Origin: Candidatus Nanoarchaeia archaeon
GTDB taxonomy: Archaea; Nanobdellota; Nanobdellia; SCGC-AAA011-G17; JAFCDX01
Direction: 5' to 3'
DNA: 64,000 bases
NCBI GenBank assembly: GCA_028716945.1
Contig: JAQUOT010000001.1
Span: 187,927-251,926, forward strand
Part shown: positions 1-64,000 of the stretch, piece by piece
Position numbering within the stretch: the first letter of the stretch is position 1
Layout of the letters: each line of letters opens with the position of its first letter
Translations under genes and position numbers: made by a program
The notes under the pieces: generated by a model
Database searches by the model: none
The model's input: only the letters and a program-made list of their open reading frames with translations
Told to the model about the DNA's origin: nothing

Positions 1-1146
1 GTGCACAAAAATTCCACTATACGGATTAAAATTTATAATTTGACTATAATAATAATTTCCAGAATTATCACCTGCCTCATCAACCCAAGTTTCTTTTTTT
101 AATAATCTTTTTAATTCTAAAGAAGTAATTGTAGGTTTGATATTAAATAATGATTTTCCAAGAGTTAATTTATTTTGAGGAGTTTCAATTAAATAAGAAT
201 CATCACAAATTTTGTTTCCTGTTTGAACATTATCAAGAGTAGAAATACATTCTACTTTTTTAGTTAAGGTTATACTATTTGTTCCTATATTTAATACTAA
301 TTTTGAATCTATATCTTGTATTGTTGTGGGTACATTTGGTGTAAAAGCTATATTTGAATATTCATCTCCAACACTTAAAATTTTAATATTTATTTTTTTA
401 GTATTCCAATTTACTTTTGTTATCATAAATTTATCCATTTTATTTTCATGACAAGATTCGAAACAAACTCCTACAGGTGTTGAAATAGCTACTCCTTTAC
501 CAGAAGATTCTAATAATGCAGTACAAGAAGTTAGACTTGAAATTTTACAAGCACCATTTTCACAACCATTTGGACAAGTATAATAATCCCAAGCAACATT
601 TCCTCCAGAACAATAAGCTTCTGCTAAACGATTTGGATATAAAATTTGATCAGAACAACCATCATAATAAACTGCTCCCAAAGTATCTTTAACATTTCCA
701 GCAGTAAAATAATCTTTTTCATTATCAGAATCTACACAAGTATTAGCTGCAGATGTTGATAATGTAACACATTTTCCTCCAACACATTTTTTATTATATT
801 GAGAACAATCTACTTCAGCAAAATTAGAATTAATACTTTTACAATACCCTTCTATTAAAATATTGGTGTTATCTCCATATTTACAATAATCCCATCCAGT
901 AGTAGACGTAAATAAATTAGTTCCCAAACCATTTTTTGCATCGATTTTACCTTGAACATCTAAATTCCAATAACTAGAACTAGAACCATCTGATTTTATA
1001 CATGAATAAGTAGAAGCTTCTAAAGTTCTTGTATTATCTGAATTTGTTCCAAATAAATTAGTTAAAAAATTATTTATTGAAAAAGCAAATACAATTGGAG
1101 TTACTAAGATTAATAATAAAGAAAGTACAATCAAGCTCTTTTTCAT
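1..1146 (-). CDS. Secreted cysteine-rich surface protein, partial (C-terminus lies beyond the left window edge)
   Basis: Hand translation of the minus strand from ATG at 1146 stays open to position 1 (382 codons). It has the signal peptide MKKSLIVLSLLLILVTPIVFAF. The first 61 aa are identical to the gene at 1187..3832. It contains the modules GWDYC..IEGYC..C..KCVGGKC and CVDSD..AEAYC..CPNGCENGAC. It is absent from the ORF track because it runs off the edge. Confidence 0.8.
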   Translation of the reverse strand, partial: MKKSLIVLSLLLILVTPIVFAFSINNFLTNLFGTNSDNTRTLEASTYSCIKSDGSSSSYWNLDVQGKIDAKNGLGTNLFTSTTGWDYCKYGDNTNILIEGYCKSINSNFAEVDCSQYNKKCVGGKCVTLSTSAANTCVDSDNEKDYFTAGNVKDTLGAVYYDGCSDQILYPNRLAEAYCSGGNVAWDYYTCPNGCENGACKISSLTSCTALLESSGKGVAISTPVGVCFESCHENKMDKFMITKVNWNTKKINIKILSVGDEYSNIAFTPNVPTTIQDIDSKLVLNIGTNSITLTKKVECISTLDNVQTGNKICDDSYLIETPQNKLTLGKSLFNIKPTITSLELKRLLKKETWVDEAGDNSGNYYYSQIINFNPYSGIFVH

Positions 1147-1182
1147 ATAAATAATATTAAAATTTATATATTTAAATCTTTT
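965..1182. repeat. 218-bp exact repeat, copy 1 (promoter, signal peptide and first 61 codons of a surface-protein gene)
   Basis: Base-by-base comparison shows 965..1182 is identical to 3651..3868 at an offset of 2686. Similarity decays within about 25 nt beyond the coding-side boundary. Confidence 0.9.
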
Positions 1183-1186
1183 GTTT

Positions 1187-3832
1187 TTATTTTTTAGAAG
1201 AAAGTTCAAGTCTAGCTTTTTGTTGGTTTCTTATTTTTTTGAAAATATAATCTAATTGGTTTTTCTTCCAACCTTTTTTAACCAAAGCATCTTTAATATC
1301 AATTTCAGATTTTTTATCTGCCAATTGTTTTTTAACATATGCTTCTAATTTTATTTCTTGTTCTTTATTTGAAATTGGAGATCCTCTTTTTATTATATAA
1401 TATTGCCAATATATGAAAACTCCAACAATTACAACTACTACAAATAATATTATTAAAATATACCATGGGAAACTTGATCCACAATCGGCCTTACACCATC
1501 CCTCTTCTAATGGATGACATACTCCATCTCCACATTGATATTCTGGTTCTTCAGTTATTTCTGTTTTAGTTGTAATAGAACATTGTTCTGAAGTAGAACT
1601 TAACTGATTTCCTGTGGTTGTATCATAAGTATAAACTGTTCTTGTTCCTATTCCATCTCCTTCGGGATCTATACAATCTCCTAATCTCTGTTCGTAAGAA
1701 CTTTGACTAGCCATAACAGAAGTTATTATACTACAAATTCCACCAATACAACATTTAACTGAATCTGATGAAGCTACAGAAATAAATTGTCCGGTTGTTC
1801 CAGTACATTGTTGATTTTCTAAACATATTTGTCCATCTAAATTATTACAAGTATAATCAGAATAATCTATTGTAAGTTCTTTACATTGCCCAGTACTAAG
1901 ATCTCTTGATTGACAAGACACACATTCTTCATCTTCTAAAGTACAAGTAGTAGTACAACTTGGATCACATGCATCTCCTTTCCCATCATTATCACAATCT
2001 GCTTGATCCTCATTATAAATGTATATGCAATTATCTTCATCATCACAAATTCCATCTTCATCATAATCATCTTCACATTCTAAGCAAGCAGCATTAGATA
2101 CACAAGCACTATCTGCACAATCTGTTAATCCATTACAATTATTATCAATATTATCAGTACAACTAGTTTCTGATTGAGCACAAGAAGAAGGGGTACATCC
2201 TCCATTATTACATCCATACCCATATGTTTGACAATCAACAACTAAAGTCCATACATTATTTTTACATTCTTGTACATTAGTTCCTAAACATCTTAACTGA
2301 TTTTCTTGACAAACAGCAGCTATACAACTTGTAGCAGATGTACAACAATTTAAACAATCACTTACTCCAGTTATAAGACTAGAACATGTTTGTCCAGATG
2401 TACAACAAACACCATTTTTTTGAGCACAAGTTTGTGAATTAGAAGAAGTAGTACCACATTGATTAGCAGTGCCTGCACCACCACAAGTTTCAGCAGCACT
2501 AACATTACAAGTTAATGTCCCTGTTTTAGATAGATTAGTTCCACAATTTGTTGAAACAATTTTATTTCCACAAAACGAACTTAGGTCTGGAGTAAATATA
2601 ATGGGAGTACATCCACTTCCTCCTACGCCTGCAGCACCACTAACAGTACAACTTTTAATTAATGAAAATTGATTAGTACATGCAGCATCTGTACAATATT
2701 GTTGCCCACCTATACCGGGATTAAAAACTTGACAAATAGACCAAGTTGAACAAGTTGATGTTGTACAAACTCCTTTAGATCCACTTCCTCCTGAAGAAGA
2801 AATATTTGAACTATTAATTTTTTTACAAAGGGTACCAATATCTCCTATATCTCCAACATTACATTTTGAATTTGGTACATATGTTGTACAATTATAAGTA
2901 GTATTTACCCACCTTGTTCCTCCACAATAATAAAAATTTCCAGAGGTACATAAATATTTTCCCCTCATACCAGCAGTACAATTTATTCCATTAAAGTTAA
3001 TTTGAGAAGTATCTCCACAAGTTTTAGCAGTAAATACTACTTTATTTGACAAAGCTCCATTCCATACCCAAACAACATATTTTTGTCCAGGTTCTAAAAC
3101 ATAACTTGGAGATAAGGGTTGTACATTTCCAGCTACATCTCCAGAACCGGTTAATTTTATATTAAACTCATTAAGTGTAAAGGTTTCGGTTGCTTTTGAT
3201 GTATCTTTTACTTCTATAGCATAATAGGTTGATGTAGAAGGATCTGCATTACTTATTTCTCCTTTAAAAACATCAATACTATAAGTTCCACTACTAGGAA
3301 CACTTCCACCACTAAAAGTTATATTTACTTTTGATTTAGTTCCTTCACAAGAAGTTGTAATAGTTGAAGATAAAGTTACGGGGGTTATTATACTTCCTGC
3401 TCCACCCGAAGTTGTGGGTGTAACACATTTTCCACTGCTACATATTTTACCATAATCAGAACAATCTATTTTTCCAATATAAAATGAATTTACAGTATTT
3501 CCACAATACCATTCTCCTAAAAGAGTACCTGTAGTATCTTGTCCAATATCTTTAAGACAATAATCAGAACCTACTACTTGGGTTGTAGAGCTAGAACCAA
3601 TCGCAGAAGTAGTTAATGTAATTTTACTAATTTTACCTTGGATATTATAATTCCAATAACTAGAACTAGAACCATCTGATTTTATACATGAATAAGTAGA
3701 AGCTTCTAAAGTTCTTGTATTATCTGAATTTGTTCCAAATAAATTAGTTAAAAAATTATTTATTGAAAAAGCAAATACAATTGGAGTTACTAAGATTAAT
3801 AATAAAGAAAGTACAATCAAGCTCTTTTTCAT
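1187..3832 (-). CDS. Giant cysteine-rich cell-surface protein with a thrombospondin type-3-like Ca-binding repeat, C-terminal TM anchor and cytoplasmic tail
   Basis: Taken from the 896-aa track ORF. I moved the start to MKKSLIV (3832) because that gives a signal peptide identical to the paralog at 1146. The protein has very many Cys and Thr/Ser-rich stretches. It contains DYDEDGICDDEDNCIYIYNEDQADCDNDGKGDACD, which fits the TSP type-3 consensus. It also has the TM segment WYILIILFVVVVIVGVFIYW followed by a basic tail. Confidence 0.85.
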   Translation of the reverse strand: MKKSLIVLSLLLILVTPIVFAFSINNFLTNLFGTNSDNTRTLEASTYSCIKSDGSSSSYWNYNIQGKISKITLTTSAIGSSSTTQVVGSDYCLKDIGQDTTGTLLGEWYCGNTVNSFYIGKIDCSDYGKICSSGKCVTPTTSGGAGSIITPVTLSSTITTSCEGTKSKVNITFSGGSVPSSGTYSIDVFKGEISNADPSTSTYYAIEVKDTSKATETFTLNEFNIKLTGSGDVAGNVQPLSPSYVLEPGQKYVVWVWNGALSNKVVFTAKTCGDTSQINFNGINCTAGMRGKYLCTSGNFYYCGGTRWVNTTYNCTTYVPNSKCNVGDIGDIGTLCKKINSSNISSSGGSGSKGVCTTSTCSTWSICQVFNPGIGGQQYCTDAACTNQFSLIKSCTVSGAAGVGGSGCTPIIFTPDLSSFCGNKIVSTNCGTNLSKTGTLTCNVSAAETCGGAGTANQCGTTSSNSQTCAQKNGVCCTSGQTCSSLITGVSDCLNCCTSATSCIAAVCQENQLRCLGTNVQECKNNVWTLVVDCQTYGYGCNNGGCTPSSCAQSETSCTDNIDNNCNGLTDCADSACVSNAACLECEDDYDEDGICDDEDNCIYIYNEDQADCDNDGKGDACDPSCTTTCTLEDEECVSCQSRDLSTGQCKELTIDYSDYTCNNLDGQICLENQQCTGTTGQFISVASSDSVKCCIGGICSIITSVMASQSSYEQRLGDCIDPEGDGIGTRTVYTYDTTTGNQLSSTSEQCSITTKTEITEEPEYQCGDGVCHPLEEGWCKADCGSSFPWYILIILFVVVVIVGVFIYWQYYIIKRGSPISNKEQEIKLEAYVKKQLADKKSEIDIKDALVKKGWKKNQLDYIFKKIRNQQKARLELSSKK

Positions 3833-3868
3833 ATAAATAATATTAAAATTTATATATTTAAATCTTTT
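3651..3868. repeat. 218-bp exact repeat, copy 2
   Basis: Identical to 965..1182. It covers 36 nt upstream of the ATG at 3832, including the AT-rich TATA-like tttaaatatataaa on the minus strand, plus the first 61 codons. Confidence 0.9.
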
Positions 3869-3873
3869 TATTT

Positions 3874-5895
3874 TCAAAATAAAGGTTTTATTCTGGTTTC
3901 TTTCAAAGCTTCCTTAATTTGTTCCTCTTTCCACCCTTTTATTCTTAAAGAACTTATAATTTGTTCTTTTGGAATACCTTGATTTATTTTAACTTGAATA
4001 TAATTTGATAATCTTGCTAAACTTAATTCTTTTTCAATATCGGATTGTGGCCAACCTGCTCTTTCTAATTCCTCTTTTATATTCTTCAAAGGAACTTTTG
4101 CATTTAAAGATTTTTGAATATATTCTTTCATTTTTTCAACATTAACAGGTCTTACTTTTATTGTAGGTTCTTGTTTTATTTCTTTTACAAAAGTTTGAGG
4201 AGCAACTTCTTTTGGTTGAACTATCGGACTTGATTCTTCAACAACTGCTCTTTTTCTTTGTACATAAGTATAAATTATAATTACTAAAATCATAATGAAA
4301 ACTATTCCAGAAATTAAACTTACTCCAATAAGCACCTTATTTGATTTATTTTCAAGATTAGTGTTAGTACCTAAATTAACATTTGTAGTTGTTCCTGCTA
4401 AAACAGTAGAAGTACAAGAAATAGAACAGCAAATTCCTGATCCCGAATGTAATAAAGTAGAACTACTACAAGTTTGATTACTTCCACAAACATAACCATT
4501 TTCTAAAGAGCAAGAACAATCTGAATCTCCTCCAACGCAAGATATAGAACAACCATCATTTATTCCACAAGTAGAACCAGTACAAGATTCATTAATTGCA
4601 GGTCTTCCTGTTAAAGTTCCACAATTATTTTCATCAATACAAGTTCTTGTTCTTACATTATTAACACAAGAAGTCCAATTTGTACAATTCCAAGTTTCAG
4701 AACAGGAAGAAGTAGAATTTGTAATATTAATTAAGAATAAATTACCAACAACATACAATCCTAAACTATCATTAGCACTAAATCTTATTAAATTGGTTCC
4801 AGTCCAGTTTGCTTTTGGAACAAATTCTGCTTCATCATTAGAATTTATAAAAATAGAAATAGAATTATTTCCGGTGAAATTATAAATTAATTTTTGTCCA
4901 TCTGGTTCTGAGAAATAATCCTCTAATTCTAAACTATCATTGGTATTTTTTCTCCAAGACATATTATCAAAATTATCTTTTAATATAGGAGGAGAATTTA
5001 ACATATCAATACTGCTTGAATTTACATAAGTTCCTTTAATCGTATCGTTAGCACTAATAGTACATGTCCATTCATCTATATGACTTTCAGTTATCTGTAC
5101 AGAAATATTACAAGATTTTCCATTTACCCAAGAATCTCCAGAACAAGATACATCTCCAGATTTAAATGGACTAGCAAAATTAGTTTCATTCCACAAAATG
5201 TATTTAACATTAACAGTACTACTATCCGTATCTTTAACAATAGAAGAACAATTTACATAATCTTTTACTCTAAACTTATTTGAACCAGTTAAATTAGTAA
5301 AAGAAACATCTGTTATTGTAGGAGGATTAGTTGTTACAGGAGCAGAAACTGTAAAACTTTTTGTATCTGAAATTAAAACATCTGCACTGTAATTTAAAAT
5401 GAATTCTAAAGTATAAGTTCCAGCACTTAAGGCAGATAATCCAGAAAAAGCAGATATAGGAGTACTTACAGTAACTTCAGAAAGCGTTGAAAATGCTCTT
5501 CCAGGTTGTTCAGGATTTTCCCAAGCCCAATCAGGACTATCATGACTTCCATCTTTAAAAATTTGACCATCAATACAATTTTTTGGATTTGCATTTGAGT
5601 TAGTTAAAAAATTTTCTAAAGTTAGAGTACTACGTTGTATAACTTGGTCTCCAGAATCTTTTATACCTATATAAACATTTGAAGACCCATTACAAGGAAT
5701 AACATCGCCTGCTAAAAATTTTATTGAAATATCTCCAGTTAATGATTGCCCTGCAGTTATAGTATCTAAATCAATATTATCTTTAACAACGTTTCCAGTA
5801 ATAGATGGCTTCATTAACATAAAAACTAAAAATGAGAATACAAATATTGCAAATATAAAAACGCTCAATTCTCTATCTTTTTTAATATGTACCAC
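3874..5895 (-). CDS. Large surface protein with N-terminal signal anchor, Cys-rich stalk, C-terminal TM and cytoplasmic tail carrying GW helical repeats
   Basis: 673-aa ORF. The N-terminal hydrophobic segment is followed by ITGNVV. A Cys-rich region reads CSETWNCTNWTSCVNNVRTRTCIDENNCG. The TM segment is VLIGVSLISGIVFIMILVIIIYTYV. The tail contains ELERAGWPQSDIEKEL and SSLRIKGWKEEQIKEAL. Confidence 0.8.
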   Translation of the reverse strand: MVHIKKDRELSVFIFAIFVFSFLVFMLMKPSITGNVVKDNIDLDTITAGQSLTGDISIKFLAGDVIPCNGSSNVYIGIKDSGDQVIQRSTLTLENFLTNSNANPKNCIDGQIFKDGSHDSPDWAWENPEQPGRAFSTLSEVTVSTPISAFSGLSALSAGTYTLEFILNYSADVLISDTKSFTVSAPVTTNPPTITDVSFTNLTGSNKFRVKDYVNCSSIVKDTDSSTVNVKYILWNETNFASPFKSGDVSCSGDSWVNGKSCNISVQITESHIDEWTCTISANDTIKGTYVNSSSIDMLNSPPILKDNFDNMSWRKNTNDSLELEDYFSEPDGQKLIYNFTGNNSISIFINSNDEAEFVPKANWTGTNLIRFSANDSLGLYVVGNLFLINITNSTSSCSETWNCTNWTSCVNNVRTRTCIDENNCGTLTGRPAINESCTGSTCGINDGCSISCVGGDSDCSCSLENGYVCGSNQTCSSSTLLHSGSGICCSISCTSTVLAGTTTNVNLGTNTNLENKSNKVLIGVSLISGIVFIMILVIIIYTYVQRKRAVVEESSPIVQPKEVAPQTFVKEIKQEPTIKVRPVNVEKMKEYIQKSLNAKVPLKNIKEELERAGWPQSDIEKELSLARLSNYIQVKINQGIPKEQIISSLRIKGWKEEQIKEALKETRIKPLF

Positions 5896-5934
5896 CTCTC
5901 CTTATATTTAATAACAATAAGCGGTATATAAAAT

Positions 5935-6486
5935 TTATTCTTTATGCTCTTTTATGATTTCTGCTTGAAATTTGTATATTTTTACAAATTTGTCCTTCCA
6001 AAAGTTCTCTGACAACCCTGCTTTATAACATAAGGAATCCAAAAACTCAGTCAAATTCATTTTATGTTCAATAGGAACTTGGGGCAATAACAATCCTTTT
6101 CTTCCCAAATATTCTATAATTAATCCATCTTTTCCAAGTTTTATTTTCTTCAAATATTCTTCTGGAGTTTTTACTTTGATTAATTTAGGAATTGTTAATA
6201 TTGAAATTTCTATGGAAAACTTTTCTCCTTGTTTTAAAGATTCAAATCTATTATCAGAGAATGCAGCAAATCTCGCGGCTTCTGCAATGCTTTTTCCAAG
6301 AATATTATAAGGTTCAATAAAACCAATACACCCTTTTAATTTTCTTTTGGAATATAAAGTAACAAAAACACCTTTTTTTTCTTTGAATTTATTTAATTCT
6401 TTTTCATCAATTTCCTTACCAGAAAAATAAGTTTCTATGGATTTTCTAGCTAACTCTAATAATTTCTTAGCTTGCAATTTATTCAT
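5935..6486 (-). CDS. AMMECR1 domain protein
   Basis: 183 aa. The stretch KGVFVTLYSKRKLKGCIGFIEP matches the AMMECR1 signature (GxFVTL...LRGCIG). Confidence 0.8.
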   Translation of the reverse strand: MNKLQAKKLLELARKSIETYFSGKEIDEKELNKFKEKKGVFVTLYSKRKLKGCIGFIEPYNILGKSIAEAARFAAFSDNRFESLKQGEKFSIEISILTIPKLIKVKTPEEYLKKIKLGKDGLIIEYLGRKGLLLPQVPIEHKMNLTEFLDSLCYKAGLSENFWKDKFVKIYKFQAEIIKEHKE

Positions 6487-6508
6487 ACAAAATTAAAGAA
6501 TTACAAAT

Positions 6509-6766
6509 TTATAATCTTTTAGATTCTTTTCTTAATTCATCTACTATTTTCTTAAGCGAAGAAATAGTGCTTGTTAATGATTTTTTAGGATCTTTGCTTT
6601 CTACTATAAATACTGGACTACTAGTTAAAGGATGTTCTACTTTATAACCTGCTATATCCGAATTTTTAGTTAATTCTTTTCTTAAAACATTACAAAGAGT
6701 ATGATTTTCTCCTTTGATTTCAAATTTTAACTTTGTTTTTGTTTGTTCTAAAATATTGAGTTCCAT
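6509..6766 (-). CDS. rpoL: DNA-directed RNA polymerase subunit L (Rpo11)
   Basis: 85 aa. The pattern FEIKGENHTLCNVLRKEL...AGYKVEHPL is typical of RpoL/Rpb11 (EDHTLGNxLR...Y..HP). Confidence 0.8.
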   Translation of the reverse strand: MELNILEQTKTKLKFEIKGENHTLCNVLRKELTKNSDIAGYKVEHPLTSSPVFIVESKDPKKSLTSTISSLKKIVDELRKESKRL

Positions 6767-6805
6767 TTTTCTTTTAATATATGTAATTCAGTATATAGTT
6801 CTTTT

Positions 6806-7282
6806 TTAAACCTTTCGTTTCTCTTTTATATTTAACAAATCCCCTATTTTTAAAGTACCATCTTTTAAATTTAAACTAGGTTTATGGGTTTCAGGATTGA
6901 CATAATATGCCTTAAAAGTGTCTATCAATTTTATACTTAATATTTTCTCTATATTTTTAGCCATTCTAAAAGTAGGTACTAATTTATTGGATTCTAAATT
7001 TCTAATAGTAATAATTCTATCATACATTTTATTTGCTAAATCTTCTTCTGTCCAGTTTAATTTTAATCTAGCATTTTTAATTCTTGAAGAGAAATCAGGA
7101 ACAATCATTTCATTTTCTTCTTCTTTTTGTAATTCCAGAATTTTTTCTTCTATTTCTTTTGGTTTTATTTCAACAGCTTTTCCAAGAGCAATACAATTAG
7201 AACAAGCTTTAATTAAAACTCCTTCAAAAATAGCTTCTCTTGTTTCGCATTCCTTTTTATTACAAACTGCACAATTATTCAT
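6806..7282 (-). CDS. Archaeal multiprotein bridging factor 1 (Zn-ribbon plus XRE-type HTH)
   Basis: 158 aa. The N-terminus carries CAVCN..C...CSNC and the C-terminus has an HTH (LNWTEEDLANKMYDRIITIRNLESNKLVP). Confidence 0.7.
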   Translation of the reverse strand: MNNCAVCNKKECETREAIFEGVLIKACSNCIALGKAVEIKPKEIEEKILELQKEEENEMIVPDFSSRIKNARLKLNWTEEDLANKMYDRIITIRNLESNKLVPTFRMAKNIEKILSIKLIDTFKAYYVNPETHKPSLNLKDGTLKIGDLLNIKEKRKV

Positions 7283-7925
7283 TTTTTACAAGAGCAAATA
7301 CTTCTCCAACGCTTGTAAAACCTTCTTTTTTATCTTTATTATTTACTATTATTGTTGGTGCTTTTGTAATATTATAATAATTCTTTACTAAATTCAAAGT
7401 TGGCTCATCAAATTGTCTATCTATAGAAAATATCTTAATATTAATATCTTGTCTATTTGCTAAATTATCTAAAACATAACCCTGCTTTATTGAATTATCC
7501 TCTTCCAAATCATAAAAATATAAAATAATATTTTGTTTATTATCACATTTTTTATTATAATCTATGAAAAGAGAATAAGCCCTTATTTCAAGTAAAAAAT
7601 ATTGTTCTCTTAATGAATCATATTCTTTTTCTTTTAATATATTTTTATCATCATATTCCATTAACCTCTGTCCTAAATCATATAAATTTCCAGAACTTGA
7701 AGAAAGTCTTTCTTTTATTAAATTACAATTTCCTATATCTAAGGATTCTAAGAATTGTTGCTCAACAAAAATGCTGATTATATCTAAATTATTTTGGTTT
7801 AAATTATAAGCAACATCACTTGTTCTTAAATCATCCCAAATTTTTGCAGTATAAAATCCTAATAGAAATATAGCTACAGTAATTACTAGCGCTGTTATGA
7901 AAATATCTTTTCTTATCTTTGGCAT
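7275..7925 (-). CDS. Membrane-anchored hypothetical protein (thioredoxin-fold-like C-terminal half without CxxC)
   Basis: Track ORF 7275..7949. I chose the start MPKIRKD at 7925 to avoid overlapping the upstream GT2 gene. It has a single N-terminal TM segment (IFITALVITVAIFLLGF). Confidence 0.6.
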   Translation of the reverse strand: MPKIRKDIFITALVITVAIFLLGFYTAKIWDDLRTSDVAYNLNQNNLDIISIFVEQQFLESLDIGNCNLIKERLSSSSGNLYDLGQRLMEYDDKNILKEKEYDSLREQYFLLEIRAYSLFIDYNKKCDNKQNIILYFYDLEEDNSIKQGYVLDNLANRQDINIKIFSIDRQFDEPTLNLVKNYYNITKAPTIIVNNKDKKEGFTSVGEVFALVKNE

Positions 7926-7926
7926 T

Positions 7927-9162
7927 TTACCATTTCCTCTTAGCCCCAAAAGCCTCTAAAACAAAGGCATTCATCCATTGCAGACTCCTTAACATAGGAT
8001 ATAACAATAAATATATAAGGGTAATGAAATGGAATTTCCACCTCTGATTAAAGTATTTATGGGCATAGATATAGATATAAAAACCAAATATAAAACTAGC
8101 AATTACAGGAAACCATATTCTTATATCTAAGCTTAAAATAAAATCTTTTACAGATGGCCATTCTATTATAAAATCAAATATTCCAAATCCCAACGTAATT
8201 ATCTTTGTTAAGGTTGTATAAACATATCTTAAAAATTGATAAGCAAATAATAAAAATGAAAATAAAACCATTAACATTGTTGTAACATTCAAAGGTAATT
8301 GGAACAACCCAATTAAACCATAATTTTTGTTAAAGAACATTTTTTTATATTTCCAGTTGTTTGTGATAAAACCTCTGAACCATCTTACTCTTTGTTTCCA
8401 GAAAGCCCTTATATTCAAAGGTCCATTTGTATAATTAATACTCCTTGGTTCTATAATTACATTATATTTATTATACCTCAATTTTAATGCAACTTCTAAG
8501 TCTTCTGTTAGATTGTTTTTGTCAAAACCCCCTAATTTTTTAATTAAATCTGTTCTGTAAACCGTCATAACTCCATGAGTCATGTGTAATGCTCCGATTC
8601 TAGATATTAATTTTCTAACAAAACTAGATAGAATATATTCTAATCTTTGTATTCTACCTAAATAGTTTATATCATTATTTATTAAAACAGAACTAATTAC
8701 CGCACCAATCTCCGGATCTGAGAAATGATTTACAATTAATTTCAAAGAATTTTTATCTACAAAAGAATCTGAATCAACTCTTGCAAAAAATTCAGTATCA
8801 ATTTGTTGCAAGGCAGCATTCAATGTTCCTGCTGCATTTCCACTATTGATTTTGTTTTGAATTAATTTAATATTTTTATGTTTTTTACAATATTCTTTAA
8901 TAATTAAAGGAGTATTATCTGTAGAAGCATCATCTGCTACAATTATTTTTAATTTATCTTTCGGATAATCCAGATTAAGTATAGAATCTAAGGTTTTTGC
9001 TATATTTTTTTCTTCATTATATGCAGGAACGACTACAGTAACTTTTGGAATTTCTTTTAATGGCTGCGGTTCTTTTGGTTCTCCTAAACCAACTATAATT
9101 AACCAAAAGATAGATACATATAGTGAAATGAAACACAATATCCATATATATATTTCAAACAT
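7927..9162 (-). CDS. Family 2 glycosyltransferase with integral membrane C-terminal half (processive synthase-like)
   Basis: 411 aa. It carries VTVVVPAYNEEKNIAKTLDSIL..YP, IIVADDASTDNT and QRVRWFRG (a QxxRW-like motif). Several C-terminal TM segments follow. Confidence 0.85.
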   Translation of the reverse strand: MFEIYIWILCFISLYVSIFWLIIVGLGEPKEPQPLKEIPKVTVVVPAYNEEKNIAKTLDSILNLDYPKDKLKIIVADDASTDNTPLIIKEYCKKHKNIKLIQNKINSGNAAGTLNAALQQIDTEFFARVDSDSFVDKNSLKLIVNHFSDPEIGAVISSVLINNDINYLGRIQRLEYILSSFVRKLISRIGALHMTHGVMTVYRTDLIKKLGGFDKNNLTEDLEVALKLRYNKYNVIIEPRSINYTNGPLNIRAFWKQRVRWFRGFITNNWKYKKMFFNKNYGLIGLFQLPLNVTTMLMVLFSFLLFAYQFLRYVYTTLTKIITLGFGIFDFIIEWPSVKDFILSLDIRIWFPVIASFIFGFYIYIYAHKYFNQRWKFHFITLIYLLLYPMLRSLQWMNAFVLEAFGAKRKW

Positions 9163-9178
9163 TTTAACCCCCTGAATA

Positions 9179-10642
9179 TTAACAAACTAATTTGTAAACC
9201 TGTAAATTTTTTTCAAAGCAATCTGTATCAAACTTCTTACTATCTATATTGTATAATTTTTTAACCTTTTCTGATAAAAAGATATATTTTATGTTATTTT
9301 CTTTCATTTTTGAAATGGTTCTCTCTCCTGAATTTGAACTAAATAAAATTCCTGCGTCTAACATCCTCTTCTCCGGATTTGGTGCTAATAAGAAATTTGT
9401 ATCAAAAAAGTTTTTCTTGCCTGAAAAATAATTAATCAAATTTCCTTCATAAATAGTACCAATGACTATATCATTTTTATCCTGAGAATCTTGTTTTATC
9501 CATTGCAAAGATTCAATTTCTATATTACTAGGAACCTGGCTTGCAGTGTTTTTTGCCATGGTAAATGAAGGGTAAACTGAAAATAATACTAATAAAATTA
9601 CAAATATACTTAAAAGTAATTTATTCCAATGTGCTACTTTTGTTAATTTTAGATATTTAAAAAAATTATAGATGGTTAATGCAGACAAAATTGAAGCAGA
9701 TAATCCTATAAAAACTAAAGCTGTATAAAAATTAATCATTTTCAACGAGAGCAAAATTAGATTGGTTATTAATAATGAAGATATTAAAAATATTGCTTTC
9801 TTTTTGTATTTTGTAATTCCTTTATAAATAGTTATAAATCCAAATATTAAAGGAATGTAACCTAAATGATACATTATAGAAAGGATATTTATTTGTTTAA
9901 AAGAAGCCACAGATAATGAGCTAGGCAAATTGTTCCATAATACACTTATTCCATAACTTAACAAAGAATCTTTATAAATTAATAAATTTGTTAGTAAAGT
10001 AATAATTAAAAAAGATAATATCAAGATTATTTCATTTTTATTTAATTCAGAATCTTCTGCATAAGAAAAAACTAAATAAATTATAAAAAATAAAATTACT
10101 AGAATAGAGATTGGACTTAATAAAGCCAAAATGAGTGAGGATAATAAAAATAGAGAAAAGTATGTTTTTTTATCAAGGTTTAAAATACAATAAATCATAA
10201 AAAATATTAAAGGAAATGCAATGCAATACACAGAAACCTTGTTTAATGTTTCTCTAATTGCTAAAGGGACAAAACCCACCATGAATGCAGAAATTAATGC
10301 AGATCTTTCATCGTTTATTATTTGTTTTGATATTAAATAAGCAAGTATTACTAATAAAGACATAAAAAATTGTAAGATTATTTTATCTGCCCAAGGAATA
10401 AATGAAATCGCAGCTAAAAAATATGAAAATAGGGGTGAATTATTTACAGGCCTTCCTGAATAACTCAGTTCATCATAAATCATGGGTTTTAAATTTTCCT
10501 TGACATAATCTGCTTGTCTTAAATTGGCATAAGAAGTATCATCTGAAAATGAATTTTCTGGGGTGGATAAAGAAAAGTTCAATCTAAATAAAAATACAAC
10601 CAAAAACAAAACCAACAAAATTATTTTATATATTTTATTCAT
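9179..10642 (-). CDS. Polytopic membrane protein, possibly a GT-C-type glycosyltransferase
   Basis: 487 aa with more than 10 predicted hydrophobic segments. An acidic first loop (FSDDTSYANL) and a soluble C-terminal domain are present. It lies adjacent to the GT2 gene. The function is inferred from architecture only. Confidence 0.5.
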   Translation of the reverse strand: MNKIYKIILLVLFLVVFLFRLNFSLSTPENSFSDDTSYANLRQADYVKENLKPMIYDELSYSGRPVNNSPLFSYFLAAISFIPWADKIILQFFMSLLVILAYLISKQIINDERSALISAFMVGFVPLAIRETLNKVSVYCIAFPLIFFMIYCILNLDKKTYFSLFLLSSLILALLSPISILVILFFIIYLVFSYAEDSELNKNEIILILSFLIITLLTNLLIYKDSLLSYGISVLWNNLPSSLSVASFKQINILSIMYHLGYIPLIFGFITIYKGITKYKKKAIFLISSLLITNLILLSLKMINFYTALVFIGLSASILSALTIYNFFKYLKLTKVAHWNKLLLSIFVILLVLFSVYPSFTMAKNTASQVPSNIEIESLQWIKQDSQDKNDIVIGTIYEGNLINYFSGKKNFFDTNFLLAPNPEKRMLDAGILFSSNSGERTISKMKENNIKYIFLSEKVKKLYNIDSKKFDTDCFEKNLQVYKLVC

Positions 10643-11114
10643 TTTTTAATTTTAAATTATTATCTACTACATCAAAATAATCAAAGAACTTTTGAGTTAA
10701 TTTTAACATTCTTGTTCTTCCAGATTTTTCCGAAGTAACAAAACTACTTTCTTTTAAGAAATGAATATGATCATATGCTTTATTTCCTCTTATTTTTATG
10801 ATTTCTGCTTGTAAAACAGGTTGTTTGTATGCGATTACTGCCAAAGTTTCTTGTGTAGGAAAATCCAACTCAGAATCCGATAACAATTTTTCACTCAAAT
10901 ATAAATATTCTTTCTTTAAACAGAGCTTCCATTTATCTGCTTCATTTACTAATTCTAATGGTCCTTGTCTTTTAGAGTATTCATCTTTTAATTCAAGTAA
11001 TTTTTGAGCGATTAATCCTTGAGAACCTATGCTTGTTAAACTAGCTATTTCTGGTACAGATACAGGTCTTCCTAATATGAATAATACCGACTCTATTTTA
11101 TTCCTATTTTCCAT
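10635..11114 (-). CDS. scpB: Segregation and condensation protein B (ScpB)
   Basis: 159 aa. It has IESVLFILGRPVSVPEIA and ETLAVIAYKQPVLQAEIIKIRG.KAYDHI, which form the tandem winged-helix pattern of ScpB. Confidence 0.75.
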   Translation of the reverse strand: MENRNKIESVLFILGRPVSVPEIASLTSIGSQGLIAQKLLELKDEYSKRQGPLELVNEADKWKLCLKKEYLYLSEKLLSDSELDFPTQETLAVIAYKQPVLQAEIIKIRGNKAYDHIHFLKESSFVTSEKSGRTRMLKLTQKFFDYFDVVDNNLKLKNE

Positions 11115-11216
11115 AGGTTTTTTATTAGAAATAAGTATAAAAAACTAACTATATTAGTTTTTATTTTTCGAAGAATATAATTTGCATTAGTTTAAGTATT
11201 ACTCAAGAAAAAGTTT

Positions 11217-11570
11217 TTAATTCAAATATATTGGTTTCTTATCTTTGTCTGGTGTACCTCTAGGATTTTTTGGAGGTTCTTGAGAATGACCAACATAAAA
11301 TCTTAATAGAACAGTTAATGCCAACAGTTCTTCCTGTTGTACATTCATATAATCACGAGGTTTATCTTTCACAGCCTCGAATAGATCATAAAAACAATAC
11401 CACATCTCATCCCATAAAACTCTTCCTCGTTCAACTGCTTCTTTCCAAGTTTGAGGATGTTCATTATACAACAATTCTCCTTTATGTCTAAGGTGGTTAT
11501 TCCAATCAAGTTCATAAACCTTTTTACTTAATGCTTCAATTCTACGTTCTAATTCAATTACTTGATTCAT
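11217..11570 (-). CDS. Hypothetical protein (Trp/His-rich, compositionally atypical)
   Basis: 117-aa ORF flanked by about 100-150 nt of non-coding sequence on both sides. I recognise no family. Confidence 0.55.
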   Translation of the reverse strand: MNQVIELERRIEALSKKVYELDWNNHLRHKGELLYNEHPQTWKEAVERGRVLWDEMWYCFYDLFEAVKDKPRDYMNVQQEELLALTVLLRFYVGHSQEPPKNPRGTPDKDKKPIYLN

Positions 11571-11721
11571 AACTTATTAATATTTACGATTGTTTATAAA
11601 TCTTTCGATTTGTTATTACTATAAAGTTATTAATATAAATTAACATTCGTCTAAAATTAATTCTTTAATAAAAAGGTTACTTTGAGGTTATTATTATTTA
11701 TAAAAACATTAACTTTAAATA

Positions 11722-12090
11722 TTACTCTAACCCTTGGTATTCTAAAGATTGTTTTTCGCTTAAACAAGCACCATCAAAACATCCTTCTTCACAATAAACT
11801 ATCATTGTTTGGAAATTAAAAGAATTTGTCGAATCACAATTATACTCTTTTAATCTATTTGCATCTACGCAATAATCTGTTCTTTCACGCAGATTACAAT
11901 CGTCTCCTCTTACTGAAACAGTTCCTTTTAGATTAATACTTCCTTGGTCTGTATCTTTACAAGATTTATCACAACCAACAAGAACATTACTAGTTGTTGT
12001 AAATTGAGTTACTCCCAAAGTTAATAAAAGAATTACTGCTATAAGTAATAAAGCAGATAATAAAACTTCTTTATTAAATTTCTTTGCCAT
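11722..12090 (-). CDS. Small membrane-anchored cysteine-rich protein, paralog 1 of 5
   Basis: 122 aa. N-terminal TM, then CKDTDQG...KGTVSV...TDYC...LKEYNC...YCEEGCFDGAC. Confidence 0.75.
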   Translation of the reverse strand: MAKKFNKEVLLSALLLIAVILLLTLGVTQFTTTSNVLVGCDKSCKDTDQGSINLKGTVSVRGDDCNLRERTDYCVDANRLKEYNCDSTNSFNFQTMIVYCEEGCFDGACLSEKQSLEYQGLE

Positions 12091-12091
12091 T

Positions 12092-12487
12092 TTATTTTAT
12101 GCAAGCTCCATCTTTACAACCTTTTTCACAAATAACCAATTTATCATTATATTCACTATAAGTAAAATCTTGAGAGTTAGAACTTTCTGGATCTGATCCA
12201 CAGAAATATTCTTTTACGGCAGAATATTTATTTTCTTCATTTGGTCCAACCTGTACATAAGCACAATAATCGGTTTTTGCTTCAAAAGCATAGCGTCCTT
12301 TGCTTACCGCAGTTACTGTACCTTTAACAAATTGATTATATCCTCCATCTGTATCATTACAACTTCTTTTTAGAAGAACGTTTCCAGTTGTAAAATTTAT
12401 AAAGCTTAATATAAAAAATGCGCAAACAGATACTATTAAAATTAGAATAATATAATCCCTAACATCCACTTCTTTTTTCTTTTTCAT
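12092..12487 (-). CDS. Small membrane-anchored cysteine-rich protein, paralog 2 of 5
   Basis: 131 aa. TM, then TTGNV, then CNDTDGG...KGTVTA...TDYC...VKEYFC...ICEKGCKDGAC. Confidence 0.75.
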   Translation of the reverse strand: MKKKKEVDVRDYIILILIVSVCAFFILSFINFTTGNVLLKRSCNDTDGGYNQFVKGTVTAVSKGRYAFEAKTDYCAYVQVGPNEENKYSAVKEYFCGSDPESSNSQDFTYSEYNDKLVICEKGCKDGACIK

Positions 12488-12561
12488 ATCTTATTTATAC
12501 ATTTAATTATTTATAAAGATTTCTATATAAATTAAAAAAATAAAAAATAAAAAATTTTAAT

Positions 12562-12891
12562 TTATTGTAAGCATGCTCCGTTTTGACAGCCATTTGCACA
12601 ATAAACTGAAGGATCTCTGTTATATCCGCTTGCATCTGCCACATTACAATTAAATTCTACTAATGTCTTTCCTGTTGAATCATCCATAGAACAATAATCT
12701 GTTTGTGGGTCAAAAGCAGTTCCTCCAGAATCAGTACCTGTTACAGTACCTTGCATGTAAATACTTCCACCATCAGTATCTTGACAAGAAACTTTTATAA
12801 CTTTTCCTGTTGTTAAAATACCTGATGCTAAAAGCACTGCTAAAACGAGCAAAACTACTAATCCGATTATAGTTTTGTCTTTTGTATCCAT
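12562..12891 (-). CDS. Small membrane-anchored cysteine-rich protein, paralog 3 of 5
   Basis: 109 aa. TM, then TTGKV, then CQDTDGG...QGTVTG...TDYC...LVEFNC...YCANGCQNGAC. Confidence 0.75.
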   Translation of the reverse strand: MDTKDKTIIGLVVLLVLAVLLASGILTTGKVIKVSCQDTDGGSIYMQGTVTGTDSGGTAFDPQTDYCSMDDSTGKTLVEFNCNVADASGYNRDPSVYCANGCQNGACLQ

Positions 12892-12931
12892 AATTTAATT
12901 AAGAACAATCTATATTTAAATGTTTCTAAAC

Positions 12932-13267
12932 TTATTCTATGCAAGCGCCGTCTTTACAACCCTTTTCACAAACAACTAATTCAGATTCCCAATTATTTGG
13001 AGTAAGCAAATTACAGTTATATTCTTTTAATTCCTTTGTATTTTCTAAAGAACAATAGTCTGTTTCTTCAAATTGGGCATTGTAATCAGTATATCCTGTT
13101 ACTATTCCTTTTACATAAATACTTCCACTATCTGTATCTTCACAATGTGCTTTAAAACTAAATCCAGTAACTTTCTCAAAAAATCCTGTTGCAAAAAATA
13201 ATAAATATAAAGACAGTATTACAAAAATTACCAATAATTTTCTTGAAAAACCTTCAAATAATTTCAT
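12932..13267 (-). CDS. Small membrane-anchored cysteine-rich protein, paralog 4 of 5
   Basis: Track ORF 12932..13309. I moved the start to MKLFEGF (13267) so that it no longer overlaps paralog 5. The domain reads CEDTDSG...KGIVTG...TDYC...LKEYNC...VCEKGCKDGAC. Confidence 0.7.
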   Translation of the reverse strand: MKLFEGFSRKLLVIFVILSLYLLFFATGFFEKVTGFSFKAHCEDTDSGSIYVKGIVTGYTDYNAQFEETDYCSLENTKELKEYNCNLLTPNNWESELVVCEKGCKDGACIE

Positions 13268-13281
13268 TTTGAAATAAAAAA

Positions 13282-13650
13282 TTATCTCTCGCAAGCCCCG
13301 TTCTTGCAACCATATTCACAAACAATAAATTTATAGGAATATGCGTTTTTGTCTGTTTCTTCTGGGTCAATATCATGCAAACAATAATATTCTTTTAAAA
13401 CATCGGTTTTTTCAGGATTATCTTCATAATATACACAATAGTCTACTTCATTAATCTGTATTTGAGAAGGATATTGGTGTCCTGAAAGCTTTCCTCTAGC
13501 AAATTCATTATCTCCACTATCAGTATCATAACAATAGCCTGCACGCATACTTTGCCCAGTAGTATAATTTATAGTATTATTTAGCACAATTAAAACTGCT
13601 AAAACAACTAAGATTGCAGAACCTATCACCACTTTATCTCTATTATCCAT
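13282..13650 (-). CDS. Small membrane-anchored cysteine-rich protein, paralog 5 of 5
   Basis: 122 aa. TM, then TTGQS, then CYDTDSG...RGKLSG...VDYC...LKEYYC...VCEYGCKNGAC. Confidence 0.75.
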   Translation of the reverse strand: MDNRDKVVIGSAILVVLAVLIVLNNTINYTTGQSMRAGYCYDTDSGDNEFARGKLSGHQYPSQIQINEVDYCVYYEDNPEKTDVLKEYYCLHDIDPEETDKNAYSYKFIVCEYGCKNGACER

Positions 13651-13690
13651 AATAAATATTAAATTTAATGAATATTTAAACTTTTTGTTT

Positions 13691-14782
13691 TTATTTAATA
13701 GGATATCTAAGTATAGCTGCTACTCCACCGATATCTTTTAGCTGTACCCCTTCTCTTGATTCTGTAGAAATCATTCTTACTTCGGTTTTGTATTTTTCTG
13801 CTTCTTCTTCAAGTTCTTCTATTTGTTTATCTGGAAGATTTTCAGATAATAATAAAACATCTACTGCACCCAAAGCCAAAGCTTTTTTGGTTTCAATTAA
13901 TCCATAAGTTGTTTTTTCTTCTTCCCTTGCTAATTTTTCGAAAAACTTTTGCATAATCTCTTTTTCTACAGTTATTTCTTCTTCTGCAAGAACTTCGTGA
14001 CTTCTTTCAACTAAATCATGTAATCCAGATTCTCCAGTATAAGATAAATCTTTTACAGCAATTATTTTTTTTCTTATTTCAGTTAATAAATAATTTCCAT
14101 CTACAAATTCTTGTTTTGTAGTACCAGGTCCACCAATTAATACTCCTTTTAAATCTGGTTTATTAAAAAATTCTTTGTTTGCAAATTCTGCAACCCTTTT
14201 ATAAAATTCGTGAGCTGCTTCTTCTCTTAAACGAGCATATCTTTGTTGTGAGAATCCACCTGTTTTTACTTTTCCTGGAACACCCGAAGTCATTGTAACT
14301 AGATTCTTAATATTTGTTCCTCTCAATAATCCAACATTGGCCTCTCTTTTATCAAGAACAATTAAACCAAATGTTTCTTTGATATTAATCATGTCTATCA
14401 AAGGTTCTAGTAAAAAAGTTTGATCACATCTATATACTCGCATGTTAATCGGTTCAGGAGGTTCTATAGACCAAACTTTAATATCAACTTTATTTTCTTT
14501 TTCAGAAGCATTTCCTGCAAAAACAGCCAATCCGTTCTCTGGAGTTCTTTTGTATAATCTTAAATGTTGTATCATCCTTTCAATAGAATCTATGACATGC
14601 ATTCTTGTTGTTTTATCTTTAATATTAGAAGCAGTTCCTTGTTCTTGAAATAAGTGATTCATAATTTTAACTAATTCATAACCTGCTGGAACATAAACAG
14701 AAACTAACTCAGTATGTCTTCCTCTAATTCCTTCTAATTCTTTTAATGTTTTCTTTAAAATATATCTTTCTTTTATATTCAT
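13691..14782 (-). CDS. prf1: Peptide chain release factor aRF1 homolog with non-canonical motifs (NIKD instead of NIKS, GGF instead of GGQ)
   Basis: 363 aa. The N-domain has GTASNIKDKTTR and YRCDQTF (YxCxxxF). The M-domain reads GVPGKVKTGGFSQQRYARLREEAAHEFY, which aligns without gaps to the usual ..GGQSxxRFxRLREE.. pattern. I re-read the codons ggt gga ttc from the DNA. Confidence 0.8.
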   Translation of the reverse strand: MNIKERYILKKTLKELEGIRGRHTELVSVYVPAGYELVKIMNHLFQEQGTASNIKDKTTRMHVIDSIERMIQHLRLYKRTPENGLAVFAGNASEKENKVDIKVWSIEPPEPINMRVYRCDQTFLLEPLIDMINIKETFGLIVLDKREANVGLLRGTNIKNLVTMTSGVPGKVKTGGFSQQRYARLREEAAHEFYKRVAEFANKEFFNKPDLKGVLIGGPGTTKQEFVDGNYLLTEIRKKIIAVKDLSYTGESGLHDLVERSHEVLAEEEITVEKEIMQKFFEKLAREEEKTTYGLIETKKALALGAVDVLLLSENLPDKQIEELEEEAEKYKTEVRMISTESREGVQLKDIGGVAAILRYPIK

Positions 14783-14783
14783 T

Positions 14784-17144
14784 TTAAAATTCTATTTTTA
14801 AGTTATCTCCAAATTTAATCTCTTTTGCATTTGTAACAGCTTTCAAATCATCAAAAAATTCTTTTATAATCTTTTCATTCTTTTTTTCTATAGTAATAAT
14901 AACAGGTTCTTTCATTGATTTGTTATTTTTAGTTTTGAATTGTCTTACTTCATTAATTATATCTAAAACTAAATCTCCATCTTTTTCTAAATCTGTGTCT
15001 TTTAACTTTTTATCATACTCTGGCCAAGAAGTTAAATGTATGCTTTCTTTTTTCTTTAAAGTTTCTTGATAAATTTCTTCTGTTATAAAAGGAGTAATTG
15101 GGCCTAACATTTTTAATAAACAGATTAAAGTCTTATGTAAAGTATATTGTGCAGACATTCTAGAATCTTTTCCTCTTTTATCTGGATTATATAATCTATC
15201 TTTAACAATTTCTAAATAATTATCACAAAATATATGCCAAAAGAAATTTTCTATTTTTTGTTTTGGTTTTGAATAAGAATAATTTTCAAAATCTTCTGTG
15301 CATTCTTTTACTAAATTATTTAGTTTTATCAATAACCATTCATCAAATTTCTCTAGTTTTTTATTTTCTTTTTCTTTGTAATCTTGTAAGTGCATTGCAA
15401 CGAATTTGGAAGCATTCCATAATTTTGTTATTAATTTTTGTCCTGTAACTAAATCTTTTTCCTGATAATCTAAATCCTCTCCCAATTTTGAACCTGCTGC
15501 CCAAAACCTCATAGCATCTGTACCAAATTTATCTAAAACTTGTTTAGGATCAATAACATTTCCTAAAGATTTAGACATTTTTTCTCCACCAATTGTAACA
15601 TAACCAGAAATTGTAATATCTTTCCAAGGAATCTCTTTTTCGTGTAAATAAGATTTAGTTATGGTATAAAATGCCCAAGTTCTTATAATATCATGTGCTT
15701 GTGGTCTAAGAGAAAATGGAATTTTTATTTTTCCATTTACTAGAGAAGAAGCAATTTGTGGTGTTAAAGAAGAAGTTGCCCAAGTATCCAAAACTTTTTC
15801 TTCTCCGTTTGCATCTTGTTTACATTTAGGACATTTCTTTTTTGTTTGTAAAGGATCTATAGGTAATTCTTTTTCTTCAGGCAAGATTATTTCTCCACAT
15901 TTTTTACATTCCCAAACCGGAATAGGAATACCAAAGTGCCTGTCTCTTGAAATAGACCAATCCCATTCTAACCCATTTACCCAATTTTCATATCTTTTAA
16001 ACATGAATTCAGGATACCATCTAACTTTCTTCCCTTGTTCAATTAATTTTTTCTTTTTATCTAATATTTTAATAAACCATTGTTTTGTTGGAAGAAGTTC
16101 TATTTCAGTTCCACATCTGTCGTGTACGTTAACTATATGACTTATTGGTTTTTGTTCAGTAATTAAATCTACATTTTTTAAATCTTCAAGAATTTGCTTT
16201 CTTGCTTCTTTTATTTTAAGCCCTTTATATTTTCCAAAGTTTAAAGTTCCATCTTGATTAAAAACTATTTTTGGAGTAAGTTTATGTTTTGTTATTGCTT
16301 GTGCATCATATTTATCTCCATAAGAACATATCATTAATACTCCTGTTCCTTTTCCTATATCTGCAGATTCGTCAGCAATTATAGGAACTTCGAAATTAAA
16401 TAAAGGAACTTTTGCTTTTTTACCAACTAAATTTTTATAACGTTCATCAGAAGGATTTACAAATACAGCAACACATGCGGGCAATAATTCTGGCCTTGTT
16501 GTTGCTATTAACAAATCTTTTCCATTTGCTTTAAATTTCAAAGTAGAAAATAAACTTTCTAAATTTTTGTCTTCTAATTCTGCTTGTGCAACAGTAGTTC
16601 TACAATCTGTACACCATAAAGTTGGAAAGTCTTTAACATAAATATCTCCTTGTTTAAACAAATCAATAAAAGATTTTTGAGAAACTTTTTGAGTTGGTTT
16701 ATCTATAGTAGAATAATATATATTAAAATCTGCACTCATTGCTATATCTTTCCAATCTTGTATAAACCCAGGAGTTTGTTCTTTTAAAGTTTTTAAACAT
16801 AATTCAATAAATGCTGCCCTAGATATAGATTTACTTTTAATATTATTTGTTTTTTCTACAAATCTTTCTGTAGGTAACCCATTATCATCTGTTCCGAAAG
16901 GATAAAATACATTTTTTCCAGACATTCTTTGGTATCTTGCTATAAAATCTTGTTGTGAATATGAAAAAGCATGACCAATGTGCATTTTACCAGAAATATA
17001 AGGAGGAGGCGTATCTATAGAATAAACTGGTTTCTTTGAATTTATATCAAACTTGTAAATCTTATTCTTTTCCCAGTATTCCTTCCACTTCTTCTCTGAT
17101 GCTTTAAAATCATAATTCTGACTTGTCATATTAATTATCTCCAA
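14784..17144 (-). CDS. valS: Valyl-tRNA synthetase
   Basis: 786 aa class I synthetase. It has DTPPPYISGKMHIGHAFSYSQQDFIARYQRMSG (archaeal ValRS-like HIGH region) and KMSKSLGN. The start may instead be the second Met at 17129. Confidence 0.8.
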   Translation of the reverse strand: MEIINMTSQNYDFKASEKKWKEYWEKNKIYKFDINSKKPVYSIDTPPPYISGKMHIGHAFSYSQQDFIARYQRMSGKNVFYPFGTDDNGLPTERFVEKTNNIKSKSISRAAFIELCLKTLKEQTPGFIQDWKDIAMSADFNIYYSTIDKPTQKVSQKSFIDLFKQGDIYVKDFPTLWCTDCRTTVAQAELEDKNLESLFSTLKFKANGKDLLIATTRPELLPACVAVFVNPSDERYKNLVGKKAKVPLFNFEVPIIADESADIGKGTGVLMICSYGDKYDAQAITKHKLTPKIVFNQDGTLNFGKYKGLKIKEARKQILEDLKNVDLITEQKPISHIVNVHDRCGTEIELLPTKQWFIKILDKKKKLIEQGKKVRWYPEFMFKRYENWVNGLEWDWSISRDRHFGIPIPVWECKKCGEIILPEEKELPIDPLQTKKKCPKCKQDANGEEKVLDTWATSSLTPQIASSLVNGKIKIPFSLRPQAHDIIRTWAFYTITKSYLHEKEIPWKDITISGYVTIGGEKMSKSLGNVIDPKQVLDKFGTDAMRFWAAGSKLGEDLDYQEKDLVTGQKLITKLWNASKFVAMHLQDYKEKENKKLEKFDEWLLIKLNNLVKECTEDFENYSYSKPKQKIENFFWHIFCDNYLEIVKDRLYNPDKRGKDSRMSAQYTLHKTLICLLKMLGPITPFITEEIYQETLKKKESIHLTSWPEYDKKLKDTDLEKDGDLVLDIINEVRQFKTKNNKSMKEPVIITIEKKNEKIIKEFFDDLKAVTNAKEIKFGDNLKIEF

Positions 17145-17188
17145 TTAGAAATATTTAAATATATTGTATTTAATTTTAAAGGTAGAAT

Positions 17189-17338
17189 GGAGCGGTAGCT
17201 CAGAAAGGTTTTGAAGTTTAAGACCTTGAGCAACCTGGGAGAGCATAGAAATATCTCAAACCACGCTGAAGCCGTGGATGAAAGGTTATACGTCTAGTAT
17301 ACCTTGCCAAATCGGGGGTTCAAATCCCCCTCGCTCCA
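17189..17338 (+). tRNA. tRNA-Phe (anticodon GAA) with three introns (17204..17233, 17245..17259, 17281..17311)
   Basis: The hand fold gives acceptor GGAGCGG/TCGCTCC plus A73. The D-arm is GCTC-AGCCTGGGA-GAGC after removal of a 30-nt insert. The anticodon arm is CCACG-CTGAAGC-CGTGG, the variable loop ATGTC, and the T-arm GGGGG-TTCAAAT-CCCCC. The spliced product is 74 nt. Each intron is bounded by a BHB-like motif with 3-nt bulges. An AT-rich TATA-like tttaaatatat lies about 30 nt upstream. Confidence 0.85.
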
Positions 17339-18026
17339 TTTTCTTTATATTTTTAATATTAGAACTTCTTATTAATTTAATAAAAGAGGAGGCATTATTA
17401 TAACCGCTTATTTGTATTTTATATTTTTCATACCTTTTATTAGTTCTTTTATCTATATAATTTTCATGTCCTACATAATGATCTATCTTTTGAATTTTAA
17501 TCCAATCAGATATTTTGTATATTAAATTTTTATCTTTTAGACCAAGATTAATAACTGGATAAAATTTATATTTTCCGTGATTCTTTTTTAAACACAAAGA
17601 ACCATCTGTATCAAAAATTCCTTTAATGAATGCTTTAGCATAAATTTTATTATCCCATATCCATCGAGGAACCTTATTTCTATAATTTATTTTTTTATAA
17701 CCTATAATATTAAGAAAAGATAATATCCCTTTAGATCTCTTTGTTAAGATTAAAGTATTAATCTTTTTCTTTTGATATAAATTCATCTTTACATTGAATA
17801 AAAACAAAACTTTATCTTTAATATAGTTTGAATAATTCCTCTCATCTTTGAGATTACTAAAAATAGAAAAAATATAATCATTGCTTCCTAAATTATAATA
17901 AACATGGCCATCTCCAGACAAAATACCTAAAAATTCTGACAAGTCTCTAGAAGAGGATTTAGGAAAAATAATTTTATTCTTAATATCTTGGTGACTTAGT
18001 TGAATATCTGATAAATCAAATTTCAT
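17286..18026 (-). CDS. LAGLIDADG family endonuclease (two-motif, free-standing), paralog A
   Basis: Track ORF 17286..18068. I chose the start MKFDLSD at 18026, matching paralog B. The two motifs are LGILSGDGHV and IKGIFDTDGSL. The last 53 nt are antisense to the tRNA-Phe 3' part. Confidence 0.8.
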   Translation of the reverse strand: MKFDLSDIQLSHQDIKNKIIFPKSSSRDLSEFLGILSGDGHVYYNLGSNDYIFSIFSNLKDERNYSNYIKDKVLFLFNVKMNLYQKKKINTLILTKRSKGILSFLNIIGYKKINYRNKVPRWIWDNKIYAKAFIKGIFDTDGSLCLKKNHGKYKFYPVINLGLKDKNLIYKISDWIKIQKIDHYVGHENYIDKRTNKRYEKYKIQISGYNNASSFIKLIRSSNIKNIKKMERGGFEPPIWQGILDV

Positions 18027-18048
18027 GATTAATAAAAAGCGAATTTGA

Positions 18049-18105
18049 TTTATAAATCTGGCGCGCACCCATCTGCAAGTTGCAATTTGTTAGAATATAT
18101 ATTTT
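18049..18105. repeat. Conserved 57-nt block upstream of LAGLIDADG paralog A (TATA-like box plus GC-rich and palindromic core)
   Basis: The sequence tttataaatctggcgcgcacccatctgcaagttgcaatttgttagaatatatatttt is nearly identical to 63404..63459, apart from a 2-nt indel and a local shift. It contains the palindrome tgcaaGttgca. Confidence 0.85.
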
Positions 18106-18163
18106 GTGGAATATAGATAGACGCCTTAGAAACCTTTAAATATAATCTAAGATTAATTAAGAT

Positions 18164-18676
18164 ATGCAAAATAAAAAAGGTGCAATTGAACTTTCTATGA
18201 CCACTATTATAGTTATTATTCTTGGAGTCACTTTATTGAGTTTAGGATTAATGTTTATTAAAGGAACATTTGGAAACATAACTGATATTACAGACAAAAC
18301 TTTTGATCAAGCTGATGATATAATAAAAGATTATATGGTAACTGGAACAACCAAAATGTACATTCTTGATTCAAACGTAGCAATGAAAGCAGGAACTATA
18401 AATACAATATATGTGGGTATTAAAAATCAACTAGGAAGAGATGATGAATTTTATTTGAAAGCAAAACCTGCAAATGATAAAAGCGATGTAGGTTGGTTAG
18501 AGCTTGCAACAGAACCACAAACTATAGAAGCTGGAAGTTATGCTACAATTGCTTTTTTCCTTAAAGTTCCTAAAAAAACGATTCCTGGAGAAACATATAT
18601 TTATTCTATAGAATCATATGCAAAGAGTCAAACAAAACCTTATGCTAATCAGCTTTTAACAGTTATAACAGAATAA
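18164..18676 (+). CDS. Archaeal type IV pilin-like protein (class III signal peptide)
   Basis: 170 aa. The N-terminus MQNKKGAIELSMTTIIVIILGVTLLSLGLMFI shows a basic-Gly cleavage context followed by a hydrophobic helix, as in archaeal prepilins. Confidence 0.6.
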   Translation: MQNKKGAIELSMTTIIVIILGVTLLSLGLMFIKGTFGNITDITDKTFDQADDIIKDYMVTGTTKMYILDSNVAMKAGTINTIYVGIKNQLGRDDEFYLKAKPANDKSDVGWLELATEPQTIEAGSYATIAFFLKVPKKTIPGETYIYSIESYAKSQTKPYANQLLTVITE

Positions 18677-18710
18677 ATAACTTTTTAAATTAAATTTCTT
18701 TCATTTTCTT

Positions 18711-20099
18711 ATGATAAAACTATTCAATACCTTAACAAGAAAAAAAGAAGAGTTTAAACCAATTAAAACTAAAGAAGTGGGAATTTATTCTTGTGGATTA
18801 ACCGTTTATAATTATGGGCATATAGGTAATTTTAGAGCTTTTGTATTTGCAGACTTATTGCATAGATATTTTGAATACAAAGGATTTAAAGTAAAACATA
18901 TTACAAATATAACTGATGTAGATGATAAAACCATTCGTGATTCACAAAAAGAAAAATTATCTTTAAAACAATTTACTTCTAAATATGAAAAAGCTTTTTT
19001 TGAGGATATTAAAACTTTGAATATTAAAGAATCTTTCAAATATCCTAAAGCTACAGAACACATTAAAGAAATGGTTTCTATAATAAAAAAATTATTAGAT
19101 AAAGGTTATGCTTACAAAACAGATGATGGAATTTATTTTAAAATTTCTAAAGATAAAGAATATGGTAAATTAGCTCATTTAAAATTTGCTGATTTAGAAG
19201 CAGGAGCATCTGAAAGAGTAACAAAAGACGAATATGATAAAGAAAATGTACAAGACTTTTGTTTATGGAAATTTTATGATAAATTAGATGGAGATGTTTT
19301 CTGGGATACAGAAATTGGAAAAGGAAGACCTGGATGGCATATAGAATGTTCTGCAATGTCAATGAAATATCTAGGAGAAACCTTTGATATTCATACTGGT
19401 GGAATTGATTTAATATTTCCTCATCATGAAAATGAAATTGCTCAATCAGAATGTGCAACAGGGAAAAAATTTGTAAATTATTGGTTGCATAATGAATTTA
19501 TTTTAGTTGATGGTAAAAAAATGTCTAAATCTCTGGGTAATTTTTATACTTATAGAGATGTTCTTGCAAAAGGGTATTCTGGAATGGAAATAAGATATTC
19601 CTTATTAAGCACACATTATAGAATCCCATTTAATTTTACTTTTGAGGGGCTTGATTCTGCTAGAAACTCGCTAAAAAGACTTAATGAATTTGTAAATAGA
19701 TTAAATTTTGTAAAATCAGACAAAGATAGCAAAAAAGTTTCTGATTTAATTAAAAACGTTAAAAAAGAATTTGAAGAATCCTTAGATGATGATTTAAATA
19801 TTGCAAATGCTCTTGCTTCAATCTTTGGTTTTATCAGTGAGATAAATAAATTAAAAATAAGTAAAAAAGAAGCAAAAGAAATATTAAAAACATTAAATGA
19901 ATTTGATCAAGTTCTTGGTTTAAACTTAATTTCAAAAAAAGAATCTATTCCAAAAGAAATAAAAGAATTAATGGATAAAAGAGAAAAATATAGAAAAGAA
20001 AAAGACTGGAAAAAGGCCGATGAAATTAGAGATAAATTAAAAGAAAAAGGATTTGTTCTTGAAGATACTAAAGAAGGAATTATTTGGAAAAAAGCTTAA
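18711..20099 (+). CDS. cysS: Cysteinyl-tRNA synthetase
   Basis: 462 aa. It has YSCGLTVYNYGHIGNFR (HIGH region), WHIECS and KMSKSLGNF. Confidence 0.9.
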   Translation: MIKLFNTLTRKKEEFKPIKTKEVGIYSCGLTVYNYGHIGNFRAFVFADLLHRYFEYKGFKVKHITNITDVDDKTIRDSQKEKLSLKQFTSKYEKAFFEDIKTLNIKESFKYPKATEHIKEMVSIIKKLLDKGYAYKTDDGIYFKISKDKEYGKLAHLKFADLEAGASERVTKDEYDKENVQDFCLWKFYDKLDGDVFWDTEIGKGRPGWHIECSAMSMKYLGETFDIHTGGIDLIFPHHENEIAQSECATGKKFVNYWLHNEFILVDGKKMSKSLGNFYTYRDVLAKGYSGMEIRYSLLSTHYRIPFNFTFEGLDSARNSLKRLNEFVNRLNFVKSDKDSKKVSDLIKNVKKEFEESLDDDLNIANALASIFGFISEINKLKISKKEAKEILKTLNEFDQVLGLNLISKKESIPKEIKELMDKREKYRKEKDWKKADEIRDKLKEKGFVLEDTKEGIIWKKA

Positions 20100-21598
20100 A
20101 ATTTATCATCATAAGGCACTAGTTCTATTTTACTTATCTCATCTACATGTTTTTTAGCTTTATCTAGTATTTGTTTAAACATATTTTCATAAGAAACTAT
20201 TTTTCCATCTAATTTTAATTTATAATTATGGAGTTCTGATTGTAGATTAATTTTGTCTCTGTTCAATTCTTGACAAACACCTGTTCTAGGTTTAAATTCT
20301 AAAGGTTTATCAAAAAATTTGTATAAATATTGTACTGCTCCAAAATAATCATCAGGAGATTCTCCAACAGTAATTTCATCCACTCTATTCATAAAATTAT
20401 TAAAATGACTTAATAATTGGTAAAAAGCATCTTGATGTATCCCTGTATATAGTTTTCCTGTAGGAACATCTAATTTTAAGTCCCATTTTTTAGTAAAAGA
20501 TAAAAAAAGTTCTTCAATAGTTTTTGGTGAATCTTGTTTTTTAGTTCCTTCTACTTCTGAAGCAGGTAATCCTTTTATTAATTCATAAAAAGTTTTTACG
20601 CTTTCCAAATTTTGGTAATTTAATAAATTATTTTTTAATTCTGGAATTAAATTTCTTTTTTTAACACCTTTGATATTAAATCTTTCTATTAATTCAGATA
20701 ATTCATTTTTATAATAATCTTCTGTTATATCTTTTTTAATAAATTTTTGTATTAAAGGACTTAATTCCATATCGAGAACTACTTCTAAAGTAGCTTGATC
20801 TTTTATTATATCTTGTAGAGAACGTGAAACAAATCCGTCTATATTTTCTAGAACATAACTAAGTGTCCATATTCTTAACTTTTTTAATTTATGATAATTT
20901 TTTTCTAAATTTTGTTTTAGATTATTCTGTAATCTTTGCTTTACTGAAAATTGTATTCCTACACCAAAATCTATTTTATCAACAACTTCTTTATAATTAT
21001 TTATTATAGCTTCTAATGTTTCAAAGGTACTCCCTAAAATAGTTTCTCTTTCTCCATATTCATGATTAGGATGATAATTATCAAAAGATTTTATATAAAC
21101 TTCTAAGGATTTTAAAAATTGAACATTATCAAATACAAATAAGTCTACAGGATCAATTATAGATTGTTCATCATTAATCATAAAAGTATGAATCTGTTTA
21201 ACAAATTTTAATGATTTAAGTTTGTTTAACCCAGTGGAAACTTCTTGAACCGGACGATGAAGAATGTCTGCTATTCCTTCTAAAGTTTCTCCTTTCTTAA
21301 TTAAAGACATTAATGAAATATAAAAAGGATCTTTTAGAATTTCTTCGTTAGATTGATTAATTTGTTTCAAATCTACTTCCCATTGGTCTGCTTGTTTAGA
21401 TATAGAACGTTCAGTATAAGATTGATAAAGGTTATTTAACCAAGGTAAATTATCTATTAAATTTGAAGTAGAATTTCCTTTAAGTGAAGCTATTTGTTCT
21501 GAATCTGTTTGAGTTGAAATTGGTTTTCCTAGAGCTAAAGCTAATTTTTCCAATTCTGCTTGCATTTCTTGATCTAACTTTTCTACCATTTTTATCAC
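20096..21598 (-). CDS. Hypothetical 500-aa protein with a possible winged-helix segment
   Basis: Long uninterrupted ORF. The stretch ISLMSLIKKGETLEGIADILHRPVQEVSTGLNKLKSLKFVKQ looks wHTH-like. I recognise no family. Confidence 0.65.
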   Translation of the reverse strand: MIKMVEKLDQEMQAELEKLALALGKPISTQTDSEQIASLKGNSTSNLIDNLPWLNNLYQSYTERSISKQADQWEVDLKQINQSNEEILKDPFYISLMSLIKKGETLEGIADILHRPVQEVSTGLNKLKSLKFVKQIHTFMINDEQSIIDPVDLFVFDNVQFLKSLEVYIKSFDNYHPNHEYGERETILGSTFETLEAIINNYKEVVDKIDFGVGIQFSVKQRLQNNLKQNLEKNYHKLKKLRIWTLSYVLENIDGFVSRSLQDIIKDQATLEVVLDMELSPLIQKFIKKDITEDYYKNELSELIERFNIKGVKKRNLIPELKNNLLNYQNLESVKTFYELIKGLPASEVEGTKKQDSPKTIEELFLSFTKKWDLKLDVPTGKLYTGIHQDAFYQLLSHFNNFMNRVDEITVGESPDDYFGAVQYLYKFFDKPLEFKPRTGVCQELNRDKINLQSELHNYKLKLDGKIVSYENMFKQILDKAKKHVDEISKIELVPYDDKF

Positions 21599-21679
21599 TA
21601 TATAATAGATACGCTATTTAAAAACTTTTCGATATTAAAAAATAAAAAAGAAATTTATTTATTGTTGCCCTGCTTGGGT

Positions 21680-22528
21680 TTATTGCTGATTTTGTTCTTG
21701 TATTTCTGTGTTTTCACCAGAATTTTCTTCTTGGTTTTCAACTTCGGCAGTTACTTGTTCTCCAGCAGCAGTTTGATTTCTCAATCTTTCTTGTTCTCTT
21801 TCTTGGATTGGTTCTTCAGTAGCAGCTTCGTCTCTTAATCTTTTTTGTTCTTTAGTTTCTTTCATTACTTTATTGGCTACTCTTTCTTGTTTAACTTCGC
21901 TCATATTGTTGTATCTTTCTTCTGCTGCCCTAAGTCTAGTCAAAGTCTTGTCAATACCTGGAGATGTAACATTTTTAGCTTGTAATTTTTGTTGAATTAT
22001 ATCCAGAACAGTAATATGCTTTTGCAAATTATATTCTAATCTTTCAGATTTAGTTACATTTTCTTTCGCAAATTGTTCTTTTAATTCAGAAAGTTCTTGG
22101 ACAAGTTGAGCATGAAATCCTTCAGCTTTTGCTAAAGATTTCAAATCTCCTTTCTTAGCCATTTCTTTCATTTCTGACAATCTTCTTTGAGCAAACTGTA
22201 ATTTCTTTTCTGCTTGCTTTTCTTTACTTATTGTCATCCACAAGCTTATTTTTTCTGCAAATCTTTTCCAACCATAAGCAACTGGCTGATCTGGTGTTGC
22301 TCCTACATTTTCTGTTTCGTTTGTAGTAGCATCATCTATGGATTCAGTTAATTCAGTTGTCTCACTAGGAGTTAGATTTTCAGAATCTGTTGAAATTTCA
22401 GTAATTTCTGGTGTAACAGTTTCTTCGTTTGTTCCAACAACATTTTCAGTAGTATCTTCTGCAAGAACTACGTTTAATGTTACTAAAACTAACAAAAGTG
22501 TTACAAAAATACTAAATATTTTTTTCAT
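21680..22528 (-). CDS. Secreted acidic coiled-coil protein, hypothetical
   Basis: 282 aa. It has the signal peptide MKKIFSIFVTLLLVLVTLNVVLA. Glu/Thr-rich low-complexity ends flank a helical core. Confidence 0.65.
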   Translation of the reverse strand: MKKIFSIFVTLLLVLVTLNVVLAEDTTENVVGTNEETVTPEITEISTDSENLTPSETTELTESIDDATTNETENVGATPDQPVAYGWKRFAEKISLWMTISKEKQAEKKLQFAQRRLSEMKEMAKKGDLKSLAKAEGFHAQLVQELSELKEQFAKENVTKSERLEYNLQKHITVLDIIQQKLQAKNVTSPGIDKTLTRLRAAEERYNNMSEVKQERVANKVMKETKEQKRLRDEAATEEPIQEREQERLRNQTAAGEQVTAEVENQEENSGENTEIQEQNQQ

Positions 22529-22701
22529 TTATTGCCTCCATCAAAATTTTTATTAATATTAGATTAATAAGATTATATATAAAGAAACTTTATTTGTAAA
22601 AAATTTAAAGCTTTACGAAGCTTCTTAACACTATTTGGAACTCATTTTAAGCTTCTTTTTATTAAAGAAAATTATATAAAGCTTTAATAGTTGTAGCTAC
22701 A

Positions 22702-23343
22702 ATGAAAAATATTGGTATAATTCTTACTTTATTAGGAATATTTTTAATTAGTTTAATCTCAGTTAATGCAATTACAGCAACAATACAAGGAAGTGTATAT
22801 GATCTAACTTTAGATAAAGTAAATAATGTAATTCTTGAAATTAATACTATTCCTGAACAAACTTATGTTGCAAAAATAGGAGATTATTCTTTTGAAAGCA
22901 TTCCTGTTGGAGATTATGTTATAAAAGCTTACACCCAAGATAGATCCTTAATAACTACTGAAAATATTACTATAAACCAAGAAGGAACTTACACTATAGA
23001 TTTATTTTTAATACCTGAATTCGAAGAAAAAGAAACCAAATCTACAAATTATCTTTATTATATAATCCCTTTTATATTAATCTTAATTTTAATAGCAATC
23101 ATTTACAAAAGATTAAAAATACCTAAAAAAGTAGAGCTAAAAATTGAAGGGGTAAAAGATGATCTTGAAAAAGTAATTGAAATAATCAAAAAAGAAGGTG
23201 GAAGAACTACTCAAAAGGATATTAGGGAAAAGATAGGCTTGTCTGAAGCCAAGGTAAGCTTAATGATAGTAGAACTAGAAGATAAAGGTATTATAAAAAA
23301 GATTAAAAAAGGAAGAGGCAATATCATCATTTTAAACAAATAA
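22702..23343 (+). CDS. Bitopic membrane protein with an extracellular carboxypeptidase-regulatory-like beta domain and a cytoplasmic winged-helix DNA-binding domain
   Basis: 213 aa. The order is signal peptide, a GSVYD...IPVGDYVIKAY beta-sandwich-like segment, the TM segment YLYYIIPFILILILIAIIY, then GGRTTQKDIREKIGLSEAKVSLMIVELEDKGIIKK. Confidence 0.6.
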   Translation: MKNIGIILTLLGIFLISLISVNAITATIQGSVYDLTLDKVNNVILEINTIPEQTYVAKIGDYSFESIPVGDYVIKAYTQDRSLITTENITINQEGTYTIDLFLIPEFEEKETKSTNYLYYIIPFILILILIAIIYKRLKIPKKVELKIEGVKDDLEKVIEIIKKEGGRTTQKDIREKIGLSEAKVSLMIVELEDKGIIKKIKKGRGNIIILNK

Positions 23344-23380
23344 AAACCTTTTTAAAGGGGTTATATCTTTCTAAATTAAT

Positions 23381-23794
23381 ATGTCAATCTACAATAAAGA
23401 TACAAATAAGTTGATAGAGAAAGCAGCAGAAGAGCTAAAAAATATTCCAGAAATTAAAGCTCCAATCTGGGCTCCATTTGTTAAAACCTGTGCTGGAAAG
23501 CAAAGGCCTCCTGCAAAGAAAGATTGGTGGTATCATAGAACAGCTTCATTATTAAGAAAATTATATATTGCTCAAGGTCCAATTGGTGTTTCTAAATTAA
23601 GAAAAAAATATGGGCATAGAAAACACAGAGGTTTTAGACCAGAAAAAGCATATACTGGTTCGGGAAATGTTATAAGAAAAATATTACAACAATTAGATAA
23701 AGCAGGATTCTCAAAACAAGTTGAAAAAGGAGTTCATAAAGGAAGAATAATTACTCCAAAAGGAAAATCTTTCTTGGATAAATTAGCAAAGTAA
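23381..23794 (+). CDS. rps19e: 30S ribosomal protein S19e
   Basis: 137 aa. APFVKTCAGKQRPPAKKDWWYHRTASLLRKLY is typical of S19e. Confidence 0.9.
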   Translation: MSIYNKDTNKLIEKAAEELKNIPEIKAPIWAPFVKTCAGKQRPPAKKDWWYHRTASLLRKLYIAQGPIGVSKLRKKYGHRKHRGFRPEKAYTGSGNVIRKILQQLDKAGFSKQVEKGVHKGRIITPKGKSFLDKLAK

Positions 23795-23795
23795 A

Positions 23796-23963
23796 ATGGT
23801 AAAAAGATTAATACAAAAATTAAGATTAGGAAAAAGATTAGCTCAAACAAAGTGGGCTCCATTCTGGACTATTCCAAAGAAATATGGAAAAGGTCGTAGA
23901 GTACATCCTTCAAGACATACTGAAATTAAAAGATCCTGGAGAAGAACCAAATTAAAAGTATAA
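23796..23963 (+). CDS. rpl39e: 50S ribosomal protein L39e
   Basis: Hand-translated 55-aa ORF, below the ORF-track cutoff: MVKRLIQKLRLGKRLAQTKWAPFWTIPKKYGKGRRVHPSRHTEIKRSWRRTKLKV. It is tightly packed between S19e and L31e. Confidence 0.85.
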   Translation: MVKRLIQKLRLGKRLAQTKWAPFWTIPKKYGKGRRVHPSRHTEIKRSWRRTKLKV

Positions 23964-23964
23964 A

Positions 23965-24489
23965 ATGGCAGACTTAGAAAGAAATTATGTTATACCTCTT
24001 AGAAAAGGTTTTTTAAAAGTACCAATTTACAAAAGAACTAAAAGAGCAATTTCTGAAGTAAGAAAATTCATTATAAGACATATGAAAGTTGAAGAAGTTA
24101 AAATCTGTGCTAATTTAAATCATTTCTTATGGGCAAAAGGTTGTACAAATCCTCCTACCAGAATTAAAATTAAAACAAGAAAAGAAGGAACTTATGCTTT
24201 AGTAGAATTACAAGATTATGATTTCCCTAAGAAAAAAGAAGAAGTTAAAGAAACTAAAATTGAAAAAGCTCTAAATGATAAAGACGTAGAAGGTAAAAAA
24301 GAAGAGAAATTATTAAAGAATGAACCTGAAAAGAAAGAAAATCTTGCTCCTGGTCCTGAGAAAAAAGAAGAATTAAAAACAAAACAGATAGAAGAAAGAT
24401 TAAAAAAAGAAAAAATTGTTAATAAATCACAAAAAAGAATGATTAAACACGAAAAACAGAACAAATCATTTATTAAAACAAGTCATTAA
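23965..24489 (+). CDS. rpl31e: 50S ribosomal protein L31e with a Lys/Glu-rich C-terminal extension
   Basis: 174 aa. The N-terminal 85 aa (YVIPLRKGFLKVPIYKRTKRAISEVRKFI...) are L31e-like. The rest is KE-rich low complexity. Confidence 0.85.
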   Translation: MADLERNYVIPLRKGFLKVPIYKRTKRAISEVRKFIIRHMKVEEVKICANLNHFLWAKGCTNPPTRIKIKTRKEGTYALVELQDYDFPKKKEEVKETKIEKALNDKDVEGKKEEKLLKNEPEKKENLAPGPEKKEELKTKQIEERLKKEKIVNKSQKRMIKHEKQNKSFIKTSH

Positions 24490-24520
24490 TTTTTATATTC
24501 ATAACTTATCTTTCACAAAT

Positions 24521-25513
24521 ATGAATAAATTGCCTTTTGAAGAAATTAAAAGAACTATTCTAATTAAGAAAGAAGCTAAAACTTCTGATAAATATGGAAG
24601 TTCTCCTGAAAATAGAACTATTCAAGAATTGTTTGATAAAGGAGTTATTTGTTTAAACAAACCTTCAGGACCTACAAGTCATCAAACAGTAGATTATCTA
24701 AAAAGAATTTTAAATACAAAAAAAGCAGGACATGGAGGAACTTTAGATCCAGGAGTTTCTGGAGTTTTACCAATTGCTTTAAACGAGGCAACAAGAATAT
24801 TACAAATTTTATTAAAAGGTGGAAAAGAATATGTTGCTTTAATGCATTTACATAAAGATATTCCTGAAAAAGAAATAAGAACTTCTGTAGAAAAAACCGT
24901 AGGAAAAATAAATCAGCTTCCTCCTGTAAGATCTGCAGTAAAAAGACAATTAAGACAAAGAGAAATTTATTATTTAGAAATTTTAGAAATAAAAGACCAG
25001 GATGTTTTATTCAAAGTAGGTTGTGAAGGAGGAACTTATATAAGAAAATTAATTGTTGATTGGGGTAAAATTTTAAAAACAAATGCACACATGGTAGAAT
25101 TAGTAAGGACTAAAGCAGGACCTTTTAATGAAAATGAATGGTATTCTTTACAAGACATACAAGATGCTTATACAGAATTTATAGAAAATAAAAATGATTC
25201 TTTATTAAAAAAAATAATAAAACCTGTTGAATTTACTATTTCTTTCTTGCCAAAAATTTGGGTTTTTGATTCTGCAATAGATAGTTTATGTCATGGAGCT
25301 AATTTAAATGTTCCAGGAATTTCTAAATTAGAATCAGATATTAAAGAAAACGATTTAGTTGCTGTTCTAAGTCTAAAAGATGAGTTAATATGCCTTGGAC
25401 AGGCTAAAATGACTTCTGAAGACATTTTAAAGAAAAGTAAAGGATTAGTTATAGAAACAAACAAAGTTTTTATGAAAATAGATACTTATAAAAAAGACGA
25501 TAGTCTTGAATAA
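24521..25513 (+). CDS. cbf5: H/ACA RNP pseudouridine synthase Cbf5 (TruB family) with PUA domain
   Basis: 330 aa. It has KPSGPTSHQ and GHGGTLDPGVSGVLPIAL (catalytic Asp motif), plus a C-terminal PUA-like region. Confidence 0.9.
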   Translation: MNKLPFEEIKRTILIKKEAKTSDKYGSSPENRTIQELFDKGVICLNKPSGPTSHQTVDYLKRILNTKKAGHGGTLDPGVSGVLPIALNEATRILQILLKGGKEYVALMHLHKDIPEKEIRTSVEKTVGKINQLPPVRSAVKRQLRQREIYYLEILEIKDQDVLFKVGCEGGTYIRKLIVDWGKILKTNAHMVELVRTKAGPFNENEWYSLQDIQDAYTEFIENKNDSLLKKIIKPVEFTISFLPKIWVFDSAIDSLCHGANLNVPGISKLESDIKENDLVAVLSLKDELICLGQAKMTSEDILKKSKGLVIETNKVFMKIDTYKKDDSLE

Positions 25514-25808
25514 AAACATGTTAAATAACATTTTATTTATGAGCAGAGTAAAGATTACTATAGAAGGTTCTGTACAAGGAGTTTTCTTCAGATATTTTAT
25601 GAAAAACCATGCAACTGCTTTAGGTTTAACAGGATATGTTAGAAATTTAAATAATAAAGTTGAAGCTGTTTTAGAAGGAAATACTGATAAAATAAAACAT
25701 TTAATTGAATTATGTAAAAAGGGACCAATTAGTGCTAAAGTAACTAAAATGGATATTAAAGACGAAATGTATAGAGGAGAATTCAGAAGTTTTAGAATTA
25801 TATATTAA
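25506..25808 (+). CDS. acyP: Acylphosphatase
   Basis: 100 aa. VKITIEGSVQGVFFRYFMKNHATALGLTGYVRNL..KVEAVLEG matches the acylphosphatase signature. The true start may be the internal Met (MSRVKI). Confidence 0.8.
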   Translation: MNKNMLNNILFMSRVKITIEGSVQGVFFRYFMKNHATALGLTGYVRNLNNKVEAVLEGNTDKIKHLIELCKKGPISAKVTKMDIKDEMYRGEFRSFRIIY

Positions 25809-25844
25809 AAAACTATTTAAACTAAATTAATTTGCTAATTCTAT

Positions 25845-27410
25845 ATGGCAAAAGAAATTCATTGGGCAGATTTAGCAGCAGAAAACTTAATTAAAATAAA
25901 AAATAAAGAAAGTTATGTCTGTGCATCCGGAATAACTCCTTCAGGAACCGTTCATTTCGGAAATTTTAGAGAAGTAATTACAACTGCTTTGATTATTAAA
26001 GCTTTAGAAGATAAAAGTAAAAAAGCTAAGTTCATTTATTCTTGGGATGATTATGATGTTTTTAGAAAAATCCCTAAAAATATGCCTAATCAAGAAATAC
26101 TACAAAAATATCTTAGACAACCTATAATAGATATTCCTGATACTTTTGGTTGTCATAAAAATTATGCTGAACATAATGAAAAAAAATTTGAAAATGATTT
26201 GCCTTTAGTAGGTATAAAACCTAAATTCATAAGCCAAGCTAAAATGTATAGAGAATGCAAATATGCTGAAGAAATTAAAACAGCTATGATTAACAGAAAA
26301 AAGATTGTTGTTATTTTAAATAAATACAGAGAAGAACCTTTAGAAGAAAATTGGTATCCTTTATCAATCTATTGCGAAAAATGTAATACTGATGACACAC
26401 AAATTACAGATTATGATGAAAAATATTCTGTTTCTTATGTTTGCAATGCTTGTAAATTTAAAGATACTTTTGATTTTAGGAAAAAAGGTATATCTAAATT
26501 AAGTTGGAGAGCAGATTGGCCAATGCGTTGGTATTATGAAAATGTTGACTTCGAACCTGGAGGAAAAGATCATTCTGTAGCAGGAGGTTCTTATTCAACT
26601 GCAAAAGAAATAGTAAAAGAAGTATGGAAAAAAGAAGCCCCATTTTATGTAATGTATGATTTTATAGGAATAAAAGGTATTGGAGGAAAAGTATCCAGTT
26701 CAAAAGGAAATGTAATAACCTTAGGTGAAGTCCTAGAGATATATGAACCGGAAATTACAAGATGGATATTTGCAGCATCAAGACCAAATGCAGAATTCTC
26801 CATATCTTTTGATTTAGATATCTTAAATGATTATGAAACTTTTGATAAATGCGAAAGAACTTATTTTGGAGAAGAAAAAATTGAAAATGAAGATAGACTA
26901 CAAAAAGAAAAAAGAATTTATGAATTATCCTGCATGGAAATTCCAAAGAAATTACCAATACAACCTTCATTCAGGCACTTAACAAATTTATTACAAATAC
27001 ACAATATGAATGAAAAAGAAGTTATAAAATCCTTTGAAAATGAAGTAAAAAATGAATTCGATAAAAAAAGAGTAAAAAACAGAACAATTTGTGCTAAAAA
27101 TTGGTTAGAAAAGTATGCTCCAGAAGAACTTAAATTTAAAGTCCAAGAAAATATTAATATAAAATTAGATAAGAAACAAAAAGATATTATAAAATCTTTA
27201 ATAAAAGTTTTAGAAAAGAAAAAATACAAAGAGCAGGATTTATTCAATGAATTTTATACTATAATCAATGAAAACAAAATAAAACCAGATGAATTTTTTA
27301 AATTAACTTATAATATTTTAATTAACAAAGAACGTGGTCCAAAACTAGCAACTTTAATCTTAGCAATAGGTCAAGAAAAAATCATTAACTTGCTTAAAAA
27401 GGTTTCTTAA
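25845..27410 (+). CDS. lysK: Lysyl-tRNA synthetase, class I
   Basis: 521 aa. SGITPSGTVHFGNFREV (HIGH-like region) and KVSSSKGN (KMSKS-like) are present. The length and layout fit class I LysRS. Confidence 0.85.
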   Translation: MAKEIHWADLAAENLIKIKNKESYVCASGITPSGTVHFGNFREVITTALIIKALEDKSKKAKFIYSWDDYDVFRKIPKNMPNQEILQKYLRQPIIDIPDTFGCHKNYAEHNEKKFENDLPLVGIKPKFISQAKMYRECKYAEEIKTAMINRKKIVVILNKYREEPLEENWYPLSIYCEKCNTDDTQITDYDEKYSVSYVCNACKFKDTFDFRKKGISKLSWRADWPMRWYYENVDFEPGGKDHSVAGGSYSTAKEIVKEVWKKEAPFYVMYDFIGIKGIGGKVSSSKGNVITLGEVLEIYEPEITRWIFAASRPNAEFSISFDLDILNDYETFDKCERTYFGEEKIENEDRLQKEKRIYELSCMEIPKKLPIQPSFRHLTNLLQIHNMNEKEVIKSFENEVKNEFDKKRVKNRTICAKNWLEKYAPEELKFKVQENINIKLDKKQKDIIKSLIKVLEKKKYKEQDLFNEFYTIINENKIKPDEFFKLTYNILINKERGPKLATLILAIGQEKIINLLKKVS

Positions 27411-27506
27411 GAATTTTAGTTGCAAAAGCTTTATAAATACTAAAAATCATTTAAACAGTAAATTAAGCCATTTAAAGGCAAAAAAACATAATAGGGAGGT
27501 AGAAAG

Positions 27507-27677
27507 ATGTCAGAATTACTTGTTGTTAGAGCAAAATTAAAAGATTACTGTAAAGGCATGAATGTTTCTGGAGAATTAGGAGAAGCATTAAGCAAGAAAG
27601 TTGAAAAAGTATTAGCTGATGCAGTAGAAAGAGCACAAGCTAATAAAAGAAAGACCGTAATGCCTTATGATTTATAA
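27507..27677 (+). CDS. Small conserved protein, tentatively DUF1931/histone-fold-like
   Basis: Hand-translated 56-aa ORF: MSELLVVRAKLKDYCKGMNVSGELGEALSKKVEKVLADAVERAQANKRKTVMPYDL. It is preceded by gggaggt 7 nt upstream. The family assignment is from memory of the ..AxxRAxxNxRKTVxxxDL ending. Confidence 0.5.
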   Translation: MSELLVVRAKLKDYCKGMNVSGELGEALSKKVEKVLADAVERAQANKRKTVMPYDL

Positions 27678-27754
27678 ATAATTTTTTGTTTTATTTTTTT
27701 ATTCTTTTTTTCATTAATCAAAAGATATAAATAGTTCTATAATTTTTATAAATT

Positions 27755-28144
27755 ATGTCTAAACAAAAGGGGAGTAGAGCAGAAAGAGAGCTTCTTCATA
27801 TGTTATTTGATGAATCTTTCCATGTGGTTCGTTCTGCAGGTTCGGGATCTATAGGATTACCAAATCCAGATTTAATAGCTGGAAGAGATGGAAGAATTCT
27901 AGCTATAGAATGTAAATCTCTCAAAAATACAAGTAAATACTTTAAAGAGCAAGAAATAAAAGAATTAAAACAATTTTCTAAGAAATTTGGTGCAGAAGCT
28001 TGGTTAGGAATAAGATTTGATAATATTGGTTGGTTTTTTATACATCCTGATAAATTAAACAAAACTAAATCTAATTATTATGCAATTTCATTAGAAGAAT
28101 TAAAAGAGAAAGGTTTAAATTTCAAGGAGCTAATCAAAAAGTAA
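27755..28144 (+). CDS. hjc: Holliday junction resolvase Hjc
   Basis: 129 aa. It has KGSRAERELLHML, VVRSAGSGS and PDLIAGRDGRILAIECKS, the archaeal Hjc nuclease motifs. Confidence 0.85.
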   Translation: MSKQKGSRAERELLHMLFDESFHVVRSAGSGSIGLPNPDLIAGRDGRILAIECKSLKNTSKYFKEQEIKELKQFSKKFGAEAWLGIRFDNIGWFFIHPDKLNKTKSNYYAISLEELKEKGLNFKELIKK

Positions 28145-28145
28145 G

Positions 28146-28532
28146 ATGGTAGATTTAACACAAAGAGGAATTAAGAATATTATAAGGTATTCTGGATTAA
28201 AAGACTTAAATTTACAAGAACAAACCATTCTAAAGAACATTGCTGAAACTGAATATGAAAGAATACATAGAATGTTATCTGGAAATGTTATGGATTTGTT
28301 ATTAAATGTTAAAGTTCATGAAAAAGGTGGAAAGAAAAAATATAGTGTTCATACCAAAATTGTTGGTGCTTCTGATGTAATAACTTCTGAAGCATTTGGA
28401 TGGGATATAAAAACCGTTACAAGAGATTCTATTATAAAATTAGGAAATAATATTAAAAAACAATTCAAAGAAGAAGGAAGAAAGTGGCCAAGAGGCATGA
28501 AAGAGTTAATAAGAAGATTTTGGAATAAATAA
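28146..28532 (+). CDS. Hypothetical protein
   Basis: 128-aa ORF tightly coupled to hjc with a 1-nt spacer. I recognise no family. A ribosome-hibernation-factor-like fold is only a guess. Confidence 0.55.
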   Translation: MVDLTQRGIKNIIRYSGLKDLNLQEQTILKNIAETEYERIHRMLSGNVMDLLLNVKVHEKGGKKKYSVHTKIVGASDVITSEAFGWDIKTVTRDSIIKLGNNIKKQFKEEGRKWPRGMKELIRRFWNK

Positions 28533-28533
28533 G

Positions 28534-28746
28534 ATGTGGAGTATAGACGCTTTATTAAATAGTATAGCAACTGATGCTGTTGAAGAAGGATCAAGAGACC
28601 ACTTTTATGATGAAGCAAGCAATAGAGAATTTATTCCTGAAAATCCAGAAAGATATAAAACAGATAAAAAGTCTAATCTTCCACCAATAAACTTTGATCT
28701 TGAACTTATTCGCGGCTCAGATGGGCATTTGTATTGGGTAGAATGA
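28534..28746 (+). CDS. Hypothetical small protein
   Basis: 70-aa ORF with a 1-nt spacer upstream and an ATGA stop/start overlap with the next gene. Confidence 0.5.
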   Translation: MWSIDALLNSIATDAVEEGSRDHFYDEASNREFIPENPERYKTDKKSNLPPINFDLELIRGSDGHLYWVE

Positions 28747-29744
28747 AAGAAGCTCTATTCTATAAAAAATTAAAGAATAAAATAGTTCAATGTCAATTAT
28801 GCCCTAATTTTTGTGTTTTAAAAGAAAATGAACCTGGAAAGTGCCTTGCTAGAAAGAATATTTCTGGAAAATTAATATCTTTGTCTTATGGAAAACCTAT
28901 TGCAATGAATATAGACCCAATTGAGAAAAAACCTTTCTTTCATTTTATGCCTGGAGAAAAAGTATTTTCTATTGGGACAGCGGGTTGTACATTTAAATGT
29001 TTAAACTGCCAAAATTTTGATATAAGTCAGATAAGTCCAGAAGATATTTCAACACAATTTGTTTCTCCAGAAGAAATAATTGATAAAGTTAAAAAATCTG
29101 GATGTAAAATTATTGCTTATACTTATTCTGAACCAACAACAATGTTTGAATATATGTTAGATATTTGTAAACTAGCAAAGAAAGAAAAAATAAAAAATGT
29201 TTTTGTAAGTAATGGATATATTAATGAAAAACCTTTACAAGAACTATGCAAATACATTGATACAGCAAATATCGATTTAAAATCAATAAATAATGAATTT
29301 TATGAGAAAATTTGCTCTGGAAAATTAGAACCAGTATTAAAAGCATTGAAAATATTACATAAAAATAAAGTTTGGATTGAAATTACAAATTTAATAATCC
29401 CAAGATTGAATGATTCTTCAAAAGACATTGAAAAATTGTGTAAATGGGTTAAAAATCTGGATAAAAACATTCCAATTCATTTTTCAAGATTCTTTCCAAT
29501 GTATAAATTATTAAATAAACCAGAAACCCCTAATAAAACACTTGAAAATGCTTATAAAATAGCAAAGAAACAAGGATTAAAGTATATTTACATTGGAAAC
29601 TTAGAAACCGATAAAGAAAATACCTATTGTCCTAAATGTAATTCATTATTGATAGAAAGAAATAGATACCAGATAATAAAAAATAATATAAAGGGAGATA
29701 AATGTTATAATTGTAATGCAAAAATACCAGGTGTTTTTAATTAG
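28743..29744 (+). CDS. AmmeMemoRadiSam system radical SAM enzyme
   Basis: Track ORF starts at 28734. I prefer the start at 28743 because of the ATGA overlap. It has CQLCPNFCVLKENEPGKC, IDPIEKKPFFHF and GTAGCTFKCLNCQN (CxxxCxxC-like cluster). Confidence 0.8.
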   Translation: MKEALFYKKLKNKIVQCQLCPNFCVLKENEPGKCLARKNISGKLISLSYGKPIAMNIDPIEKKPFFHFMPGEKVFSIGTAGCTFKCLNCQNFDISQISPEDISTQFVSPEEIIDKVKKSGCKIIAYTYSEPTTMFEYMLDICKLAKKEKIKNVFVSNGYINEKPLQELCKYIDTANIDLKSINNEFYEKICSGKLEPVLKALKILHKNKVWIEITNLIIPRLNDSSKDIEKLCKWVKNLDKNIPIHFSRFFPMYKLLNKPETPNKTLENAYKIAKKQGLKYIYIGNLETDKENTYCPKCNSLLIERNRYQIIKNNIKGDKCYNCNAKIPGVFN

Positions 29745-30855
29745 TATCTTTATAATTTTGTTTTCTAGTACAGTTCTTGCTGAATTAAGGATAAATGAAG
29801 TAGTATACAACCCTTTAGGAAAAGATAATTACAAGGAATTTGTAGAAATTTACTCTGATGAACCAATTAATCTAACAAATTGGACTATTTCAGATGGAGA
29901 TTCTGAAGATATTTTAAAAAAATTGAATGATATTGATTCAAATTACGCATTAATTGTAGAAACAGATTATATTTTAAACATTCCAGAAAATGTTGCTTTA
30001 TATTCTGCAGGTGCTTCAATAGGAAATGGTTTAAGTGAAGATGATAAAGTAACTTTATATGATTCATATAAAAAAGAAATTGCTTCAATGCAGATATTTA
30101 AAATAGATGAAGGATATTCTTTAGAATTTTTTGAAAATAATTATTATAAATCATTAAATTTAAATGGAACACCCGGTTCTGAAAATTCTATAAAAGAAAT
30201 TCCAAAAGAAGAACCAGAAGAAGAGATTGAAAATGAAAGTTCAGAAGAAGAAAAAGTTGATACAACAAATTTAGATCAAGAATCCACAATAGAAATAACA
30301 AAATATCCGGAAAAAATAGGATTTGGAGAAAATATCTCTATAGAAATTAATGTTTATAGAGGTTCTACAGCAAAATATGCAGTTTATTTTTATGTGGGTA
30401 AAGACAATAAAACTTTAATAACTAATAAAATTTCTGAGCATGCACGTATAAAATATATGAATTATACCTTTAATTTTACAATCCCTTTGAAATCTAATTG
30501 TAAAGATAAATATGAACCAGGAAAGTACTATATTTTTGTAGAAGGGCTTGAATTAAAAGAAAATAAAGAAATAGAGGTTTCTGAAGATACCCATTGTAAA
30601 ACCCTAGAAAATACCACTAATACCCCTTTAAAACAAGAATTAACGACAGAACAACAGATAGAAGAAGATATTCAAACCAAAACAGAAAGTAATATAAATA
30701 CCAATCCTGAAAAAGTTACTGGAAATGTTATTTATGAGTCTTCGGATTTTAAAGCCAAGAGATTATCAATATATTTCCTATGTGTAATACTAATATTACT
30801 TGTAATATTTTTATTTGCGAGAAAAAATGAAACTAAAGATCAAAGCAATAATTGA
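29716..30855 (+). CDS. Lamin-tail-domain (LTD) surface protein with C-terminal TM anchor
   Basis: 379 aa. The order is signal peptide, LRINEVVYNPLGKDNYKEFVEIYSDEPINLTNWTISDG (LTD-like), then C-terminal KVTGNVIYESS followed by the TM segment LSIYFLCVILILLVIFLF. Confidence 0.6.
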   Translation: MQKYQVFLISIFIILFSSTVLAELRINEVVYNPLGKDNYKEFVEIYSDEPINLTNWTISDGDSEDILKKLNDIDSNYALIVETDYILNIPENVALYSAGASIGNGLSEDDKVTLYDSYKKEIASMQIFKIDEGYSLEFFENNYYKSLNLNGTPGSENSIKEIPKEEPEEEIENESSEEEKVDTTNLDQESTIEITKYPEKIGFGENISIEINVYRGSTAKYAVYFYVGKDNKTLITNKISEHARIKYMNYTFNFTIPLKSNCKDKYEPGKYYIFVEGLELKENKEIEVSEDTHCKTLENTTNTPLKQELTTEQQIEEDIQTKTESNINTNPEKVTGNVIYESSDFKAKRLSIYFLCVILILLVIFLFARKNETKDQSNN

Positions 30856-31228
30856 AATAGCAGGTTTTCCAGAGGAACACATAAAAAAAGTAATGAATGA
30901 AGTAATGGAAAACTTGGAAAAAGAAAAAGGAATACAAGTTATCACAAAAGATGTAGCAGAAGTAAAAAAAGTACAAGAGACATTATGGAGTACTTTTGCT
31001 GATCTTGAATTACAATTAGATGATATGGAAGTGTTAACAAATTTTTGCTTTAATTATATGCCTTCATCTGTAGAAATAATAGAACCATTAAAACTTGATG
31101 GAGAAATAAAACCTATAGAAAATATGATAAATGATTTGTTAGCTAGATTACATAATTTTACTATGTATTTAAAGAATTTACAAGCAGAAAATATTTTACT
31201 TAAAAAACAATTAGAAGAAAGAAAATAA
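30815..31228 (+). CDS. Hypothetical cytoplasmic protein
   Basis: 137-aa ORF. The start could be the Met at 30827. I recognise no family. Confidence 0.5.
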   Translation: MREKMKLKIKAIIEIAGFPEEHIKKVMNEVMENLEKEKGIQVITKDVAEVKKVQETLWSTFADLELQLDDMEVLTNFCFNYMPSSVEIIEPLKLDGEIKPIENMINDLLARLHNFTMYLKNLQAENILLKKQLEERK

Positions 31229-32527
31229 AGATTTTTTCTGTTTTTTTGCCTTTCTTGCTTTATAATAAATTATGAAAGAAACTGCTACAACAAAAAATAT
31301 CCCTAAGAGAGCTAATACTCTTCCAGTATTTAGTTGAGTTTCAGTTTTATAAGAGATTTCTGATTTATTTGCAAAAATATCTTCATTTTTGGGTATAATT
31401 GTAGTTTTATTGGTTGTTCCTTCTGGTTCTTTGTAAAAATAAACATAAACCGGAATCTGTAATTTTGTATTTTCATATTCTAAAATTATAGCCCCTTCAT
31501 AATTTCTATATAAAGATTTGTCTTCATTTATCCGAACATATTGCTTTTTAATTTCTCCAGGAATTATAACATCAAAATTAGAAGTGTTTAATTTAACTAT
31601 ATCTTGTAAATTTCCTGTCACATAAAATTTAATATTTGTAATATTTTTTGTAAAAGTATTTTTAAATCTTAGTTCTCCTCTTCTTGTTTCTTCTTTAGCC
31701 AAACTAAAATTTATTTTACTTATAGAATCTACAAATTGTATTGCATTCTCCGGAGTTTTTTCTATTAAAAAAGTGTTTGTAAAATTAATTACTGGTTTGA
31801 TTATAGCTGTTATTATATTTGTTTTGTTGGCGGGAATAGTTATATTGCTCTTAACTGGAATAATTGTTTTATTAACAACCACTATTTCTTTCTTTGTTGT
31901 TAATATTGGAAGATTATATTCTTTATTATTATATTTTATGTTTAATGTTTTATATCCTGGTTCTGTAAAAGAAACAGATACTTGTTTTAACATCCCTGAA
32001 TTTAAAATAAAATTATTATAATTTAAGGTTCCATTTCCTTCTTTAAATTGCAAAGTAATGTTGGTTGAATTTTTTCCATTGTTTTTTATATTTAAATTAA
32101 AACTAGTTGAACTGTCTAAATTTAAATTTAATGCAGCCGGTTCTATAGAGATTATAGGCTCTTCTCTGAATTTTAAATTAAAATTTATTGCTTCCGTAGA
32201 AGATTTTAAAAGTCCATTTTCTAAATAGGTATATTCTCTTAATTTAAACTTGTATGAAGGAGCATCAAAGGTATTTGGTATTTTAAAATATATATAATAC
32301 AGGTTTGGAGTAAATTTTACTATATAGAAAGGGGCTGCAATATTTCTATCTTCATTGTCATATAAACTTAAATCAGAAACTCCAATAGAAGAGGAGGGAG
32401 CATTTTCAAACTGCAATTTAATTAAAACAGTTTCGTCTGTAGAATAAATATTTCGTTCTATGTTTATTGCAGAATTTACTAATGGAAACATAAATACGAA
32501 TAATACCAGAATAATAAATTTTTTCAT
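31211..32527 (-). CDS. Secreted beta-rich surface protein with C-terminal TM anchor, hypothetical
   Basis: 438 aa. It has the signal peptide MKKFIILVLFVFMFPLVNSA, many NxT/S sequons, and the C-terminal TM segment VLALLGIFFVVAVSFIIYY followed by a basic tail. Confidence 0.7.
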   Translation of the reverse strand: MKKFIILVLFVFMFPLVNSAINIERNIYSTDETVLIKLQFENAPSSSIGVSDLSLYDNEDRNIAAPFYIVKFTPNLYYIYFKIPNTFDAPSYKFKLREYTYLENGLLKSSTEAINFNLKFREEPIISIEPAALNLNLDSSTSFNLNIKNNGKNSTNITLQFKEGNGTLNYNNFILNSGMLKQVSVSFTEPGYKTLNIKYNNKEYNLPILTTKKEIVVVNKTIIPVKSNITIPANKTNIITAIIKPVINFTNTFLIEKTPENAIQFVDSISKINFSLAKEETRRGELRFKNTFTKNITNIKFYVTGNLQDIVKLNTSNFDVIIPGEIKKQYVRINEDKSLYRNYEGAIILEYENTKLQIPVYVYFYKEPEGTTNKTTIIPKNEDIFANKSEISYKTETQLNTGRVLALLGIFFVVAVSFIIYYKARKAKKQKKSLFSFF

Positions 32528-32532
32528 AATTA

Positions 32533-34485
32533 TTACTTGCCTAATAATTTTTTTGCTTCTGCTAATGATTTTTCTAATTCATCATCTACGCTTTTTTCTC
32601 TAGCAGATTTTTTTGGTGCAGCTTGTGTAGAGAAAGCAGGTAGTTGCCTTGCAGGCATTTGTTTTGGTCTTATTAATTCTGCACTGGGTCTAGGTCTTGT
32701 TGATAAATATTCCTCAAAACTTGGTTTCTTTTTTTTACCAAATTTAGCACCTAAATCTCCTGTAAAATCTTTAAAAGTTTTTCCTTTTTTAACATAATTT
32801 AAATAATAATAAGCTAAAAACATTAATAAAATTATCGCAATAATTATAATAATTATCCAAGGCCATATGCTTCCTTCTTCTGTAGTTGTTGTAGTTTCTT
32901 TTTCTATACAATCGCAACCAATACACTCGTATCCATCATCACAATCATAATCTGTAATACAATCATCACTAGAAGTACACTCTTCGGTTATGTCTGTAGA
33001 TAATTCACAACTACAACCAGCACTACACTCATATCCAACATCGCAACTACCTTCTTCACAAGCATCTCCAGCACTTAAAGAACATTCTCCCGTAGGTTCT
33101 GTTATAGTGGTTGTTCCACAAGTACAAGTTCTAAAATCACAAGTTCCAGTTTCACAAGCTAAATTAGGACCACACTCTACTGAATAATCATTACATAAAC
33201 AAGCATTATCATTTGAACAATCATTATCATAACAATCAACAAAAGTATCATTATCATTATCTATATTATCATTACAAACAGTTTCTATAGAGAGAGTAGC
33301 ATTTCCTCCTGTCTCTTCATTAGTTACTTCTTCTATATCTTCTTCACTTAAAGTAATAGAACTTTCTTTAAATCCTCCTGACAAAGCTATCAAAGCGGAG
33401 GCAGTATCTAAAATTTTATCATTCCAATTATGTTTTTTATTATTATATTTTAGAGTTAACCATTTTGTAGCATTTATGTAAGAGTCTGCATCATCTGGGG
33501 ATTGTATCATAGCTATTGCCCCAATCGAAGTAATATATACATCATCTAACCAAGAACCAGAAGATTTCTGATGTTCTTTCAACCAGTTAGAATAATAATC
33601 ACTTTCTGGAGTTACTAAATATAATAAAGATCTATGTAATGCATTTGTATCTTTATTTTCTTCTAGATAAGGTAAAGTGTTTACTTCTTCTCCGGCAATT
33701 GCTTTTAAAGCCCAAGTAGCATATAAAGTACTTTCATAATCACAAGTTCCTACTCCAGAAGCTATTGCAAAGCAAGCATTTTCTATTGTTAAAGTTGTTT
33801 TTTGTGTTTGTTCATCATGTAACAAATAATCTTCTGTAAAACCCGGTCTAACAATATGATATAATAAAGTAACACGTAAAGATTGATCTCCAACATTTAC
33901 ACAATCTATATCATATTTTTTAAATTTTTTATTCCCTATGGGCCCACATAAACTATCTGCATTTATCCAAGGTTTTGTTGGTCCAACTTCTACAGGTTTT
34001 GCAACAGTAGAACCTTCACAAGTTATTTGACAAGTACCATCTACACTAGAAGTAAATTGTATAATCCAACTACCGGCGGTTGCACCAGAAGCTATTTCCA
34101 TATTTTTAAGCCAGGTTGCAGTTTTATTAATATCTTGACCAGTTTTACCTAAAGCCAACAAAGCCAAAGCAGTATCTTTAACCTTACAAGAAGTTTTTGG
34201 AAAACATCCTCTTACCGAACTTTTATTTAATAATTTTAAAATACCTTGTTTAACCTCCGAATTATACTCTCCAAAGTTATTTATAGCCAATAACGAAAAT
34301 GTTAATTCAGGTATAGGTTTATTCCAAGAAGCATTTTTCATAGAATTTAATAACCAAGCATTCGCAACAGTATAATCTGTAATAGTTCCTTCTTCTGTAG
34401 CATTATCTATATCTTCTGCAAGGCATATAAAACTAGATATTATAAGTAAACTGGCTATTAAACACGTTAATCTTGGTAAACTCAT
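32533..34485 (-). CDS. Surface protein with prenyltransferase/terpenoid-cyclase-like alpha-alpha repeats, a Cys/Asp-rich stalk, TM anchor and cytoplasmic tail
   Basis: Track ORF runs to 34542. The start MSLPRLTCLIASLLIISSFICLA (34485) gives a signal peptide and leaves room for the divergent promoter. It has repeated WL.N/ALALLAL-type helices, the motif CNDNIDNDNDTFVDCYDNDCSNDNAC, and the TM segment PWIIIIIIAIILLMFLAYYY. Confidence 0.65.
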   Translation of the reverse strand: MSLPRLTCLIASLLIISSFICLAEDIDNATEEGTITDYTVANAWLLNSMKNASWNKPIPELTFSLLAINNFGEYNSEVKQGILKLLNKSSVRGCFPKTSCKVKDTALALLALGKTGQDINKTATWLKNMEIASGATAGSWIIQFTSSVDGTCQITCEGSTVAKPVEVGPTKPWINADSLCGPIGNKKFKKYDIDCVNVGDQSLRVTLLYHIVRPGFTEDYLLHDEQTQKTTLTIENACFAIASGVGTCDYESTLYATWALKAIAGEEVNTLPYLEENKDTNALHRSLLYLVTPESDYYSNWLKEHQKSSGSWLDDVYITSIGAIAMIQSPDDADSYINATKWLTLKYNNKKHNWNDKILDTASALIALSGGFKESSITLSEEDIEEVTNEETGGNATLSIETVCNDNIDNDNDTFVDCYDNDCSNDNACLCNDYSVECGPNLACETGTCDFRTCTCGTTTITEPTGECSLSAGDACEEGSCDVGYECSAGCSCELSTDITEECTSSDDCITDYDCDDGYECIGCDCIEKETTTTTEEGSIWPWIIIIIIAIILLMFLAYYYLNYVKKGKTFKDFTGDLGAKFGKKKKPSFEEYLSTRPRPSAELIRPKQMPARQLPAFSTQAAPKKSAREKSVDDELEKSLAEAKKLLGK

Positions 34486-34546
34486 CAAAGCACCTCTAAA
34501 ATAGTTTAATAGTAATATATTTAAAAAACTTTCTATTAGCATTTAT

Positions 34547-35164
34547 ATGATTTTTAAGGAAATAAAGGCATTAAAAGTCAAAAACATCGAATATTTAGCT
34601 CAAGGAAAGAGATCTATAATATATACTGGAATTTTTAGAAATAAAAAAGTTGCAATTAAAACTGAAAAACCAGGAATAAGCGCTAAAGATAGAATTTTAA
34701 ATGAAGCTAAATTTCTTAAAATAATTAACAAATATAAAATTGGACCAAGATTAATCACTTCTAGAAAAAAATTTATGATCTATGAGTTTGTAAAAGGAAG
34801 ATTTATTCTTGATTCTTTTCCTGAAAAGAGTAAAAAAGAGATTTTAAAACTAATTAAAAACGTTTTAGAGCAATGTTTTATTTTAGATAAATTAAAAATT
34901 AATAAACTTGAAATGCATCATCCCATAAAACACATAATCATCGATAAAAAACCTGTTTTAATAGACTTTGAAAGAAGTTATTTAACAAATAATCCAAAAA
35001 ATGTAACTCAATTCTGCCAGTTTATTATGTCTCATCCTTTGATTGACATTTTAAATAATAAAAAAATAAAAATTGATAGAAATAATTTCATAAATATTGT
35101 AAAAGAATATAAAAGAGATAAAACTAAAAATAATTTAAAAAAAATAAAAAAAGAAATAAATTAA
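34547..35164 (+). CDS. Small atypical protein kinase (Bud32/RIO-like)
   Basis: 205 aa. It has GKRSIIYTG..KKVAIK (Gly-loop plus Lys), EAKFLK and PVLIDFERS (DFG-like). The size fits a minimal kinase fold. Confidence 0.45.
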   Translation: MIFKEIKALKVKNIEYLAQGKRSIIYTGIFRNKKVAIKTEKPGISAKDRILNEAKFLKIINKYKIGPRLITSRKKFMIYEFVKGRFILDSFPEKSKKEILKLIKNVLEQCFILDKLKINKLEMHHPIKHIIIDKKPVLIDFERSYLTNNPKNVTQFCQFIMSHPLIDILNNKKIKIDRNNFINIVKEYKRDKTKNNLKKIKKEIN

Positions 35165-35895
35165 ATTAATCTACATGGCCTATTGCTTCTGTAAAACTGT
35201 CCTTGTGCATTTACACAAACATATGCATTACCGCCATTTGGTTTAGCCAAACTAGTAACTTTTAAACTATTGGTTTCACAAGTATTATCTGCATTACAAG
35301 AATTTGCTCTTACTTCTTCCAAAGTTTCTATATTTGTTGCACCTAACAAACCTTTAATTCCTGAAACGGCTGCATAAACTTCTTCATAAGTTATTAAAGC
35401 GTCCTTATTTGTATCTACAGAATTACAAAAGTCTGAACTAAATCCATACCCAATACAATCCTCTATTGAAATAGATTTTGTATAAGTATTAGAAACTTGT
35501 CCGAGAAGATTATTTGCTGCAGATAAATCAGGAATTTCTAATATTCCGTTTCCATCTGAATCATACAAAGTAATTCCAGCTATCTTACTTTTAATATAGT
35601 CATAAGCATATTGTGCTTCGGCAACAGTAATGTGATTATCATTATTTATATCTACCGAATTACAAAAGTTTAGACTTCTTTTTTCTGCACAATTATTAAC
35701 TAAAATAAATTGTACATTGGTATTATAAACCTGTCCAAGAAGACTAGTTGCTACACTTAAATCTGGAATTTCTAATATTCCGTTTCCATCTGAATCAAAT
35801 GGAACTGCTACTGCTTTTCCAGTATAACTAGCACCTATAATAAAAAGTGCTACCAATACTAAAACAATCGATAAGATTATAGTATTTCTTTCCAA
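35161..35895 (-). CDS. Secreted protein with two dockerin/EF-hand-like Ca-binding repeat pairs
   Basis: 244 aa. DSDGNGILEIPDLS occurs twice, each time followed by VD(I/T)N(N/K)D..IT..E. The internal duplication has a 234-nt period. Confidence 0.6.
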   Translation of the reverse strand: MERNTIILSIVLVLVALFIIGASYTGKAVAVPFDSDGNGILEIPDLSVATSLLGQVYNTNVQFILVNNCAEKRSLNFCNSVDINNDNHITVAEAQYAYDYIKSKIAGITLYDSDGNGILEIPDLSAANNLLGQVSNTYTKSISIEDCIGYGFSSDFCNSVDTNKDALITYEEVYAAVSGIKGLLGATNIETLEEVRANSCNADNTCETNSLKVTSLAKPNGGNAYVCVNAQGQFYRSNRPCRLI

Positions 35896-35955
35896 AATTT
35901 TTCACCTCCTTTTAAATTTAATATTAAGTATTGATACATTTTACTATATAAATGT

Positions 35956-37266
35956 TTATTTTTTATTCTTTTTAGAATCTTTTCTCATTCTTGATTTTCT
36001 TATAGCATAATTTACAGGATTTTTTATCATTTTACATAATCCATCAGGCACACAAATCGCCATGCTTTTATAATAAGCAGGATTATCACAATTAGCAGGT
36101 AAAATGATGTTAGATTGTTTTTTAGACCATTCTAACTGAGATTTAGCATAACCTTCTCTTAAAGGTTCATAATTTTTCTTATTCCACTCATTCAAAGTTT
36201 TCTCAATTTTATCCAAAGGCCAATTGCAATGCCTTAAAAAATTAATTAAAATGAAAACTGCTCTTTTTCTTCCATCTTCTTTTAATCCTTTTAATAATAA
36301 TTTAATACAGGGAGGAAAATCTTCTTCTAAAATCTCATCTGTAGAGTTTTCATAAGTTTTCTTTTCTAATATTTTAACATCGGCTTTTTGGTTTTTCATG
36401 TTCCAATCATAAGATTGTAATAATAAATTTCTTGCACTTTCTTTGGTAACATTTTCCATATCTAAAAATATTAATTTAACTTTTACATTTTCAATTTTTG
36501 CATCTTCTAGTTTGAAAGTTCTTAATGCTTCTTTAGTTGGATTTAAAGGAATACTAACTAAATTAGATTTTTCATTTATAGAATATGGAGCACGAAACAT
36601 ATGCCTTGAAGAAATTAAAACAGAATCTATATCTACAATAGAATAAGGATCAAATTTTCCCTCTTTAACTAAATCTTTCATATGTTTAGTAAATTTTAGA
36701 GAAAGTTTATCTAAAGAATAAATCTTTAAAATCCTTTCAGTTAAAAAAGGTTTTATCATTTCTTTCAGGTAATTTGCAACTATTCTAACTAATTCTGGAA
36801 ATAATAATCTTGTTTGTTTTCCATTTAATTGTTCAGGAAAAGATTCATAAGGTATTCCTATATGAAATCCATGATTACCTGAAAATTTCAAGGAGATATC
36901 TTTTACATCATGAAAGATTAATGCTTCTAATAATAATTCTGCAGTAATTCTTGATATTTCTACATCTTTACAATCTATATCTAATAATAAATCCCACCCA
37001 CTTCTATTTTCATCTAATTCTCTTTTATTCATTCCAGGTTTTAATTGTAAGGGATCATGCCACCTTTCTTCTGAAATATGAAAAGAAGTCATTCCTTTTT
37101 TAACTAAATCATCTATATCTCCAGGAAAATTGATTGTATCTGGTCTTTTACCTCTCACATCAGAAAACCAGGCTTGCACTTCCCTATTTTGTGCTATCTT
37201 TAATAATTCATCTTTTACATCTTTTCTAGAATAATATTCTCTTATTTTCTTATAATCCAATTGCAT
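35956..37266 (-). CDS. priS: DNA primase, fused PriS catalytic domain plus PriL-CTD-like Fe-S domain
   Basis: 436 aa. The AEP motifs are DLLLDIDC (DxD) and SGNHGFHI. The C-terminal part has FPPCIKLLLKGL...GRKRAVFILINFL plus CDN..C....C, like the PriL C-terminal domain. Confidence 0.7.
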   Translation of the reverse strand: MQLDYKKIREYYSRKDVKDELLKIAQNREVQAWFSDVRGKRPDTINFPGDIDDLVKKGMTSFHISEERWHDPLQLKPGMNKRELDENRSGWDLLLDIDCKDVEISRITAELLLEALIFHDVKDISLKFSGNHGFHIGIPYESFPEQLNGKQTRLLFPELVRIVANYLKEMIKPFLTERILKIYSLDKLSLKFTKHMKDLVKEGKFDPYSIVDIDSVLISSRHMFRAPYSINEKSNLVSIPLNPTKEALRTFKLEDAKIENVKVKLIFLDMENVTKESARNLLLQSYDWNMKNQKADVKILEKKTYENSTDEILEEDFPPCIKLLLKGLKEDGRKRAVFILINFLRHCNWPLDKIEKTLNEWNKKNYEPLREGYAKSQLEWSKKQSNIILPANCDNPAYYKSMAICVPDGLCKMIKNPVNYAIRKSRMRKDSKKNKK

Positions 37267-37309
37267 AGTTTTTATAGAAATTTTACGAGTTTAAATAGAT
37301 TATTATAAA

Positions 37310-37849
37310 CTAACTCTTCTTTATATTACTACAACAATTATAACAACTAGTATAACTACAACTATTACAAGTTTTAGTACAAGGAGTAGAACAACTAAAA
37401 ATAGCACAATTACTTGCTCCTCCGGAAGTAGGAGCACTTATTAATTTATTTACACAACTAAATGTAATGGTTTTACCAATCCCATCTAAATTTTTTTTAA
37501 CAGCAGGAGAACAAGTTTCAGTATATTTTGCTCCTTTTGCATTTATGTAAGTATAAGGTAAAACACTCCAAGTAATAGCTGCTCCTTTTCTTCCAGTAAC
37601 AGAAGTTAAACAACTAGTTTTACCAGTACAAGTTGCTAATTGTATATTTGAAGCATCAAGACCTTTACAAGTTTTAGAATTTAATGTATTTGAAAATTTA
37701 CAAGTTACTTTTTCACTAATAACATTTGTTGCTTCAAGCGTCCTTAAATTATCTTGAGAATTAAAACTAGATAATATATCAAATAAAAATAATCCTAATA
37801 CTGCAAAAAATAATACAACTAATAAAGTCTTTACCTCTTTTACCATCAA
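37310..37849 (-). CDS. Secreted cysteine-rich protein, hypothetical
   Basis: 179 aa. It has an N-terminal TM/signal segment and about 20 Cys, including the C-terminal CSTPCTKTCNSCSYTSCYNCC. Confidence 0.6.
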   Translation of the reverse strand: MMVKEVKTLLVVLFFAVLGLFLFDILSSFNSQDNLRTLEATNVISEKVTCKFSNTLNSKTCKGLDASNIQLATCTGKTSCLTSVTGRKGAAITWSVLPYTYINAKGAKYTETCSPAVKKNLDGIGKTITFSCVNKLISAPTSGGASNCAIFSCSTPCTKTCNSCSYTSCYNCCSNIKKS

Positions 37850-37885
37850 CTTATTAGAATATTTATATATTTAAATCTTTTTATA

Positions 37886-38332
37886 CTAATATTTATGCCC
37901 CTTTTTGTGGTCATGATGCATTTTGCAGTCTAATTGTATTATTTCTTCCTGTAATTCATGTGCTTTTAAGTCTGCAAATTTTAGATTATTATCAATATTC
38001 ATCAAAGCTTCTTGAAGTTCTTTAATTTGTTCTTGAATCAAAGATTTGGCTTCAGGTATTGTTTTTTTAACAGAAACATCAGCACCCACATTAATTAATA
38101 GTTCTTTTGTATTATTAATAGAACCTTCAACAAAAACTCCTGCACTCAAAGGAAAAAAAGCTTTGGAATTTTCTTTAACTTTTGTTAAATCATCTAAATC
38201 TATGTCTAATCTCATTAATTCTTCAACTTGTTGTTGTAAAATAGAATGTTGTTGTTGAACCTGTTTTATTTGTTGGTCAAGCATCTGTAATTCAATATAC
38301 TTTTGTTGTAGAATTTGTTCTTGGTCGCTCAT
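37886..38332 (-). CDS. pfdA: Prefoldin alpha subunit
   Basis: 148 aa. Coiled-coil ends flank FFPLSAGVFVEGSINNTKELLINVGADVSVKK (double beta-hairpin). The tail is His-rich. Confidence 0.7.
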   Translation of the reverse strand: MSDQEQILQQKYIELQMLDQQIKQVQQQHSILQQQVEELMRLDIDLDDLTKVKENSKAFFPLSAGVFVEGSINNTKELLINVGADVSVKKTIPEAKSLIQEQIKELQEALMNIDNNLKFADLKAHELQEEIIQLDCKMHHDHKKGHKY

Positions 38333-38706
38333 TTCTTCTTAGATTCTTTTTTAACTTTTTTATCAGTTTTTTTAGGAACTTCTTTTATAGGTTTATTTTT
38401 ATTTTTAATAACTTTTAATCTCTTTGGTCTTTCAGCTTTTTTCTTTTCTTTGCCTTTCTTAGCAATAACTTCAAGTTTTTCTTTTTTCATTGCTGCATGA
38501 ACATCTGAGCTAGAAGCACCTTTTTTTATTTTCAATATAATATCTAAAGGTTCTAAATGTTTTGTATTGCATAATTTTCTTTTTACGCTTCCATCAATTA
38601 AAACAAAATTCTTATTTTTTTTATCAAAATCTACTATTACTGCAATTTTTCCTGCTTCTCTTCCTGCAAGTTTTACACATGCTCTTCCAATATCAAATAA
38701 TACCAT
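38329..38706 (-). CDS. rpl14e: 50S ribosomal protein L14e with a Lys-rich tail
   Basis: 125 aa. IGRACVKLAGREAGKIAVIV (KOW) and VLIDG.VKRKLCNTKHLEP are present. Confidence 0.8.
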   Translation of the reverse strand: MVLFDIGRACVKLAGREAGKIAVIVDFDKKNKNFVLIDGSVKRKLCNTKHLEPLDIILKIKKGASSSDVHAAMKKEKLEVIAKKGKEKKKAERPKRLKVIKNKNKPIKEVPKKTDKKVKKESKKK

Positions 38707-38708
38707 TT

Positions 38709-38990
38709 TTATCTCCTAAATTTTGCTTTTATTAATTCTCTTGTACAATTTGAACATAAATATCCACCATAAGGCCTCGATGGTTTTTTATAAGTTTTAG
38801 GTAAATTTTTCATTACAGAAGGCAACTCACGTAAAGTTCCTTTCAAAGGTTTTTTGCAATTAGCACATTTTACATGAGAAGGTTTTCTTTTTCTATAATG
38901 TAAAGTTACTTTATTTCCAGGTAATTTTACATAAATCTTTCTTAATTTTCTTGATCTTGCTCTCTTCCTTGGTTGTTTAAAAGTTACCAT
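38709..38990 (-). CDS. rpl34e: 50S ribosomal protein L34e
   Basis: 93 aa. It has RKRARSRKLRKIYVKLPGNKV..HYRKRKPS..KCANCKKPL. Confidence 0.85.
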   Translation of the reverse strand: MVTFKQPRKRARSRKLRKIYVKLPGNKVTLHYRKRKPSHVKCANCKKPLKGTLRELPSVMKNLPKTYKKPSRPYGGYLCSNCTRELIKAKFRR

Positions 38991-39009
38991 TTTTTCTAAA
39001 TTTTTTGAT

Positions 39010-39783
39010 TTAATAAACCTTAAAAAGCTTTCTAAATATACTATTTAATATCACTGCCATAATAATATATACCCATAACCACCCCAATCCAAATATCTTT
39101 ATAGGGGCATTACTGACTGTAATTGTCTTAATATCTTGGTTTACAATTTCTATAGGGGTAAGATATTCTTTATTATTTGAAATTAGGATATCTTTACTAT
39201 AAGTTTTATTATTATAATCAAAAGTTAATGAATATTTCCCTTCTTGTTTGGCCTTTAATAAAAAACCTGCTTTTTTGTCTTCAACTTTTTTTGTATCTGA
39301 ATCTAAACTTTCTATATTTTCAGGAAGAATTATTTTTATATCTCCAAGATTTTCTTTGAAAGTTAAATTTACTGAAAATTCCTGGTCTGGAGTTATAGCA
39401 TTATAAGCTAAATGAGTTGAAAACCAACCAAATATTATCAAAATTGGAATCATAGTGATTAACATTGGTTTCATAGTTTGTTTCATTTGCACCATGCTTT
39501 TTTCCATAGAAATTTTTTGTAATTCCATTAATTTTTTAGAATCATTTTTAGATTCATCCATTTTTTTTCTGAGGTCTTTCATTTCATCTCTTATAGATTT
39601 TAATAATGCTTGATCTGTTAATTTTTTATAAGCAACTATAGAAATTAAAGTTACAATCAAAGTAATTATTAAAATAGCAAAGAAAGGATGTAATTTTAAT
39701 AAAGGTCCAAAAATTGGATTCAAAATTGGATTAAATATACTACCAAACCAATCAGTCATTGAAGAAGCCATTTTATTTTGCAA
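39010..39783 (-). CDS. DUF106/EMC3-TMCO1-like membrane protein (archaeal Oxa1-superfamily insertase candidate)
   Basis: 257 aa. The order is TM, a coiled basic loop (IRDEMKDLRKKMDESKN..KLMELQKISMEKSMVQMKQTMKPM), then TM. It sits directly downstream of secY, as in other archaea. It carries an extra C-terminal extracytoplasmic domain. Confidence 0.65.
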   Translation of the reverse strand: MQNKMASSMTDWFGSIFNPILNPIFGPLLKLHPFFAILIITLIVTLISIVAYKKLTDQALLKSIRDEMKDLRKKMDESKNDSKKLMELQKISMEKSMVQMKQTMKPMLITMIPILIIFGWFSTHLAYNAITPDQEFSVNLTFKENLGDIKIILPENIESLDSDTKKVEDKKAGFLLKAKQEGKYSLTFDYNNKTYSKDILISNNKEYLTPIEIVNQDIKTITVSNAPIKIFGLGWLWVYIIMAVILNSIFRKLFKVY

Positions 39784-41188
39784 TCATCTTCCTTAATGCA
39801 GGATACATATCCATCATATGTTGCTTTGCAATATCTTCGTACATTCTATAAACAATCATAACTGTTAATAATATTCCAGTACCTCTACCTAAAGCACCAG
39901 ATAAATCTGCAGCAGATGCAACAATACCTATTGTAACTGCTCCCATTATTGTTAAAGGTAGAATATATCTTTTTAATATTGATTCTAAAACTCTAGGATC
40001 TCTTCTAAACCCTGGAATTTGTAAACCAGACGCCATAATATTTTTTGCTTGTGATTCTGCATCCATTCCAGCAGTCTGCATCCAAAATAATGCAAAAATT
40101 ACTGATCCCACAACCATAAATATTAAATAAACAAAAGCATGGAATAAACTACTTGGAGTAAATGCGCCTGTCAAAATAGTTCTTAAAATATCTGGACTAT
40201 ATATCCAAGAGACTAAACCTGAAGCAGGAACGTTCCCTGAAAAAGTTCCTAGTATAGGGCGTCCCCAATTTTCAAAGAATCTTGCAATTAATTGAATATT
40301 TGCCATTAATGCCGCAGTTAAAATAACAGGAATATTGCTAGTATATAAGAAATTCAATGGCCACCTTATTCCATAACCTCTAACTCTTCCAAAACTTAAA
40401 GGAATTTCAATTTTAATTGCTTGAAAATATACCGACATAAAAAATACAGCTATTGTAGCAAGTATTGTTGATAATGCTAAAATTGCTCCAGTAGGATCTC
40501 CTCCAGATAGAGAAAGGAAGAAAACCCAAAGTGCTCCAACAGGAGATTGACCTGAACCAAATGCCCAAGTTCCAGTTGTTGTTAAAGGTGAGAAAGCTCT
40601 AATGAAAACTTCCATTGAAACATTAGCGGCTATGAATAATGAAATACCTGAACCAAATCCCCATTTCTGCATAATCTCATCCATATATAATACCATTAAT
40701 CCACCAAGAATTAATTGTCCAATCAAAACTAATTGCATTATGAAATAAGTTCCAGGAGCTAAACCATCTGCGGGAGCTAAACCTCCCATAAAAACATAAA
40801 TTGCTCCTTCAAAAATTATAAAAAAGATTGATAATAATTTTTGGAATCCTTGGAATTTTAGTCTTCCTTCTTTTGTATGAGTATCAAATTTCATTAATCC
40901 AGAACCATTCAATAATTGTAATACAATTGATGCAGTAACAATTGGCCCAATACCTAAAGACATTATAGAACCAAATTGTGCTCCTAAAATAATTGATAAT
41001 TGTTGAAATTGAGCTAATGAATTTTTACCAAGCCCAAATAAAGGAATAACTGATAAAACAAAGAATGAAATTAAAACTATTAAAGTCCATTTTAATTTTT
41101 CATTAAAACCTAATTTCTTTTCTAATGGACCTTTTACTTCAGGAAGATTCGCTAGAAACGTTTCTATTAGGGACAACCACTTCACCAC
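39773..41188 (-). CDS. secY: Preprotein translocase subunit SecY
   Basis: 471 aa. It has 10 hydrophobic segments, an N-terminal LANLPEVKGP...KLKWT motif, and the position after L15. Confidence 0.95.
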   Translation of the reverse strand: MVKWLSLIETFLANLPEVKGPLEKKLGFNEKLKWTLIVLISFFVLSVIPLFGLGKNSLAQFQQLSIILGAQFGSIMSLGIGPIVTASIVLQLLNGSGLMKFDTHTKEGRLKFQGFQKLLSIFFIIFEGAIYVFMGGLAPADGLAPGTYFIMQLVLIGQLILGGLMVLYMDEIMQKWGFGSGISLFIAANVSMEVFIRAFSPLTTTGTWAFGSGQSPVGALWVFFLSLSGGDPTGAILALSTILATIAVFFMSVYFQAIKIEIPLSFGRVRGYGIRWPLNFLYTSNIPVILTAALMANIQLIARFFENWGRPILGTFSGNVPASGLVSWIYSPDILRTILTGAFTPSSLFHAFVYLIFMVVGSVIFALFWMQTAGMDAESQAKNIMASGLQIPGFRRDPRVLESILKRYILPLTIMGAVTIGIVASAADLSGALGRGTGILLTVMIVYRMYEDIAKQHMMDMYPALRKMIAK

Positions 41189-41609
41189 CCATTGCTTCTA
41201 TTTTTTCTTTTGCTTTTTCTGAACAAGCATTACAGATAATTTTTAATTTATTTTTTACTTTTCCAGAACCAAGCAGTTTTTCATATCCAAATTCGTTTAA
41301 ATCAATAACATAAACAGAACCTTCTTTCTTTGCAAACTTTTCTAAGTTTTTTTCGAGATCTTCTATATTAATTGCTTCAAGTTTTGTTTGAGATCTTTTT
41401 ATTTTAATTGAATTAAAGCCGTGTTTACCATAATAATCTTTACCTTCATATTTTAAAATAGCAATTTTCTTATGAGCTGCTCTTTTTCCAGTTCCTGCCT
41501 TTCCAACTCCTCCACGGTTACCAGATCCTCTGTGTCTGTGCTTACCTCCCCATCCACAAGTTCTAGTTGCCCTAAATCTTGTATCTTTTCTTCTTTTTCT
41601 AACTACCAT
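41139..41609 (-). CDS. rpl15: 50S ribosomal protein L15 (uL15)
   Basis: 156 aa. RTCGWGGKHRHRGSGNRGGVGKAGTGKR is present, with operon position. Confidence 0.9.
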   Translation of the reverse strand: MVVRKRRKDTRFRATRTCGWGGKHRHRGSGNRGGVGKAGTGKRAAHKKIAILKYEGKDYYGKHGFNSIKIKRSQTKLEAINIEDLEKNLEKFAKKEGSVYVIDLNEFGYEKLLGSGKVKNKLKIICNACSEKAKEKIEAMGGEVVVPNRNVSSESS

Positions 41610-41610
41610 T

Positions 41611-42081
41611 TTATAACATCCTTTTTATTAAATCATTTATTTTATTTCCTCTATAACCTAAAGCACCACCCATACTAAAAGGAATTTTAATTCCGCCACG
41701 TTCAAAACCTTTTCTTGGAGGTGTTAATCTGAAATATTTTTTAAGACCAGGGATGTCTCTTAATTCTTTTTTTAATTTCATAAACTCTTCTGTAAATTCA
41801 TCAAAACTTAATTTTGCATTTTTTTTCAAATATTCTTCTGTTAATAATTGGTTTCCTGCAATTCTTCCTCTCTTTTTTAATAACTCTTTGAAAGTTTCTT
41901 TGTCTAATTCTCCCCAAGTAACAAAGTCCTTTACTAAAGTTAACATTCCAACACTTGAAGGATCTGCTCTTACAAGAACGCAAGAATTCTTTCTATGTAA
42001 ATTCAACATAGTTAAAGTATCCTTTACTGGTTTCTTTAGACCAATTATTCCTCTCACTTGAATTATTGCTATTCTTGACAT
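41611..42081 (-). CDS. rpl30: 50S ribosomal protein L30 (uL30)
   Basis: 156 aa. IAIIQVRGIIGLKKPVKDTLTMLNLHRKN is present, with operon position. Confidence 0.9.
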   Translation of the reverse strand: MSRIAIIQVRGIIGLKKPVKDTLTMLNLHRKNSCVLVRADPSSVGMLTLVKDFVTWGELDKETFKELLKKRGRIAGNQLLTEEYLKKNAKLSFDEFTEEFMKLKKELRDIPGLKKYFRLTPPRKGFERGGIKIPFSMGGALGYRGNKINDLIKRML

Positions 42082-42082
42082 T

Positions 42083-42910
42083 TTACTTCTGCACTTTCAT
42101 TTTATTTAATTGTTTTAAAGCTTCAAATCCAGCTTTTAATAAATTTAATTTGGTATTTGTTGTTCCAAAAGTTTTGGAATATACATCTTTTATTCCTGCC
42201 ATTTCTAATAAATTTCTTAATTCTTTTTCTACAATTAATCCTGTACCTTTTGGAGCAGGTTTAAATGTTACTCTTACTGAACCACATCCTCCAGAAACAG
42301 CGAATGGAATTGTATGATTTTCTCCACAACCACAAGCCCATGAACCACAACCAAATTTAATTTTAATTATATTTAATTTTGCATTTTTAATTGCTTTTTC
42401 TCTTGCTGGAACAGTTTCTTTTGCTTTTCCTAATCCAATTCCAACATAACCATTATGATTTCCAACAACTACGAGAGTTGAGAATTTAGGTTTGTTTCCT
42501 TCTTTAGTTTTTTTCTGGGTTTGTTTCCAAATACTTCTCTTTCCTCCACCGAATTTACCTTTAGATTGACCTATACAAATTAAAACGTGAGTTAAATTTG
42601 GAATTAATCTATCTGCTATTTCTGGTTCTAAGAAAGGTTTTGGATTATCTAGTATTTCATCAATATTAGTTATTTCTCCAGAAGCAACTTTTCTACCTAG
42701 CTCTGTTTTTGGTTTCCATTCTTTTTCAACAATTTTTATTCCACGTTCTTCTGCTGCTACATCGGTTACTTCTTTCAAAACTTCTATAATTGCCTTTTCT
42801 TCCAGAACTGCTTTTTCTTCTACAGCCAGTTCTTTCTGCATTCCATCTACCTTAGCAACATCTTCTCCGGGATGTTTTTCTCTTGGTGCTTTTCTTGTTA
42901 TTTTTTCCAT
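42083..42910 (-). CDS. rps5: 30S ribosomal protein S5 (uS5) with an acidic N-terminal extension
   Basis: 275 aa. GKRSIWKQTQKKTKEG, VVVGNHNGYVGIGLGKAKE and KPAPKGTGLI are present. Confidence 0.9.
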   Translation of the reverse strand: MEKITRKAPREKHPGEDVAKVDGMQKELAVEEKAVLEEKAIIEVLKEVTDVAAEERGIKIVEKEWKPKTELGRKVASGEITNIDEILDNPKPFLEPEIADRLIPNLTHVLICIGQSKGKFGGGKRSIWKQTQKKTKEGNKPKFSTLVVVGNHNGYVGIGLGKAKETVPAREKAIKNAKLNIIKIKFGCGSWACGCGENHTIPFAVSGGCGSVRVTFKPAPKGTGLIVEKELRNLLEMAGIKDVYSKTFGTTNTKLNLLKAGFEALKQLNKMKVQK

Positions 42911-42911
42911 T

Positions 42912-43454
42912 TTACATCTTCATTATTTTATTTTTTAAGTCTTCAAACTCCTCTTTTAATTTTTCTGGTTTGTTTTTTGAAAACTGTAATTTATTTTTTG
43001 TATTTTGAGAATAGTTTATTATATGTTTTCCTTGTATCCTATCTTCACTTGGGTAAATTTCATCTGTATGTGGAATTTCTATTTTTGAATCAACAACTCC
43101 TTTTAAAGCAGCATATATCCTTTCTCCAGCTCCGAATAAACCCATATCCAAAATTGCTTTTTTAATGTTTTTCTTTTTTGCTTCAGCTCCTGCTAATAGA
43201 CCTGTTAAATATGCTGCAGGAACATTACCTGTATTTGCCTTCCATCCTAATTTTTTTAATTCACAACTATTACAAGAAACTAAAACTTTGTCTCCTTTTG
43301 GAGAATAATCAACAAATTGAATAATTATATTATTAAGAGTTTTTCTTATGACTAATCTTGTCTTTCCAGAACTAAGTAATTTTAATCTAGTTCTATAATC
43401 CGTTCTTCTTTCAGATTTTCTCTTATATTCCTTAAATCTTTTCTGTTGTTTCAT
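42912..43454 (-). CDS. rpl18: 50S ribosomal protein L18 (uL18)
   Basis: 180 aa. RRTDYRTRLKLLSSGKTRLVIRKTLNNIIIQ is present, with operon position. Confidence 0.9.
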   Translation of the reverse strand: MKQQKRFKEYKRKSERRTDYRTRLKLLSSGKTRLVIRKTLNNIIIQFVDYSPKGDKVLVSCNSCELKKLGWKANTGNVPAAYLTGLLAGAEAKKKNIKKAILDMGLFGAGERIYAALKGVVDSKIEIPHTDEIYPSEDRIQGKHIINYSQNTKNKLQFSKNKPEKLKEEFEDLKNKIMKM

Positions 43455-43906
43455 TTTTTCTTATTTACCAAATTATATTCATTCATGAATAGTTTTATGT
43501 GTCTTACGCTTCTGAAAAATCCTCCCTTAGCCTTATTTCTTAAGATTCTATAATTATGTTTATTTACTATTTCTTTTTGTCTTAACTCTTTCAAGAATTT
43601 TCTTTGTGCTCTTATTCTTGAGATCCAATCGTGTTTTCTTGATAATCTTGCAGTTTTAAATCCTTGTCTTGAACCTTTTCCTTGACGTCTTCCTTTTCTT
43701 CTTTGAATAATAATTCTTCTTGCACCAGATCTTGAATGACCATCTTTTTGCTCTTTAATAATAACTCCTTGTTTAACCAAAGCATGAATATCTCTTCTTG
43801 TAATTGCTTCTTTTATTTCGGAGAGCTTTTCCTCATTAAATTTAACTCTCTTTCTGCCTACTCCAAGCAGTCTTATAGCTAATTTTTTCTTTGGTCCTAA
43901 TTTCAT
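43451..43906 (-). CDS. rpl19e: 50S ribosomal protein L19e
   Basis: 151 aa. KKLAIRLLGVGRKRVKF and GHSRSGARR are present. Confidence 0.9.
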   Translation of the reverse strand: MKLGPKKKLAIRLLGVGRKRVKFNEEKLSEIKEAITRRDIHALVKQGVIIKEQKDGHSRSGARRIIIQRRKGRRQGKGSRQGFKTARLSRKHDWISRIRAQRKFLKELRQKEIVNKHNYRILRNKAKGGFFRSVRHIKLFMNEYNLVNKKK

Positions 43907-43907
43907 T

Positions 43908-44435
43908 TTACATTCCCTTCTTTACCATATCTTTTAATTCTGATTCTTGTTCTTTTTTCTTGGTTTCTTCTTTTTCTTTTATTTCAGTTTCAGATTTTTC
44001 TTTAGCTTTCTTTTCAAGTTCTTCTTTTTTCTTTTGTTTTTTACTTAATTTTTCTTCCTTTATTTTTTTCTTAGCTTCAAATTCTTTTTTAACATCTTCA
44101 ATAAACTTATCAACGTTTTTTAAATTTAATATATTCAGTTTCTTTTCTTTTATTTTATGTAATAACTCTACTTTTTTCTTTAATCCTAAGTTTGAACTTA
44201 TAACAATGATATTTTCTTTTGTAACTTTTTCTAAATCTTTTATACTACTTACTAAAATCGGAGTTAAATTTTTAACTTTGAATTTTAATATATTTGAATT
44301 TCCGAAACCTATTGAAGGTATATTTGAGTGTCCTCTTCTGTGTCTTCTAATTTTATTATGCATTCCACGAGGCTTTCTCCAACTAGTAAAACCTTTCATA
44401 TTTTCATCTGTTCTTGTAAATTTTACTCTACTCAT
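43908..44435 (-). CDS. rpl32e: 50S ribosomal protein L32e with a Lys/Glu-rich C-terminal extension
   Basis: 175 aa. SWRKPRGMHNKIRRHRRGH..PSIGFG is present, followed by a KE-rich tail of about 65 aa. Confidence 0.85.
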   Translation of the reverse strand: MSRVKFTRTDENMKGFTSWRKPRGMHNKIRRHRRGHSNIPSIGFGNSNILKFKVKNLTPILVSSIKDLEKVTKENIIVISSNLGLKKKVELLHKIKEKKLNILNLKNVDKFIEDVKKEFEAKKKIKEEKLSKKQKKKEELEKKAKEKSETEIKEKEETKKKEQESELKDMVKKGM

Positions 44436-45001
44436 TGTTCACCTGGTTTCTTAATTATAAAACAACCATCTTGGAAACGTGTTTTATCTCTCTTACCAAC
44501 ATTAGTTAATTTTTCTAAGGTTGCTCCCATCAATCCTAATTTTTCTTTATTATTTCCAGTTAAAGTTATTATGTCTCCAGTTAATTTTGCATTAATATTA
44601 TCAAATAATTTCACTCTTCTTGGAACTTTTTCTCCTAAAAAGTTTTTAATTACAATATCTCTTCCTTCAATTATTGTAGTAATTGGGAAATGTCCTGAAC
44701 AAATTTTTACTTGACATTCATATCCTTCTTTAACGCCAAGTAACATATTTTTTATGTGAGCAGCAGTAGAATTAAGATGCATTTTATCTTTTTTATTTAC
44801 TTTTTTGCCTATAGGTTTAATTGAAATTTTATTTTCTTGTTTTTCCATTTTTAATCTAGGATTTATGAATTCTCTTTCTGAACTTCCTTTTGGACCATTC
44901 ACTTTTACTAAAAAGTTAGATATATCTACAGAAACTCCTTCAGGTATTACTATGTTTGGTAATTTTATCCTTACATGTTTCTTTTCTGTTTTTTGTTTCA
45001 T
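44432..45001 (-). CDS. rpl6: 50S ribosomal protein L6 (uL6)
   Basis: 189 aa. IPEGVSVDISNFLVKVNGPKGS is present, with operon position. Confidence 0.9.
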   Translation of the reverse strand: MKQKTEKKHVRIKLPNIVIPEGVSVDISNFLVKVNGPKGSSEREFINPRLKMEKQENKISIKPIGKKVNKKDKMHLNSTAAHIKNMLLGVKEGYECQVKICSGHFPITTIIEGRDIVIKNFLGEKVPRRVKLFDNINAKLTGDIITLTGNNKEKLGLMGATLEKLTNVGKRDKTRFQDGCFIIKKPGEQ

Positions 45002-45002
45002 T

Positions 45003-45395
45003 TTAGTAACAGTATGCGATTAATTTTCCTCCAATACCTTTCTCTTTAGCTTGTTTATTTGTCATCAAACCTTGTGAAGTTGACATAATTAAGATACCAA
45101 AATCTTTAGCAGGTAAAAATCTTTTTTCGAATTTTTCATATTCTGCTAGATTAACTGAAAATCTTGGTTTTATAACTTTACAATTATTAATGTGACCAAT
45201 CAAATTAATTTCTAATTCTCCGCCACGCGCTTCATTTACTACCTTAAATTCTCCGATATAATTATAATCTTTTAATATTTGTAAAACTAACTTCATTACT
45301 TTTGATACAGGTCTAGTTTTACATGTTGCTTTTCCACCTTTTTCACAATTCAACATATGTGAAAATACATTTGCTAAAGTATCGTTATTTGCCAT
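45003..45395 (-). CDS. rps8: 30S ribosomal protein S8 (uS8)
   Basis: 130 aa. DTLANVFSHMLNCEKGGK and GILIMSTSQGLMT are present. Confidence 0.9.
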   Translation of the reverse strand: MANNDTLANVFSHMLNCEKGGKATCKTRPVSKVMKLVLQILKDYNYIGEFKVVNEARGGELEINLIGHINNCKVIKPRFSVNLAEYEKFEKRFLPAKDFGILIMSTSQGLMTNKQAKEKGIGGKLIAYCY

Positions 45396-45396
45396 T

Positions 45397-45627
45397 TTAA
45401 CTATATTTTTTAAAGCCTATTGACGAAGCTACCTCCCTGAAACATTGTCTACAAAAATCTAAACCATATTTTTTATTATGTGCTCCAATTCTTCCGCATC
45501 TTTTACATTTTCTAACTGCTTTTCCATATTTTCTTGTTTTAGGAGCATTATGCTTAATGAACTTCTTATGTTTAGCCGGTTTTCCTACTAATTGTTTTAT
45601 TGCTTTATCATAGCTACTATAACTCAT
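45397..45627 (-). CDS. rps14: 30S ribosomal protein S14 (uS14, Zn-ribbon type)
   Basis: 76 aa. [25 protein letters not shown] is present. Confidence 0.9.
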
Positions 45628-46145
45628 TTTTCTCCTCCAGTTACTAAACCAAATTCTTTTTCCATAAATTTAATTGCTTCTTCTTTTGTGATTCTATGAC
45701 TTGCAGGTACTTTTCTTGATTGAATTTTTCTTTTTTTAATTCTAAATCCTGCTCTAATTAAAGTAACTGAAACTTCTAAACCAGACATACCAATATCTGG
45801 TTTATAATCAACACCAGGTATATCTATGTATTCTGAAATTCCAAATCCGAAATTACCTTCTTTATCGAATTTTCTTTCTGAAACTTTATTATCAATAGCT
45901 TTCAATAGATTTTTTAATAATTCTACTGCCTTTTTTCCTCTTATAGTTACTTTGCAAGCAACTTCTAAATTAGGTCTCAAACCCCAATCTGGAATTCTTT
46001 TTTGTGTTTTTGTTCTAACAGGTTTTCCTTTAGTAATATAATTTAATAATTTTATAGCTTTCTCTAGCTTTTCTCCAGGCTCTCCAACTCCAATATTTAT
46101 GGTTACCTTTTCAATTTTTATATTTCTCATTAAATTGTCTTTCAT
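45624..46145 (-). CDS. rpl5: 50S ribosomal protein L5 (uL5)
   Basis: 173 aa. [14 protein letters not shown] and [13 protein letters not shown] are present. Confidence 0.9.
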
Positions 46146-46146
46146 T

Positions 46147-46836
46147 TTATATATCTATTACTGGTTTTTCTTTTCCTATTACGAAAGCATAATCTTTTAG
46201 TGTTTCGTATTTTTTTGTTCCTATTGTAAAAATAATTTTAGCTTTCTTATCAAAAGTTCCATTTTCTATTTTATCAACTTTACCCACATTTCCTACATAA
46301 GAACCGTCTGTTAAATAAATCACAGCACCTTTCTCTAATTTTAAAGTATCTTTAATATCTCCTTTTTCTAAATCTAATACTATTGTATCTCCAACAGTAT
46401 AAGCATTTTTATCAAGAAGTTTATTTCTTCCGTCGTGAAGATGTATTTGTATTTTTTTATTTTTAACTACGGTTTTTCCAGTAACTTTACATAATTTTGT
46501 TTTTGAATCTTTGATTTCTTTTAAGATAAAATCTCCATTTTTATTATAAAGAACAATATTTTGTATTTTTAAATCAGGAACTTCAATAATATCCATAATT
46601 CCAACAGGGAATTTATATTCATTTCTTTTTATTTTATTAATAAATAATTTTCCATCTTGTAATATCTTTTTAACTTCTTTTGTTGTCTCTGCTATTTTCA
46701 AAATTTCTTTTAATATGATATTAACAGTTATACATTTATGTAAACCATGCGGACCAGGCAAAGGTCTTGCTGTCCAAGTATTTTCTTTTCTAGAGATTGG
46801 CCAATTCTTTGGTGAGGGTATTCTTTTTATGTGCAT
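46147..46836 (-). CDS. rps4e: 30S ribosomal protein S4e
   Basis: 229 aa. MHIKRIPSPKNWPISRKENTWTARPLPGPH is present. Confidence 0.9.
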   Translation of the reverse strand: MHIKRIPSPKNWPISRKENTWTARPLPGPHGLHKCITVNIILKEILKIAETTKEVKKILQDGKLFINKIKRNEYKFPVGIMDIIEVPDLKIQNIVLYNKNGDFILKEIKDSKTKLCKVTGKTVVKNKKIQIHLHDGRNKLLDKNAYTVGDTIVLDLEKGDIKDTLKLEKGAVIYLTDGSYVGNVGKVDKIENGTFDKKAKIIFTIGTKKYETLKDYAFVIGKEKPVIDI

Positions 46837-46837
46837 T

Positions 46838-47233
46838 TTATTTCTCCTTCTTCATATTCTGTTCTAATTTTATTTTTCTTTTTTTATCATCTAAATTTAA
46901 ACTTGTAATCATCAAATTTGAAGGGTATATTGGATAGTAAGATTTTGTTCCGTCTCTTCTTATATGTTGGACATTTTCTATTGTAACTTTACATTTTCTT
47001 AAGTTTACATTAACAATTTTTCCAGATATTTTTTTAAATTGCCCTTTCATAACTTTAACAGTATCTCCTTTTCTAATTCTTATTGATCTTTTATTATATT
47101 TTTTCTTTAAGTCTTTTGATAAATGAACATTCAAGAATTTTCCTTTAATATGTAATGGAGCATTGTATCTATACTTTCTCTGCTTTCTAGGTTGTTTACT
47201 AGATTTCCATGAAGTTGAAAATTCTTGTTTCAT
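46838..47233 (-). CDS. rpl24: 50S ribosomal protein L24 (uL24)
   Basis: 131 aa. SKQPRKQRKYRYNAPLH and the KOW segment IRKGDTVKVMKGQFK are present. Confidence 0.85.
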   Translation of the reverse strand: MKQEFSTSWKSSKQPRKQRKYRYNAPLHIKGKFLNVHLSKDLKKKYNKRSIRIRKGDTVKVMKGQFKKISGKIVNVNLRKCKVTIENVQHIRRDGTKSYYPIYPSNLMITSLNLDDKKRKIKLEQNMKKEK

Positions 47234-47235
47234 TT

Positions 47236-47637
47236 TTATAATATAATACTAGCCATTTTTGATATTGGTGGCCATCTATCTGCTGCCTCCTTAGCAATTG
47301 GTCCTTTAAACATAGTACCTTTTGGATTTCCTTTTTCATCTTTTAATACTACTGCGGCATTATCTTCGAATTTAACACGTTCTCCATTAGGTCTTCTGTA
47401 TTCTTTTTTCTGTCTAACAATAACTGCAAATACAACTTGTTTTCTCATTTCAGGATTTCCCTTACATACCGATGCTTGAATTAAATCTCCTACTCCACCA
47501 GTTGGAACTCTTCCTTTACTGGTATTTCTATTATAAAAGGAAATTATTCTCAATTCTTTAGCACCAGAGTTGTCACAAGTTGGAATCCTTGTTTCCTTCT
47601 GGAATGCATTTGTTACATTTGCTTTTAATGCTTTCAT
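47236..47637 (-). CDS. rpl14: 50S ribosomal protein L14 (uL14)
   Basis: 133 aa. CDNSGAKELRII and AVIVRQKKEYRRPNGERVKFEDNA are present. Confidence 0.9.
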   Translation of the reverse strand: MKALKANVTNAFQKETRIPTCDNSGAKELRIISFYNRNTSKGRVPTGGVGDLIQASVCKGNPEMRKQVVFAVIVRQKKEYRRPNGERVKFEDNAAVVLKDEKGNPKGTMFKGPIAKEAADRWPPISKMASIIL

Positions 47638-47969
47638 TTTTCATCCTTTGATTTTTCAATTACTATGAAATTTTTTGCTTTAGCTATAGGTCTACATTCA
47701 GCTATTTTTACTATATCCCCAATTTCTGCATTTATACAATCAGGATTATGAGCTTTTATTCTAGTTCTTTTCTTTTCGTATCTATCATATTTTTTAAGGA
47801 AAAATACTCTAGGCCATTCTACTGTAACGGTCTTATTAACATTTTTCTTGATAACTTTACCTGTAAATAGTCTTCCTCTTAGACTTATTGTTCCATGGAA
47901 AGCACAATTTACATCATTGCACTTTTCTTTTGGTGCTTGTACATCAATTCCGATTGATTTTTTTGCCAT
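47634..47969 (-). CDS. rps17: 30S ribosomal protein S17 (uS17)
   Basis: 111 aa. LRGRLFTGKVIKKNVNKTVTVEW and GDIVKIAECRPIAKAK are present. Confidence 0.9.
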   Translation of the reverse strand: MAKKSIGIDVQAPKEKCNDVNCAFHGTISLRGRLFTGKVIKKNVNKTVTVEWPRVFFLKKYDRYEKKRTRIKAHNPDCINAEIGDIVKIAECRPIAKAKNFIVIEKSKDEK

Positions 47970-47970
47970 T

Positions 47971-48219
47971 TTATTTTGTCCTTTTCTTTATCCTGTCTTC
48001 AGGTCTTGAAACAATTGACTTTCCGTCAATTTTTGTGACTTTGTTTCCTGTGAAAAGATCAAATTCGACTTGATCCTTTATTATTTTTTTATCACCCTTC
48101 TTTGTTGAAAGCAAAATTGTATTTCTTGTCTCATCAATTACCTTGCCCTCGACGTTCATCAGTGATTTGTTTTTTGATTTTGTGATCTTTATATCGCTAC
48201 CGATTAACTCTTCTTTCAT
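47971..48219 (-). CDS. rnp1: RNase P protein component 1 (Rpp29/Rnp1)
   Basis: 82 aa. VEGKVIDETRNTILL...IDGKSIVSRPEDRIKK is present. It sits in the conserved position between SUI1 and S17. Confidence 0.8.
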   Translation of the reverse strand: MKEELIGSDIKITKSKNKSLMNVEGKVIDETRNTILLSTKKGDKKIIKDQVEFDLFTGNKVTKIDGKSIVSRPEDRIKKRTK

Positions 48220-48524
48220 TGTACTTCAATTGTATCTGCATTAAAGCCAAATTTGACTAACCATTGTTTTACTTTTTCTTTATGATTTCCTTGTAATTCA
48301 ATTATTCCATCTTTCAAAGTTCCGCCACAAGCTAAACTTGATTTTAATTTTGTAGCTAATTCTTTGATGTTTACATCATTCTTGTTTAATCCTTCAACGA
48401 TTGTCATTTTTTTACCGTAGCTTCTTTCGACAGTTTTGATTTTTATCTTTTGTTTTTCTTTAGCCAAAACTTCGCATACGCAAAGGTCTTTTGGTAAACC
48501 ACACTTGTCACAAATCTCGCTCAC
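48216..48524 (-). CDS. Translation initiation factor SUI1 (aIF1)
   Basis: 102 aa. It has the Zn-knuckle-like CDKCGLPKDLCVC, then KMTIVEGL...LACGGTLKDGIIELQGNH. Confidence 0.9.
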   Translation of the reverse strand: MSEICDKCGLPKDLCVCEVLAKEKQKIKIKTVERSYGKKMTIVEGLNKNDVNIKELATKLKSSLACGGTLKDGIIELQGNHKEKVKQWLVKFGFNADTIEVQ

Positions 48525-48530
48525 TTACTC

Positions 48531-48731
48531 TTAACCTCCTTTAATTTTTTTTTCATTTAATAAAGTTAATATTTTTGCAATGGTTTTTCTTAATGATTTT
48601 ATTTTACCTGGATTTTCTGGACTAGTACCTGTAGCCACTTGAGCATTAAGTTTCATTAATTCCTTTTCTATTTCTTCTAATCTAGCTTTCATGGTTTTTT
48701 CATCTAATTTTCTAAGTTCTTTTGTTTTCAT
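48531..48731 (-). CDS. rpl29: 50S ribosomal protein L29 (uL29)
   Basis: 66 aa. ELRKLDEKTMKARLEEIEKELMKL is present, with operon position. Confidence 0.9.
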   Translation of the reverse strand: MKTKELRKLDEKTMKARLEEIEKELMKLNAQVATGTSPENPGKIKSLRKTIAKILTLLNEKKIKGG

Positions 48732-49558
48732 TTTTTATCTTCTGCTTTTTTCTCTGTTTTATGTTCTTTCTTTTTAACTTCTTTTTTTACTTTTTTCTCA
48801 ACGTTCTCAAGTTCTTTTTCAACTTTTTTTAATTCAGTTTCAATTTCTTTTTCTTCAATAGTTTCTTTTTTCAATTCTTTCTCAAATTTTTTAACATTTT
48901 CTTTGATTTCTTTTTCAATATCTTTTATTCCTTCTTTAACTGCTTCAACTTCTATAGGTTGTTCTTTTAATGTAACTTTATCAGGTAATTGAACATCTGG
49001 TTTTAGTATTGAAATTTTTACACCAATTGCTCCAGATCTTAACAAAGCAACAGCATAAGCTTTGTTTACTTTGTTCATTGAAACATCTCCTGATTTTTTC
49101 AAATAACCTGCTTTAAATCTCCAAGATTTTGCTCTTACACTAGGAAGTCCTCTTCCAGAGATTACTATTTCTGCTCCAAGAGCTCCTGCATTAATTATAT
49201 CTTCTAAAACTTTGTAACCAATTGATTTGAATCTCTTTGGACCGAATTTTTCGAATGAAGATACAATTCTTTTTGCAACAGATAAAGCATTCAAACTAGG
49301 ATTATCTATTTCTGCTACTTCTATTTGAGGATTTTCTAAATTAAAGTTTTTCTTCAATAATTTTGTTAAATCTTGGATGTTTGAACCTTTTCTTCCAACA
49401 ACTAATCCAGGTCTTGATGTGTAAATAATTATTTTTTCACCTAAAGGAGTTTTTTGTATTTCAGTATGCGAATAACTAGCTCTATTCAAATATTGGAAAA
49501 TAAATTCTTCTATTTGTTGCTTTCTCATTTTTTCACTAAGTATCTGTCTTTCAATCAT
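48728..49558 (-). CDS. rps3: 30S ribosomal protein S3 (uS3) with a Lys/Glu-rich C-terminal extension
   Basis: 276 aa. The KH domain is GLVVGRKGSNIQDL. GAEIVISGRG is also present, followed by a KE-rich tail of about 80 aa. Confidence 0.9.
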   Translation of the reverse strand: MIERQILSEKMRKQQIEEFIFQYLNRASYSHTEIQKTPLGEKIIIYTSRPGLVVGRKGSNIQDLTKLLKKNFNLENPQIEVAEIDNPSLNALSVAKRIVSSFEKFGPKRFKSIGYKVLEDIINAGALGAEIVISGRGLPSVRAKSWRFKAGYLKKSGDVSMNKVNKAYAVALLRSGAIGVKISILKPDVQLPDKVTLKEQPIEVEAVKEGIKDIEKEIKENVKKFEKELKKETIEEKEIETELKKVEKELENVEKKVKKEVKKKEHKTEKKAEDKK

Positions 49559-50004
49559 TTTTTAGTTTCCTTTTTTACTTCTTTCTTTTCTTCAGTTTTT
49601 TTCTCAACTTTTTCTTTTTCTTTAAGTACTAATTCAATATGAGTTGATTTCATTTGTCTTCTTCTTTTTCTACCAAAATGCCAGCTAGTAGGACCAAAAT
49701 TAGCAACTGCTTTTGCTATGAATAAATTTCCGGTTAATCCTTTGTTTTCTGCATTTTTTTCAACACTATTTAATAAATTTAATATTTCAGTACAAGCATT
49801 TATTGCAAATCTTCCTGCAGCCATTCCTCTTTTATGTCCCATATCTCTATTAAATGTTTTAAATGGAATTGGTTTTTTCAAATCTATTGAATCTTGCAAT
49901 ATTTTTTTAGCTTTATCTAATTCTTTATCTCTAATAGATTTACAAATTTCAATACTTTGTTTAGTTGAAATCCTTAATCCTTGTACGTTTAATTTAGCTT
50001 CCAT
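49555..50004 (-). CDS. rpl22: 50S ribosomal protein L22 (uL22)
   Basis: 149 aa. PFKTFNRDMGHKRGMAAGRF is present, with a KE-rich tail. Confidence 0.9.
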   Translation of the reverse strand: MEAKLNVQGLRISTKQSIEICKSIRDKELDKAKKILQDSIDLKKPIPFKTFNRDMGHKRGMAAGRFAINACTEILNLLNSVEKNAENKGLTGNLFIAKAVANFGPTSWHFGRKRRRQMKSTHIELVLKEKEKVEKKTEEKKEVKKETKK

Positions 50005-50011
50005 TTTTCAT

Positions 50012-50407
50012 TTATTTAACTGATGCTGAAGCACTTGATCTTGTAGCTCCAATACCTGGTGCTGAGTGTGCAACTTTCTTTCTTGTAGCAGCAAACTCTC
50101 CAAGATAATGTCCTACCATATCTTCAGCGATTAATGTAGGAATGTATTCTTTACCATTATAAATATGAATTGTTAAACCAACCATCTCTGGTAAAACTAT
50201 CATATCTCTGACTTGAGTTTTAACTGGTTTCTTTGTTCTTCCTTCTTTGAATTTTTTTACTTTTAATAATAATAATTTTTCTTGATCATTAAATCCTCTT
50301 GTTAAAGATCTTCTTTGTCTAGCTGGGAAAATCTTTGCTAATTCAGATAATGACATTTTCTGCATTTCTTCTATTGTCTTTCCTTTGTATGTAAATTTCT
50401 TTGCCAT
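50012..50407 (-). CDS. rps19: 30S ribosomal protein S19 (uS19)
   Basis: 131 aa. MVGLTIHIYNGKEYIPTLIAEDMVGHYLGEFA is present. Confidence 0.9.
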   Translation of the reverse strand: MAKKFTYKGKTIEEMQKMSLSELAKIFPARQRRSLTRGFNDQEKLLLLKVKKFKEGRTKKPVKTQVRDMIVLPEMVGLTIHIYNGKEYIPTLIAEDMVGHYLGEFAATRKKVAHSAPGIGATRSSASASVK

Positions 50408-50408
50408 T

Positions 50409-51134
50409 TTATCTTTGATGTCCTGTTCTTCTTGCTCTTATTAATCCAACTTTTGCTCCAGGTGGTGCTCCTTTTCTTGGAATAGTCTTTCTACCTTTAT
50501 GTCTTCCACGACCACAACCAAATGGATGGTTAATTGGATTCATGGAAACTCCTGAAACAATAGGATAAAATCTATTTTTAGCACGGAATGCAAAACGTTT
50601 AGTTCCTGCTTTAACAAATGGCTTTTCTTTTCTTCCACCACCAGCAATAACTCCAATAGTTGCTCTGCAATCTCCGTTTAAAGTTAAATTCTTCTTTGAA
50701 GGTAATTTTACTATGATTTCTCCAGATTCTAATTTTGAAACTAATCTTGCTGAAGAACCTGCTGTTCTTATTAATTTTCCACCATCGCCAGGCATTAATT
50801 CTAAATTATAAATGAAACTTCCTTCAGGAATATTTTTTAAAGGCAATATATTTCCATTTTTTGGTTGTGCTTTTGTTCCAGATTCAATTAAATCATTAAC
50901 AGCAACATTTTCTGGAGCAATAAATAAACAATCTTCTTTTGTATCAAACTGAACTTTTAATAAAGGTGCTGAATGACCTGCGCAATTTACTATATCAACA
51001 ATTTTTCCTTTTACAACTTCTTGTTCTTTATCATCATACTTTCTATACTTAACTTTTCCAATATAGTTGAAACTAGGTGCATTGAACCTTAAGGTTCCTC
51101 TTCCCCGTCTTTGCTGAATTAAATTCTTTCCCAT
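50409..51134 (-). CDS. rpl2: 50S ribosomal protein L2 (uL2)
   Basis: 241 aa. SMNPINHPFGCGRGRHKG and GAPPGAKVG are present. Confidence 0.95.
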   Translation of the reverse strand: MGKNLIQQRRGRGTLRFNAPSFNYIGKVKYRKYDDKEQEVVKGKIVDIVNCAGHSAPLLKVQFDTKEDCLFIAPENVAVNDLIESGTKAQPKNGNILPLKNIPEGSFIYNLELMPGDGGKLIRTAGSSARLVSKLESGEIIVKLPSKKNLTLNGDCRATIGVIAGGGRKEKPFVKAGTKRFAFRAKNRFYPIVSGVSMNPINHPFGCGRGRHKGRKTIPRKGAPPGAKVGLIRARRTGHQR

Positions 51135-51135
51135 T

Positions 51136-51387
51136 TTACATTAATCCCAATTTTGTAATAACATCCATCGCAGGAGTATCTGGAGATAATTTGATATATG
51201 CTCTCTTTTCTCCTTCAAGAGTTATGTAAGTATTTACTTTAACAACTTTTACTTTGAACATTTCTTCAATAGCTTTTTTTATTTCTGGTTTTGTAGCTTT
51301 AAATTCTACTGCGAATAGTAATTTGTTTTCAGATTCTATCAATCTTACAGCTTTTTCCGTTGTTAAAGGATATTTTAATATTCTCAT
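51136..51387 (-). CDS. rpl23: 50S ribosomal protein L23 (uL23)
   Basis: 83 aa. [24 protein letters not shown] and KVVKVNT are present. Confidence 0.9.
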
Positions 51388-52250
51388 TTCTTAGTAACCT
51401 TCTTCTTTTCTGTTTTCTTTTCAACTTTTTTAATTTGTTTTATTTCTTTTATAACTTCTTTAGGAATTTCTTTTATTGGAATAGTATCATTTGTGAATAA
51501 TTTGTTTTCTTTCAATTGATCAACTGCATTTTCAGTGTATAATGTTAATCTTCCAGGATTTGCTCCAGGTGCCAATAATTCTACATTTAAATTTCTTACA
51601 AAAGTTATATCTAACCCTGGTAAATTCAATGCTGATTTCAATAACTTACAGTTTTCATTTGAAACAACAATCAAAGGACCTTTTTTTGTAATGTATCTTC
51701 TTCCTCTTAATTTTCCTTTTCCTGCTCTTGTTTTTCTTTCTTCACATCTTTCTAATTCATTTTCTAATTTTAAATTCTTAAAAATATTATAAACTTCTTT
51801 TGTTTTTTGTAAATCTTCAAATTTATTTTCAATTATATAAGGTTTTGAACCTGCCAAAGCAGATCTTATTGCTTTTCTTCTTTCTTTTTTATTTATTTTT
51901 TCATCAAATATTTTTTCTGCTTTTGGAGGATGAGCTTTTCTTCCACCAACAGCATAAGGAGCAAATGCACCAACCCAACCAAATTGAGTTCCACGTCTCC
52001 ACATTGTTTTTCTTGGGGCTCTTGACATTCCCATACCATAAGCAGTTTTGTAATCTTTTCTTCTTCTAGATAATTTAGCAGAATTTCTTGTTCCTGCTTC
52101 ATACAAAGTACCATGACGTTGTCTGTTATGTGAAATTAAAGCAAAAAATGCTCTTTTAATTAAATCTGTTCTTACTTCTTCATCAAATTGTTCAGGTAAA
52201 TCTACTGATTTTGTTTTCTTTCCATCTAAATTATATACATCTGCTTTCAT
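51384..52250 (-). CDS. rpl4: 50S ribosomal protein L4 (uL4) with a Lys-rich tail
   Basis: 288 aa. [10 protein letters not shown] and GRKAHPPK are present, with operon position. Confidence 0.9.
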
Positions 52251-53203
52251 TTTTTAATAAATCTAACCTCAAATTGTGTATCTGGTTTTGATTTTCTTAA
52301 AGCATGAGTTAATTGAATAAATCTTTTCTTTGGTCCAGGGATAGAACCTCTTACTAATACAAAATCATTTTTAATAACCCCATAACTTCTAAATCCTTCT
52401 TTAGTCATATTTTCTGGCTTATCAGGATTTATTGCTACAATTAAATTATTATATTGTGTTCTTGAAAAGAATCCTAATTGTCCTTGTTGAGGTAATTTCC
52501 AATGAACCTTTCTAGGAGTAGTAGGACCTGAGTTACCTGCAGCTCTTCTTCTTTTTTCTGATTTATGTGATTTTAAATTAACCCCAAATCTTTTTACAAC
52601 ACCTTGTACACCTTTACCGGTTGTAACTGCATGAATATCCACAAATTCTCCTTGTTTAAAAGTATCTGATAATCTTATTTCTTTTCCCAATAAATTCTTA
52701 GCAAAATTTAATTTTTCATCTTTGTTTCCAGACAAAGCTAATTCTATAACTTCTGGTTTTTTCTTTCCAATAGTTGTTAATTTAGGATTAGCATGAACTA
52801 AAATTCTAACATCATCAAAATTAGTTGGAAATTCTTGTTTTATTTCTTTTTTCTTAGGAAGGTTTATTTTTCTTTTTAATTCTTTATCAAATTTATCAGC
52901 AATAACATCTTTAATAATTGTAGAACCATAACCTGCTTTTTTGTAAAATCTTAAGGAGAAAACGTTTAAGGGTGGACATTCAATAATAGTTGTTGGCCAC
53001 GCTATTTCCGTATTTTTTGTTATTGAAGTAGATTTAATATCTTGTACAATACAATGTGTCATTCCTACTTTATATCCTGCAAAACCAAGTATTTTTACTT
53101 CTGGTTTTTTAGCCCAAGATCTTATTCTAGGGTAGATTCTTTTAGCCCTCTTTCTAGGATAAAACTGCCAACTTCCGTGTTTTGGTCTATGTCCTTTAGG
53201 CAT
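52247..53203 (-). CDS. rpl3: 50S ribosomal protein L3 (uL3)
   Basis: 318 aa. HGSWQFYPRKRA, FAGYKVGMTH and TGKGVQGVVKRFG are present. It is the first gene of the cluster. Confidence 0.9.
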   Translation of the reverse strand: MPKGHRPKHGSWQFYPRKRAKRIYPRIRSWAKKPEVKILGFAGYKVGMTHCIVQDIKSTSITKNTEIAWPTTIIECPPLNVFSLRFYKKAGYGSTIIKDVIADKFDKELKRKINLPKKKEIKQEFPTNFDDVRILVHANPKLTTIGKKKPEVIELALSGNKDEKLNFAKNLLGKEIRLSDTFKQGEFVDIHAVTTGKGVQGVVKRFGVNLKSHKSEKRRRAAGNSGPTTPRKVHWKLPQQGQLGFFSRTQYNNLIVAINPDKPENMTKEGFRSYGVIKNDFVLVRGSIPGPKKRFIQLTHALRKSKPDTQFEVRFIKK

Positions 53204-53328
53204 TTTCTTTGATTATTTTTTAGTTTTATAGGCATTTATAAGCCTTTCTAGAATTAGCGACTAATTATTTTTATTACTGGTTGTGAAGTAAAGGTAATTT
53301 TAAAGTATTGATAAGATTTATATAGTTT

Positions 53329-53940
53329 TTGATTGTTTGGAGTTCTATGAAAACAAGGGGTTTAATTATATTTCCAATATTATTAGGATTGGTTTTATTT
53401 ATTTCTGGATGTAATACTATAACTGGAGAAGTTATTGGTTGTGGAGACCATTATTCATTTGTAGCAAATGCTTGTTGTTTAGATCAAAATGCAAATAAAA
53501 TATGTGATAAAGACGAATTTGCAATAAGAGAAGAATGTAGTATTAAAAGTGAATTTAAATGCTTATCTTACCAAGCAACCCCAGATAAAATAACTATAAA
53601 ATTAAAACCTGCTTTAAGTACAACAATTCCAATAGGTGACGGAGAAATAACTGCAGAGATGTTACCTGTTGCTGCTATATCCAAAATAACTCTACCTGAA
53701 GTAGGAATAAATGGTTGTAAAGGAGTTTACATTGATACTGTTGAAAATGGATTCAGAGGAACAGAAGAAAAAACATTTGAAATTCCTTGTGTAAGTGATA
53801 AAGGAGTTATTGATTCTGATATTATAATAGATTTCCTAGTTTACAAACCATCACATGCAAAAGGGCCATCAGCACCAACTTATAATTCTATAACTGCTTC
53901 TGTTAAAGGAACCTTTAGATCTTTAGTTGAAGAAGTTTAA
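53329..53940 (+). CDS. Secreted or lipid-anchored hypothetical protein
   Basis: 203-aa ORF. The likely start is MKTRGLIIFP at 53347. A hydrophobic segment ends in FISGC (lipobox-like), followed by NTITGEVIGC. Confidence 0.6.
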   Translation: MIVWSSMKTRGLIIFPILLGLVLFISGCNTITGEVIGCGDHYSFVANACCLDQNANKICDKDEFAIREECSIKSEFKCLSYQATPDKITIKLKPALSTTIPIGDGEITAEMLPVAAISKITLPEVGINGCKGVYIDTVENGFRGTEEKTFEIPCVSDKGVIDSDIIIDFLVYKPSHAKGPSAPTYNSITASVKGTFRSLVEEV

Positions 53941-54620
53941 ACCAATAATTCATGCTCTTTTTTTATTTCTTTTCCATCTAAATTTAGAATTCTAATTATT
54001 TTTCCTTTTCTTTTAGCTAATAATCTTGCTTTAGCAAAATCATCTTCACTTTCTTTAGGAATTATTAAATCTGTAATTTCATAAATATGTTTTATTATCA
54101 AATTACTAAAATCTTCTTTAACATCAAAAGTAAATTCTTTTGTAATATCTGTATTTTCAAATGAAGCAGAACAAAAATTATCTTTTAATGTACCTCCTGG
54201 TTTAGGTAAGGAATCTTTACAAGACAAATTGCAATTATCTGCTCTTAATTTCAATAATAAAAAATCAAACTTGAATTTTTCAATTATTTCTAATAATTTT
54301 TCTTTGGTAATTTCTTGTTCGGTAATGTCTGCCCTGTAAACTTTTCCCCTCTTAGAATATTCATTTTGTAAATCTAATTCTTTTTCAAAGTCTCTAAAAG
54401 CGACTATTGCTCCAGAAATATTAATTTTTGAAGAAGCTTCTTTAGCAATTAAGTAACATAAGAAGTTTGAAAACTCAAAACTTGTTTTTACAGATAATTT
54501 TTTAGATTTTTTTAAAGTAATTAAAGCTCTATCAGTATAATTACCTTTTCCAAATCTTTTAAATTGTTCATGAGCTAATTCGCTTCCTTTATTTTCAAAT
54601 ATTTCTTTTATGAAATTCAT
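53937..54620 (-). CDS. Hypothetical protein
   Basis: 227-aa ORF. I recognise no family. It is translationally coupled to a small upstream ORF by an ATGA overlap. Confidence 0.6.
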   Translation of the reverse strand: MNFIKEIFENKGSELAHEQFKRFGKGNYTDRALITLKKSKKLSVKTSFEFSNFLCYLIAKEASSKINISGAIVAFRDFEKELDLQNEYSKRGKVYRADITEQEITKEKLLEIIEKFKFDFLLLKLRADNCNLSCKDSLPKPGGTLKDNFCSASFENTDITKEFTFDVKEDFSNLIIKHIYEITDLIIPKESEDDFAKARLLAKRKGKIIRILNLDGKEIKKEHELLV

Positions 54621-54724
54621 TTTTCACCTTGAATCATTTTATTATATTTTCCTTGTCCTATTAAAACCCAGTAGATTACTCCAACTGCAGTTATTCCAAG
54701 CATTACTATAAGCCAATTATTCAT
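54617..54724 (-). CDS. Small single-TM protein (35 aa), hypothetical
   Basis: Hand translation gives MNNWLIVMLGITAVGVIYWVLIGQGKYNKMIQGEK. It exactly fills the gap between the deaminase stop (54727) and the next gene start (54620), with an ATGA overlap. Confidence 0.35.
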   Translation of the reverse strand: MNNWLIVMLGITAVGVIYWVLIGQGKYNKMIQGEK

Positions 54725-54726
54725 TT

Positions 54727-55221
54727 TTAAAGTTTTCCCATCTTACCTAAATGAAATTGGTAAGATAAATTATTAAATTCATTTGAATTATATAAATAAG
54801 ATTCTAATCTCCCACACAAAAATACATCTTTTATTTCATTTAATAAAATTATCCTACTACACGAAGTACAAGAAGGATCTCCTGGAAACTTACCAACCTC
54901 TCCCCCTTTATCTAATTTAACATGATATAATGTAGAATTTTTTATTTTAGAAGGATTATTTCTTAATGCTAATTGTATTGCATAATCCTCAGCATGTATT
55001 GCCCTACACAATTCTAAATGAGTTCCTCCTTCTAAATCAGTTCTTAAACAAGGATCACAAATATCTACACCAACAGGGAGATTATTTGCTTGAGATATTA
55101 AATTTCCATAAAAATCTACTATTATTACCCCTCGTTTAGATTTCTTACATTTAGAAAGTTTAGCTATACTTGTACAAATTTCTATATATTTTTTAATATC
55201 ATTAGAGTTAATTATTTCCAT
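54727..55221 (-). CDS. dCMP/cytidine deaminase family zinc enzyme
   Basis: 164 aa. It has HAEDYAI (the H(A/C)E motif) and PCTSCSRIIL (the PCxxC motif). Confidence 0.75.
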   Translation of the reverse strand: MEIINSNDIKKYIEICTSIAKLSKCKKSKRGVIIVDFYGNLISQANNLPVGVDICDPCLRTDLEGGTHLELCRAIHAEDYAIQLALRNNPSKIKNSTLYHVKLDKGGEVGKFPGDPSCTSCSRIILLNEIKDVFLCGRLESYLYNSNEFNNLSYQFHLGKMGKL

Positions 55222-55792
55222 TTTTGTCCACCAAATAATTTAATATTGTAATACATTGTGAAGTAAAATAGTTTGTTCTTCCTAAACTAAATACTTCTTT
55301 TGTGTATCTTTTTATAAATTTTTTGTTGTTTTTAGGAATTCCTTCATGGTCTCCTAAAATAAATATTGGATTTTCTTTTAATCCTATATTAGAAATATCT
55401 TTTCCTCTTTTATCCAATAAATAAAAGTTTTTCTTACCTGATTCAACTAATTCTTTTATTAAAGCTTGAAAAGATTTTTTCTCTACAAAGATTCCTGGAA
55501 AAGCTTTTATTTTTTTACCTTGTTTATACTTCCATAAAACACTTTTTAATAAATTACCTACATCTTTTTTAGATATAGGCATTTCAGAATCATAAATAAA
55601 TTCGATATGTCTTGGTGGATCTGGTGGTCCATTAAGAATTAAATGAAAAATTGTATCTTCACGCATGTTATTTGAAACAAAAAAAGCATTAATTATAGAA
55701 TGTATAACTATGTCTAAACGTCCTGCTTGCATTAAATCATTAAAATTTCCTGAGGTTTGTCCATGATTGGATATTAAGATAAATTCTCTCAT
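55208..55792 (-). CDS. trmY: tRNA (pseudouridine54-N1)-methyltransferase TrmY (SPOUT, DUF358)
   Basis: 194 aa. MREFILISNHGQTSGNF..L..AGRLDIVIHSIINAFFVS......LILNGPPDPPRHIEF resembles the Mj1640 family. Confidence 0.75.
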   Translation of the reverse strand: MREFILISNHGQTSGNFNDLMQAGRLDIVIHSIINAFFVSNNMREDTIFHLILNGPPDPPRHIEFIYDSEMPISKKDVGNLLKSVLWKYKQGKKIKAFPGIFVEKKSFQALIKELVESGKKNFYLLDKRGKDISNIGLKENPIFILGDHEGIPKNNKKFIKRYTKEVFSLGRTNYFTSQCITILNYLVDKNGNN

Positions 55793-55844
55793 AATTAATT
55801 CTAAATATTAACCTTTATAAATCTTAACTAAGTTTAAACATTAT

Positions 55845-55939
55845 AGCCCCTTAGTGTAGTGGCCAAATTGATTAAAAATCAAGGCTAGGCATACGAGACT
55901 CTGGATCTTGTGACGGAAGTTCGAATCTTCCAGGGGCTA
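55845..55939 (+). tRNA. tRNA-Gln (anticodon CTG) with a 22-nt D-loop intron (55867..55888)
   Basis: The acceptor is AGCCCCT/AGGGGCT (an A1-U72 pair as in archaeal tRNA-Gln) plus A73. The anticodon arm is CGAGA-CTCTGGA-TCTTG and the T-arm GGAAG-TTCGAAT-CTTCC. The BHB is GGCC|AAA|TTGA...TCAA|GGCT|AGG. The spliced D-arm is GTGT-AGTGGCCAA-GCAT, giving 73 nt. A TATA-like ctttataaat lies about 25 nt upstream. Confidence 0.85.
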
Positions 55940-55940
55940 C

Positions 55941-56013
55941 GCTCCCATAGTCTAGCGGTTAAGGATATGAGCTTCTCGAGCTCGTGACCTGGGTTCAAAT
56001 CCCAGTGGGAGCA
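55941..56013 (+). tRNA. tRNA-Glu (anticodon CTC), uninterrupted
   Basis: The acceptor is GCTCCCA/TGGGAGC plus A73. The D-arm is GTCT-AGCGGTTAA-GGAT, the anticodon arm TGAGC-TTCTCGA-GCTCG, and the T-arm CTGGG-TTCAAAT-CCCAG. Only 1 nt separates it from tRNA-Gln. Confidence 0.9.
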
Positions 56014-56183
56014 TAATCAACTTCATTCTTAACTCACAGCGCTCAAATAATTATCCCTTCTTATAAGACTTATAACCTTAGTTCTTAACTCTGAGAGTTA
56101 GCAACAGTTATGATGTTGCTCTAGTAAACTATTATATCCTAAATCACAATAATATTTAAAAAGATAATTGAACTAAATTTAGT

Positions 56184-56366
56184 ATGAAAAACTCGTTAAA
56201 TGAGCTACTTATTTATCTAGGGATATTGATAGGATTATTTAATACATTTATGATACCAAATATATTGGAGATATCTAAAATATTCTGGTGGATTTCTGGT
56301 ATCGCGGTATTAATATTTACTATACCTACGCTTATTAAAGCATATCAAGTTATTATAGGCAAATAA
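56184..56366 (+). CDS. Small two-TM membrane protein, hypothetical
   Basis: 60-aa ORF with two hydrophobic helices. I recognise no family. Confidence 0.4.
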   Translation: MKNSLNELLIYLGILIGLFNTFMIPNILEISKIFWWISGIAVLIFTIPTLIKAYQVIIGK

Positions 56367-56384
56367 ATTATAGGGGTTAAAAAG

Positions 56385-56636
56385 ATGTTTAATAAAAAAG
56401 ATTTATCAAATGTTAAAACAATATTCTTGAGCCCATTATTTTGGAAATATTCTACAATCACTTTATCAGAAATATTTTGTGTTTTTGTTATTTCCAATAT
56501 ATTATTTTCTACTGACCCTTGGTTTACAAATCTATATAAAACCCCCTATGTTATTTTCTTATTATTATTCCTCTTCCTTTATTATGTAATGGAAATATTT
56601 AAACAAAGGGAAAACTTACAAAAAGTAAAAATATAA
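56385..56636 (+). CDS. Small membrane protein, hypothetical
   Basis: 83-aa ORF with 2-3 hydrophobic segments, preceded by aggggt 8 nt upstream. Confidence 0.4.
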   Translation: MFNKKDLSNVKTIFLSPLFWKYSTITLSEIFCVFVISNILFSTDPWFTNLYKTPYVIFLLLFLFLYYVMEIFKQRENLQKVKI

Positions 56637-56653
56637 AATAGACATCTGTCGAT

Positions 56654-56681
56654 TTATCTTCTCGAAGATAATAATCTTTTT
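56654..56681 (+). terminator. Hairpin plus T-run, candidate transcription terminator
   Basis: The palindrome ttatcttc-tc-gaagataa is followed by aatcttttt about 20 nt after the stop at 56636. Confidence 0.35.
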
Positions 56682-56861
56682 ATACCTCTTTATCCTTATA
56701 CTAAAAACAGCGCACAAAAGTCTGATTAACAAAACAAAGGACAGGAAACTGACCTTAGTAGAGTTAAGGACAAAGTTGGTTCCGCACGGCGGGAGCATCT
56801 ATAATTTTACTATTTCTAAATTATAAATAAACTTTATATAGTTGCTTCACTTAATTATATT

Positions 56862-57827
56862 ATGTTAAGGTTAGAAATTCCTAAAGAAGATTTGGTAAAT
56901 CTATATGAAAAAGAGAAACTTACAACTTTTCAAATAGCGGAAAAACTTAATTGTTGTCAAGCAACAATCTGGAAAAGATTAAAAGAATATGATATAAAAA
57001 CAAGAATTTCTGGAATTGAGAGGGTTAAAATAACAAAAGAAAAACTTTTTGATTTATATATAAATAAAAAATATTCTACTTGGAAAATTGAAAAAATAAC
57101 TGAAATCCCAAGGGGAACGATACATAGAAAACTTAAAGAGTTTGGAATTCAATCAAGAGATATTTCCGACTCCCATATTATCTATGAAAAAAGAGATTTT
57201 TCTGGGGATCCTTTAGAAAAAGCTTACCTTATAGGATTTAGAATTGGGGATCTGGGAGTTAGAAAAAGAGGTGCTAAAAGTAAATTAATCTGTGTTGCTA
57301 GTGGAAGCACCATAGAAGAACAGATAATTCTAATAAAAAATTTATTTAAAAATTATGGAAAAGTTTGGATTAAAAAATCAAAAAATAATAAAATAAATGT
57401 ATATGTATACCTTAATTTATCTTTTGGTTTTTTATTAGATAAAAAGATTCCAAAAGAATTAGAAAAAAACAAAAAACTATTTTTTGCATTCCTGGGAGGA
57501 TTTACAGATGCGGAAGGGAGTATGAAATTAAATAAAAATATGGCTTATTATTCTTTAGGAAATTATGATAGTAAATTATTATTTAAGATATATAACTATC
57601 TAAATAAATATGGAATAAAATGTAATAAACCTCATTCAGATAATAGAATTGGAACTTTCAATAGTCAGGGATATAAATACAACTCAAATTATTGGACATT
57701 AAAAATTTGTAGAAAAGAAGAATTATACAAATTACTTAAAGAATTAAAACCTCACATTAAACATAAAAATAAAATAAAAGATTTAAATATAGTAGAAAAT
57801 AACCTAATCGAAAGGATTAAAAGTTAA
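56862..57827 (+). CDS. LAGLIDADG family endonuclease with two N-terminal HTH repeats
   Basis: 321 aa. A repeated HTH unit is present (LYEKEKLTTFQIAEKLNCCQATIWKRLKEYDIKTR and LYINKKYSTWKIEKITEIPRGTIHRKLKEFGIQSR). The LAGLIDADG motifs are AYLIGFRIGDLGV and AFLGGFTDAEGSM. Confidence 0.75.
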   Translation: MLRLEIPKEDLVNLYEKEKLTTFQIAEKLNCCQATIWKRLKEYDIKTRISGIERVKITKEKLFDLYINKKYSTWKIEKITEIPRGTIHRKLKEFGIQSRDISDSHIIYEKRDFSGDPLEKAYLIGFRIGDLGVRKRGAKSKLICVASGSTIEEQIILIKNLFKNYGKVWIKKSKNNKINVYVYLNLSFGFLLDKKIPKELEKNKKLFFAFLGGFTDAEGSMKLNKNMAYYSLGNYDSKLLFKIYNYLNKYGIKCNKPHSDNRIGTFNSQGYKYNSNYWTLKICRKEELYKLLKELKPHIKHKNKIKDLNIVENNLIERIKS

Positions 57828-57844
57828 AAAGATAATATATTAAC

Positions 57845-59371
57845 ATGAAAAAGTTTTACGTAACAACCCCAATATATTATGTAAATGATATAGCTAGTAT
57901 AGGCCATGCTTACACTACTTTTGCAGCAGATACCTTAGCTAGATGGCATAGATTAAAAGGAGAAGATGTTTTTTTCTTAACAGGTTTAGATGAAAACTCT
58001 CAAAAAACAGTCAAAGCAGCAGAAACTGCAGGTGTTAAAGATTTAAAAGAATATACTAATCAAATGGCTTTGAAATGGACTTCTACTTGGAAAAATCTAA
58101 ACATTTCTAATAATGGATTTATAAGAACTACTGAAGCTAAACATAAAAAATTAGTAAAAGAATTCTTTATGAAAGTGTATGAAAAAGGGGATATTTACAA
58201 AGGGAAATATGAAGGATTATATTGCGAAGGATGTGAATGTTTTTATACTGAATCAGACCTAGTAGAAGGAAAATGTCCTTTTCACAAAACAGAACCAAAG
58301 TTTATATCTGAAGAAAATTATTTTTTTAAATTAACAAAATATGCAGATAAAATATTAACTTACATAGAAAAAAATCCTGATTTTATTTTACCTAATTCCA
58401 GAAAAAATGAAGTTGTAGAATTTATTAAGATGGGATTAAAAGATATTAGTATTTCTAGACCAAATGTTGATTGGGGAATTCCCTTACCAATAGACAAAAA
58501 TCATCATTTCTGGGTATGGTTTGATGCTTTACCAAATTATATCACTGGAGCTCCAAAATATTGGCCTGCAAATTGTCATTTATTAGCAAAAGATATTTTA
58601 AGATTCCATTGCGTTATTTGGCCTGCTATGTTAATGAGTGCAGGTTATGACTTACCAAAACAATTATTTGTACATGGATTTTTAACTATTAATGGACAAA
58701 AGATGTCAAAATCTTTAGGCAATGCTATAGACCCAAATGTTTTAGCTCAAAAATATTCTGTAGATTCATTAAGATATTATTTAATGCGTAGCATTCCATT
58801 TGGAGAAGATGGAGATTTTTCAGAAAAAGCATTAATAACAAGAACAAATACAGAATTAGCAGATTCTCTGGGTAATTTATTAAATAGAGTTGTTTCTATG
58901 TGTGAAAAATATTATGATTCTAAAATACCAAAAGCAAAAGAAGACAAAGAATTAAGTTCAAAATTAGATTTTAAAAAAATTGATTCCTTAATATTAAATT
59001 ATAAGTTACATGAGGCTTTAGCAGAAATATTTTACTTTGTAGATCAATGTAATAAATATGTAAATGAAAAAGAACCTTGGAATTTAGCTAAAAATCAGAA
59101 AGAAGATGAACTTGAAAAGGTTTTATTTAATTTGGCAGAATCATTAAGAATAATTTCTCAATTAATTTATTCTTTTATGCCAGAAACAGCAGAAAAAATA
59201 AATGAACAGCTTGGATTTAAATTAAGAGATAGTTTTGACTTGAAATGGGGTAATGCAAAATCAAAAGGTATAAAAAAAGGAGAAACTTTGTTTAAAAAAA
59301 TTGGCCTAACTGATGGACTTAAAAAATCTTCAAATGATGGTTTAAAAGGGGGACCTAGAAATGGACTTTAA
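57845..59371 (+). CDS. metG: Methionyl-tRNA synthetase, catalytic core and anticodon-binding domain only
   Basis: 508 aa. It has TTPIYYVNDIASIGHAYT (HIGH-like), the CEGCECF...CPFH Zn knuckle and KMSKSLGN. It ends in a Gly/Lys-rich tail without the usual C-terminal tRNA-binding domain. Confidence 0.9.
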   Translation: MKKFYVTTPIYYVNDIASIGHAYTTFAADTLARWHRLKGEDVFFLTGLDENSQKTVKAAETAGVKDLKEYTNQMALKWTSTWKNLNISNNGFIRTTEAKHKKLVKEFFMKVYEKGDIYKGKYEGLYCEGCECFYTESDLVEGKCPFHKTEPKFISEENYFFKLTKYADKILTYIEKNPDFILPNSRKNEVVEFIKMGLKDISISRPNVDWGIPLPIDKNHHFWVWFDALPNYITGAPKYWPANCHLLAKDILRFHCVIWPAMLMSAGYDLPKQLFVHGFLTINGQKMSKSLGNAIDPNVLAQKYSVDSLRYYLMRSIPFGEDGDFSEKALITRTNTELADSLGNLLNRVVSMCEKYYDSKIPKAKEDKELSSKLDFKKIDSLILNYKLHEALAEIFYFVDQCNKYVNEKEPWNLAKNQKEDELEKVLFNLAESLRIISQLIYSFMPETAEKINEQLGFKLRDSFDLKWGNAKSKGIKKGETLFKKIGLTDGLKKSSNDGLKGGPRNGL

Positions 59372-59528
59372 CATAAAAAATTGTACTTTATGTTATTCAA
59401 TAAAAGGTGAACAAATTCTTTTAGGTATTAAAAAAAAGGGTTTTGGAAAAGGAAATTTAAATGGGTTTGGTGGGCATGTAGAAGATAATGAAACAATTAA
59501 AAATAGCAATATACAAGTAATAATGTGA
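59361..59528 (+). pseudogene. Truncated Nudix (MutT/MTH1-like) hydrolase fragment
   Basis: Hand-translated 55 codons: MDFNIKNCTLCYSIKGEQILLGIKKKGFGKGNLNGFGGHVEDNETIKNSNIQVIM. It matches the N-terminal part of Nudix proteins up to the start of the Nudix box (GGxVExxET). It then stops before the REUxEE core. Confidence 0.5.
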
Positions 59529-59534
59529 TCTAAA

Positions 59535-59900
59535 ATGGTAGAAGGCATAAAAAAAGCAGAACATTGTGGGGATAAAATAACTATAGATGAATTTGGAAAA
59601 GTAGATCTAAGAATTGCTCAAATTAAAGCAGTAAAAAATCATCCTAATGCAGATAAATTATATATTCTTGATGTAAGTTTAGGCAAAGGAGAACATGATG
59701 TTCAAATTGTAGCAGGAATAAGGCAAGCCTATACTGAAGATGAATTAATTGGAAAGAAAATTATAATGGTTAGAAACTTAGAACCTGCAGTATTAAGAGG
59801 AGTAGAAAGTGAAGGTATGTTATTAGCTGCAGAATTCAAAGGAAAAATAGTTCTTTTAACAGTTGATAAAGATATAGAAACTGGGGCTAAAATAAAATAA
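59535..59900 (+). CDS. Stand-alone tRNA-binding domain protein (Trbp111/MetRS C-terminal domain-like, OB fold)
   Basis: 121 aa. VDLRIAQIKAVKNHPNADKLYILDVSLG....QIVAGI......L.GKKIIMVRNLEPAVLRGVESEGMLLAA is present. Confidence 0.8.
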   Translation: MVEGIKKAEHCGDKITIDEFGKVDLRIAQIKAVKNHPNADKLYILDVSLGKGEHDVQIVAGIRQAYTEDELIGKKIIMVRNLEPAVLRGVESEGMLLAAEFKGKIVLLTVDKDIETGAKIK

Positions 59901-59902
59901 TT

Positions 59903-60304
59903 ATGAAAAAAGTTTTAGTTTGGGGAACCTTTGATGGATTACATAAAGGACATTTAGAATTTCTAAAAAATGCGAAGAGTTTAGGAGATAAATTATATAT
60001 TATAATTATCCCAGACAAAGCAGTAAAAGAAAACAAAGGGAAATACCCTATAAAAAATGCAGAAGAAAGAAAAAAAGAATTATTAAAATTAAAATTTGTA
60101 ACTGAAGTTTATAGCGGACTTTATGAGGAGAATTTAAAATACATTTTAAAATTAAAACCAGAGGTAGTTATCTTCGGATATGATCAAAAAACTAAATGGG
60201 AAGAAAATCTAAAGAAAACTCTTTCTTCAAAAGGAATTTTTCCAGAATATATTTATTTAGAAGAATATAATAATGGAATTCATTCTAGTGATTTAAATAA
60301 ATAA
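59903..60304 (+). CDS. Cytidylyltransferase-family nucleotidyltransferase (RibL/FAD synthetase-like)
   Basis: 133 aa. VLVWGTFDGLHKGHLEFLKNAKSLGDKLYIIIIPD contains the (T/H)xGH motif. Confidence 0.6.
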   Translation: MKKVLVWGTFDGLHKGHLEFLKNAKSLGDKLYIIIIPDKAVKENKGKYPIKNAEERKKELLKLKFVTEVYSGLYEENLKYILKLKPEVVIFGYDQKTKWEENLKKTLSSKGIFPEYIYLEEYNNGIHSSDLNK

Positions 60305-60323
60305 AAAAAAGAAAAAAATAAAT

Positions 60324-60506
60324 TTATTTACAACATTTTGATGCCCACATTAATTTATGTAGTCCCATCAAAATTATTAAAACAGCAAATAATTGTACTA
60401 TAGTTGGTTGTTTAAGCCAAGCCCAAAGACCAATTGCTATTAAAATTAGTCCACCAACTAAAATCATTGGTTTAGAATGTTTGCACATTCCCATTTCTTT
60501 TGCCAT
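60324..60506 (-). CDS. Small two-TM membrane protein ending in CCK, hypothetical
   Basis: 60-aa ORF that appears paralogous to the adjacent 56-aa ORF (shared GLW...G..KL pattern). Confidence 0.4.
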   Translation of the reverse strand: MAKEMGMCKHSKPMILVGGLILIAIGLWAWLKQPTIVQLFAVLIILMGLHKLMWASKCCK

Positions 60507-60510
60507 TTTC

Positions 60511-60681
60511 TTATTTCATTAACTTATAATTTCTTACAAGTTTACCTATACCTATTACTAAAACTACTAAAGCTACAATCCAACCTTGCAAATTAAGCAA
60601 TGAAGCAGGTATTACACCTAATTGTGCTAGAACTAGCCATAGACCAAGTATAGTTACTAACCAAGCTGTTAGTTTTGCCAT
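60511..60681 (-). CDS. Small two-TM membrane protein, hypothetical
   Basis: Hand-translated 56 aa: MAKLTAWLVTILGLWLVLAQLGVIPASLLNLQGWIVALVVLVIGIGKLVRNYKLMK. It is preceded by aaggagg on the minus strand. Confidence 0.4.
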   Translation of the reverse strand: MAKLTAWLVTILGLWLVLAQLGVIPASLLNLQGWIVALVVLVIGIGKLVRNYKLMK

Positions 60682-60786
60682 TTTTTCCTCCTTTTATTGA
60701 GTTATATGAGAGAAATGACTCCCAACCACCTAAGAATCTAAAGGACTTTAGGTTTATAAAGATTTTTATAAGGTTTTAAAAGTATA

Positions 60787-60882
60787 TGAGCCCGCGGAGA
60801 TTTGAACTCCGGGCCCCCACCAATGATTTGGTTTAAATCCAATTTATCAGAGTGGTGCGCTACCAGGCTGCGCCACGGGCTC
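60787..60882 (-). tRNA. tRNA-Ile (anticodon GAT) with a 22-nt anticodon-loop intron (60822..60843)
   Basis: Read on the minus strand, the acceptor is GAGCCCG/CGGGCTC plus A73. The D-arm is GCGC-AGCCTGGTA-GCGC, the anticodon arm CCACT-CTGATAA-GGTGG after splicing, and the T-arm CGGAG-TTCAAAT-CTCCG. The BHB is TGAT|AAA|TTGG...CCAA|ATCA|TTG. The mature product is 74 nt. Confidence 0.85.
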
Positions 60883-60961
60883 ATGAGATATATTGTTAAA
60901 AGATAATTTATAAGGTTTTTGAATTGATAAAGTTTAAATAATATTAAATTTTAACTATCCT

Positions 60962-61630
60962 ATGCAGAGGTGGCTACATAAATTAGAACATTGGGTAGAT
61001 AAATTAATACCTATCTCTTTAATTGTTTTAATTGGTTTAATCATAGGAGAATTATTCTATAAAGAACAAATACATCCTTATTTAACTTTTGTAACAATAG
61101 CAGATTGGGGTATAATAGGTTTATTTGTTATAGATTTAACTTTTAAATGGTTCAGAGTAAGAAATATTCCAAAATTCTTAAAAAAATATTGGTTAGATAT
61201 TTTAGCTATATTTCCGTTTTTTTTAGTTTTTAGAGCTTTAGAAGGAGTTGGAGAATTAATTACTGTAGTAAGCGAATACTTTACTCCTACACAAAAAGTA
61301 GTTCATGCTGGAACAGAAATAGGTAAAGAAGTTATAATAATAGAGGAAGGTACTGCTAAAATAATTAAAGAAGCTGAAGCAGCAGGAAAATTATCAAGAA
61401 CAGAAAGATTTGCAAGATTTTTAAGACCTTTAGCAAGGGCTCCAAGATTTTTACATTTAACAGATAAAGATACAAAAAAAGAATTTAAAAAAGAGATTAA
61501 ATTTATAGAAAAAGAAGAAAGAAAAGTAGTTAAAAAAGAAGAATCTTTCTTTGTAAGATTATATAAACATATAGTAAAAGTAATTGTCTTCTTTGAAAAA
61601 CCTTCTCATCATAAAAAGAGAAAGATTTAA
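60962..61630 (+). CDS. Voltage-sensor-domain-like membrane protein without a pore domain
   Basis: 222 aa. Three N-terminal TM helices include YWLDILAIFPFFLVF (S3-like). After a soluble insert of about 50 aa comes an Arg-repeat segment, RFARFLRPLARAPRFL (S4-like). I see no pore or selectivity-filter sequence. The tail is basic. Confidence 0.5.
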   Translation: MQRWLHKLEHWVDKLIPISLIVLIGLIIGELFYKEQIHPYLTFVTIADWGIIGLFVIDLTFKWFRVRNIPKFLKKYWLDILAIFPFFLVFRALEGVGELITVVSEYFTPTQKVVHAGTEIGKEVIIIEEGTAKIIKEAEAAGKLSRTERFARFLRPLARAPRFLHLTDKDTKKEFKKEIKFIEKEERKVVKKEESFFVRLYKHIVKVIVFFEKPSHHKKRKI

Positions 61631-61673
61631 AAGAAGCGGCAGTTAACAACCACCGTCAAATTTTAAATAAAAA

Positions 61674-62687
61674 ATGGAAAAAAAAGAAATACTTGCACAT
61701 TTTAGTTATGGAAGTGCTATAAGAAATGCTATAGAAAAAATAACTAATGCTAATCGTGGAGTTTTAGTTGTTTTTGTTAAAGATAAGGGTATTAAAAAAA
61801 TAAGTGTTGGTGGTTTTAAAATAAATGAAGAGTTTTCTGAAGAAAGACTTGCTGAATTAGCAAAATTAGATGGAGCAATATTGGTAGATAATAAACTACA
61901 AAAAATAATTAGTGCTAATGTCTTATTAAATCCGAGTATAAAAATTCCTAGTACAGAAACAGGTACAAGACATCAAGCAGCAGAAAGAACTGCAAGACAA
62001 TTAGATACAATGGTTCTTGCTATTTCTGCAAAAACAGGAACTGCAATGGTATATCATGGAAATGGTAAATTAAAATTAAATAATTTAGGTAAAATATTCA
62101 CAAAGACTGGAGAAGCACTAAGAATTATTGAAAAGCATAGAGAATTATTTAAAGTTTTAATAAAAAAGTTTGATACTTTTGAATTATTAGAAATGGTTAC
62201 ATTAGAAGACCTTGCTTCTATATTTCAAAGAGAAAAAATAATGGATTCTGTTGCAGATATAATCTCTGTTTATTTAAGCGAATTAGGTGATGAAGGAGAA
62301 TTAACAGAATTACAATTAAAAGAAATTATAACTTATGTTCATGCAGAATTAGCTGCAATTATGGCAGATTATCATGATTATTTTAATTTTGATAAGATAA
62401 TTGAAGAATTAAAAGACTTAAAACGTGATGAAATTGTAGTTAAAGAAAACATTTTTAAAATATTCTTAGATAATAGAAAAAAAGAAGATACATTAATACC
62501 GAAAGGTTATAGAATATTAAAGAACATCCCTATTTTAACAGAAGAAAATATAAAGTTATTAATGGAAACTTTCCCAAGTTTAAAAGAATTAATTTCTGCT
62601 CAAGAAGAAGAATTAGCTGCTATCAAATCTATAGGAAATAAAAAGGCTAAAGCTATAAGAGAATATCTATTAAAAGCACAGATTTAA
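61674..62687 (+). CDS. disA: DisA-type diadenylate cyclase (DAC domain, helical linker and C-terminal HhH)
   Basis: 337 aa. The DAC motifs are LDGAILVD and ETGTRHQAAERTARQ. The layout is collinear with bacterial DisA, and the C-terminus has IKSIGNKKAKAIREYL (HhH). Confidence 0.8.
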   Translation: MEKKEILAHFSYGSAIRNAIEKITNANRGVLVVFVKDKGIKKISVGGFKINEEFSEERLAELAKLDGAILVDNKLQKIISANVLLNPSIKIPSTETGTRHQAAERTARQLDTMVLAISAKTGTAMVYHGNGKLKLNNLGKIFTKTGEALRIIEKHRELFKVLIKKFDTFELLEMVTLEDLASIFQREKIMDSVADIISVYLSELGDEGELTELQLKEIITYVHAELAAIMADYHDYFNFDKIIEELKDLKRDEIVVKENIFKIFLDNRKKEDTLIPKGYRILKNIPILTEENIKLLMETFPSLKELISAQEEELAAIKSIGNKKAKAIREYLLKAQI

Positions 62688-63382
62688 GAATTATTTCTAA
62701 AATAATAATATTTTTTCCAATGTTTGGGGTTATTAGGAGAGATAATTTTCATCCATTTATTTAACATAAATTCTCCTCTAATTGAAACCTTATATAAATC
62801 TAACCAATTATGATTTTTATGTTTATAAGAATAGATTGTAGAACGAATTCCTAATTTGTTTATTAAATTATTTAATTGTAATCCTAAAGGTTTAGAAGTG
62901 GTGCTTATCTCTAAACGAGGATATAATTTTTTATATTTTGGTTGTAAATATAAAGTTCCATCCGTATCAAAGATTCCTTTAACCACATTAATAGTATACT
63001 CCTTTCTATTTAAGAAACAAGAAGGTATACAAATATCAAATTTTTTACCAAGAGGTAATTTAAGAATTTTATTTTTAAATTCGATTAATGAATCATCCCA
63101 AATTTGAAATCCAAATACTTTTGTAGAAGGCATTTCTTTTGGTTTTATTTTTAAATCATAAACTTTTTTATATAAATCTATAATTTTATTATTATAATGT
63201 TCTTTATCATCAAACATATGCCCCCTTAAAGAATAAAGTCCTTTAGACGTATTTCCGTTTTTGTAAAAATTCATACTTCCATCTCCAATATGCAATCCTG
63301 TTTCTTCTGCTAATTCTATTATTGGTTTTTCTGGAAGTATAAGTTTAGTGCTTTGCTTAATGTCAGATAAATCAAACTTCAT
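62684..63382 (-). CDS. LAGLIDADG family endonuclease (two-motif, free-standing), paralog B
   Basis: 232 aa. It starts MKFDLSDIKQS like paralog A. The motifs are TGLHIGDGSM and VKGIFDTDGTL. Confidence 0.8.
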   Translation of the reverse strand: MKFDLSDIKQSTKLILPEKPIIELAEETGLHIGDGSMNFYKNGNTSKGLYSLRGHMFDDKEHYNNKIIDLYKKVYDLKIKPKEMPSTKVFGFQIWDDSLIEFKNKILKLPLGKKFDICIPSCFLNRKEYTINVVKGIFDTDGTLYLQPKYKKLYPRLEISTTSKPLGLQLNNLINKLGIRSTIYSYKHKNHNWLDLYKVSIRGEFMLNKWMKIISPNNPKHWKKYYYFRNNS

Positions 63383-63403
63383 AATTAAGATAAGTAAATT
63401 TCA

Positions 63404-63459
63404 TTTATAAATCTGGCGCGCACATCTTGCAAGTTGCAATTTGTTAGAATATATATTTT
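63404..63459. repeat. Conserved 56-nt block upstream of LAGLIDADG paralog B
   Basis: tttataaatctggcgcgcacatcttgcaagttgcaatttgttagaatatatatttt is the counterpart of 18049..18105. It lies between tRNA-Asn and the endonuclease gene. Confidence 0.85.
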
Positions 63460-63488
63460 AGAGAATATATTTTAAATAAAAAGAAAAG

Positions 63489-63618
63489 CGCCTTAGGGAG
63501 GACTCGAACCTCCGACCACCTGATTAACAGTCTCACCTTTCCATATTGGAAAACAGGTGCTCTACCCTTCAGATCTTCTGAACCTAAAAGGCCAGATGGT
63601 TTGCTGAGCTACTAAGGC
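63489..63618 (-). tRNA. tRNA-Asn (anticodon GTT) with two introns (63567..63601 in the D-loop, 63532..63553 in the anticodon stem at 30/31)
   Basis: Read on the minus strand, the acceptor is GCCTTAG/CTAAGGC plus G73. After splicing the D-arm is GCTC-AGCAGGTA-GAGC and the anticodon arm CCTGA-CTGTTAA-TCAGG. The variable loop is TGGTC and the T-arm GGAGG-TTCGAGT-CCTCC, giving 73 nt. Both introns are bounded by BHB motifs (TCAG|CAA...CTGA|AGG and CACC|TGT|TTTCCA-ATA-TGGAAA|GGTG|AGA). Confidence 0.85.
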
Positions 63619-63657
63619 ATGATTTAAAAGACTTAGAATTAATTTAAAAAGGTTTCC

Positions 63658-64000
63658 TTAATCAATAAAGTCTTTATTCTTTATCTTTTCAGGCAGATAT
63701 TTATCAGAAATAAAGCTTATAATACCACTTCTTAATTTATAACTATCCGCCCATTTAGCATAAGCATTCCATCCATTAAAACTTTCTAATAGATTATCAT
63801 AAATAATTTCATTGTTTTTGTATTGAGATATTCTAAATAATATTTTTCTTATATTTCTTTTTCTTAATAATTTATGATAATAGAAATTTCTAAAACCTAC
63901 AAAGTCTATGCCTTTTGATAAAGAGATTATTTTTGATTTTTCTGAATGCAACTCTAGTTTTAGCTCTTTATTTAGGAAATTATTTATTTGTTCCTTCCAA
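63658..64000 (-). CDS. Reverse transcriptase, C-terminal part (N-terminus beyond the right window edge); compact DGR/retron-like rather than group II maturase-like
   Basis: The track ORF 63658..63951 begins at a TTG. The same frame stays open to the window edge (WKEQINNFLNKELKLELHSEKSKIISLSKGIDFVGF...). It shows the L.L..EK(T/S).I.....G..F(L/V)GF RT motif 6-7 pattern. Only about 75 aa follow the FVGF motif. Confidence 0.65.
   Translation of the reverse strand, partial: WKEQINNFLNKELKLELHSEKSKIISLSKGIDFVGFRNFYYHKLLRKRNIRKILFRISQYKNNEIIYDNLLESFNGWNAYAKWADSYKLRSGIISFISDKYLPEKIKNKDFID

What the first reader, a model, noticed from the sequence alone, without database searches (positions are those of the whole stretch)
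965..3868. Two divergent giant surface-protein genes share a 218-bp perfectly identical promoter, signal-peptide and N-terminal module
Positions 965..1182 and 3651..3868 are identical base for base. Each copy covers 36 nt upstream of the ATG, including an AT-rich TATA-like box, plus the first 61 codons (MKKSLIVLSLLLILVTPIVFAFSINNFLTNLFGTNSDNTRTLEASTYSCIKSDGSSSSYWN). Downstream of this block the two proteins diverge within about 25 nt into different cysteine-rich bodies. A sharp boundary between 100 percent identity and strong divergence in tandem genes suggests recent gene conversion or recombination. One possibility is a cassette-like arrangement in which different adhesin bodies are expressed from the same expression and secretion module. 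That would be a candidate surface-variation mechanism in an episymbiotic archaeon.
Basis: seen in the sequence. Interest (0 to 1): 0.6.

Follow-up and report, generated by a model that had tools for sequence, protein, structure and literature searches.

The report
Gene conversion keeps two leaders identical
Two neighbouring surface-protein genes of a tiny DPANN archaeon carry an identical 220-base promoter and secretion-signal block because recombination keeps copying it from one gene to the other; this is a clear but ordinary case of gene conversion, not a switching system.

Summary
Window 963-1182 and 3649-3868 are identical over 220 nt, which covers 36 nt upstream of the ATG plus 184 nt of coding sequence. 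Both genes lie on the minus strand in tandem, B (881 aa, membrane-anchored) followed by A (751 aa, secreted, cut by the window start). A sister species (about 92% nt identity) has the same C-B-A-signal peptidase locus. There the two copies are also identical to each other, over 167 nt. The two species differ at 8 sites in the block, and each difference is shared by both paralogs. Sequence immediately outside the block groups by ortholog. This pattern is concerted evolution by gene conversion. In this genome the tract extends 53 nt further, and gene A carries B-type sequence there. Independent k=31 assemblies of the raw reads break exactly 30 nt inside each border of the repeat, so it is not an assembly artefact. 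The block contains a BRE/TATA core promoter at the usual distance from the ATG, a Sec signal peptide and a conserved linker. Only two copies exist per genome. There are no silent cassettes, no inverted copies and no recombinase gene nearby. The cassette or surface-variation idea is therefore unsupported. I rate it a new member of a known kind, of modest interest.

The parts
963..1182 (-). Copy 1 of the 220-nt identical block, at the 5' end of gene A (positions -36 to +184 relative to the ATG at 1146)
   Evidence: Exact identity to 3649-3868. The Logan contig L018 ends 30 nt into this copy, at -7.
3649..3868 (-). Copy 2 of the 220-nt identical block, at the 5' end of gene B (positions -36 to +184 relative to the ATG at 3832)
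   Evidence: The Logan contig L017 coming from gene C ends 30 nt into this copy. L018 starts at +155, which is 30 nt before the first A/B difference.
1147..1182 (-). Core promoter of gene A: A-rich BRE-like AAAAGA (1177-1182), TATA box TTTAAATA (1169-1176), then 22 nt to the ATG, implying a leaderless or near-leaderless mRNA
   Evidence: Across 73 ORFs of the window, TATA-like motifs peak at -29/-30 from the ATG, which is where the block's TATA box sits. The 19-nt core AAAGATTTAAATATATAAA recurs exactly at 37862-37880 at the same distance from another start codon.
3833..3868 (-). Core promoter of gene B, identical to that of gene A (TATA 3855-3862, BRE-like 3863-3868). It fills 36 of the 41 nt between the stop codon of gene C and the ATG of gene B.
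1078..1146 (-). Sec-type signal peptide of A (codons 1-23, MKKSLIVLSLLLILVTPIVFAFS). The same sequence lies at 3764-3832 for B.
   Evidence: MKK n-region, about 17 hydrophobic residues, and small residues at -3/-1 (V-F-A or A-F-S), read from the sequence. A hydropathy scan finds one N-terminal hydrophobic segment in A and B. An archaeal signal peptidase I gene lies directly downstream of A (TIGR02228, 81 bits).
963..1015 (-). Extension of the tract specific to this genome (+132 to +184, codons 45-61). Here gene A carries B-type sequence. The same segment is 3649-3701 in B.
   Evidence: In the sister genome the identical block stops at +131. There A2 has its own sequence with a 12-nt insertion, while B2 resembles A1=B1.
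1..1146 (-). Gene A (first 382 of 751 codons in the window). A secreted protein with no C-terminal membrane anchor: leader, two Cys-rich 'C-x-DSDG' domains, an S-layer-protein-like domain (aa 313-613) and a Ca-binding dockerin/EF-hand-like C-terminal domain.
   Evidence: Full gene in L001 6530-8785. 54% identity to the S-layer-like paralog P0152 (PF05124). Hydropathy scan.
1187..3832 (-). Gene B (881 aa). A type I membrane protein: leader, Cys-rich N-domain, Ig-like domain, Cys-rich repeats, thrombospondin type 3-like Ca-binding repeats, stalk, transmembrane segment at about 782-815, and a Lys-rich cytoplasmic tail.
   Evidence: (NCBI name 'thrombospondin type 3 repeat-containing protein')
3874..5895 (-). 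Gene C (673 aa), the upstream membrane-anchored surface protein. It does not carry the block, and its stop codon sets the 5' limit of homology for copy 2.
   Evidence: More distant relatives retain gene C, where it directly abuts the signal peptidase gene.

Best explanation
Genes B and A are tandem paralogous surface-protein genes of a Candidatus Nanoarchaeia (DPANN) archaeon. They were inserted as a pair between gene C and the signal peptidase I gene in the common ancestor of this genome and one sister species. Their shared 5' module consists of a BRE/TATA core promoter, a leaderless-type start, a Sec signal peptide, a conserved linker (SINNFLTNLFGTNSDNTRTLEA) and the first residues of a Cys-rich domain. 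This module is kept identical by recurrent non-reciprocal homologous recombination (gene conversion) between the two copies, while the rest of both genes evolves fast. The 5' edge of the tract is fixed where homology ends, a few nt after the stop codon of the upstream gene. The 3' edge varies between lineages (+131 in the sister species, +184 here), and the latest event here copied B sequence into A. The consequence is that both proteins are transcribed from the same promoter sequence and enter the Sec pathway with the same signal. Shown here: the identity, its reality in the reads, the concerted site pattern in two species, the direction of the last event, the two-copy limit, and the promoter position. 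Inferred: the recombination pathway (RadA-type homologous recombination), that both promoters are active, and that purifying selection on the leader acts together with conversion.
For: (1) The exact 220-nt identity is far beyond chance. (2) The sister genome JBAZJB010000001.1 is a 766,449-nt contig with a 1,674-nt terminal overlap and is 88-92.6% identical in the flanks. It has the syntenic order C-B-A-signal peptidase and its own exact 167-nt block. (3) The site pattern supports conversion. In -120 to -37 only ortholog-grouping sites occur. In -36 to +131 there are 8 sites where A1=B1 differs from A2=B2 (-9, -2, +12, +39, +76, +85, +87, +102) and none that group by ortholog. Beyond +184 ortholog grouping returns. 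(4) Paralog dS is 0 inside the block and 0.65-0.77 just after it. Ortholog dS inside the block is 0.15-0.19, within the range of the neighbouring genes (0.13-0.48). (5) In +132 to +184, A1=B1 closely resembles B2, while A2 differs at more than 12 sites plus a 12-nt indel, which points to B-to-A transfer. (6) Read-level support comes from Logan k=31 contigs. L017 ends at -7 of copy 2. L018, seen in 3 samples, spans exactly +155 of B to -7 of A, and I predicted its partial product before the look-up. (7) Leader dN between species is 0.02, against 0.15-0.18 in the next 80 codons and about 0.2 gene-wide. A distant homologue, P0153, keeps the AFAF...NN-h-L-x-N-h-FG pattern. (8) The promoter position matches the window-wide TATA peak.
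Against: Only two genomes of this clade exist in the searched databases; the next signal-peptidase relative is 67% identical. The 8 shared differences therefore cannot be polarised, and the number of conversion events per lineage is inferred. The Logan contigs probably come from the same read sets as the MAG, so they are an independent assembler but not independent data. They fix the two borders but do not exclude a SNP in the middle of one copy. The short-read graph alone cannot distinguish C-M-B-M-A from C-M-A plus an excised B-M circle. No expression data were examined, so activity of both promoters is unproven.
Confidence: 0.8

Rival explanations
1. The module is part of a programmed surface-variation system: a portable expression and secretion cassette that is recombined onto alternative adhesin bodies, or whose 220-nt direct repeats drive frequent loss or amplification of gene B.
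For: The 220-nt direct repeats flank the whole B body, so homologous recombination could delete or amplify B. The surface genes evolve fast, with dN/dS of 0.5-0.76 against 0.06-0.18 in neighbouring genes. Gene B of the sister genome holds an exact 424-nt internal duplication, so the locus is recombinationally active. The k-mer graph is compatible with both the intact and the excised arrangement.
Against: There are only two copies per genome and both are complete genes with promoters. Searches that recovered B through the leader alone found no further leader-bearing protein. The window contains no promoterless partial copies of the A or B bodies and no inverted copy of the block. No recombinase or integrase was found among the neighbours examined. 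Recombination between identical modules yields no new chimera, only loss or gain of B. The same two-gene order is kept in both species.
Confidence: 0.08
2. Homogenisation occurred by unequal crossing-over or repeated re-duplication of the 5' module, not by non-reciprocal gene conversion.
For: The genes are tandem and in direct orientation, the geometry in which unequal exchange occurs. The literature notes tandem duplication as an alternative for tandem pairs (PMC6053082).
Against: Unequal exchange between the modules changes copy number (C-M-A or C-M-B-M-B-M-A). Both species keep exactly one B and one A with orthologous bodies. The tract ends differ between lineages (+131 versus +184) without any change in gene order.
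Confidence: 0.07
3. The identity is an assembly artefact, caused by a collapsed or duplicated repeat or by popped bubbles.
For: Both genomes are metagenome-assembled. The sister contig starts exactly at the module border and ends at the end of an internal repeat, which shows that repeats did shape that assembly.
Against: The same architecture appears in two species from different projects, each with lineage-specific variants shared by both copies. Independent k=31 assemblies of the reads, in three runs, break exactly 30 nt inside each border. That is what a true two-context repeat spanning -36 to +184 predicts.
Confidence: 0.03
4. Strong purifying selection alone, acting on the promoter, the translation start and the signal peptide, keeps the two copies identical without any exchange.
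For: The leader is clearly constrained: ortholog dN is 0.02, and a distant homologue keeps the motif pattern.
Against: Selection cannot explain 8 substitutions that differ between species yet are shared by both paralogs. These include synonymous and promoter sites. Paralog dS is 0 where ortholog dS is 0.15-0.19.
Confidence: 0.02

Closest known systems
Helicobacter pylori babA/babB/babC adhesin paralogs (5'-region gene conversion; PMC4552749)
   Same: These are surface-protein paralogs with a homologous 5' region and a divergent middle. Intragenomic homologous recombination copies roughly the first 60-240 bp from one paralog to another, producing genes whose 5' end comes from the other copy. 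Here A1 carries B-type sequence in +132 to +184.
   Different: The bab loci are dispersed rather than tandem. They also share a C-terminal homology region. The transferred 5' part of babB carries CT repeats that confer phase variation, and no simple-sequence repeat is visible in the module here. The bab system is bacterial outer-membrane biology and this is an archaeon. Here the promoter is inside the tract.
Long-lasting concerted evolution of prokaryotic paralogs, such as archaeal mtrA, mtmB/C, glnB and histones, and bacterial tuf (PMC6053082, PMC4632066)
   Same: The definition is met: paralogs are more alike within a genome than to their orthologs, a pattern attributed to recurrent gene conversion. 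mtrA is also a tandem pair with domain shuffling outside the converted part.
   Different: The seven archaeal cases in that survey are all cytoplasmic or energy-metabolism genes of methanogens and are converted over most of their length. Here the tract is 167-220 nt, covers only the promoter and leader of otherwise unrelated surface proteins, and occurs in a DPANN archaeon.
Mycoplasma Vsp/Vpma/Vsa variable surface lipoprotein families (PMC2268961)
   Same: These are families of surface-protein genes whose 5' untranslated region and signal-peptide region are highly conserved, while the mature proteins differ.
   Different: Those systems switch by site-specific inversion using a dedicated recombinase, with a single active promoter and silent genes, and they encode lipoprotein signal peptides. 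Here both genes have their own promoter and lie in direct orientation, no recombinase was found, and the signal is Sec type I.
Staphylococcus aureus lpl tandem lipoprotein-like paralog cluster (PMC2568036)
   Same: These are tandem surface-related paralogs in which a highly conserved stretch inside each ORF serves as the site of homologous recombination, and evolutionary units do not coincide with ORF borders.
   Different: The conserved recombination site there is central in the ORF and shuffles 5' and 3' variable regions among many copies and strains. Here the conserved stretch is the extreme 5' end plus the promoter, and there are only two copies.

Membership tests
Concerted evolution by gene conversion between paralogs | Within the tract, paralogs of one genome are more similar to each other than to their orthologs in a related genome | tested here: met
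   There are 8 paralog-grouping sites and 0 ortholog-grouping sites in -36 to +131. The blocks are exact in both genomes, 220 and 167 nt.
Concerted evolution by gene conversion between paralogs | Outside the tract the same genes group by ortholog, so the duplication predates the species split | tested here: met
   Only ortholog-grouping sites occur upstream of -36 and beyond +184. The bodies of A1/A2 and B1/B2 are orthologous.
Concerted evolution by gene conversion between paralogs | An identical run significantly longer than expected from the divergence of the surrounding homologous sequence | tested here: met
   The run is 220, against a maximum of 49 in 100,000 permutations. Paralog dS is 0 inside and 0.65-0.77 outside.
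Concerted evolution by gene conversion between paralogs | Homologous recombination machinery (RadA and others) present and active | not tested
   The window was not screened for radA, and activity cannot be shown from sequence.
Site-specific-inversion surface variation systems (Mycoplasma Vsp/Vpma/Vsa type) | Conserved 5' region and signal peptide shared by the family members | tested here: met
   The feature is shared by A and B only.
Site-specific-inversion surface variation systems (Mycoplasma Vsp/Vpma/Vsa type) | A single active promoter or expression site, with the other copies silent | tested here: not met
   Both copies contain the full BRE/TATA core promoter.
Site-specific-inversion surface variation systems (Mycoplasma Vsp/Vpma/Vsa type) | Inverted recombination sites or inverted gene orientation, and an adjacent site-specific recombinase gene | tested here: not met
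   Both copies are on the same strand and no inverted copy exists. Pfam and precomputed annotations of the neighbouring genes show no recombinase.
Silent-cassette antigenic variation (expression site plus promoterless donor cassettes) | Partial, promoterless copies of the variable bodies elsewhere in the genome | tested here: inconclusive
   None occur in the 64-kb window by tblastn, and none appear among database proteins. The rest of the genome DNA could not be scanned.
bab-type 5' gene conversion among adhesin paralogs | A chimeric 5' end: one paralog carries the other's 5' sequence relative to its ortholog | tested here: met
   A1 carries B-type +132 to +184, whereas A2 has its own sequence.
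bab-type 5' gene conversion among adhesin paralogs | The transferred segment carries a phase-variable simple-sequence repeat | tested here: not met
   Reading the 220-nt block shows no dinucleotide or long homopolymer tract.
Sec (class 1) signal peptide | A positively charged n-region, a hydrophobic h-region, and small residues at -3/-1 of a cleavage site | tested here: met
   MKK, then SLIVLSLLLILVTPIV, then FA|FS|, read from the sequence. The hydropathy scan supports it. No dedicated predictor was available. The cognate archaeal signal peptidase I gene lies next to A.
Archaeal BRE/TATA core promoter | A TATA box preceded by a purine-rich BRE at a fixed distance from the transcription start | tested here: inconclusive
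   TTTAAATA at -30 to -23 coincides with the window-wide TATA peak at -29/-30 from start codons, and the exact 19-nt core recurs upstream of a third gene. The transcription start was not mapped.

The most novel reading that the evidence does not exclude
The promoter-leader block may be a selected, portable expression and secretion unit. Its 220-nt direct repeats would then make gene B a recombinationally excisable or amplifiable surface gene, giving populations of this DPANN archaeon heritable heterogeneity in surface display (cells with and without B, or with extra B copies) without any dedicated recombinase. The conserved mature N-terminal peptide (NNFLTNLFG-type motif, also found in a distant homologue) might in addition be a previously unrecognised sorting or processing signal.
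Probability: 0.1. Interest if true: 0.6.

Novelty: new member of a known kind. Interest (0 to 1): 0.3.

Why it matters
This is a clean, read-verified example of partial gene conversion in a DPANN archaeon. The tract covers exactly the core promoter, start codon and secretion signal of two otherwise fast-diverging surface proteins, and it has been homogenised in each of two sister species. The archaeal cases of concerted evolution in the survey I read (PMC6053082) are all methanogen metabolic or chromatin genes. This case would extend the phenomenon to cell-surface genes of ultra-small archaea, and it shows that homologous recombination is active in a roughly 0.77-Mb genome. It also has practical uses. 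It marks the working promoter and signal-peptide consensus of this lineage. It flags a locus where short-read assemblies will break. It offers a simple population test, the coverage of B and the junction reads, for recombination-driven surface heterogeneity.

Tried and rejected
(1) A word-index protein search with the first 144 aa of B returned nothing, not even B itself.

No third genome was found. The next signal-peptidase relative is 67% identical.

(3) A second shared patch (A 622-664, B 406-450) was considered as a second conversion tract. I rejected this because it is only 78% identical at nt level and the same Cys motif occurs twice in the distant protein P0108. It is a domain motif.

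(4) The 'ENFLTN' similarity between the leader and gene C (family D3) is absent from C2, so I put it down to chance.

(5) The AlphaFold model of the N-terminal domain from a 5-sequence alignment was poor (mean pLDDT 46.8) and was not used. No fold search was run.

(6) Pfam and NCBIfam gave only sub-threshold hits for A, B and C (TSP_3, Big_9, acidic disulfide repeat).

(7) Look-ups of A1 (P0151) and of the S-layer paralog P0152 were not on record, so P0152's DNA and genomic place could not be examined.

(8) The bacterial sigma-70 promoter and terminator scanner was not used because the organism is archaeal.


Full report
**Observation.** Window 963-1182 and 3649-3868 are identical base for base over 220 nt, 2 nt more than reported. 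A 50-nt probe from the block finds only these two copies in the window at up to 3 mismatches, with 0 expected by chance. The repeat finder shows no further or inverted copy. Over the 466 aligned columns of the homologous 5' regions the longest identical run is 220, against a maximum of 49 in 100,000 shuffles. Both genes are on the minus strand. They form a tandem row:
- C: 3874-5895, 673 aa.
- B: 1187-3832, 881 aa.
- A: ATG at 1146, cut by the window start.

The block covers 36 nt upstream of each ATG plus 184 nt of coding sequence (61 codons plus 1 nt).

**Source and full genes.** Protein B is encoded on JAQTPZ010000005.1 (GCA_028712455.1), which supplied the rest of the locus as L001. Gene A is 751 aa there. 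It is followed by an archaeal signal peptidase I gene (TIGR02228, 81 bits against a cut-off of 51.85), then TFS, thioredoxin and PCNA. The window matches that contig with 0 mismatches over 7,675 nt but runs beyond its end. This fits the 535,886-nt contig listed for these proteins. NCBI names the organism Candidatus Nanoarchaeia archaeon. An intron-containing tRNA-Ile, together with TFS, PCNA, aRF1 and RpoL genes, agrees with an archaeon. G+C content is 27.5%.

**What the proteins are.**
- A has one hydrophobic segment, the N-terminal signal, and no membrane anchor.
- B has the signal plus a transmembrane segment at about 782-815 and a Lys-rich tail.
- C has a signal anchor and a transmembrane segment at 518-547.

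B's strongest database similarity lies in residues 583-626, a thrombospondin type 3-like Ca-binding repeat with thousands of hits. Residues 313-613 of A are 54% identical to the N-terminal part of P0152, an 801-aa S-layer-like protein (PF05124) of the same genome. After the block, A and B remain homologous to about residue 140. That region aligns with the 'C-x-DSDGG...YC...C-x-NG-x-C' domain, which occurs in other DPANN proteins recovered here. Beyond it the two architectures differ. 'Surface protein' is therefore supported. 'Giant' and 'adhesin' are not established.

**The key comparison.** A scan of species-representative genomes found one relative, JBAZJB010000001.1 (Ca. Nanoarchaeia archaeon SO_2017_LW4_109). 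It is a 766,449-nt contig whose ends overlap by 1,674 identical nt, so it is probably circular. The JGI copy of the same contig was the only hit of the metagenome scan. This relative has the syntenic order C2, B2 (1051 aa), A2 (716 aa), signal peptidase. Flanking genes are 88-92.6% identical at nt level to this genome.

A four-way alignment of the 5' regions gives this pattern:

| Segment (relative to ATG) | Site pattern |
|---|---|
| -120 to -37 | Variable sites group only by ortholog |
| -36 to +131 | 8 sites where A1=B1 differs from A2=B2 (-9, -2, +12, +39, +76, +85, +87, +102); none group by ortholog |
| Beyond +184 | Ortholog grouping returns |

The sister genome has its own exact block of 36+131 = 167 nt. 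Paralog dS is 0 inside the block and 0.65-0.77 immediately after it. Ortholog dS inside the block is 0.15-0.19, within the range of the neighbouring genes (0.13-0.48). Paralogs that are identical within each genome while differing between genomes, embedded in sequence that groups by ortholog, fit the definition of concerted evolution. Purifying selection alone cannot explain this.

**Tract ends and direction.** The 5' edge is the same in both species. It lies 4-5 nt after the stop codon of the upstream gene, where homology ends. The 3' edge differs, at +131 in the sister genome and +184 here. In +132 to +184, A1=B1 closely resembles B2. A2 has its own sequence, with more than 12 substitutions and a 12-nt insertion. 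The simplest reading is that a B-to-A conversion in this lineage extended the tract by 53 nt. With only two genomes the 8 shared differences cannot be polarised. At least one post-split conversion here is required, and conversion in both lineages is likely but inferred.

**Is it real in the reads?** Logan assemblies (k=31) of run SRR22315509 gave a direct test.
- Contig L017 carries gene C and ends exactly 30 nt into the block, at -7. That is where a de Bruijn unitig must stop on entering a repeat that begins at -36.
- I then predicted that the B body should sit on a unitig starting 30 nt before the first A/B difference (+155), whose partial product would be B residues 53-881.
- The look-up of exactly that protein returned a 2,526-nt contig, L018, seen in three samples. 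It spans +155 of B to -7 of A.

Both borders of the repeat therefore exist as branch points in the reads. Together with the second species, this makes an assembly artefact very unlikely. Two gaps remain: a SNP in the middle of one copy is not excluded, and neither is the alternative resolution of the graph (C-M-A plus a B-M circle).

**Content of the block.** The upstream 36 nt read AAAAGA-TTTAAATA-(22 nt)-ATG. Among 73 ORFs of the window, TATA-like motifs peak at -29/-30 from the ATG, exactly where the block's TATA box lies. The 19-nt core AAAGATTTAAATATATAAA recurs exactly at 37862-37880, at the same distance from another start codon. This fits an archaeal BRE/TATA core promoter that produces leaderless or near-leaderless mRNA (inference, since no transcription start was mapped). 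Codons 1-23 form a Sec-type signal peptide. Codons 24-44 are a linker, and codons 45-61 begin the Cys-rich domain. Between species the leader has dN of 0.02, against 0.15-0.18 in the next 80 codons and about 0.2 over the whole genes. A distant homologue from another metagenome (P0153, 35% identity) keeps the pattern P..FAF...N..L.N.FG. Selection on the leader therefore acts alongside conversion.

**Origin of the pair.** In three more distant relatives (signal peptidase 66-68% identical; L008, L009, L010) a C-like gene directly abuts the signal peptidase gene. The B-A pair is thus an insertion specific to the clade of these two genomes. No closer third genome is in the databases.

**The cassette or surface-variation idea.** Searches that recovered B and B2 through the leader alone found no other leader-bearing protein, apart from the distant P0153. 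The window holds no promoterless partial copies of either body and no inverted copy. None of the neighbours examined is a recombinase. Recombination between two identical modules would not create a new chimera. It would only delete or amplify B. That remains possible and testable from read coverage, but nothing here shows it.

**Comparison with known systems.**
- The closest mechanistic parallel is 5'-region gene conversion between the H. pylori bab adhesin paralogs (PMC4552749).
- The general phenomenon is concerted evolution of prokaryotic paralogs. The archaeal cases in one survey are all methanogen genes (PMC6053082; see also PMC4632066).
- The Mycoplasma Vsp/Vpma families share the 'conserved 5' UTR plus signal peptide, divergent body' layout. 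They work by site-specific inversion with one promoter and a recombinase (PMC2268961), and those features were tested here and not met.
- The S. aureus lpl cluster shows recombination at a conserved intragenic stretch in tandem paralogs (PMC2568036).

**Verdict.** The switching-cassette part is not. This is a new member of a known kind and is of modest interest. Its value lies mainly in being a well-documented DPANN example and a locus where recombination-driven heterogeneity could be tested from existing reads.

Noticed in passing
L001 7969 (= gene A nt 1440, outside the window); L013, L014, L015 position 1: Logan contigs from three sequencing runs all begin at the same point inside gene A, in the stretch encoding VDVDEAETKC. 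This stretch lies in the segment that is 54% identical to the S-layer-like paralog P0152 (PHD81_00930). It suggests a second exact repeat of at least 31 nt shared between A and another locus, possibly another conversion patch.
   Followed up: partly
L003 444-867 and 1251-1674 (gene B2 nt 408-831 and 1215-1638): The sister species' B gene contains an exact 424-nt internal direct repeat spaced 807 nt apart, which duplicates an Ig-like domain (1051 aa against 881 aa here). The sister contig starts exactly at the module's 5' border and ends exactly at the end of the second internal repeat, so repeats shaped that assembly.
   Followed up: partly
L008 6881-9498; L009 5839-8443; L010 5487-8091: In three more distant relatives the C-like gene is followed directly by the signal peptidase I gene. 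The B-A pair is therefore a lineage-specific insertion between two conserved neighbours.
   Followed up: yes
window 35161-35895 (-): This 244-aa ORF has a signal anchor and two tandem repeats of about 78 aa with EF-hand Pfam hits. The repeats are 40-49% identical to the C-terminal 80 residues of gene A (a DSDGNGILEIPD...CN.VD.N.D motif). It may be a Ca-dependent dockerin-like module shared by secreted proteins.
   Followed up: partly
window 37862-37880 (-): An exact third copy of the 19-nt promoter core AAAGATTTAAATATATAAA lies 15 nt upstream of the ATG of an unannotatable ORF of about 178 aa (37310-37849). It is probably this organism's strong consensus promoter.
   Followed up: partly
window 18074-18115 and 63428-63469 (+): A 42-nt direct repeat, 93% identical (TGCAAGTTGCAATTTGTTAGAATATATATTTT...), sits in two distant intergenic regions. 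The first copy is near a weak 150-nt tRNA-like Rfam hit (17189-17338) and an ORF with a weak LAGLIDADG match (17286-18068).
   Followed up: no
window 1187-1630 (-) (B residues about 735-881); P0063: The stalk, transmembrane segment and cytoplasmic tail of B (EYQCGDGVCHP...KKGWKK.QLDY.FKKI) are 46% identical to the C-terminus of an unrelated 1114-aa surface protein from the representative library. This looks like a shared C-terminal anchoring module in large surface proteins of this lineage.
   Followed up: no
L006 1-240: The only distant protein with a similar leader (P0153, 855 aa, ENA contig k141_314220) sits on a contig that begins just 117 nt upstream of its ATG. This could reflect a repeat-induced assembly break at its own promoter-leader region.
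   Followed up: no

Follow-up and report, generated by a model that had tools for sequence, protein, structure and literature searches.

Five tandem genes of a Candidatus Nanoarchaeia archaeon encode single-module members of a large, unnamed DPANN/CPR domain family

Five consecutive minus-strand genes in a Candidatus Nanoarchaeia (DPANN) MAG encode "mini" forms of a large DPANN/CPR domain family that has no name as yet. The genes lie at positions 11722 to 13650 of the 64,000-nucleotide stretch of DNA that we analyzed (the window), and their ORFs confirm the original prediction of five tandem paralogs of 109 to 131 amino acids (aa) that share one architecture. At the N terminus of each mini-protein, a hydrophobic helix is joined by a short flexible linker to a single Cys-rich module of 66 to 87 aa. 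Taken by itself, the array is a modest and ordinary case of tandem duplication within the module family.

Two profiles were used to recognize the modules. An HMM built from the five array modules and run against all window ORFs scores its own modules at E = 1e-29 to 5e-33, while noise begins at about E = 0.1, and the similarity of the modules is therefore far beyond chance. A family-wide HMM, trained on units from other organisms, also matches all five mini-proteins (E = 7e-19 to 4e-14, HMM positions 1-65/66). The five-protein alignment contains 18 invariant columns, among them six Cys, D-T-D-x-G, D-Y-C, E, and G-C-x-x-G-A-C. The Cys residues occupy family-profile positions 1, 32, 44, 59, 63, and 68 and are present in 5 of 5 mini-proteins. 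The original prediction depended on conservation of this Cys framework outside the genome, and the framework is indeed retained: all six Cys are kept in 853 of 928 family units (92%), and 7,123 protein clusters match the family. Conservation of non-Cys positions is similarly high in the family (D/E3, 100%; D5, 97%; G14, 95%; D30, 98%; E41, 97%; G66, 97%), and the same six positions are invariant across the five mini-proteins. The resulting family signature is C-x-[DE]-[ST]-D-G-G ... G ... D-x-C ... [LV]-x-E-x-x-C ... C-x-x-G-C-x-x-G-x-C. The family module spans about 66 aa, and the 66-87-aa range in the array bears out the predicted variation in loop length between the conserved Cys.

All coordinates given here refer to features on the minus strand. 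Gene 1 (11722..12090; PHD81_01060) encodes 122 aa, and its 66-aa module (11764..11961, aa 44-109; family HMM E = 2e-17) carries one extra loop Cys and is followed by a 13-aa C-terminal tail. Gene 2 (12092..12487; PHD81_01065; 131 aa) has an 87-aa module (12101..12361, aa 43-129) with the longest loops of the five. The HMM-matched modules of the other three genes measure 72 aa in gene 3 (12562..12891; PHD81_01070; 109 aa; module at 12571..12786, aa 36-107), 68 aa in gene 4 (12932..13267; 111 aa; module at 12941..13144), and 81 aa in gene 5 (13282..13650; PHD81_01080; 122 aa; module at 13291..13533). The start of gene 4 is most likely the ATG at 13267, 14 nt past the stop of gene 5; the mechanical ORF reaches a TTG at 13309, but a start there would overlap gene 5. 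The sister-strain ortholog of gene 4 begins at the same Met (MKLFEGF).

Gene 1 starts 1 nt past the stop of gene 2, and because of this spacing the two are probably co-transcribed. Upstream of genes 5, 3, and 2, the likeness to the general archaeal TATA consensus suggests putative promoters. A TATA-like element of archaeal type, TTTAAATA, lies 22 nt upstream of the gene 5 ATG (13673..13680) and may drive a transcript with a short leader or none at all. The same element, TTTAAATA, is found 21 nt upstream of the gene 3 ATG (12913..12920), and TTTATAAA is found 22 nt upstream of the gene 2 ATG (12510..12517); both are putative promoter elements. Oligo-T tracts just past the gene 3 stop (12534..12554) resemble an archaeal terminator.

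Because the module normally occurs in tandem within one polypeptide, and because the five ORFs lie head to tail on one strand, they could be read as pseudogene pieces of a decayed multi-repeat surface-protein gene. We give this reading almost no credence, and consider it effectively refuted. In every ORF a separate Met, a charged n-region, and a hydrophobic helix precede the module, the AT-rich intergenic spacers carry the TATA-like boxes, the gene boundaries are conserved in the sister strain under purifying selection, and distant genomes show this architecture again. Given their own starts and hydrophobic N termini, the TATA-like boxes, and sister-strain synteny under dN/dS ratios of 0.18 to 0.43, we conclude that the five are separate, functional, tandemly duplicated genes.

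Beyond the array, an exhaustive profile search recovered the module in the 7,123 protein clusters at E ≤ 1e-3, and in 2,275 clusters at E ≤ 1e-10. Large proteins string together 2 to 25 modules; often there are 4 to 25 tandem copies, in proteins of up to 3,760 aa. Among 120 genome loci sampled with a three-motif degenerate DNA pattern, 75 are labeled DPANN and 16 CPR. Tandem arrays of mini-proteins also occur elsewhere in DPANN (five genes at locus L090, three at L016, and two at L094), additional single-module proteins of 78 to 140 aa are encoded in other genomes, and gene 1 has relatives in other organisms at 47-57% identity. Neighboring genes, both here and at other loci, are unrelated housekeeping genes only; no conserved partner suggests a pathway, which counts against the functional proposal made below.

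The module is exported, as a rule behind an N-terminal signal or anchor segment: a hydrophobic N terminus precedes it in 113 of 150 module ORFs of the sampled loci and in 116 of the 150 best profile matches. Its partner domains include CARDB, PKD, PA14, Laminin_G_3, CBM96, beta-helix, S_layer_C, SLH, and dockerin, as well as a subtilase with FG-GAP and an embedded GILT/DsbA thiol oxidoreductase; one partner protein has a MopE-type metal-binding motif.

Large surface proteins of the window itself were also predicted to contain the module, and this holds with the family-wide HMM. A truncated ORF (1-1146), part of a large secreted protein whose gene is cut off by the start of the window, carries a first, degenerate copy (766..1002; CIKSDGSSS...CVGGKC; E = 1e-5) and a second copy (547..738; CVDSDNEKDY...CPNGCENGAC; E = 9e-17). 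The adjoining 881-aa surface protein (ATG 3832, stop 1187; the 896-aa ORF of the original prediction), which has a C-terminal TM segment, carries a single degenerate copy at its N terminus (3422..3688; E = 1.6e-4). The HMM built from the array supports this part of the prediction less well, since it gives a weak match (E = 0.003) and misses the 896-aa protein. The family-wide HMM finds no module in a 673-aa protein of the window.

The original prediction could not name the domain, and neither could we. An AlphaFold2 (AF2) model of the gene 1 module is confident (pLDDT 95.6) and all-beta, with five strands and a C-terminal hairpin. Fold searches of the PDB and BFVD with this model, which had been proposed as a check together with the HMM search, returned no match (best BFVD E = 1.6). 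Pfam had no match to the five mini-proteins (E ≤ 10) or to 38 isolated units (E ≤ 1), and nothing recurrent was found in 18 multi-repeat relatives; NCBIfam likewise gave nothing recurrent for the module in mini-proteins and relatives. A sub-threshold match to DUF6120 in one relative (P0043) did not recur in the scan of the 38 units and was dismissed. Phage and defense families were rejected on the lack of any PHROGs match at E ≤ 0.1 and on the same BFVD result. PDB sequence-profile searches returned either nothing or CCP at E = 4.3, and our literature search found no description of the module.

By an analogy of principle, the module is comparable to the eukaryotic calcium-binding EGF (cbEGF) and LDL receptor class A (LDL-A) domains, which also have six conserved Cys with an acidic cluster near one end, the Ca2+ site of the module being putative. 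Like the module, these domains are extracellular, occur singly or as long tandem strings in which the linkers are very short, and have variable loops between fixed Cys. EGF-like domains have a fold of about 40 aa with C1-C3, C2-C4, and C5-C6 pairing, and LDL-A domains have a D-x-S-D-E acidic cluster within about 40 aa. Assignment to EGF_CA or EGF-like families was rejected, as neither the Pfam scans at the above thresholds nor the fold searches matched them, and no match to Pfam Ldl_recept_a was found. Thrombospondin type 3 repeats (D-x-D-x-D-G-x-x-D-x-x-D) were excluded as well: there was no Pfam TSP_3 match, and the motif of the module is D-[ST]-D-G-G. Sushi/CCP, the sole PDB sequence found by the family profile, shares with the module a beta architecture, a size of about 60 aa, conserved Cys, and a "V-E-Y-x-C" strand, but assignment to it would take four Cys together with a conserved Trp and a profile or fold match of significance, a combination that the module lacks. 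CARDB, PKD, and Big (Ig-like/beta-sandwich) repeats are, like the module, all-beta stalk units of giant prokaryotic surface or adhesin proteins, and such repeats co-occur with it in the same proteins. We also count CBM14/Avr4-type small disulfide-rich chitin-binding effectors among the closest known systems.

Conservation of the six Cys and export of the module suggest that the Cys would form three disulfides. Six invariant Cys and four acidic residues could instead coordinate a transition metal (Zn, Fe, or Cu) in a metal-binding or redox domain, in line with the MopE-type motif in a partner protein and with the proposal that small Cys-rich archaeal "dark" domains are zinc binders (PMC13607799). 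This alternative is very unlikely in our judgment, and we reject a cytoplasmic metal-binding role. The module is exported, its Cys number is even in 92% of units, with extra Cys paired (6, 8, or 10 per unit), and it keeps company with extracellular partner domains and an embedded thiol oxidoreductase. Moreover, the conservation profile of family units shows no conserved His, and the beta fold is modeled confidently without metal. Conservation further suggests that the four invariant acidic residues, together with N/D at position 9, may form a Ca2+ site near the N-terminal junction. In a mean-field DCA of 997 units, which is dominated by local and gap artifacts, weak couplings of residues 8-12 to 41-43 and 60-64 lend weak support to such an acidic cluster. 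The acidic motif, D-x-D-G-G, differs from the canonical DxDxDG loop, which counts against a Ca2+ site.

The great differences in loop length and sequence among the paralogs had been read as the mark of an ectodomain family that is hypervariable, diversifies under positive selection, and acts in host interaction or as receptor decoys. DPANN are mostly episymbionts, which makes surface proteins plausible host-contact factors. Consistent with such a reading, nonsynonymous rates of the mini-protein genes are 2 to 7 times those of the neighboring housekeeping genes, and loop indels separate the strains; the gene 5 ortholog has an 8-aa loop insertion bearing 2 extra Cys. The dN/dS ratios, calculated for four genes and their syntenic orthologs in one strain pair, nevertheless speak against it. 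Gene-wide values against the sister strain range from 0.18 to 0.43 (dS of about 0.35-0.57): 0.19 in gene 1, whose ortholog is 84% identical, 0.20 in gene 2, 0.43 in gene 4, and 0.18 in gene 5. Every gene thus remains below 0.45, and in pooled data the loops (0.21) do not exceed the framework (0.29); the signal region is at 0.24. In addition, the paralogs are old (30-48% pairwise identity), gene 1 has the relatives in other organisms mentioned above, and there is no diversity-generating element near the array and no DNA-level repeat beyond the conserved motifs. Judging from these ratios, selection on the mini-proteins is purifying rather than diversifying, if less stringent than on aRF1 (0.06) and ValRS (0.11), and the loop differences between paralogs reflect old divergence and indels. 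The "hypervariable" part of the original prediction is therefore not upheld, and we regard the diversifying reading as improbable.

The hydrophobic helix may anchor the module or be cleaved. The hydrophobic segments of the mini-proteins are 17 to 21 uninterrupted residues long, enough to span a membrane. Past this region, four of the five mini-proteins, and mini-proteins of other genomes, carry x-[TI]-T-G-[NKQF]; gene 1 has TTTS in place of TTG. An archaeal class III (pilin/archaellin-type) signal, which has a [KR]-G cleavage motif before the hydrophobic stretch, was rejected, as the conserved T-G comes after it. Signal peptidase I follows the -3/-1 rule. The T-T-G motif fits this rule, and in the full-length AF2 model of gene 3 (helix 3-24, module 35-109) it sits in the low-confidence linker (residues 25-34, pLDDT of about 61), so release of the module would be just as conceivable. 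The helix would then be a Sec signal peptide cut after T-T-G, and the products would be free 7-10-kDa disulfide-rich proteins, for example effectors, inhibitors, or toxins acting on a host or competitor. The hydrophobic regions of the window's classical signal peptides are long as well (14-20 aa), so that the length of the segments is no argument for an anchor. In a bacterial mini-protein (locus L104), a classical signal peptide ends right at the first Cys. Against secretion stand the TTTS of gene 1, the membrane-spanning length of the segments, the presence of the TG-type N terminus on the 673-aa protein, which also has a C-terminal TM segment, and the absence of toxin or inhibitor family matches in the Pfam, NCBIfam, and PHROGs scans. 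We consider free secretion possible but rather doubtful.

With reasonable though not strong confidence, we propose that the mini-proteins are single-module versions of an undescribed disulfide-stabilized, possibly Ca2+-binding envelope or adhesion module. Disulfides and Ca2+ would together yield a rigid, protease-resistant bead, similar to cbEGF or LDL-A. An N-in hydrophobic helix and a floppy linker of about 10 residues would hold this bead on the outer side of the membrane, or hand it over for release. A binding surface would come from the variable loops that separate the fixed Cys, with purifying selection keeping the framework. Most likely, then, the mini-proteins help to build the envelope of the episymbiont or serve in adhesion at its cell surface, either as short membrane-proximal pegs or as docking partners of other surface components. 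We consider this role more likely than a hypervariable decoy system. As a point against our reading, an anchored module on a tether of about 10 residues would sit beneath the large surface proteins, a poor fit to direct host contact. As a more daring and, in our view, unlikely extension, the module may be an undescribed fold and family that marks the surface of both episymbiotic radiations and has been exchanged between domains of life. It would then be a rigid, Ca2+/disulfide-locked block of the host-attachment apparatus, with membrane-proximal mini-proteins as docking sites or short-range receptors that pair homotypically with the module on giant adhesins, in a cohesin-dockerin-like manner.

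DPANN and CPR, most of which live attached to other cells, account for a large part of microbial diversity, and their surface molecules are largely unannotated. The module occurs in thousands of clusters, including many of the largest DPANN and CPR proteins, yet Pfam, NCBIfam, and fold searches based on the PDB all miss it. A definition of the module would allow a considerable part of the "hypothetical" surface proteome to be annotated and would provide a marker of exported proteins in both groups. It is also a small, confidently modeled target for structural and binding studies, and its presence in both DPANN and CPR poses the question, open to testing, of whether it was transferred between domains of life.

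Five related genes lie in tandem on the minus strand at 11722-13650, as the original prediction had stated, with open reading frames (ORFs) read at 11722-12090 (gene 1), 12092-12487 (gene 2), 12562-12891 (gene 3), 12932-13309 (gene 4), and 13282-13650 (gene 5). Each ORF begins with a few charged residues and 17 to 21 uninterrupted hydrophobic residues, followed by a short polar linker, which carries x-T-T-G-x in most of the five, and a Cys-rich domain of 66 to 87 aa, hereafter the module. Alignment of these small proteins (minis) retains 18 invariant columns (the six Cys, D-T-D-x-G, G, D-Y-C, E, and G-C-x-x-G-A-C). Because an HMM of the five domains recovers the minis at E = 1e-29 to 5e-33, versus about 0.1 for the first unrelated ORFs of the window, their kinship is judged to be real and beyond chance. 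Repeats at the DNA level are confined to the conserved motifs (60-88% identity) and amino acid identity between paralogs is 30-48%; the paralogs are old, and reflect neither a recent duplication nor an assembly artefact.

The most likely start of gene 4 is the ATG at 13267, giving a 111-aa product, and its ortholog in a sister strain has the same initial Met. In the sequence, genes 5, 3, and 2 each have a TATA-like octamer (TTTAAATA or TTTATAAA) 21-22 nt ahead of the ATG, while genes 4 and 1 begin 14 nt and 1 nt, respectively, after the gene upstream of each. Under the general archaeal promoter consensus, this arrangement suggests three transcription units (5-4, 3, and 2-1). The encoded proteins are identical to PHD81_01060-01080 on a 536-kb contig of a 'Candidatus Nanoarchaeia archaeon' MAG, and the locus is also present in a second assembly. 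The array is flanked by housekeeping genes unrelated to it, with aRF1 and ValRS on the upstream side and ScpB, a 7-TM protein, a GT2 glycosyltransferase, and AMMECR1 on the downstream side. The window has a GC content of about 27%. N-glycosylation sequons are found in linkers outside the hydrophobic helix (NNT and NYT in gene 5, 13560-13575; NFT in gene 2, 12395-12403), and the GT2 glycosyltransferase and the 7-TM protein, which is of unknown family, lie 2.5-4 kb downstream.

Three other features of the window were recorded. A 260-aa ORF adjoining ValRS (17286-18068, minus strand) has a sub-threshold LAGLIDADG_3 match (E = 7e-4, 20.2 bits, cutoff 22.5) and may be a degenerate homing-endonuclease-like protein. 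The tRNA-Ile(GAT) at 60786-60883 (minus strand) probably carries an archaeal intron, because the 98-nt call exceeds a standard tRNA by about 25 nt. A possible membrane-spanning transcription regulator of 213 aa is encoded at 22702-23343 (plus strand): its N-terminal signal is followed by a CarboxypepD_reg-like beta domain and a second hydrophobic segment, and its C-terminus is a winged-helix DNA-binding domain (DUF7343/HTH_24).

The original prediction could not name the domain, and neither could we: Pfam-A (2025), NCBIfam (2026), and PHROGs gave no match to the five minis or to the repeats of 18 multi-repeat relatives, and nothing recurrent for 38 isolated units. Profile searches of PDB sequences returned nothing or a non-significant CCP match (E = 4.3), and full-text literature searches found no description of the module. 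Membership of the minis in the EGF, LDL-A, TSP3, CCP, and pilin families was tested and rejected; the module is like cbEGF and LDL-A in its working principle alone. Within the databases and literature searched, the module is thus unnamed and has no solved structural relative. The AlphaFold run that had been proposed for the domain produced, for the gene 1 module with a 15-sequence alignment, a confident all-beta model of five strands and a C-terminal hairpin (pLDDT 95.6, pTM 0.81).

The proposed HMM search beyond this genome revealed a very large family. An exhaustive HMMER scan, covering 1.84 billion representative proteins, identified 7,123 clusters with the module at E <= 1e-3, 2,275 at E <= 1e-10, and 228 at E <= 1e-30; the best proteins are 328-3,760 aa long, with 3-25 matched stretches each. 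Among the 910 full-length units of the 150 best proteins (median 66 aa, range 56-94), 816 have exactly six Cys. Extra Cys come in pairs, because the remaining units mostly have 8 or 10. The Cys columns are conserved at 93-100% (C59 93%; C1, C32, C44, C63, and C68 100%), as are D/E3 (100%), D5 (97%), G14 (95%), D30 (98%), E41 (97%), and G66 (97%), in the consensus CTDSDGGKNYYVKGTVTGTSGSKSTTYTDYCSDSNTLREYYCSSGNSVKSETYTCPNGCSDGACVK. A degenerate DNA pattern over three motifs, searched in 185,579 GTDB species genomes, yielded at least 120 loci, and an HMM confirmed a module ORF in all 120 of those listed; as the pattern demanded a TGT codon and Thr at position 2, these loci are a sample, not a census. 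By record title, among the 120 loci listed, 75 belong to DPANN (Woese-, Pace-, Nano-, Micr-, Aenigmat-, Iain-, and Undinarchaeota), 12 to unspecified archaea, 8 to 'Methanosarcinales' (a tentative automated label), 16 to CPR/Patescibacteria (Uhr-, Buchanan-, Peri-, and Saccharibacteria, Paceibacter, Parcubacteria), and 9 to other or unspecified bacteria. Among the named members of the clusters are a Nanoarchaeia protein and a Peribacteraceae protein in which modules precede SLH domains. Each mini is a one-module member of this unnamed family of exported six-Cys beta modules, which is typical of DPANN archaea and CPR bacteria.

That the module is exported is well supported, because a hydrophobic N-terminus is present in 116 of the 150 top proteins of the scan and in 113 of 150 module ORFs among the loci listed, and because the partner domains are extracellular. 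The non-module parts of the large proteins include CARDB, PKD, DUF11, PA14, Laminin_G_3, CBM96, beta-helix/NosD, archaeal S_layer_C, SLH, and dockerin; other partners are a subtilase with FG-GAP, MopE motifs, and an embedded GILT/DsbA-like thiol oxidoreductase. The last occupies residues 883-1035 of a giant surface protein (P0122, 1,937 aa) that also carries six-Cys modules, CARDB, beta-helix, CBM96, and Laminin_G_3, and may be a built-in disulfide-forming catalyst. From the even, paired Cys counts and the exported location, we infer three disulfides per module. We also hypothesize a Ca2+ site, given four invariant acidic residues and an N/D at position 9 (80% of units); residues 8-12 are weakly coupled with 41-43 and 60-64. 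A 244-aa exported protein of the window (35161-35895, minus strand) joins a TG-type N-terminus to EF-hand-type Ca2+-binding loops (Pfam EF-hand_1/6/7, E = 1e-7), so extracellular Ca2+-binding motifs do occur in this organism.

The claim that the module also occurs inside the large proteins of the window held for two of the three. The five-gene HMM gave a weak link (E = 0.003), and a family HMM of 1,040 units from other organisms detected the module twice in the truncated ORF at 1-1146 (E = 9e-17 and 1e-5) and once, in degenerate form, at the N-terminus of the 881-aa protein (1187-3832; E = 1.6e-4), but not in the 673-aa protein. The two adjacent genes that start at ATG 1146 and ATG 3832 are 100% identical over a block of about 220 nt (961-1181 and 3647-3867, minus strand), which extends from -35 (TATA-like GATTTAAATATA) through the signal peptide and first 60 codons. 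Beyond it the genes diverge abruptly, with 63% amino acid identity over the first module. The block suggests either that gene conversion took place recently or that the two genes share a 5' expression cassette.

Proteins of 78-152 aa with a single module are common, and tandem arrays of five, three, and two occur at loci L090, L016, and L094. Each array is set among unrelated genes, an arrangement that suggests local tandem duplication on repeated occasions and not a conserved operon. In the full-length AlphaFold2 model of gene 3, a helix (3-24) and a linker holding T-T-G (25-34, pLDDT about 61) precede the module. T-G is the most frequent dipeptide directly behind the N-terminal hydrophobic segment (50 of 281 ORFs of fetched loci L004-L123, mostly DPANN), in the form x-[IT]-T-G-[NKQF]-[AV], and it recurs on other exported proteins of the window (3874-5895 and 35161-35895, minus strand; 53329-53940, plus strand). 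The motif is general, and marks a second class of export signal beside the classical VxA-type signal peptides of this genome. A post-helix T-G fits the -3/-1 rule of signal peptidase I. The N-terminus of the protein at 18164-18676 (plus strand; MQNKKGAIELSMTTIIVIILGV), which has no Pfam match, shows by eye a K-G motif ahead of a hydrophobic stretch and resembles the class III (type IV pilin-like) signals of archaea.

The proposal that the loops are hypervariable and diversifying was not supported by comparison with syntenic orthologs from the sister strain (L124, L125; Nei-Gojobori method). Gene-wide dN/dS is 0.18 for gene 5, 0.43 for gene 4, 0.20 for gene 2, and 0.19 for gene 1, versus 0.057 for aRF1 and 0.11 for the ValRS C-terminus. 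When these four minis are pooled, the signal region has a dN/dS of 0.24, the framework 0.29, and the loops 0.21. In this one strain pair, selection on the minis is estimated to be purifying, with no replacement excess in the loops, although the minis change more quickly than the adjacent housekeeping genes, and their loops gain or lose residues. In the gene 5 ortholog (L124, 1779-2171), the loop that joins the third framework Cys to the fourth carries an 8-aa insertion that includes two additional Cys (SENCLDNNPETEC), so that closely related strains differ by a probable extra disulfide, gained in this ortholog.

The best-supported mechanism is that the module acts as a disulfide-locked bead, possibly stabilised by Ca2+, in a structural or adhesive role. 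The minis would display this bead at the outer face of the membrane, or release it from there; giant surface proteins string the same bead together in their stalks. The module represents a new family of a familiar kind, the Cys-rich extracellular repeat module, and the family is of greater importance than this five-gene array.

What the first reader, a model, noticed from the sequence alone, without database searches (positions are those of the whole stretch)
13691..14782. aRF1 homolog in which the universal GGQ catalytic motif reads GGF (and NIKS reads NIKD)
By its N-domain and context this protein is clearly aRF1. It has GTASNIKDKTTR, YRCDQTF matching YxCxxxF, and the PENGLAVFAG pattern. Its M-domain, GVPGKVKTGGFSQQRYARLREEAAHEFY, aligns without gaps to the canonical ..GGQSxxRFxRLREE.. 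sequence. The DNA at 14252..14260 reads ggt gga ttc on the coding strand, so Phe replaces the Gln that positions the hydrolytic water in all class I release factors. At 363 aa the protein is also shorter than typical aRF1, which I recall as roughly 400+ aa. Three explanations seem possible. It may be a catalytically dead paralog with a Pelota-like rescue or regulatory role. The organism may terminate translation in an unusual way. Or this may be an error in a single consensus base or codon.
Basis: partly seen in the sequence, partly recalled or inferred. Interest (0 to 1): 0.6.

Follow-up and report, generated by a model that had tools for sequence, protein, structure and literature searches.

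The report
Archaeal release factor lacking catalytic glutamine
The protein that ends translation in this tiny DPANN archaeon has phenylalanine where all textbook release factors have the "universal" catalytic glutamine (GGF for GGQ), and the change is real, kept by selection, and part of an apparently undescribed pattern (GGF/GGW/GGM) across several DPANN lineages.

Summary
ORF 13691..14782(-) encodes a 363-aa three-domain aRF1 (TIGR03676, 431 bits against a cutoff of 235) whose GGQ reads GGF (TTC at 14252-14254).

It is not an error. Gln to Phe needs three base changes. The identical protein occurs on four other contigs. Two close relatives keep GGF with synonymous codon changes, and dN/dS is 0.057.

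It is not a spare paralog by position. It sits in the same CysRS / ValRS / aRF1 / small proteins / ScpB / glycosyltransferase locus as GGQ orthologs.

The short length and NIKD are normal for this lineage.

GGF recurs in about 6 Woesearchaeal clades. Aenigmatarchaeota aRF1 is almost entirely GGW or GGM. The loss of Gln is coupled to Gln at +2 and Tyr at +5, giving GG[FWM]-S-Q-x-R-Y.

Best reading: this is a working aRF1 in which the Gly-Gly backbone still drives release and a hydrophobic residue takes over the packing role of (methyl)Gln, usually helped by Gln179.

Not tested: whether a second aRF1 or an Mtq2 methyltransferase exists elsewhere in the genome, and whether the protein has release activity.

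I found no publication describing this.

The parts
13691..14782 (-). aRF1 gene, 363 aa, with three domains (eRF1_1, eRF1_2, eRF1_3) and no intein or C-domain mini-domain
   Evidence: ORF. Pfam domains. TIGR03676 scores 430.7 bits against a cutoff of 234.7. AlphaFold2 model with mean pLDDT 85.4; its best structural match is aRF1 4af1, E 1.9e-38.
14252..14260 (-). Codons GGT GGA TTC for G175 G176 F177, the position of the canonical GGQ
   Evidence: The close relative L003 has GGA GGG TTT and L011 has GGA GGT TTC.
14237..14251 (-). S178 Q179 Q180 R181 Y182. Gln at +2 and Tyr at +5 change together with the loss of the GGQ glutamine.
   Evidence: Ser+1 and Arg+4 are invariant in alignment A1.
14615..14626 (-). 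NIKD (N53-D56), the lineage's form of the NIKS stop-codon recognition motif
   Evidence: 109 of the 120 closest homologs have NIKD.
14414..14434 (-). YRCDQTF (Y117-F123), the YxCxxxF stop-codon recognition motif, intact
   Evidence: Y117 and F123 are invariant and R118, C119 and D120 nearly invariant in A1.
14784..17144 (-). Valyl-type class I tRNA synthetase immediately upstream; a conserved syntenic neighbour
   Evidence: Pfam. The same neighbour is present in GGQ relative L004 and GGF relative L007.
10635..11114 (-). ScpB, a conserved downstream syntenic marker. It is followed by a 487-aa protein with no Pfam match (9179..10642) and a GT2 glycosyltransferase (7927..9162).
   Evidence: Pfam. 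The same gene order is seen in L004, L005, L007 and L008.

Best explanation
This is the organism's ordinary aRF1 gene, inherited in its usual chromosomal position. It most likely still works as the stop-codon-dependent peptide release factor.

The glutamine of GGQ has been replaced by phenylalanine as part of a selected motif change, from GGQ-S-x-x-R-F to GG(F/W/M)-S-Q-x-R-Y.

Proposed mechanism (inferred, not shown):
- The N domain (NIKD, YxCxxxF) still reads stop codons.
- The strictly kept Gly-Gly turn still places the main-chain NH of residue 177 at the peptidyl-tRNA ester in the peptidyl transferase centre.
- The bulky hydrophobic side chain does the pocket-packing job normally done by N5-methyl-glutamine, which shapes the pocket so that water is the nucleophile.
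- Gln179, or an amide at +2 or +3, usually supplies a nearby amide, as in the GGxSQ loop of VLRF1-type factors.

Shown here: identity as aRF1, positional orthology, purifying selection, recurrence of the change, and its coupling to +2 and +5.
Inferred: that the protein has catalytic activity, that it is the only release factor in the cell, and what roles Phe177 and Gln179 play.
For: Identity: the aRF1 equivalog and all three domains match, and the predicted fold matches aRF1 and eRF1 structures.

Real and selected: the same protein is on four other contigs. Against the P0001 gene, dS is 0.54, dN is 0.031 and dN/dS is 0.057. GGF is kept through synonymous changes (TTC or TTT; GGT, GGA or GGG) in L003 and L011. 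TTT also encodes the invariant Phe88 and Phe123, so the Phe codons are not reassigned.

Ortholog, not paralog: the order CysRS, LAGLIDADG-like, ValRS, aRF1, small proteins, ScpB, ~485-aa protein, GT2 is shared with GGQ relatives L004 and L005, and partly with GGF relatives L007 and L008. In Aenigmatarchaeota, a GGW gene and a GGQ gene both sit next to the same KaiC-like ATPase gene.

Normal termination is needed: the window uses TAA 59, TGA 13 and TAG 3 times, with about 92% coding under the standard code.

Recurrence: 10 of the 120 closest homologs are GGF, in about 6 clades whose nearest relatives are GGQ. A tree built with the motif masked has 15 non-Gln clades and at least 17 changes. Of the homologs of P0140, 115 of 120 are GGW. 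Of the homologs of P0254, 114 of 120 are GGM and none is GGQ. Those that carry a source name are mostly labelled Aenigmatarchaeota.

The loop is still constrained: G175, G176, S178 and R181 are invariant across Q, F and W forms. Non-catalytic superfamily members have degenerate loops (PMC6514570).

Coupling: all 15 non-Gln clades have Gln at +2, although the sister groups of 7 of them have Ala, Ser or His there. Pooled, 117/147 non-Gln forms have Gln at +2 against 72/226 GGQ forms, and 121/147 have Tyr at +5 against 43/226.

Published biochemistry: the main-chain amide of the Gln residue is the critical catalytic group, the side chain has a packing role, and methylation improves the packing (PMC4691834; PMC5799190). 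[quoted passage not shown]
Against: No activity was measured.

Mutating the GGQ glutamine is lethal in bacteria, and GGQ changes give unstable strains in yeast (PMC9589212; PMC12440015). A working GGF factor therefore needs compensation that I can only infer.

Only 64 kb of the genome was searched for a second eRF1-family gene, and none was found. A GGQ copy elsewhere is not excluded.

The Gln+2 rule is not absolute. 29 GGWSAN forms and 1 GGWSAS form lack it, as do 8 GGM forms with SAR, SAA, SSG or SAG. So a relocated glutamine cannot be the whole mechanism.

The trees are neighbour-joining only. The pooled statistics are not corrected for phylogeny.
Confidence: 0.68

Rival explanations
1. It is a catalytically inactive extra copy of aRF1, acting as a Pelota-like rescue factor, a Balon-like hibernation factor or a regulator. 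A canonical GGQ aRF1 elsewhere in the genome does the real termination.
For: The classical catalytic Gln is absent. Inactive members of the superfamily, such as Dom34 and most baeRF1 families, are recognised by lack of that Gln (PMC6514570). The rest of the genome could not be searched. One unrelated MAG does carry two aRF1 genes (L057, L069).
Against: The gene sits in the aRF1 locus shared with GGQ orthologs. Non-Gln forms do not form one paralog clade; they are scattered among GGQ orthologs. The stop-codon motifs and the GG, Ser and Arg of the loop are kept. The pelota model scores 116.7 against a cutoff of 177.65, and the Rv2629/Balon model 42.8 against 320. Balon and Pelota are far weaker structural matches than aRF1. 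Among the 120 best homologs of the GGM protein, none is GGQ. No second eRF1-family ORF lies in the 64-kb window.
Confidence: 0.1
2. It is the only stop-codon reader but cannot hydrolyse peptidyl-tRNA. It recognises the stop codon and recruits ABCE1 to split the ribosome. Another enzyme, such as Pth2 or a VLRF1-type factor, then frees the peptide.
For: This fits both the loss of Gln and the strong conservation of the rest of the protein. aRF1 and Pelota share the recycling route through ABCE1 (established knowledge; see also PMC6514570).
Against: The two glycines, Ser+1 and Arg+4 remain invariant and the loop length is unchanged. That is hard to explain if the loop no longer has to work inside the peptidyl transferase centre. 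The replacements are always hydrophobic, or rarely Ala, and are coupled to changes at +2 and +5. That looks like re-optimisation rather than decay. No candidate partner hydrolase was seen next to the gene.
Confidence: 0.1
3. The catalytic glutamine has simply moved two residues downstream, from GGQ to GGxSQ. Gln179 is then the true functional equivalent of the canonical Gln, and Phe177 is only a spacer.
For: Gln at +2 is present in all 15 independent non-Gln clades, including 7 whose sister groups lack it. The pooled figure is 117/147 against 72/226. [quoted passage not shown]
Against: 30 GGW forms and 8 GGM forms have no Gln at +2, and 9 of these have no amide at +2 or +3 either. Residue 177 is not free to vary, as a spacer would be; it is almost always F, W or M. 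The AlphaFold2 model starts the helix at F177, so residues 177 and 179 would not face the same way, although confidence is low there (pLDDT about 61).
Confidence: 0.1
4. It is a sequencing, assembly or consensus error, or the TTC codon is read as something other than Phe.
Against: All three codon positions differ from Gln codons. The identical protein is on four other contigs. Relatives at 95% and 98% identity keep Phe using TTT or TTC. TTT also encodes the invariant Phe88 and Phe123. Ten further GGF homologs come from other samples.
Confidence: 0.02

Closest known systems
Classical archaeal/eukaryotic class I release factor aRF1/eRF1 (TIGR03676; PDB 4af1, 3agk, 1dt9)
   Same: It has the same three domains and the TASNIK- and YxCxxxF stop-codon motifs. 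The Gly-Gly loop has the same length and is followed by S-x-x-R-[FY]-x-R-L-R. The sequence aligns end to end. It occupies the same locus as GGQ orthologs.
   Different: The third residue of the motif is Phe, not the glutamine regarded as universally conserved and methylated. NIKS reads NIKD. The C-domain mini-domain is absent, as it is in A. pernix aRF1.
aVLRF-1 / acVLRF-1 families of the aeRF1 superfamily (Burroughs & Aravind 2019, PMC6514570)
   Same: Their loop motif is described as GGxSQ, the same pattern as GGFSQ here. The Pfam model PF18859 (acVLRF1) matches residues 141-231 at 50.9 bits.
   Different: aVLRF-1 lacks the C-terminal domain and has an N-terminal coiled coil. acVLRF-1 lacks the stop-codon domain. 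This protein has the full classical architecture. The NCBIfam model NF041024 scores 51.1 against a cutoff of 125.
Pelota/Dom34 and Balon (Rv2629 family), the non-catalytic eRF1 relatives
   Same: They belong to the same superfamily fold, enter the ribosomal A site, and lack the GGQ glutamine.
   Different: Those proteins lack the NIKS and YxCxxxF motifs and have a degenerate loop. Here the motifs and the GG loop are conserved. Model scores are far below the cutoffs and the structural matches are far weaker.
Laboratory Gln substitutions in RF1/RF2/eRF1 (Shaw & Green 2007; Seit-Nebi 2000; Santos 2013, as cited in PMC4691834 and PMC12440015)
   Same: They replace the same residue. In vitro work assigns catalysis to the main-chain amide and a packing role to the side chain.
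   Different: Those are engineered mutants and are lethal or unstable in vivo. Here the substitution is natural, fixed and under purifying selection, and it comes with coupled changes at +2 and +5.

Membership tests
aRF1/eRF1 (classical aeRF-1) | Three-domain architecture: eRF1_1 (N), eRF1_2 (M), eRF1_3 (C) | tested here: met
   PF03463 E 6e-14, PF03464 E 2.2e-40, PF03465 E 1.2e-23. The predicted fold matches 4af1.
aRF1/eRF1 (classical aeRF-1) | Score above the curated equivalog cutoff (TIGR03676) | tested here: met
   430.7 bits against a cutoff of 234.7.
aRF1/eRF1 (classical aeRF-1) | Stop-codon recognition motifs TASNIKS and YxCxxxF | tested here: met
   TASNIKD and YRCDQTF are present. The S-to-D change is the norm in this lineage, in 109 of 120 homologs.
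aRF1/eRF1 (classical aeRF-1) | GGQ motif: two glycines plus the catalytic, methylated glutamine | tested here: not met
   The two glycines are present, but the third residue is Phe. By descent and position the gene is an aRF1 ortholog, but it fails this classical catalytic criterion, so I file it as a variant and not a canonical member.
aRF1/eRF1 (classical aeRF-1) | Positional orthology with accepted aRF1 genes | tested here: met
   It shares the ValRS, aRF1, small proteins, ScpB, ~485-aa, GT2 locus with GGQ relatives.
aRF1/eRF1 (classical aeRF-1) | Stop-codon-dependent peptidyl-tRNA hydrolysis on the ribosome | not testable with these tools
   Needs an in vitro release assay.
aRF1/eRF1 (classical aeRF-1) | It is the only class I release factor in the genome | tested here: inconclusive
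   The 64-kb window holds no other eRF1-family ORF.
Pelota/Dom34 | Sm-like N domain, no stop-codon motifs, score above the TIGR00111 cutoff | tested here: not met
   116.7 bits against a cutoff of 177.65, and the match covers only the M and C domains, residues 138-362. The N domain is of the eRF1_1 type.
Balon / Rv2629 hibernation factor | Score above the NF052289 cutoff; lacks the NIKS and GGQ regions; forms a separate clade | tested here: not met
   42.8 bits against a cutoff of 320. Foldseek gives E about 1e-19 and 18% identity, against 1.9e-38 for aRF1. The protein nests among GGQ aRF1 orthologs.
aVLRF-1 / acVLRF-1 | GGxSQ loop motif | tested here: met
   GGFSQ. The motif definition is from PMC6514570.
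aVLRF-1 / acVLRF-1 | Family architecture (no C-terminal Pelota-type domain plus an N-terminal coiled coil, or no stop-codon domain) and the NF041024 cutoff | tested here: not met
   The full N, M and C architecture is present. NF041024 scores 51.1 against a cutoff of 125.

The most novel reading that the evidence does not exclude
The GGQ glutamine, taught as invariant in every class I release factor, is dispensable in living cells. Several Woesearchaeal lineages (GGF) and most Aenigmatarchaeota (GGW or GGM) would then terminate all their proteins with a sole aRF1 carrying an aromatic or Met residue in its place. That would be a natural re-design of the release active site. It would also leave these factors without the substrate of the conserved Mtq2 glutamine methyltransferase.
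Probability: 0.6. Interest if true: 0.85.

Novelty: new variant of a known kind. Interest (0 to 1): 0.75.

Why it matters
The GGQ glutamine is one of the most cited universally conserved residues in translation. [quoted passage not shown]

Natural, selected GGF, GGW and GGM release factors give a ready-made test. If they work, the side-chain amide is not needed for release in vivo, and a hydrophobic side chain can stand in for methyl-glutamine.

The coupled changes at +2 and +5 point to specific compensating residues that can be mutated.

There is also a practical consequence. Annotation or classification rules that call an eRF1 homolog inactive, or a Balon-type factor, because it lacks NIKS and GGQ (as in PMC13324472) could misfile the essential release factor of these DPANN lineages.

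Tried and rejected
- Second aRF1 copy. An HMM built from 121 aRF1 sequences, run against all six-frame ORFs of 50 aa or more in the window, found only this gene. It did find the GTDB species representative (L011, a 766-kb contig), but only 13 kb of that contig could be read. The question stays open.
- Loss of Mtq2. No ORF in the window has an NPPY- or DPPY-type motif. That says nothing about the rest of the genome, and I had no reference Mtq2 sequence to search with.
- Spread of the GGF-SQ-RY motif by gene conversion, for example by co-conversion during intein homing. Nucleotide identity around the motif between different GGF clades is not raised relative to the whole gene (0.73 against 0.66; a GGQ relative gives 0.76 against 0.77), and the Gly and Ser codons differ. 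There is no support for this, and it is not needed.
- Codon reassignment of TTC. Rejected.
- Stop-codon reassignment. Rejected, since all three stops are used and coding density is normal.
- Taxonomy of scattered non-Gln cluster representatives through the listing of cluster members. No organism names were returned.
- Primary papers. Shaw & Green 2007 and the PMC id I recalled for Seit-Nebi 2001 are not held, so I relied on how later papers describe that work.
- AlphaFold2 model. It confirms the fold, but the tool gives no coordinates and the loop has low confidence, so it says nothing firm about the geometry of Phe177 and Gln179.
- Two of my own regular-expression or local-alignment passes mis-parsed the motif. 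They were corrected.

Full report
OBSERVATION

The ORF at 13691..14782 on the minus strand encodes 363 aa. The plus-strand bases 14252..14260 (gaatccacc) reverse-complement to ggt gga ttc, giving G175 G176 F177.

Pfam finds eRF1 domains 1, 2 and 3. The NCBIfam equivalog model for aRF1 (TIGR03676) scores 430.7 bits against a cutoff of 234.7. The pelota model (116.7 against 177.65), the acVLRF1 model (51.1 against 125) and the Rv2629/Balon model (42.8 against 320) all fall below their cutoffs.

HMMER aligns GGFSQQRYARLREEA without gaps to GGQSAQRFARLRLEA of the H. salinarum aRF1 structure 4af1, and to GGQSALRFARLRMEK of human eRF1. An AlphaFold2 model (mean pLDDT 85.4) matches aRF1 and eRF1 structures best (4af1, E 1.9e-38). 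Balon (about 1e-19) and Pelota (about 1e-15) match far less well.

WHAT IS NOT UNUSUAL

Of the 120 closest homologs, those without an intein are about 350-371 aa and the longer ones differ only by an intein. These homologs are labelled Woesearchaeota, Nanoarchaeia or Nanoarchaeota. 109 of the 120 read NIKD. The protein aligns in a single stretch to the 373-aa A. pernix aRF1 (3agk), whereas the 416-aa haloarchaeal factor has an extra C-domain insertion. Length and NIKD are traits of the lineage.

NOT AN ERROR, NOT DECAY

- Phe codons (TTY) and Gln codons (CAR) differ at all three positions. The nearest GGQ relatives use CAA.
- The identical protein is on four other contigs, including NCBI GCA_028712455.1 and a Logan assembly of SRR22315508.
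- A relative at 95% identity (P0001, locus L003) reads GGA GGG TTT. The GTDB species representative (L011, 98% identity, a 766-kb contig) reads GGA GGT TTC.
- Between the window gene and L003, dS is 0.54 and dN is 0.031, so dN/dS is 0.057. That is strong purifying selection.
- TTT also encodes the invariant Phe88 and Phe123 of the same protein, so the Phe codons have their normal meaning.
- The window uses all three stop codons (TAA 59, TGA 13, TAG 3) and is about 92% coding under the standard code.

ORTHOLOG, NOT PARALOG

The window reads CysRS (18711..20099), a LAGLIDADG-like ORF, ValRS (14784..17144), aRF1, six small proteins with no Pfam match, ScpB (10635..11114), a 487-aa protein, and a GT2 glycosyltransferase.

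The GGQ relative P0002 has the same order across all of these genes (L004). Another GGQ relative (L005) and two GGF relatives from other clades (L007, L008) share the aRF1, ScpB, ~485-aa part.

No other eRF1-superfamily ORF lies in the 64 kb. The rest of the genome could not be read, so a second copy is not formally excluded.

THE WIDER PATTERN

Ten of the 120 closest homologs are GGF. They fall in about six clades whose nearest neighbours are GGQ. For example, GGF protein P0054 is 82% identical to a GGQ protein but only 67% identical to the nearest GGF protein of another clade.

Among 150 cluster representatives from a search of 1.84 billion proteins, the position is Q in 121, W in 15, M in 5, F in 4 and A in 2. 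A tree built with the motif masked gives 15 separate non-Gln clades and at least 17 changes.

Homologs of a GGW protein are GGW in 115 of 120 cases. Homologs of a GGM protein are GGM in 114 of 120, with 3 GGW, 2 GGY, 1 GGF and no GGQ. Those that carry a source name are mostly labelled Aenigmatarchaeota, and some lie on contigs of 0.5-0.9 Mb. In that phylum a GGW gene and a GGQ gene both sit beside the same KaiC-like ATPase gene, so they too are positional orthologs.

A non-Gln aRF1 is therefore the normal state of large DPANN groups. This makes a dead-protein reading unlikely.

COUPLED CHANGES

Ser at +1 and Arg at +4 never change, and the two glycines are invariant.

Losing Gln goes together with Gln at +2 and Tyr at +5. 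All 15 non-Gln clades have Gln at +2, although the sister groups of seven of them have Ala, Ser or His there. Pooled counts are:
- Gln at +2: 117/147 non-Gln forms against 72/226 GGQ forms.
- An amide (Gln or Asn) at +2 or +3: 146/147 against 129/226.
- Tyr at +5: 121/147 against 43/226.

No other position in the protein changes in a consistent direction.

The rule is strong but not absolute. There are 29 GGWSAN forms and one GGWSAS form, and 8 GGM forms with SAR, SAA, SSG or SAG. These statistics are not corrected for phylogeny, and the trees are neighbour-joining only.

MECHANISM

Published work places the catalytic contribution of the Gln residue in its main-chain amide; a Pro substitution kills activity without deforming the loop. 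The side chain is given a packing role that helps select water as the nucleophile, and N5-methylation improves that packing (PMC4691834; PMC5799190). [quoted passage not shown] In vivo, such mutations are lethal or unstable in bacteria and yeast.

[quoted passage not shown] That is the pattern seen here.

I therefore propose the following. The invariant Gly-Gly turn still delivers the backbone NH of residue 177 to the ester bond. A bulky hydrophobic side chain (F, W or M) fills the pocket in place of methyl-Gln. Gln179 usually adds a nearby amide. All of this is inference.

The pure "the glutamine moved by two residues" version is weakened by the forms with no amide at +2 or +3, and by residue 177 being restricted to F, W or M.

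The version in which the factor only reads stop codons and another enzyme frees the peptide cannot be excluded. It fits poorly with the unchanged Gly-Gly-x-Ser-x-x-Arg loop.

COMPARISON AND NOVELTY

By descent, architecture and position this is aRF1. It fails the classical GGQ criterion, so it is best described as a new variant of a known kind. It is not Pelota, Balon or a VLRF1-type factor by architecture or by model score.

Full-text searches combining GGQ with DPANN, Aenigmarchaeota, Woesearchaeota and related names, or with GGW and GGF, found no description of this pattern. One recent study separates archaeal Balon candidates from aeRF1 partly by the absence of NIKS and GGQ (PMC13324472). 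That rule could misfile proteins like this one.

LIMITS

No biochemistry was done. There was no access to the whole genome, so the presence of a second aRF1 or of Mtq2 is unknown. No raw reads were examined. The phylogeny is approximate. The taxonomy of several scattered non-Gln representatives is unknown.

Noticed in passing
Not in the window; homologs P0010, P0012, P0013, P0071, P0080, P0086, P0093 and many representatives such as P0121, P0144, P0153: Many DPANN aRF1 genes carry an intein inserted exactly between the third motif residue and the invariant Ser (GGQ|C...HN|S). The inserts are either mini-inteins of about 124-152 aa or large ones of about 300-580 aa. They occur in Q, F, W and M forms alike: 59 of 373 parsed homologs. 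The window's own gene has none.
   Followed up: partly
window 11217..13650 (-): Six tandem genes encode small proteins of 109-131 aa with no Pfam match. The two whose translations I read (12932..13309 and 13282..13650) have a hydrophobic N-terminus and are Cys-rich. The genes lie between aRF1 and ScpB. Relatives have 0-4 such genes at the same place (L004, L005, L007). The NCBI contig JAQTPZ010000002.1 ends 464 bp downstream of aRF1, inside this array, which suggests that assemblies break there.
   Followed up: partly
window 17189..17338 (+), overlapping the start of ORF 17286..18068 (-): Rfam gives a weak tRNA match (31.6 bits against a gathering score of 29) spanning 150 nt, possibly a tRNA with a long intron. 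ARAGORN does not call it. It lies next to a 260-aa ORF with a faint LAGLIDADG_3 match, and that ORF is also conserved beside ValRS in L004.
   Followed up: no
window 60786..60883 (-): tRNA-Ile (GAT) spans 98 nt, which implies an intron. tRNA-Glu (CTC) at 55941..56013 is of normal length.
   Followed up: no
L057:6001-6945 and L069:6001-6944: One non-DPANN MAG (an uncultured archaeon, MFD02416.bin.1.263) carries two aRF1 genes on different contigs. Both have GGQSSRRY, and both match the query only up to residue 316.
   Followed up: no
Homologs of P0140 and P0254: Within Aenigmatarchaeota there are sub-variants: GGWSANRY/F (29 sequences, with Asn at +3 in place of Gln at +2), rare GGY (2), and a few GGM forms with no amide at +2 or +3. 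No GGL was seen among about 500 sequences, although Leu is the one-step mutational intermediate from Gln towards F, W and M.
   Followed up: partly
window 18711..27410: The neighbourhood is rich in translation genes: CysRS, ribosomal proteins S19e and L31e, a Cbf5-like pseudouridine synthase (TruB plus PUA domains) and a class I LysRS. The window's GC content is 27.5%.
   Followed up: no
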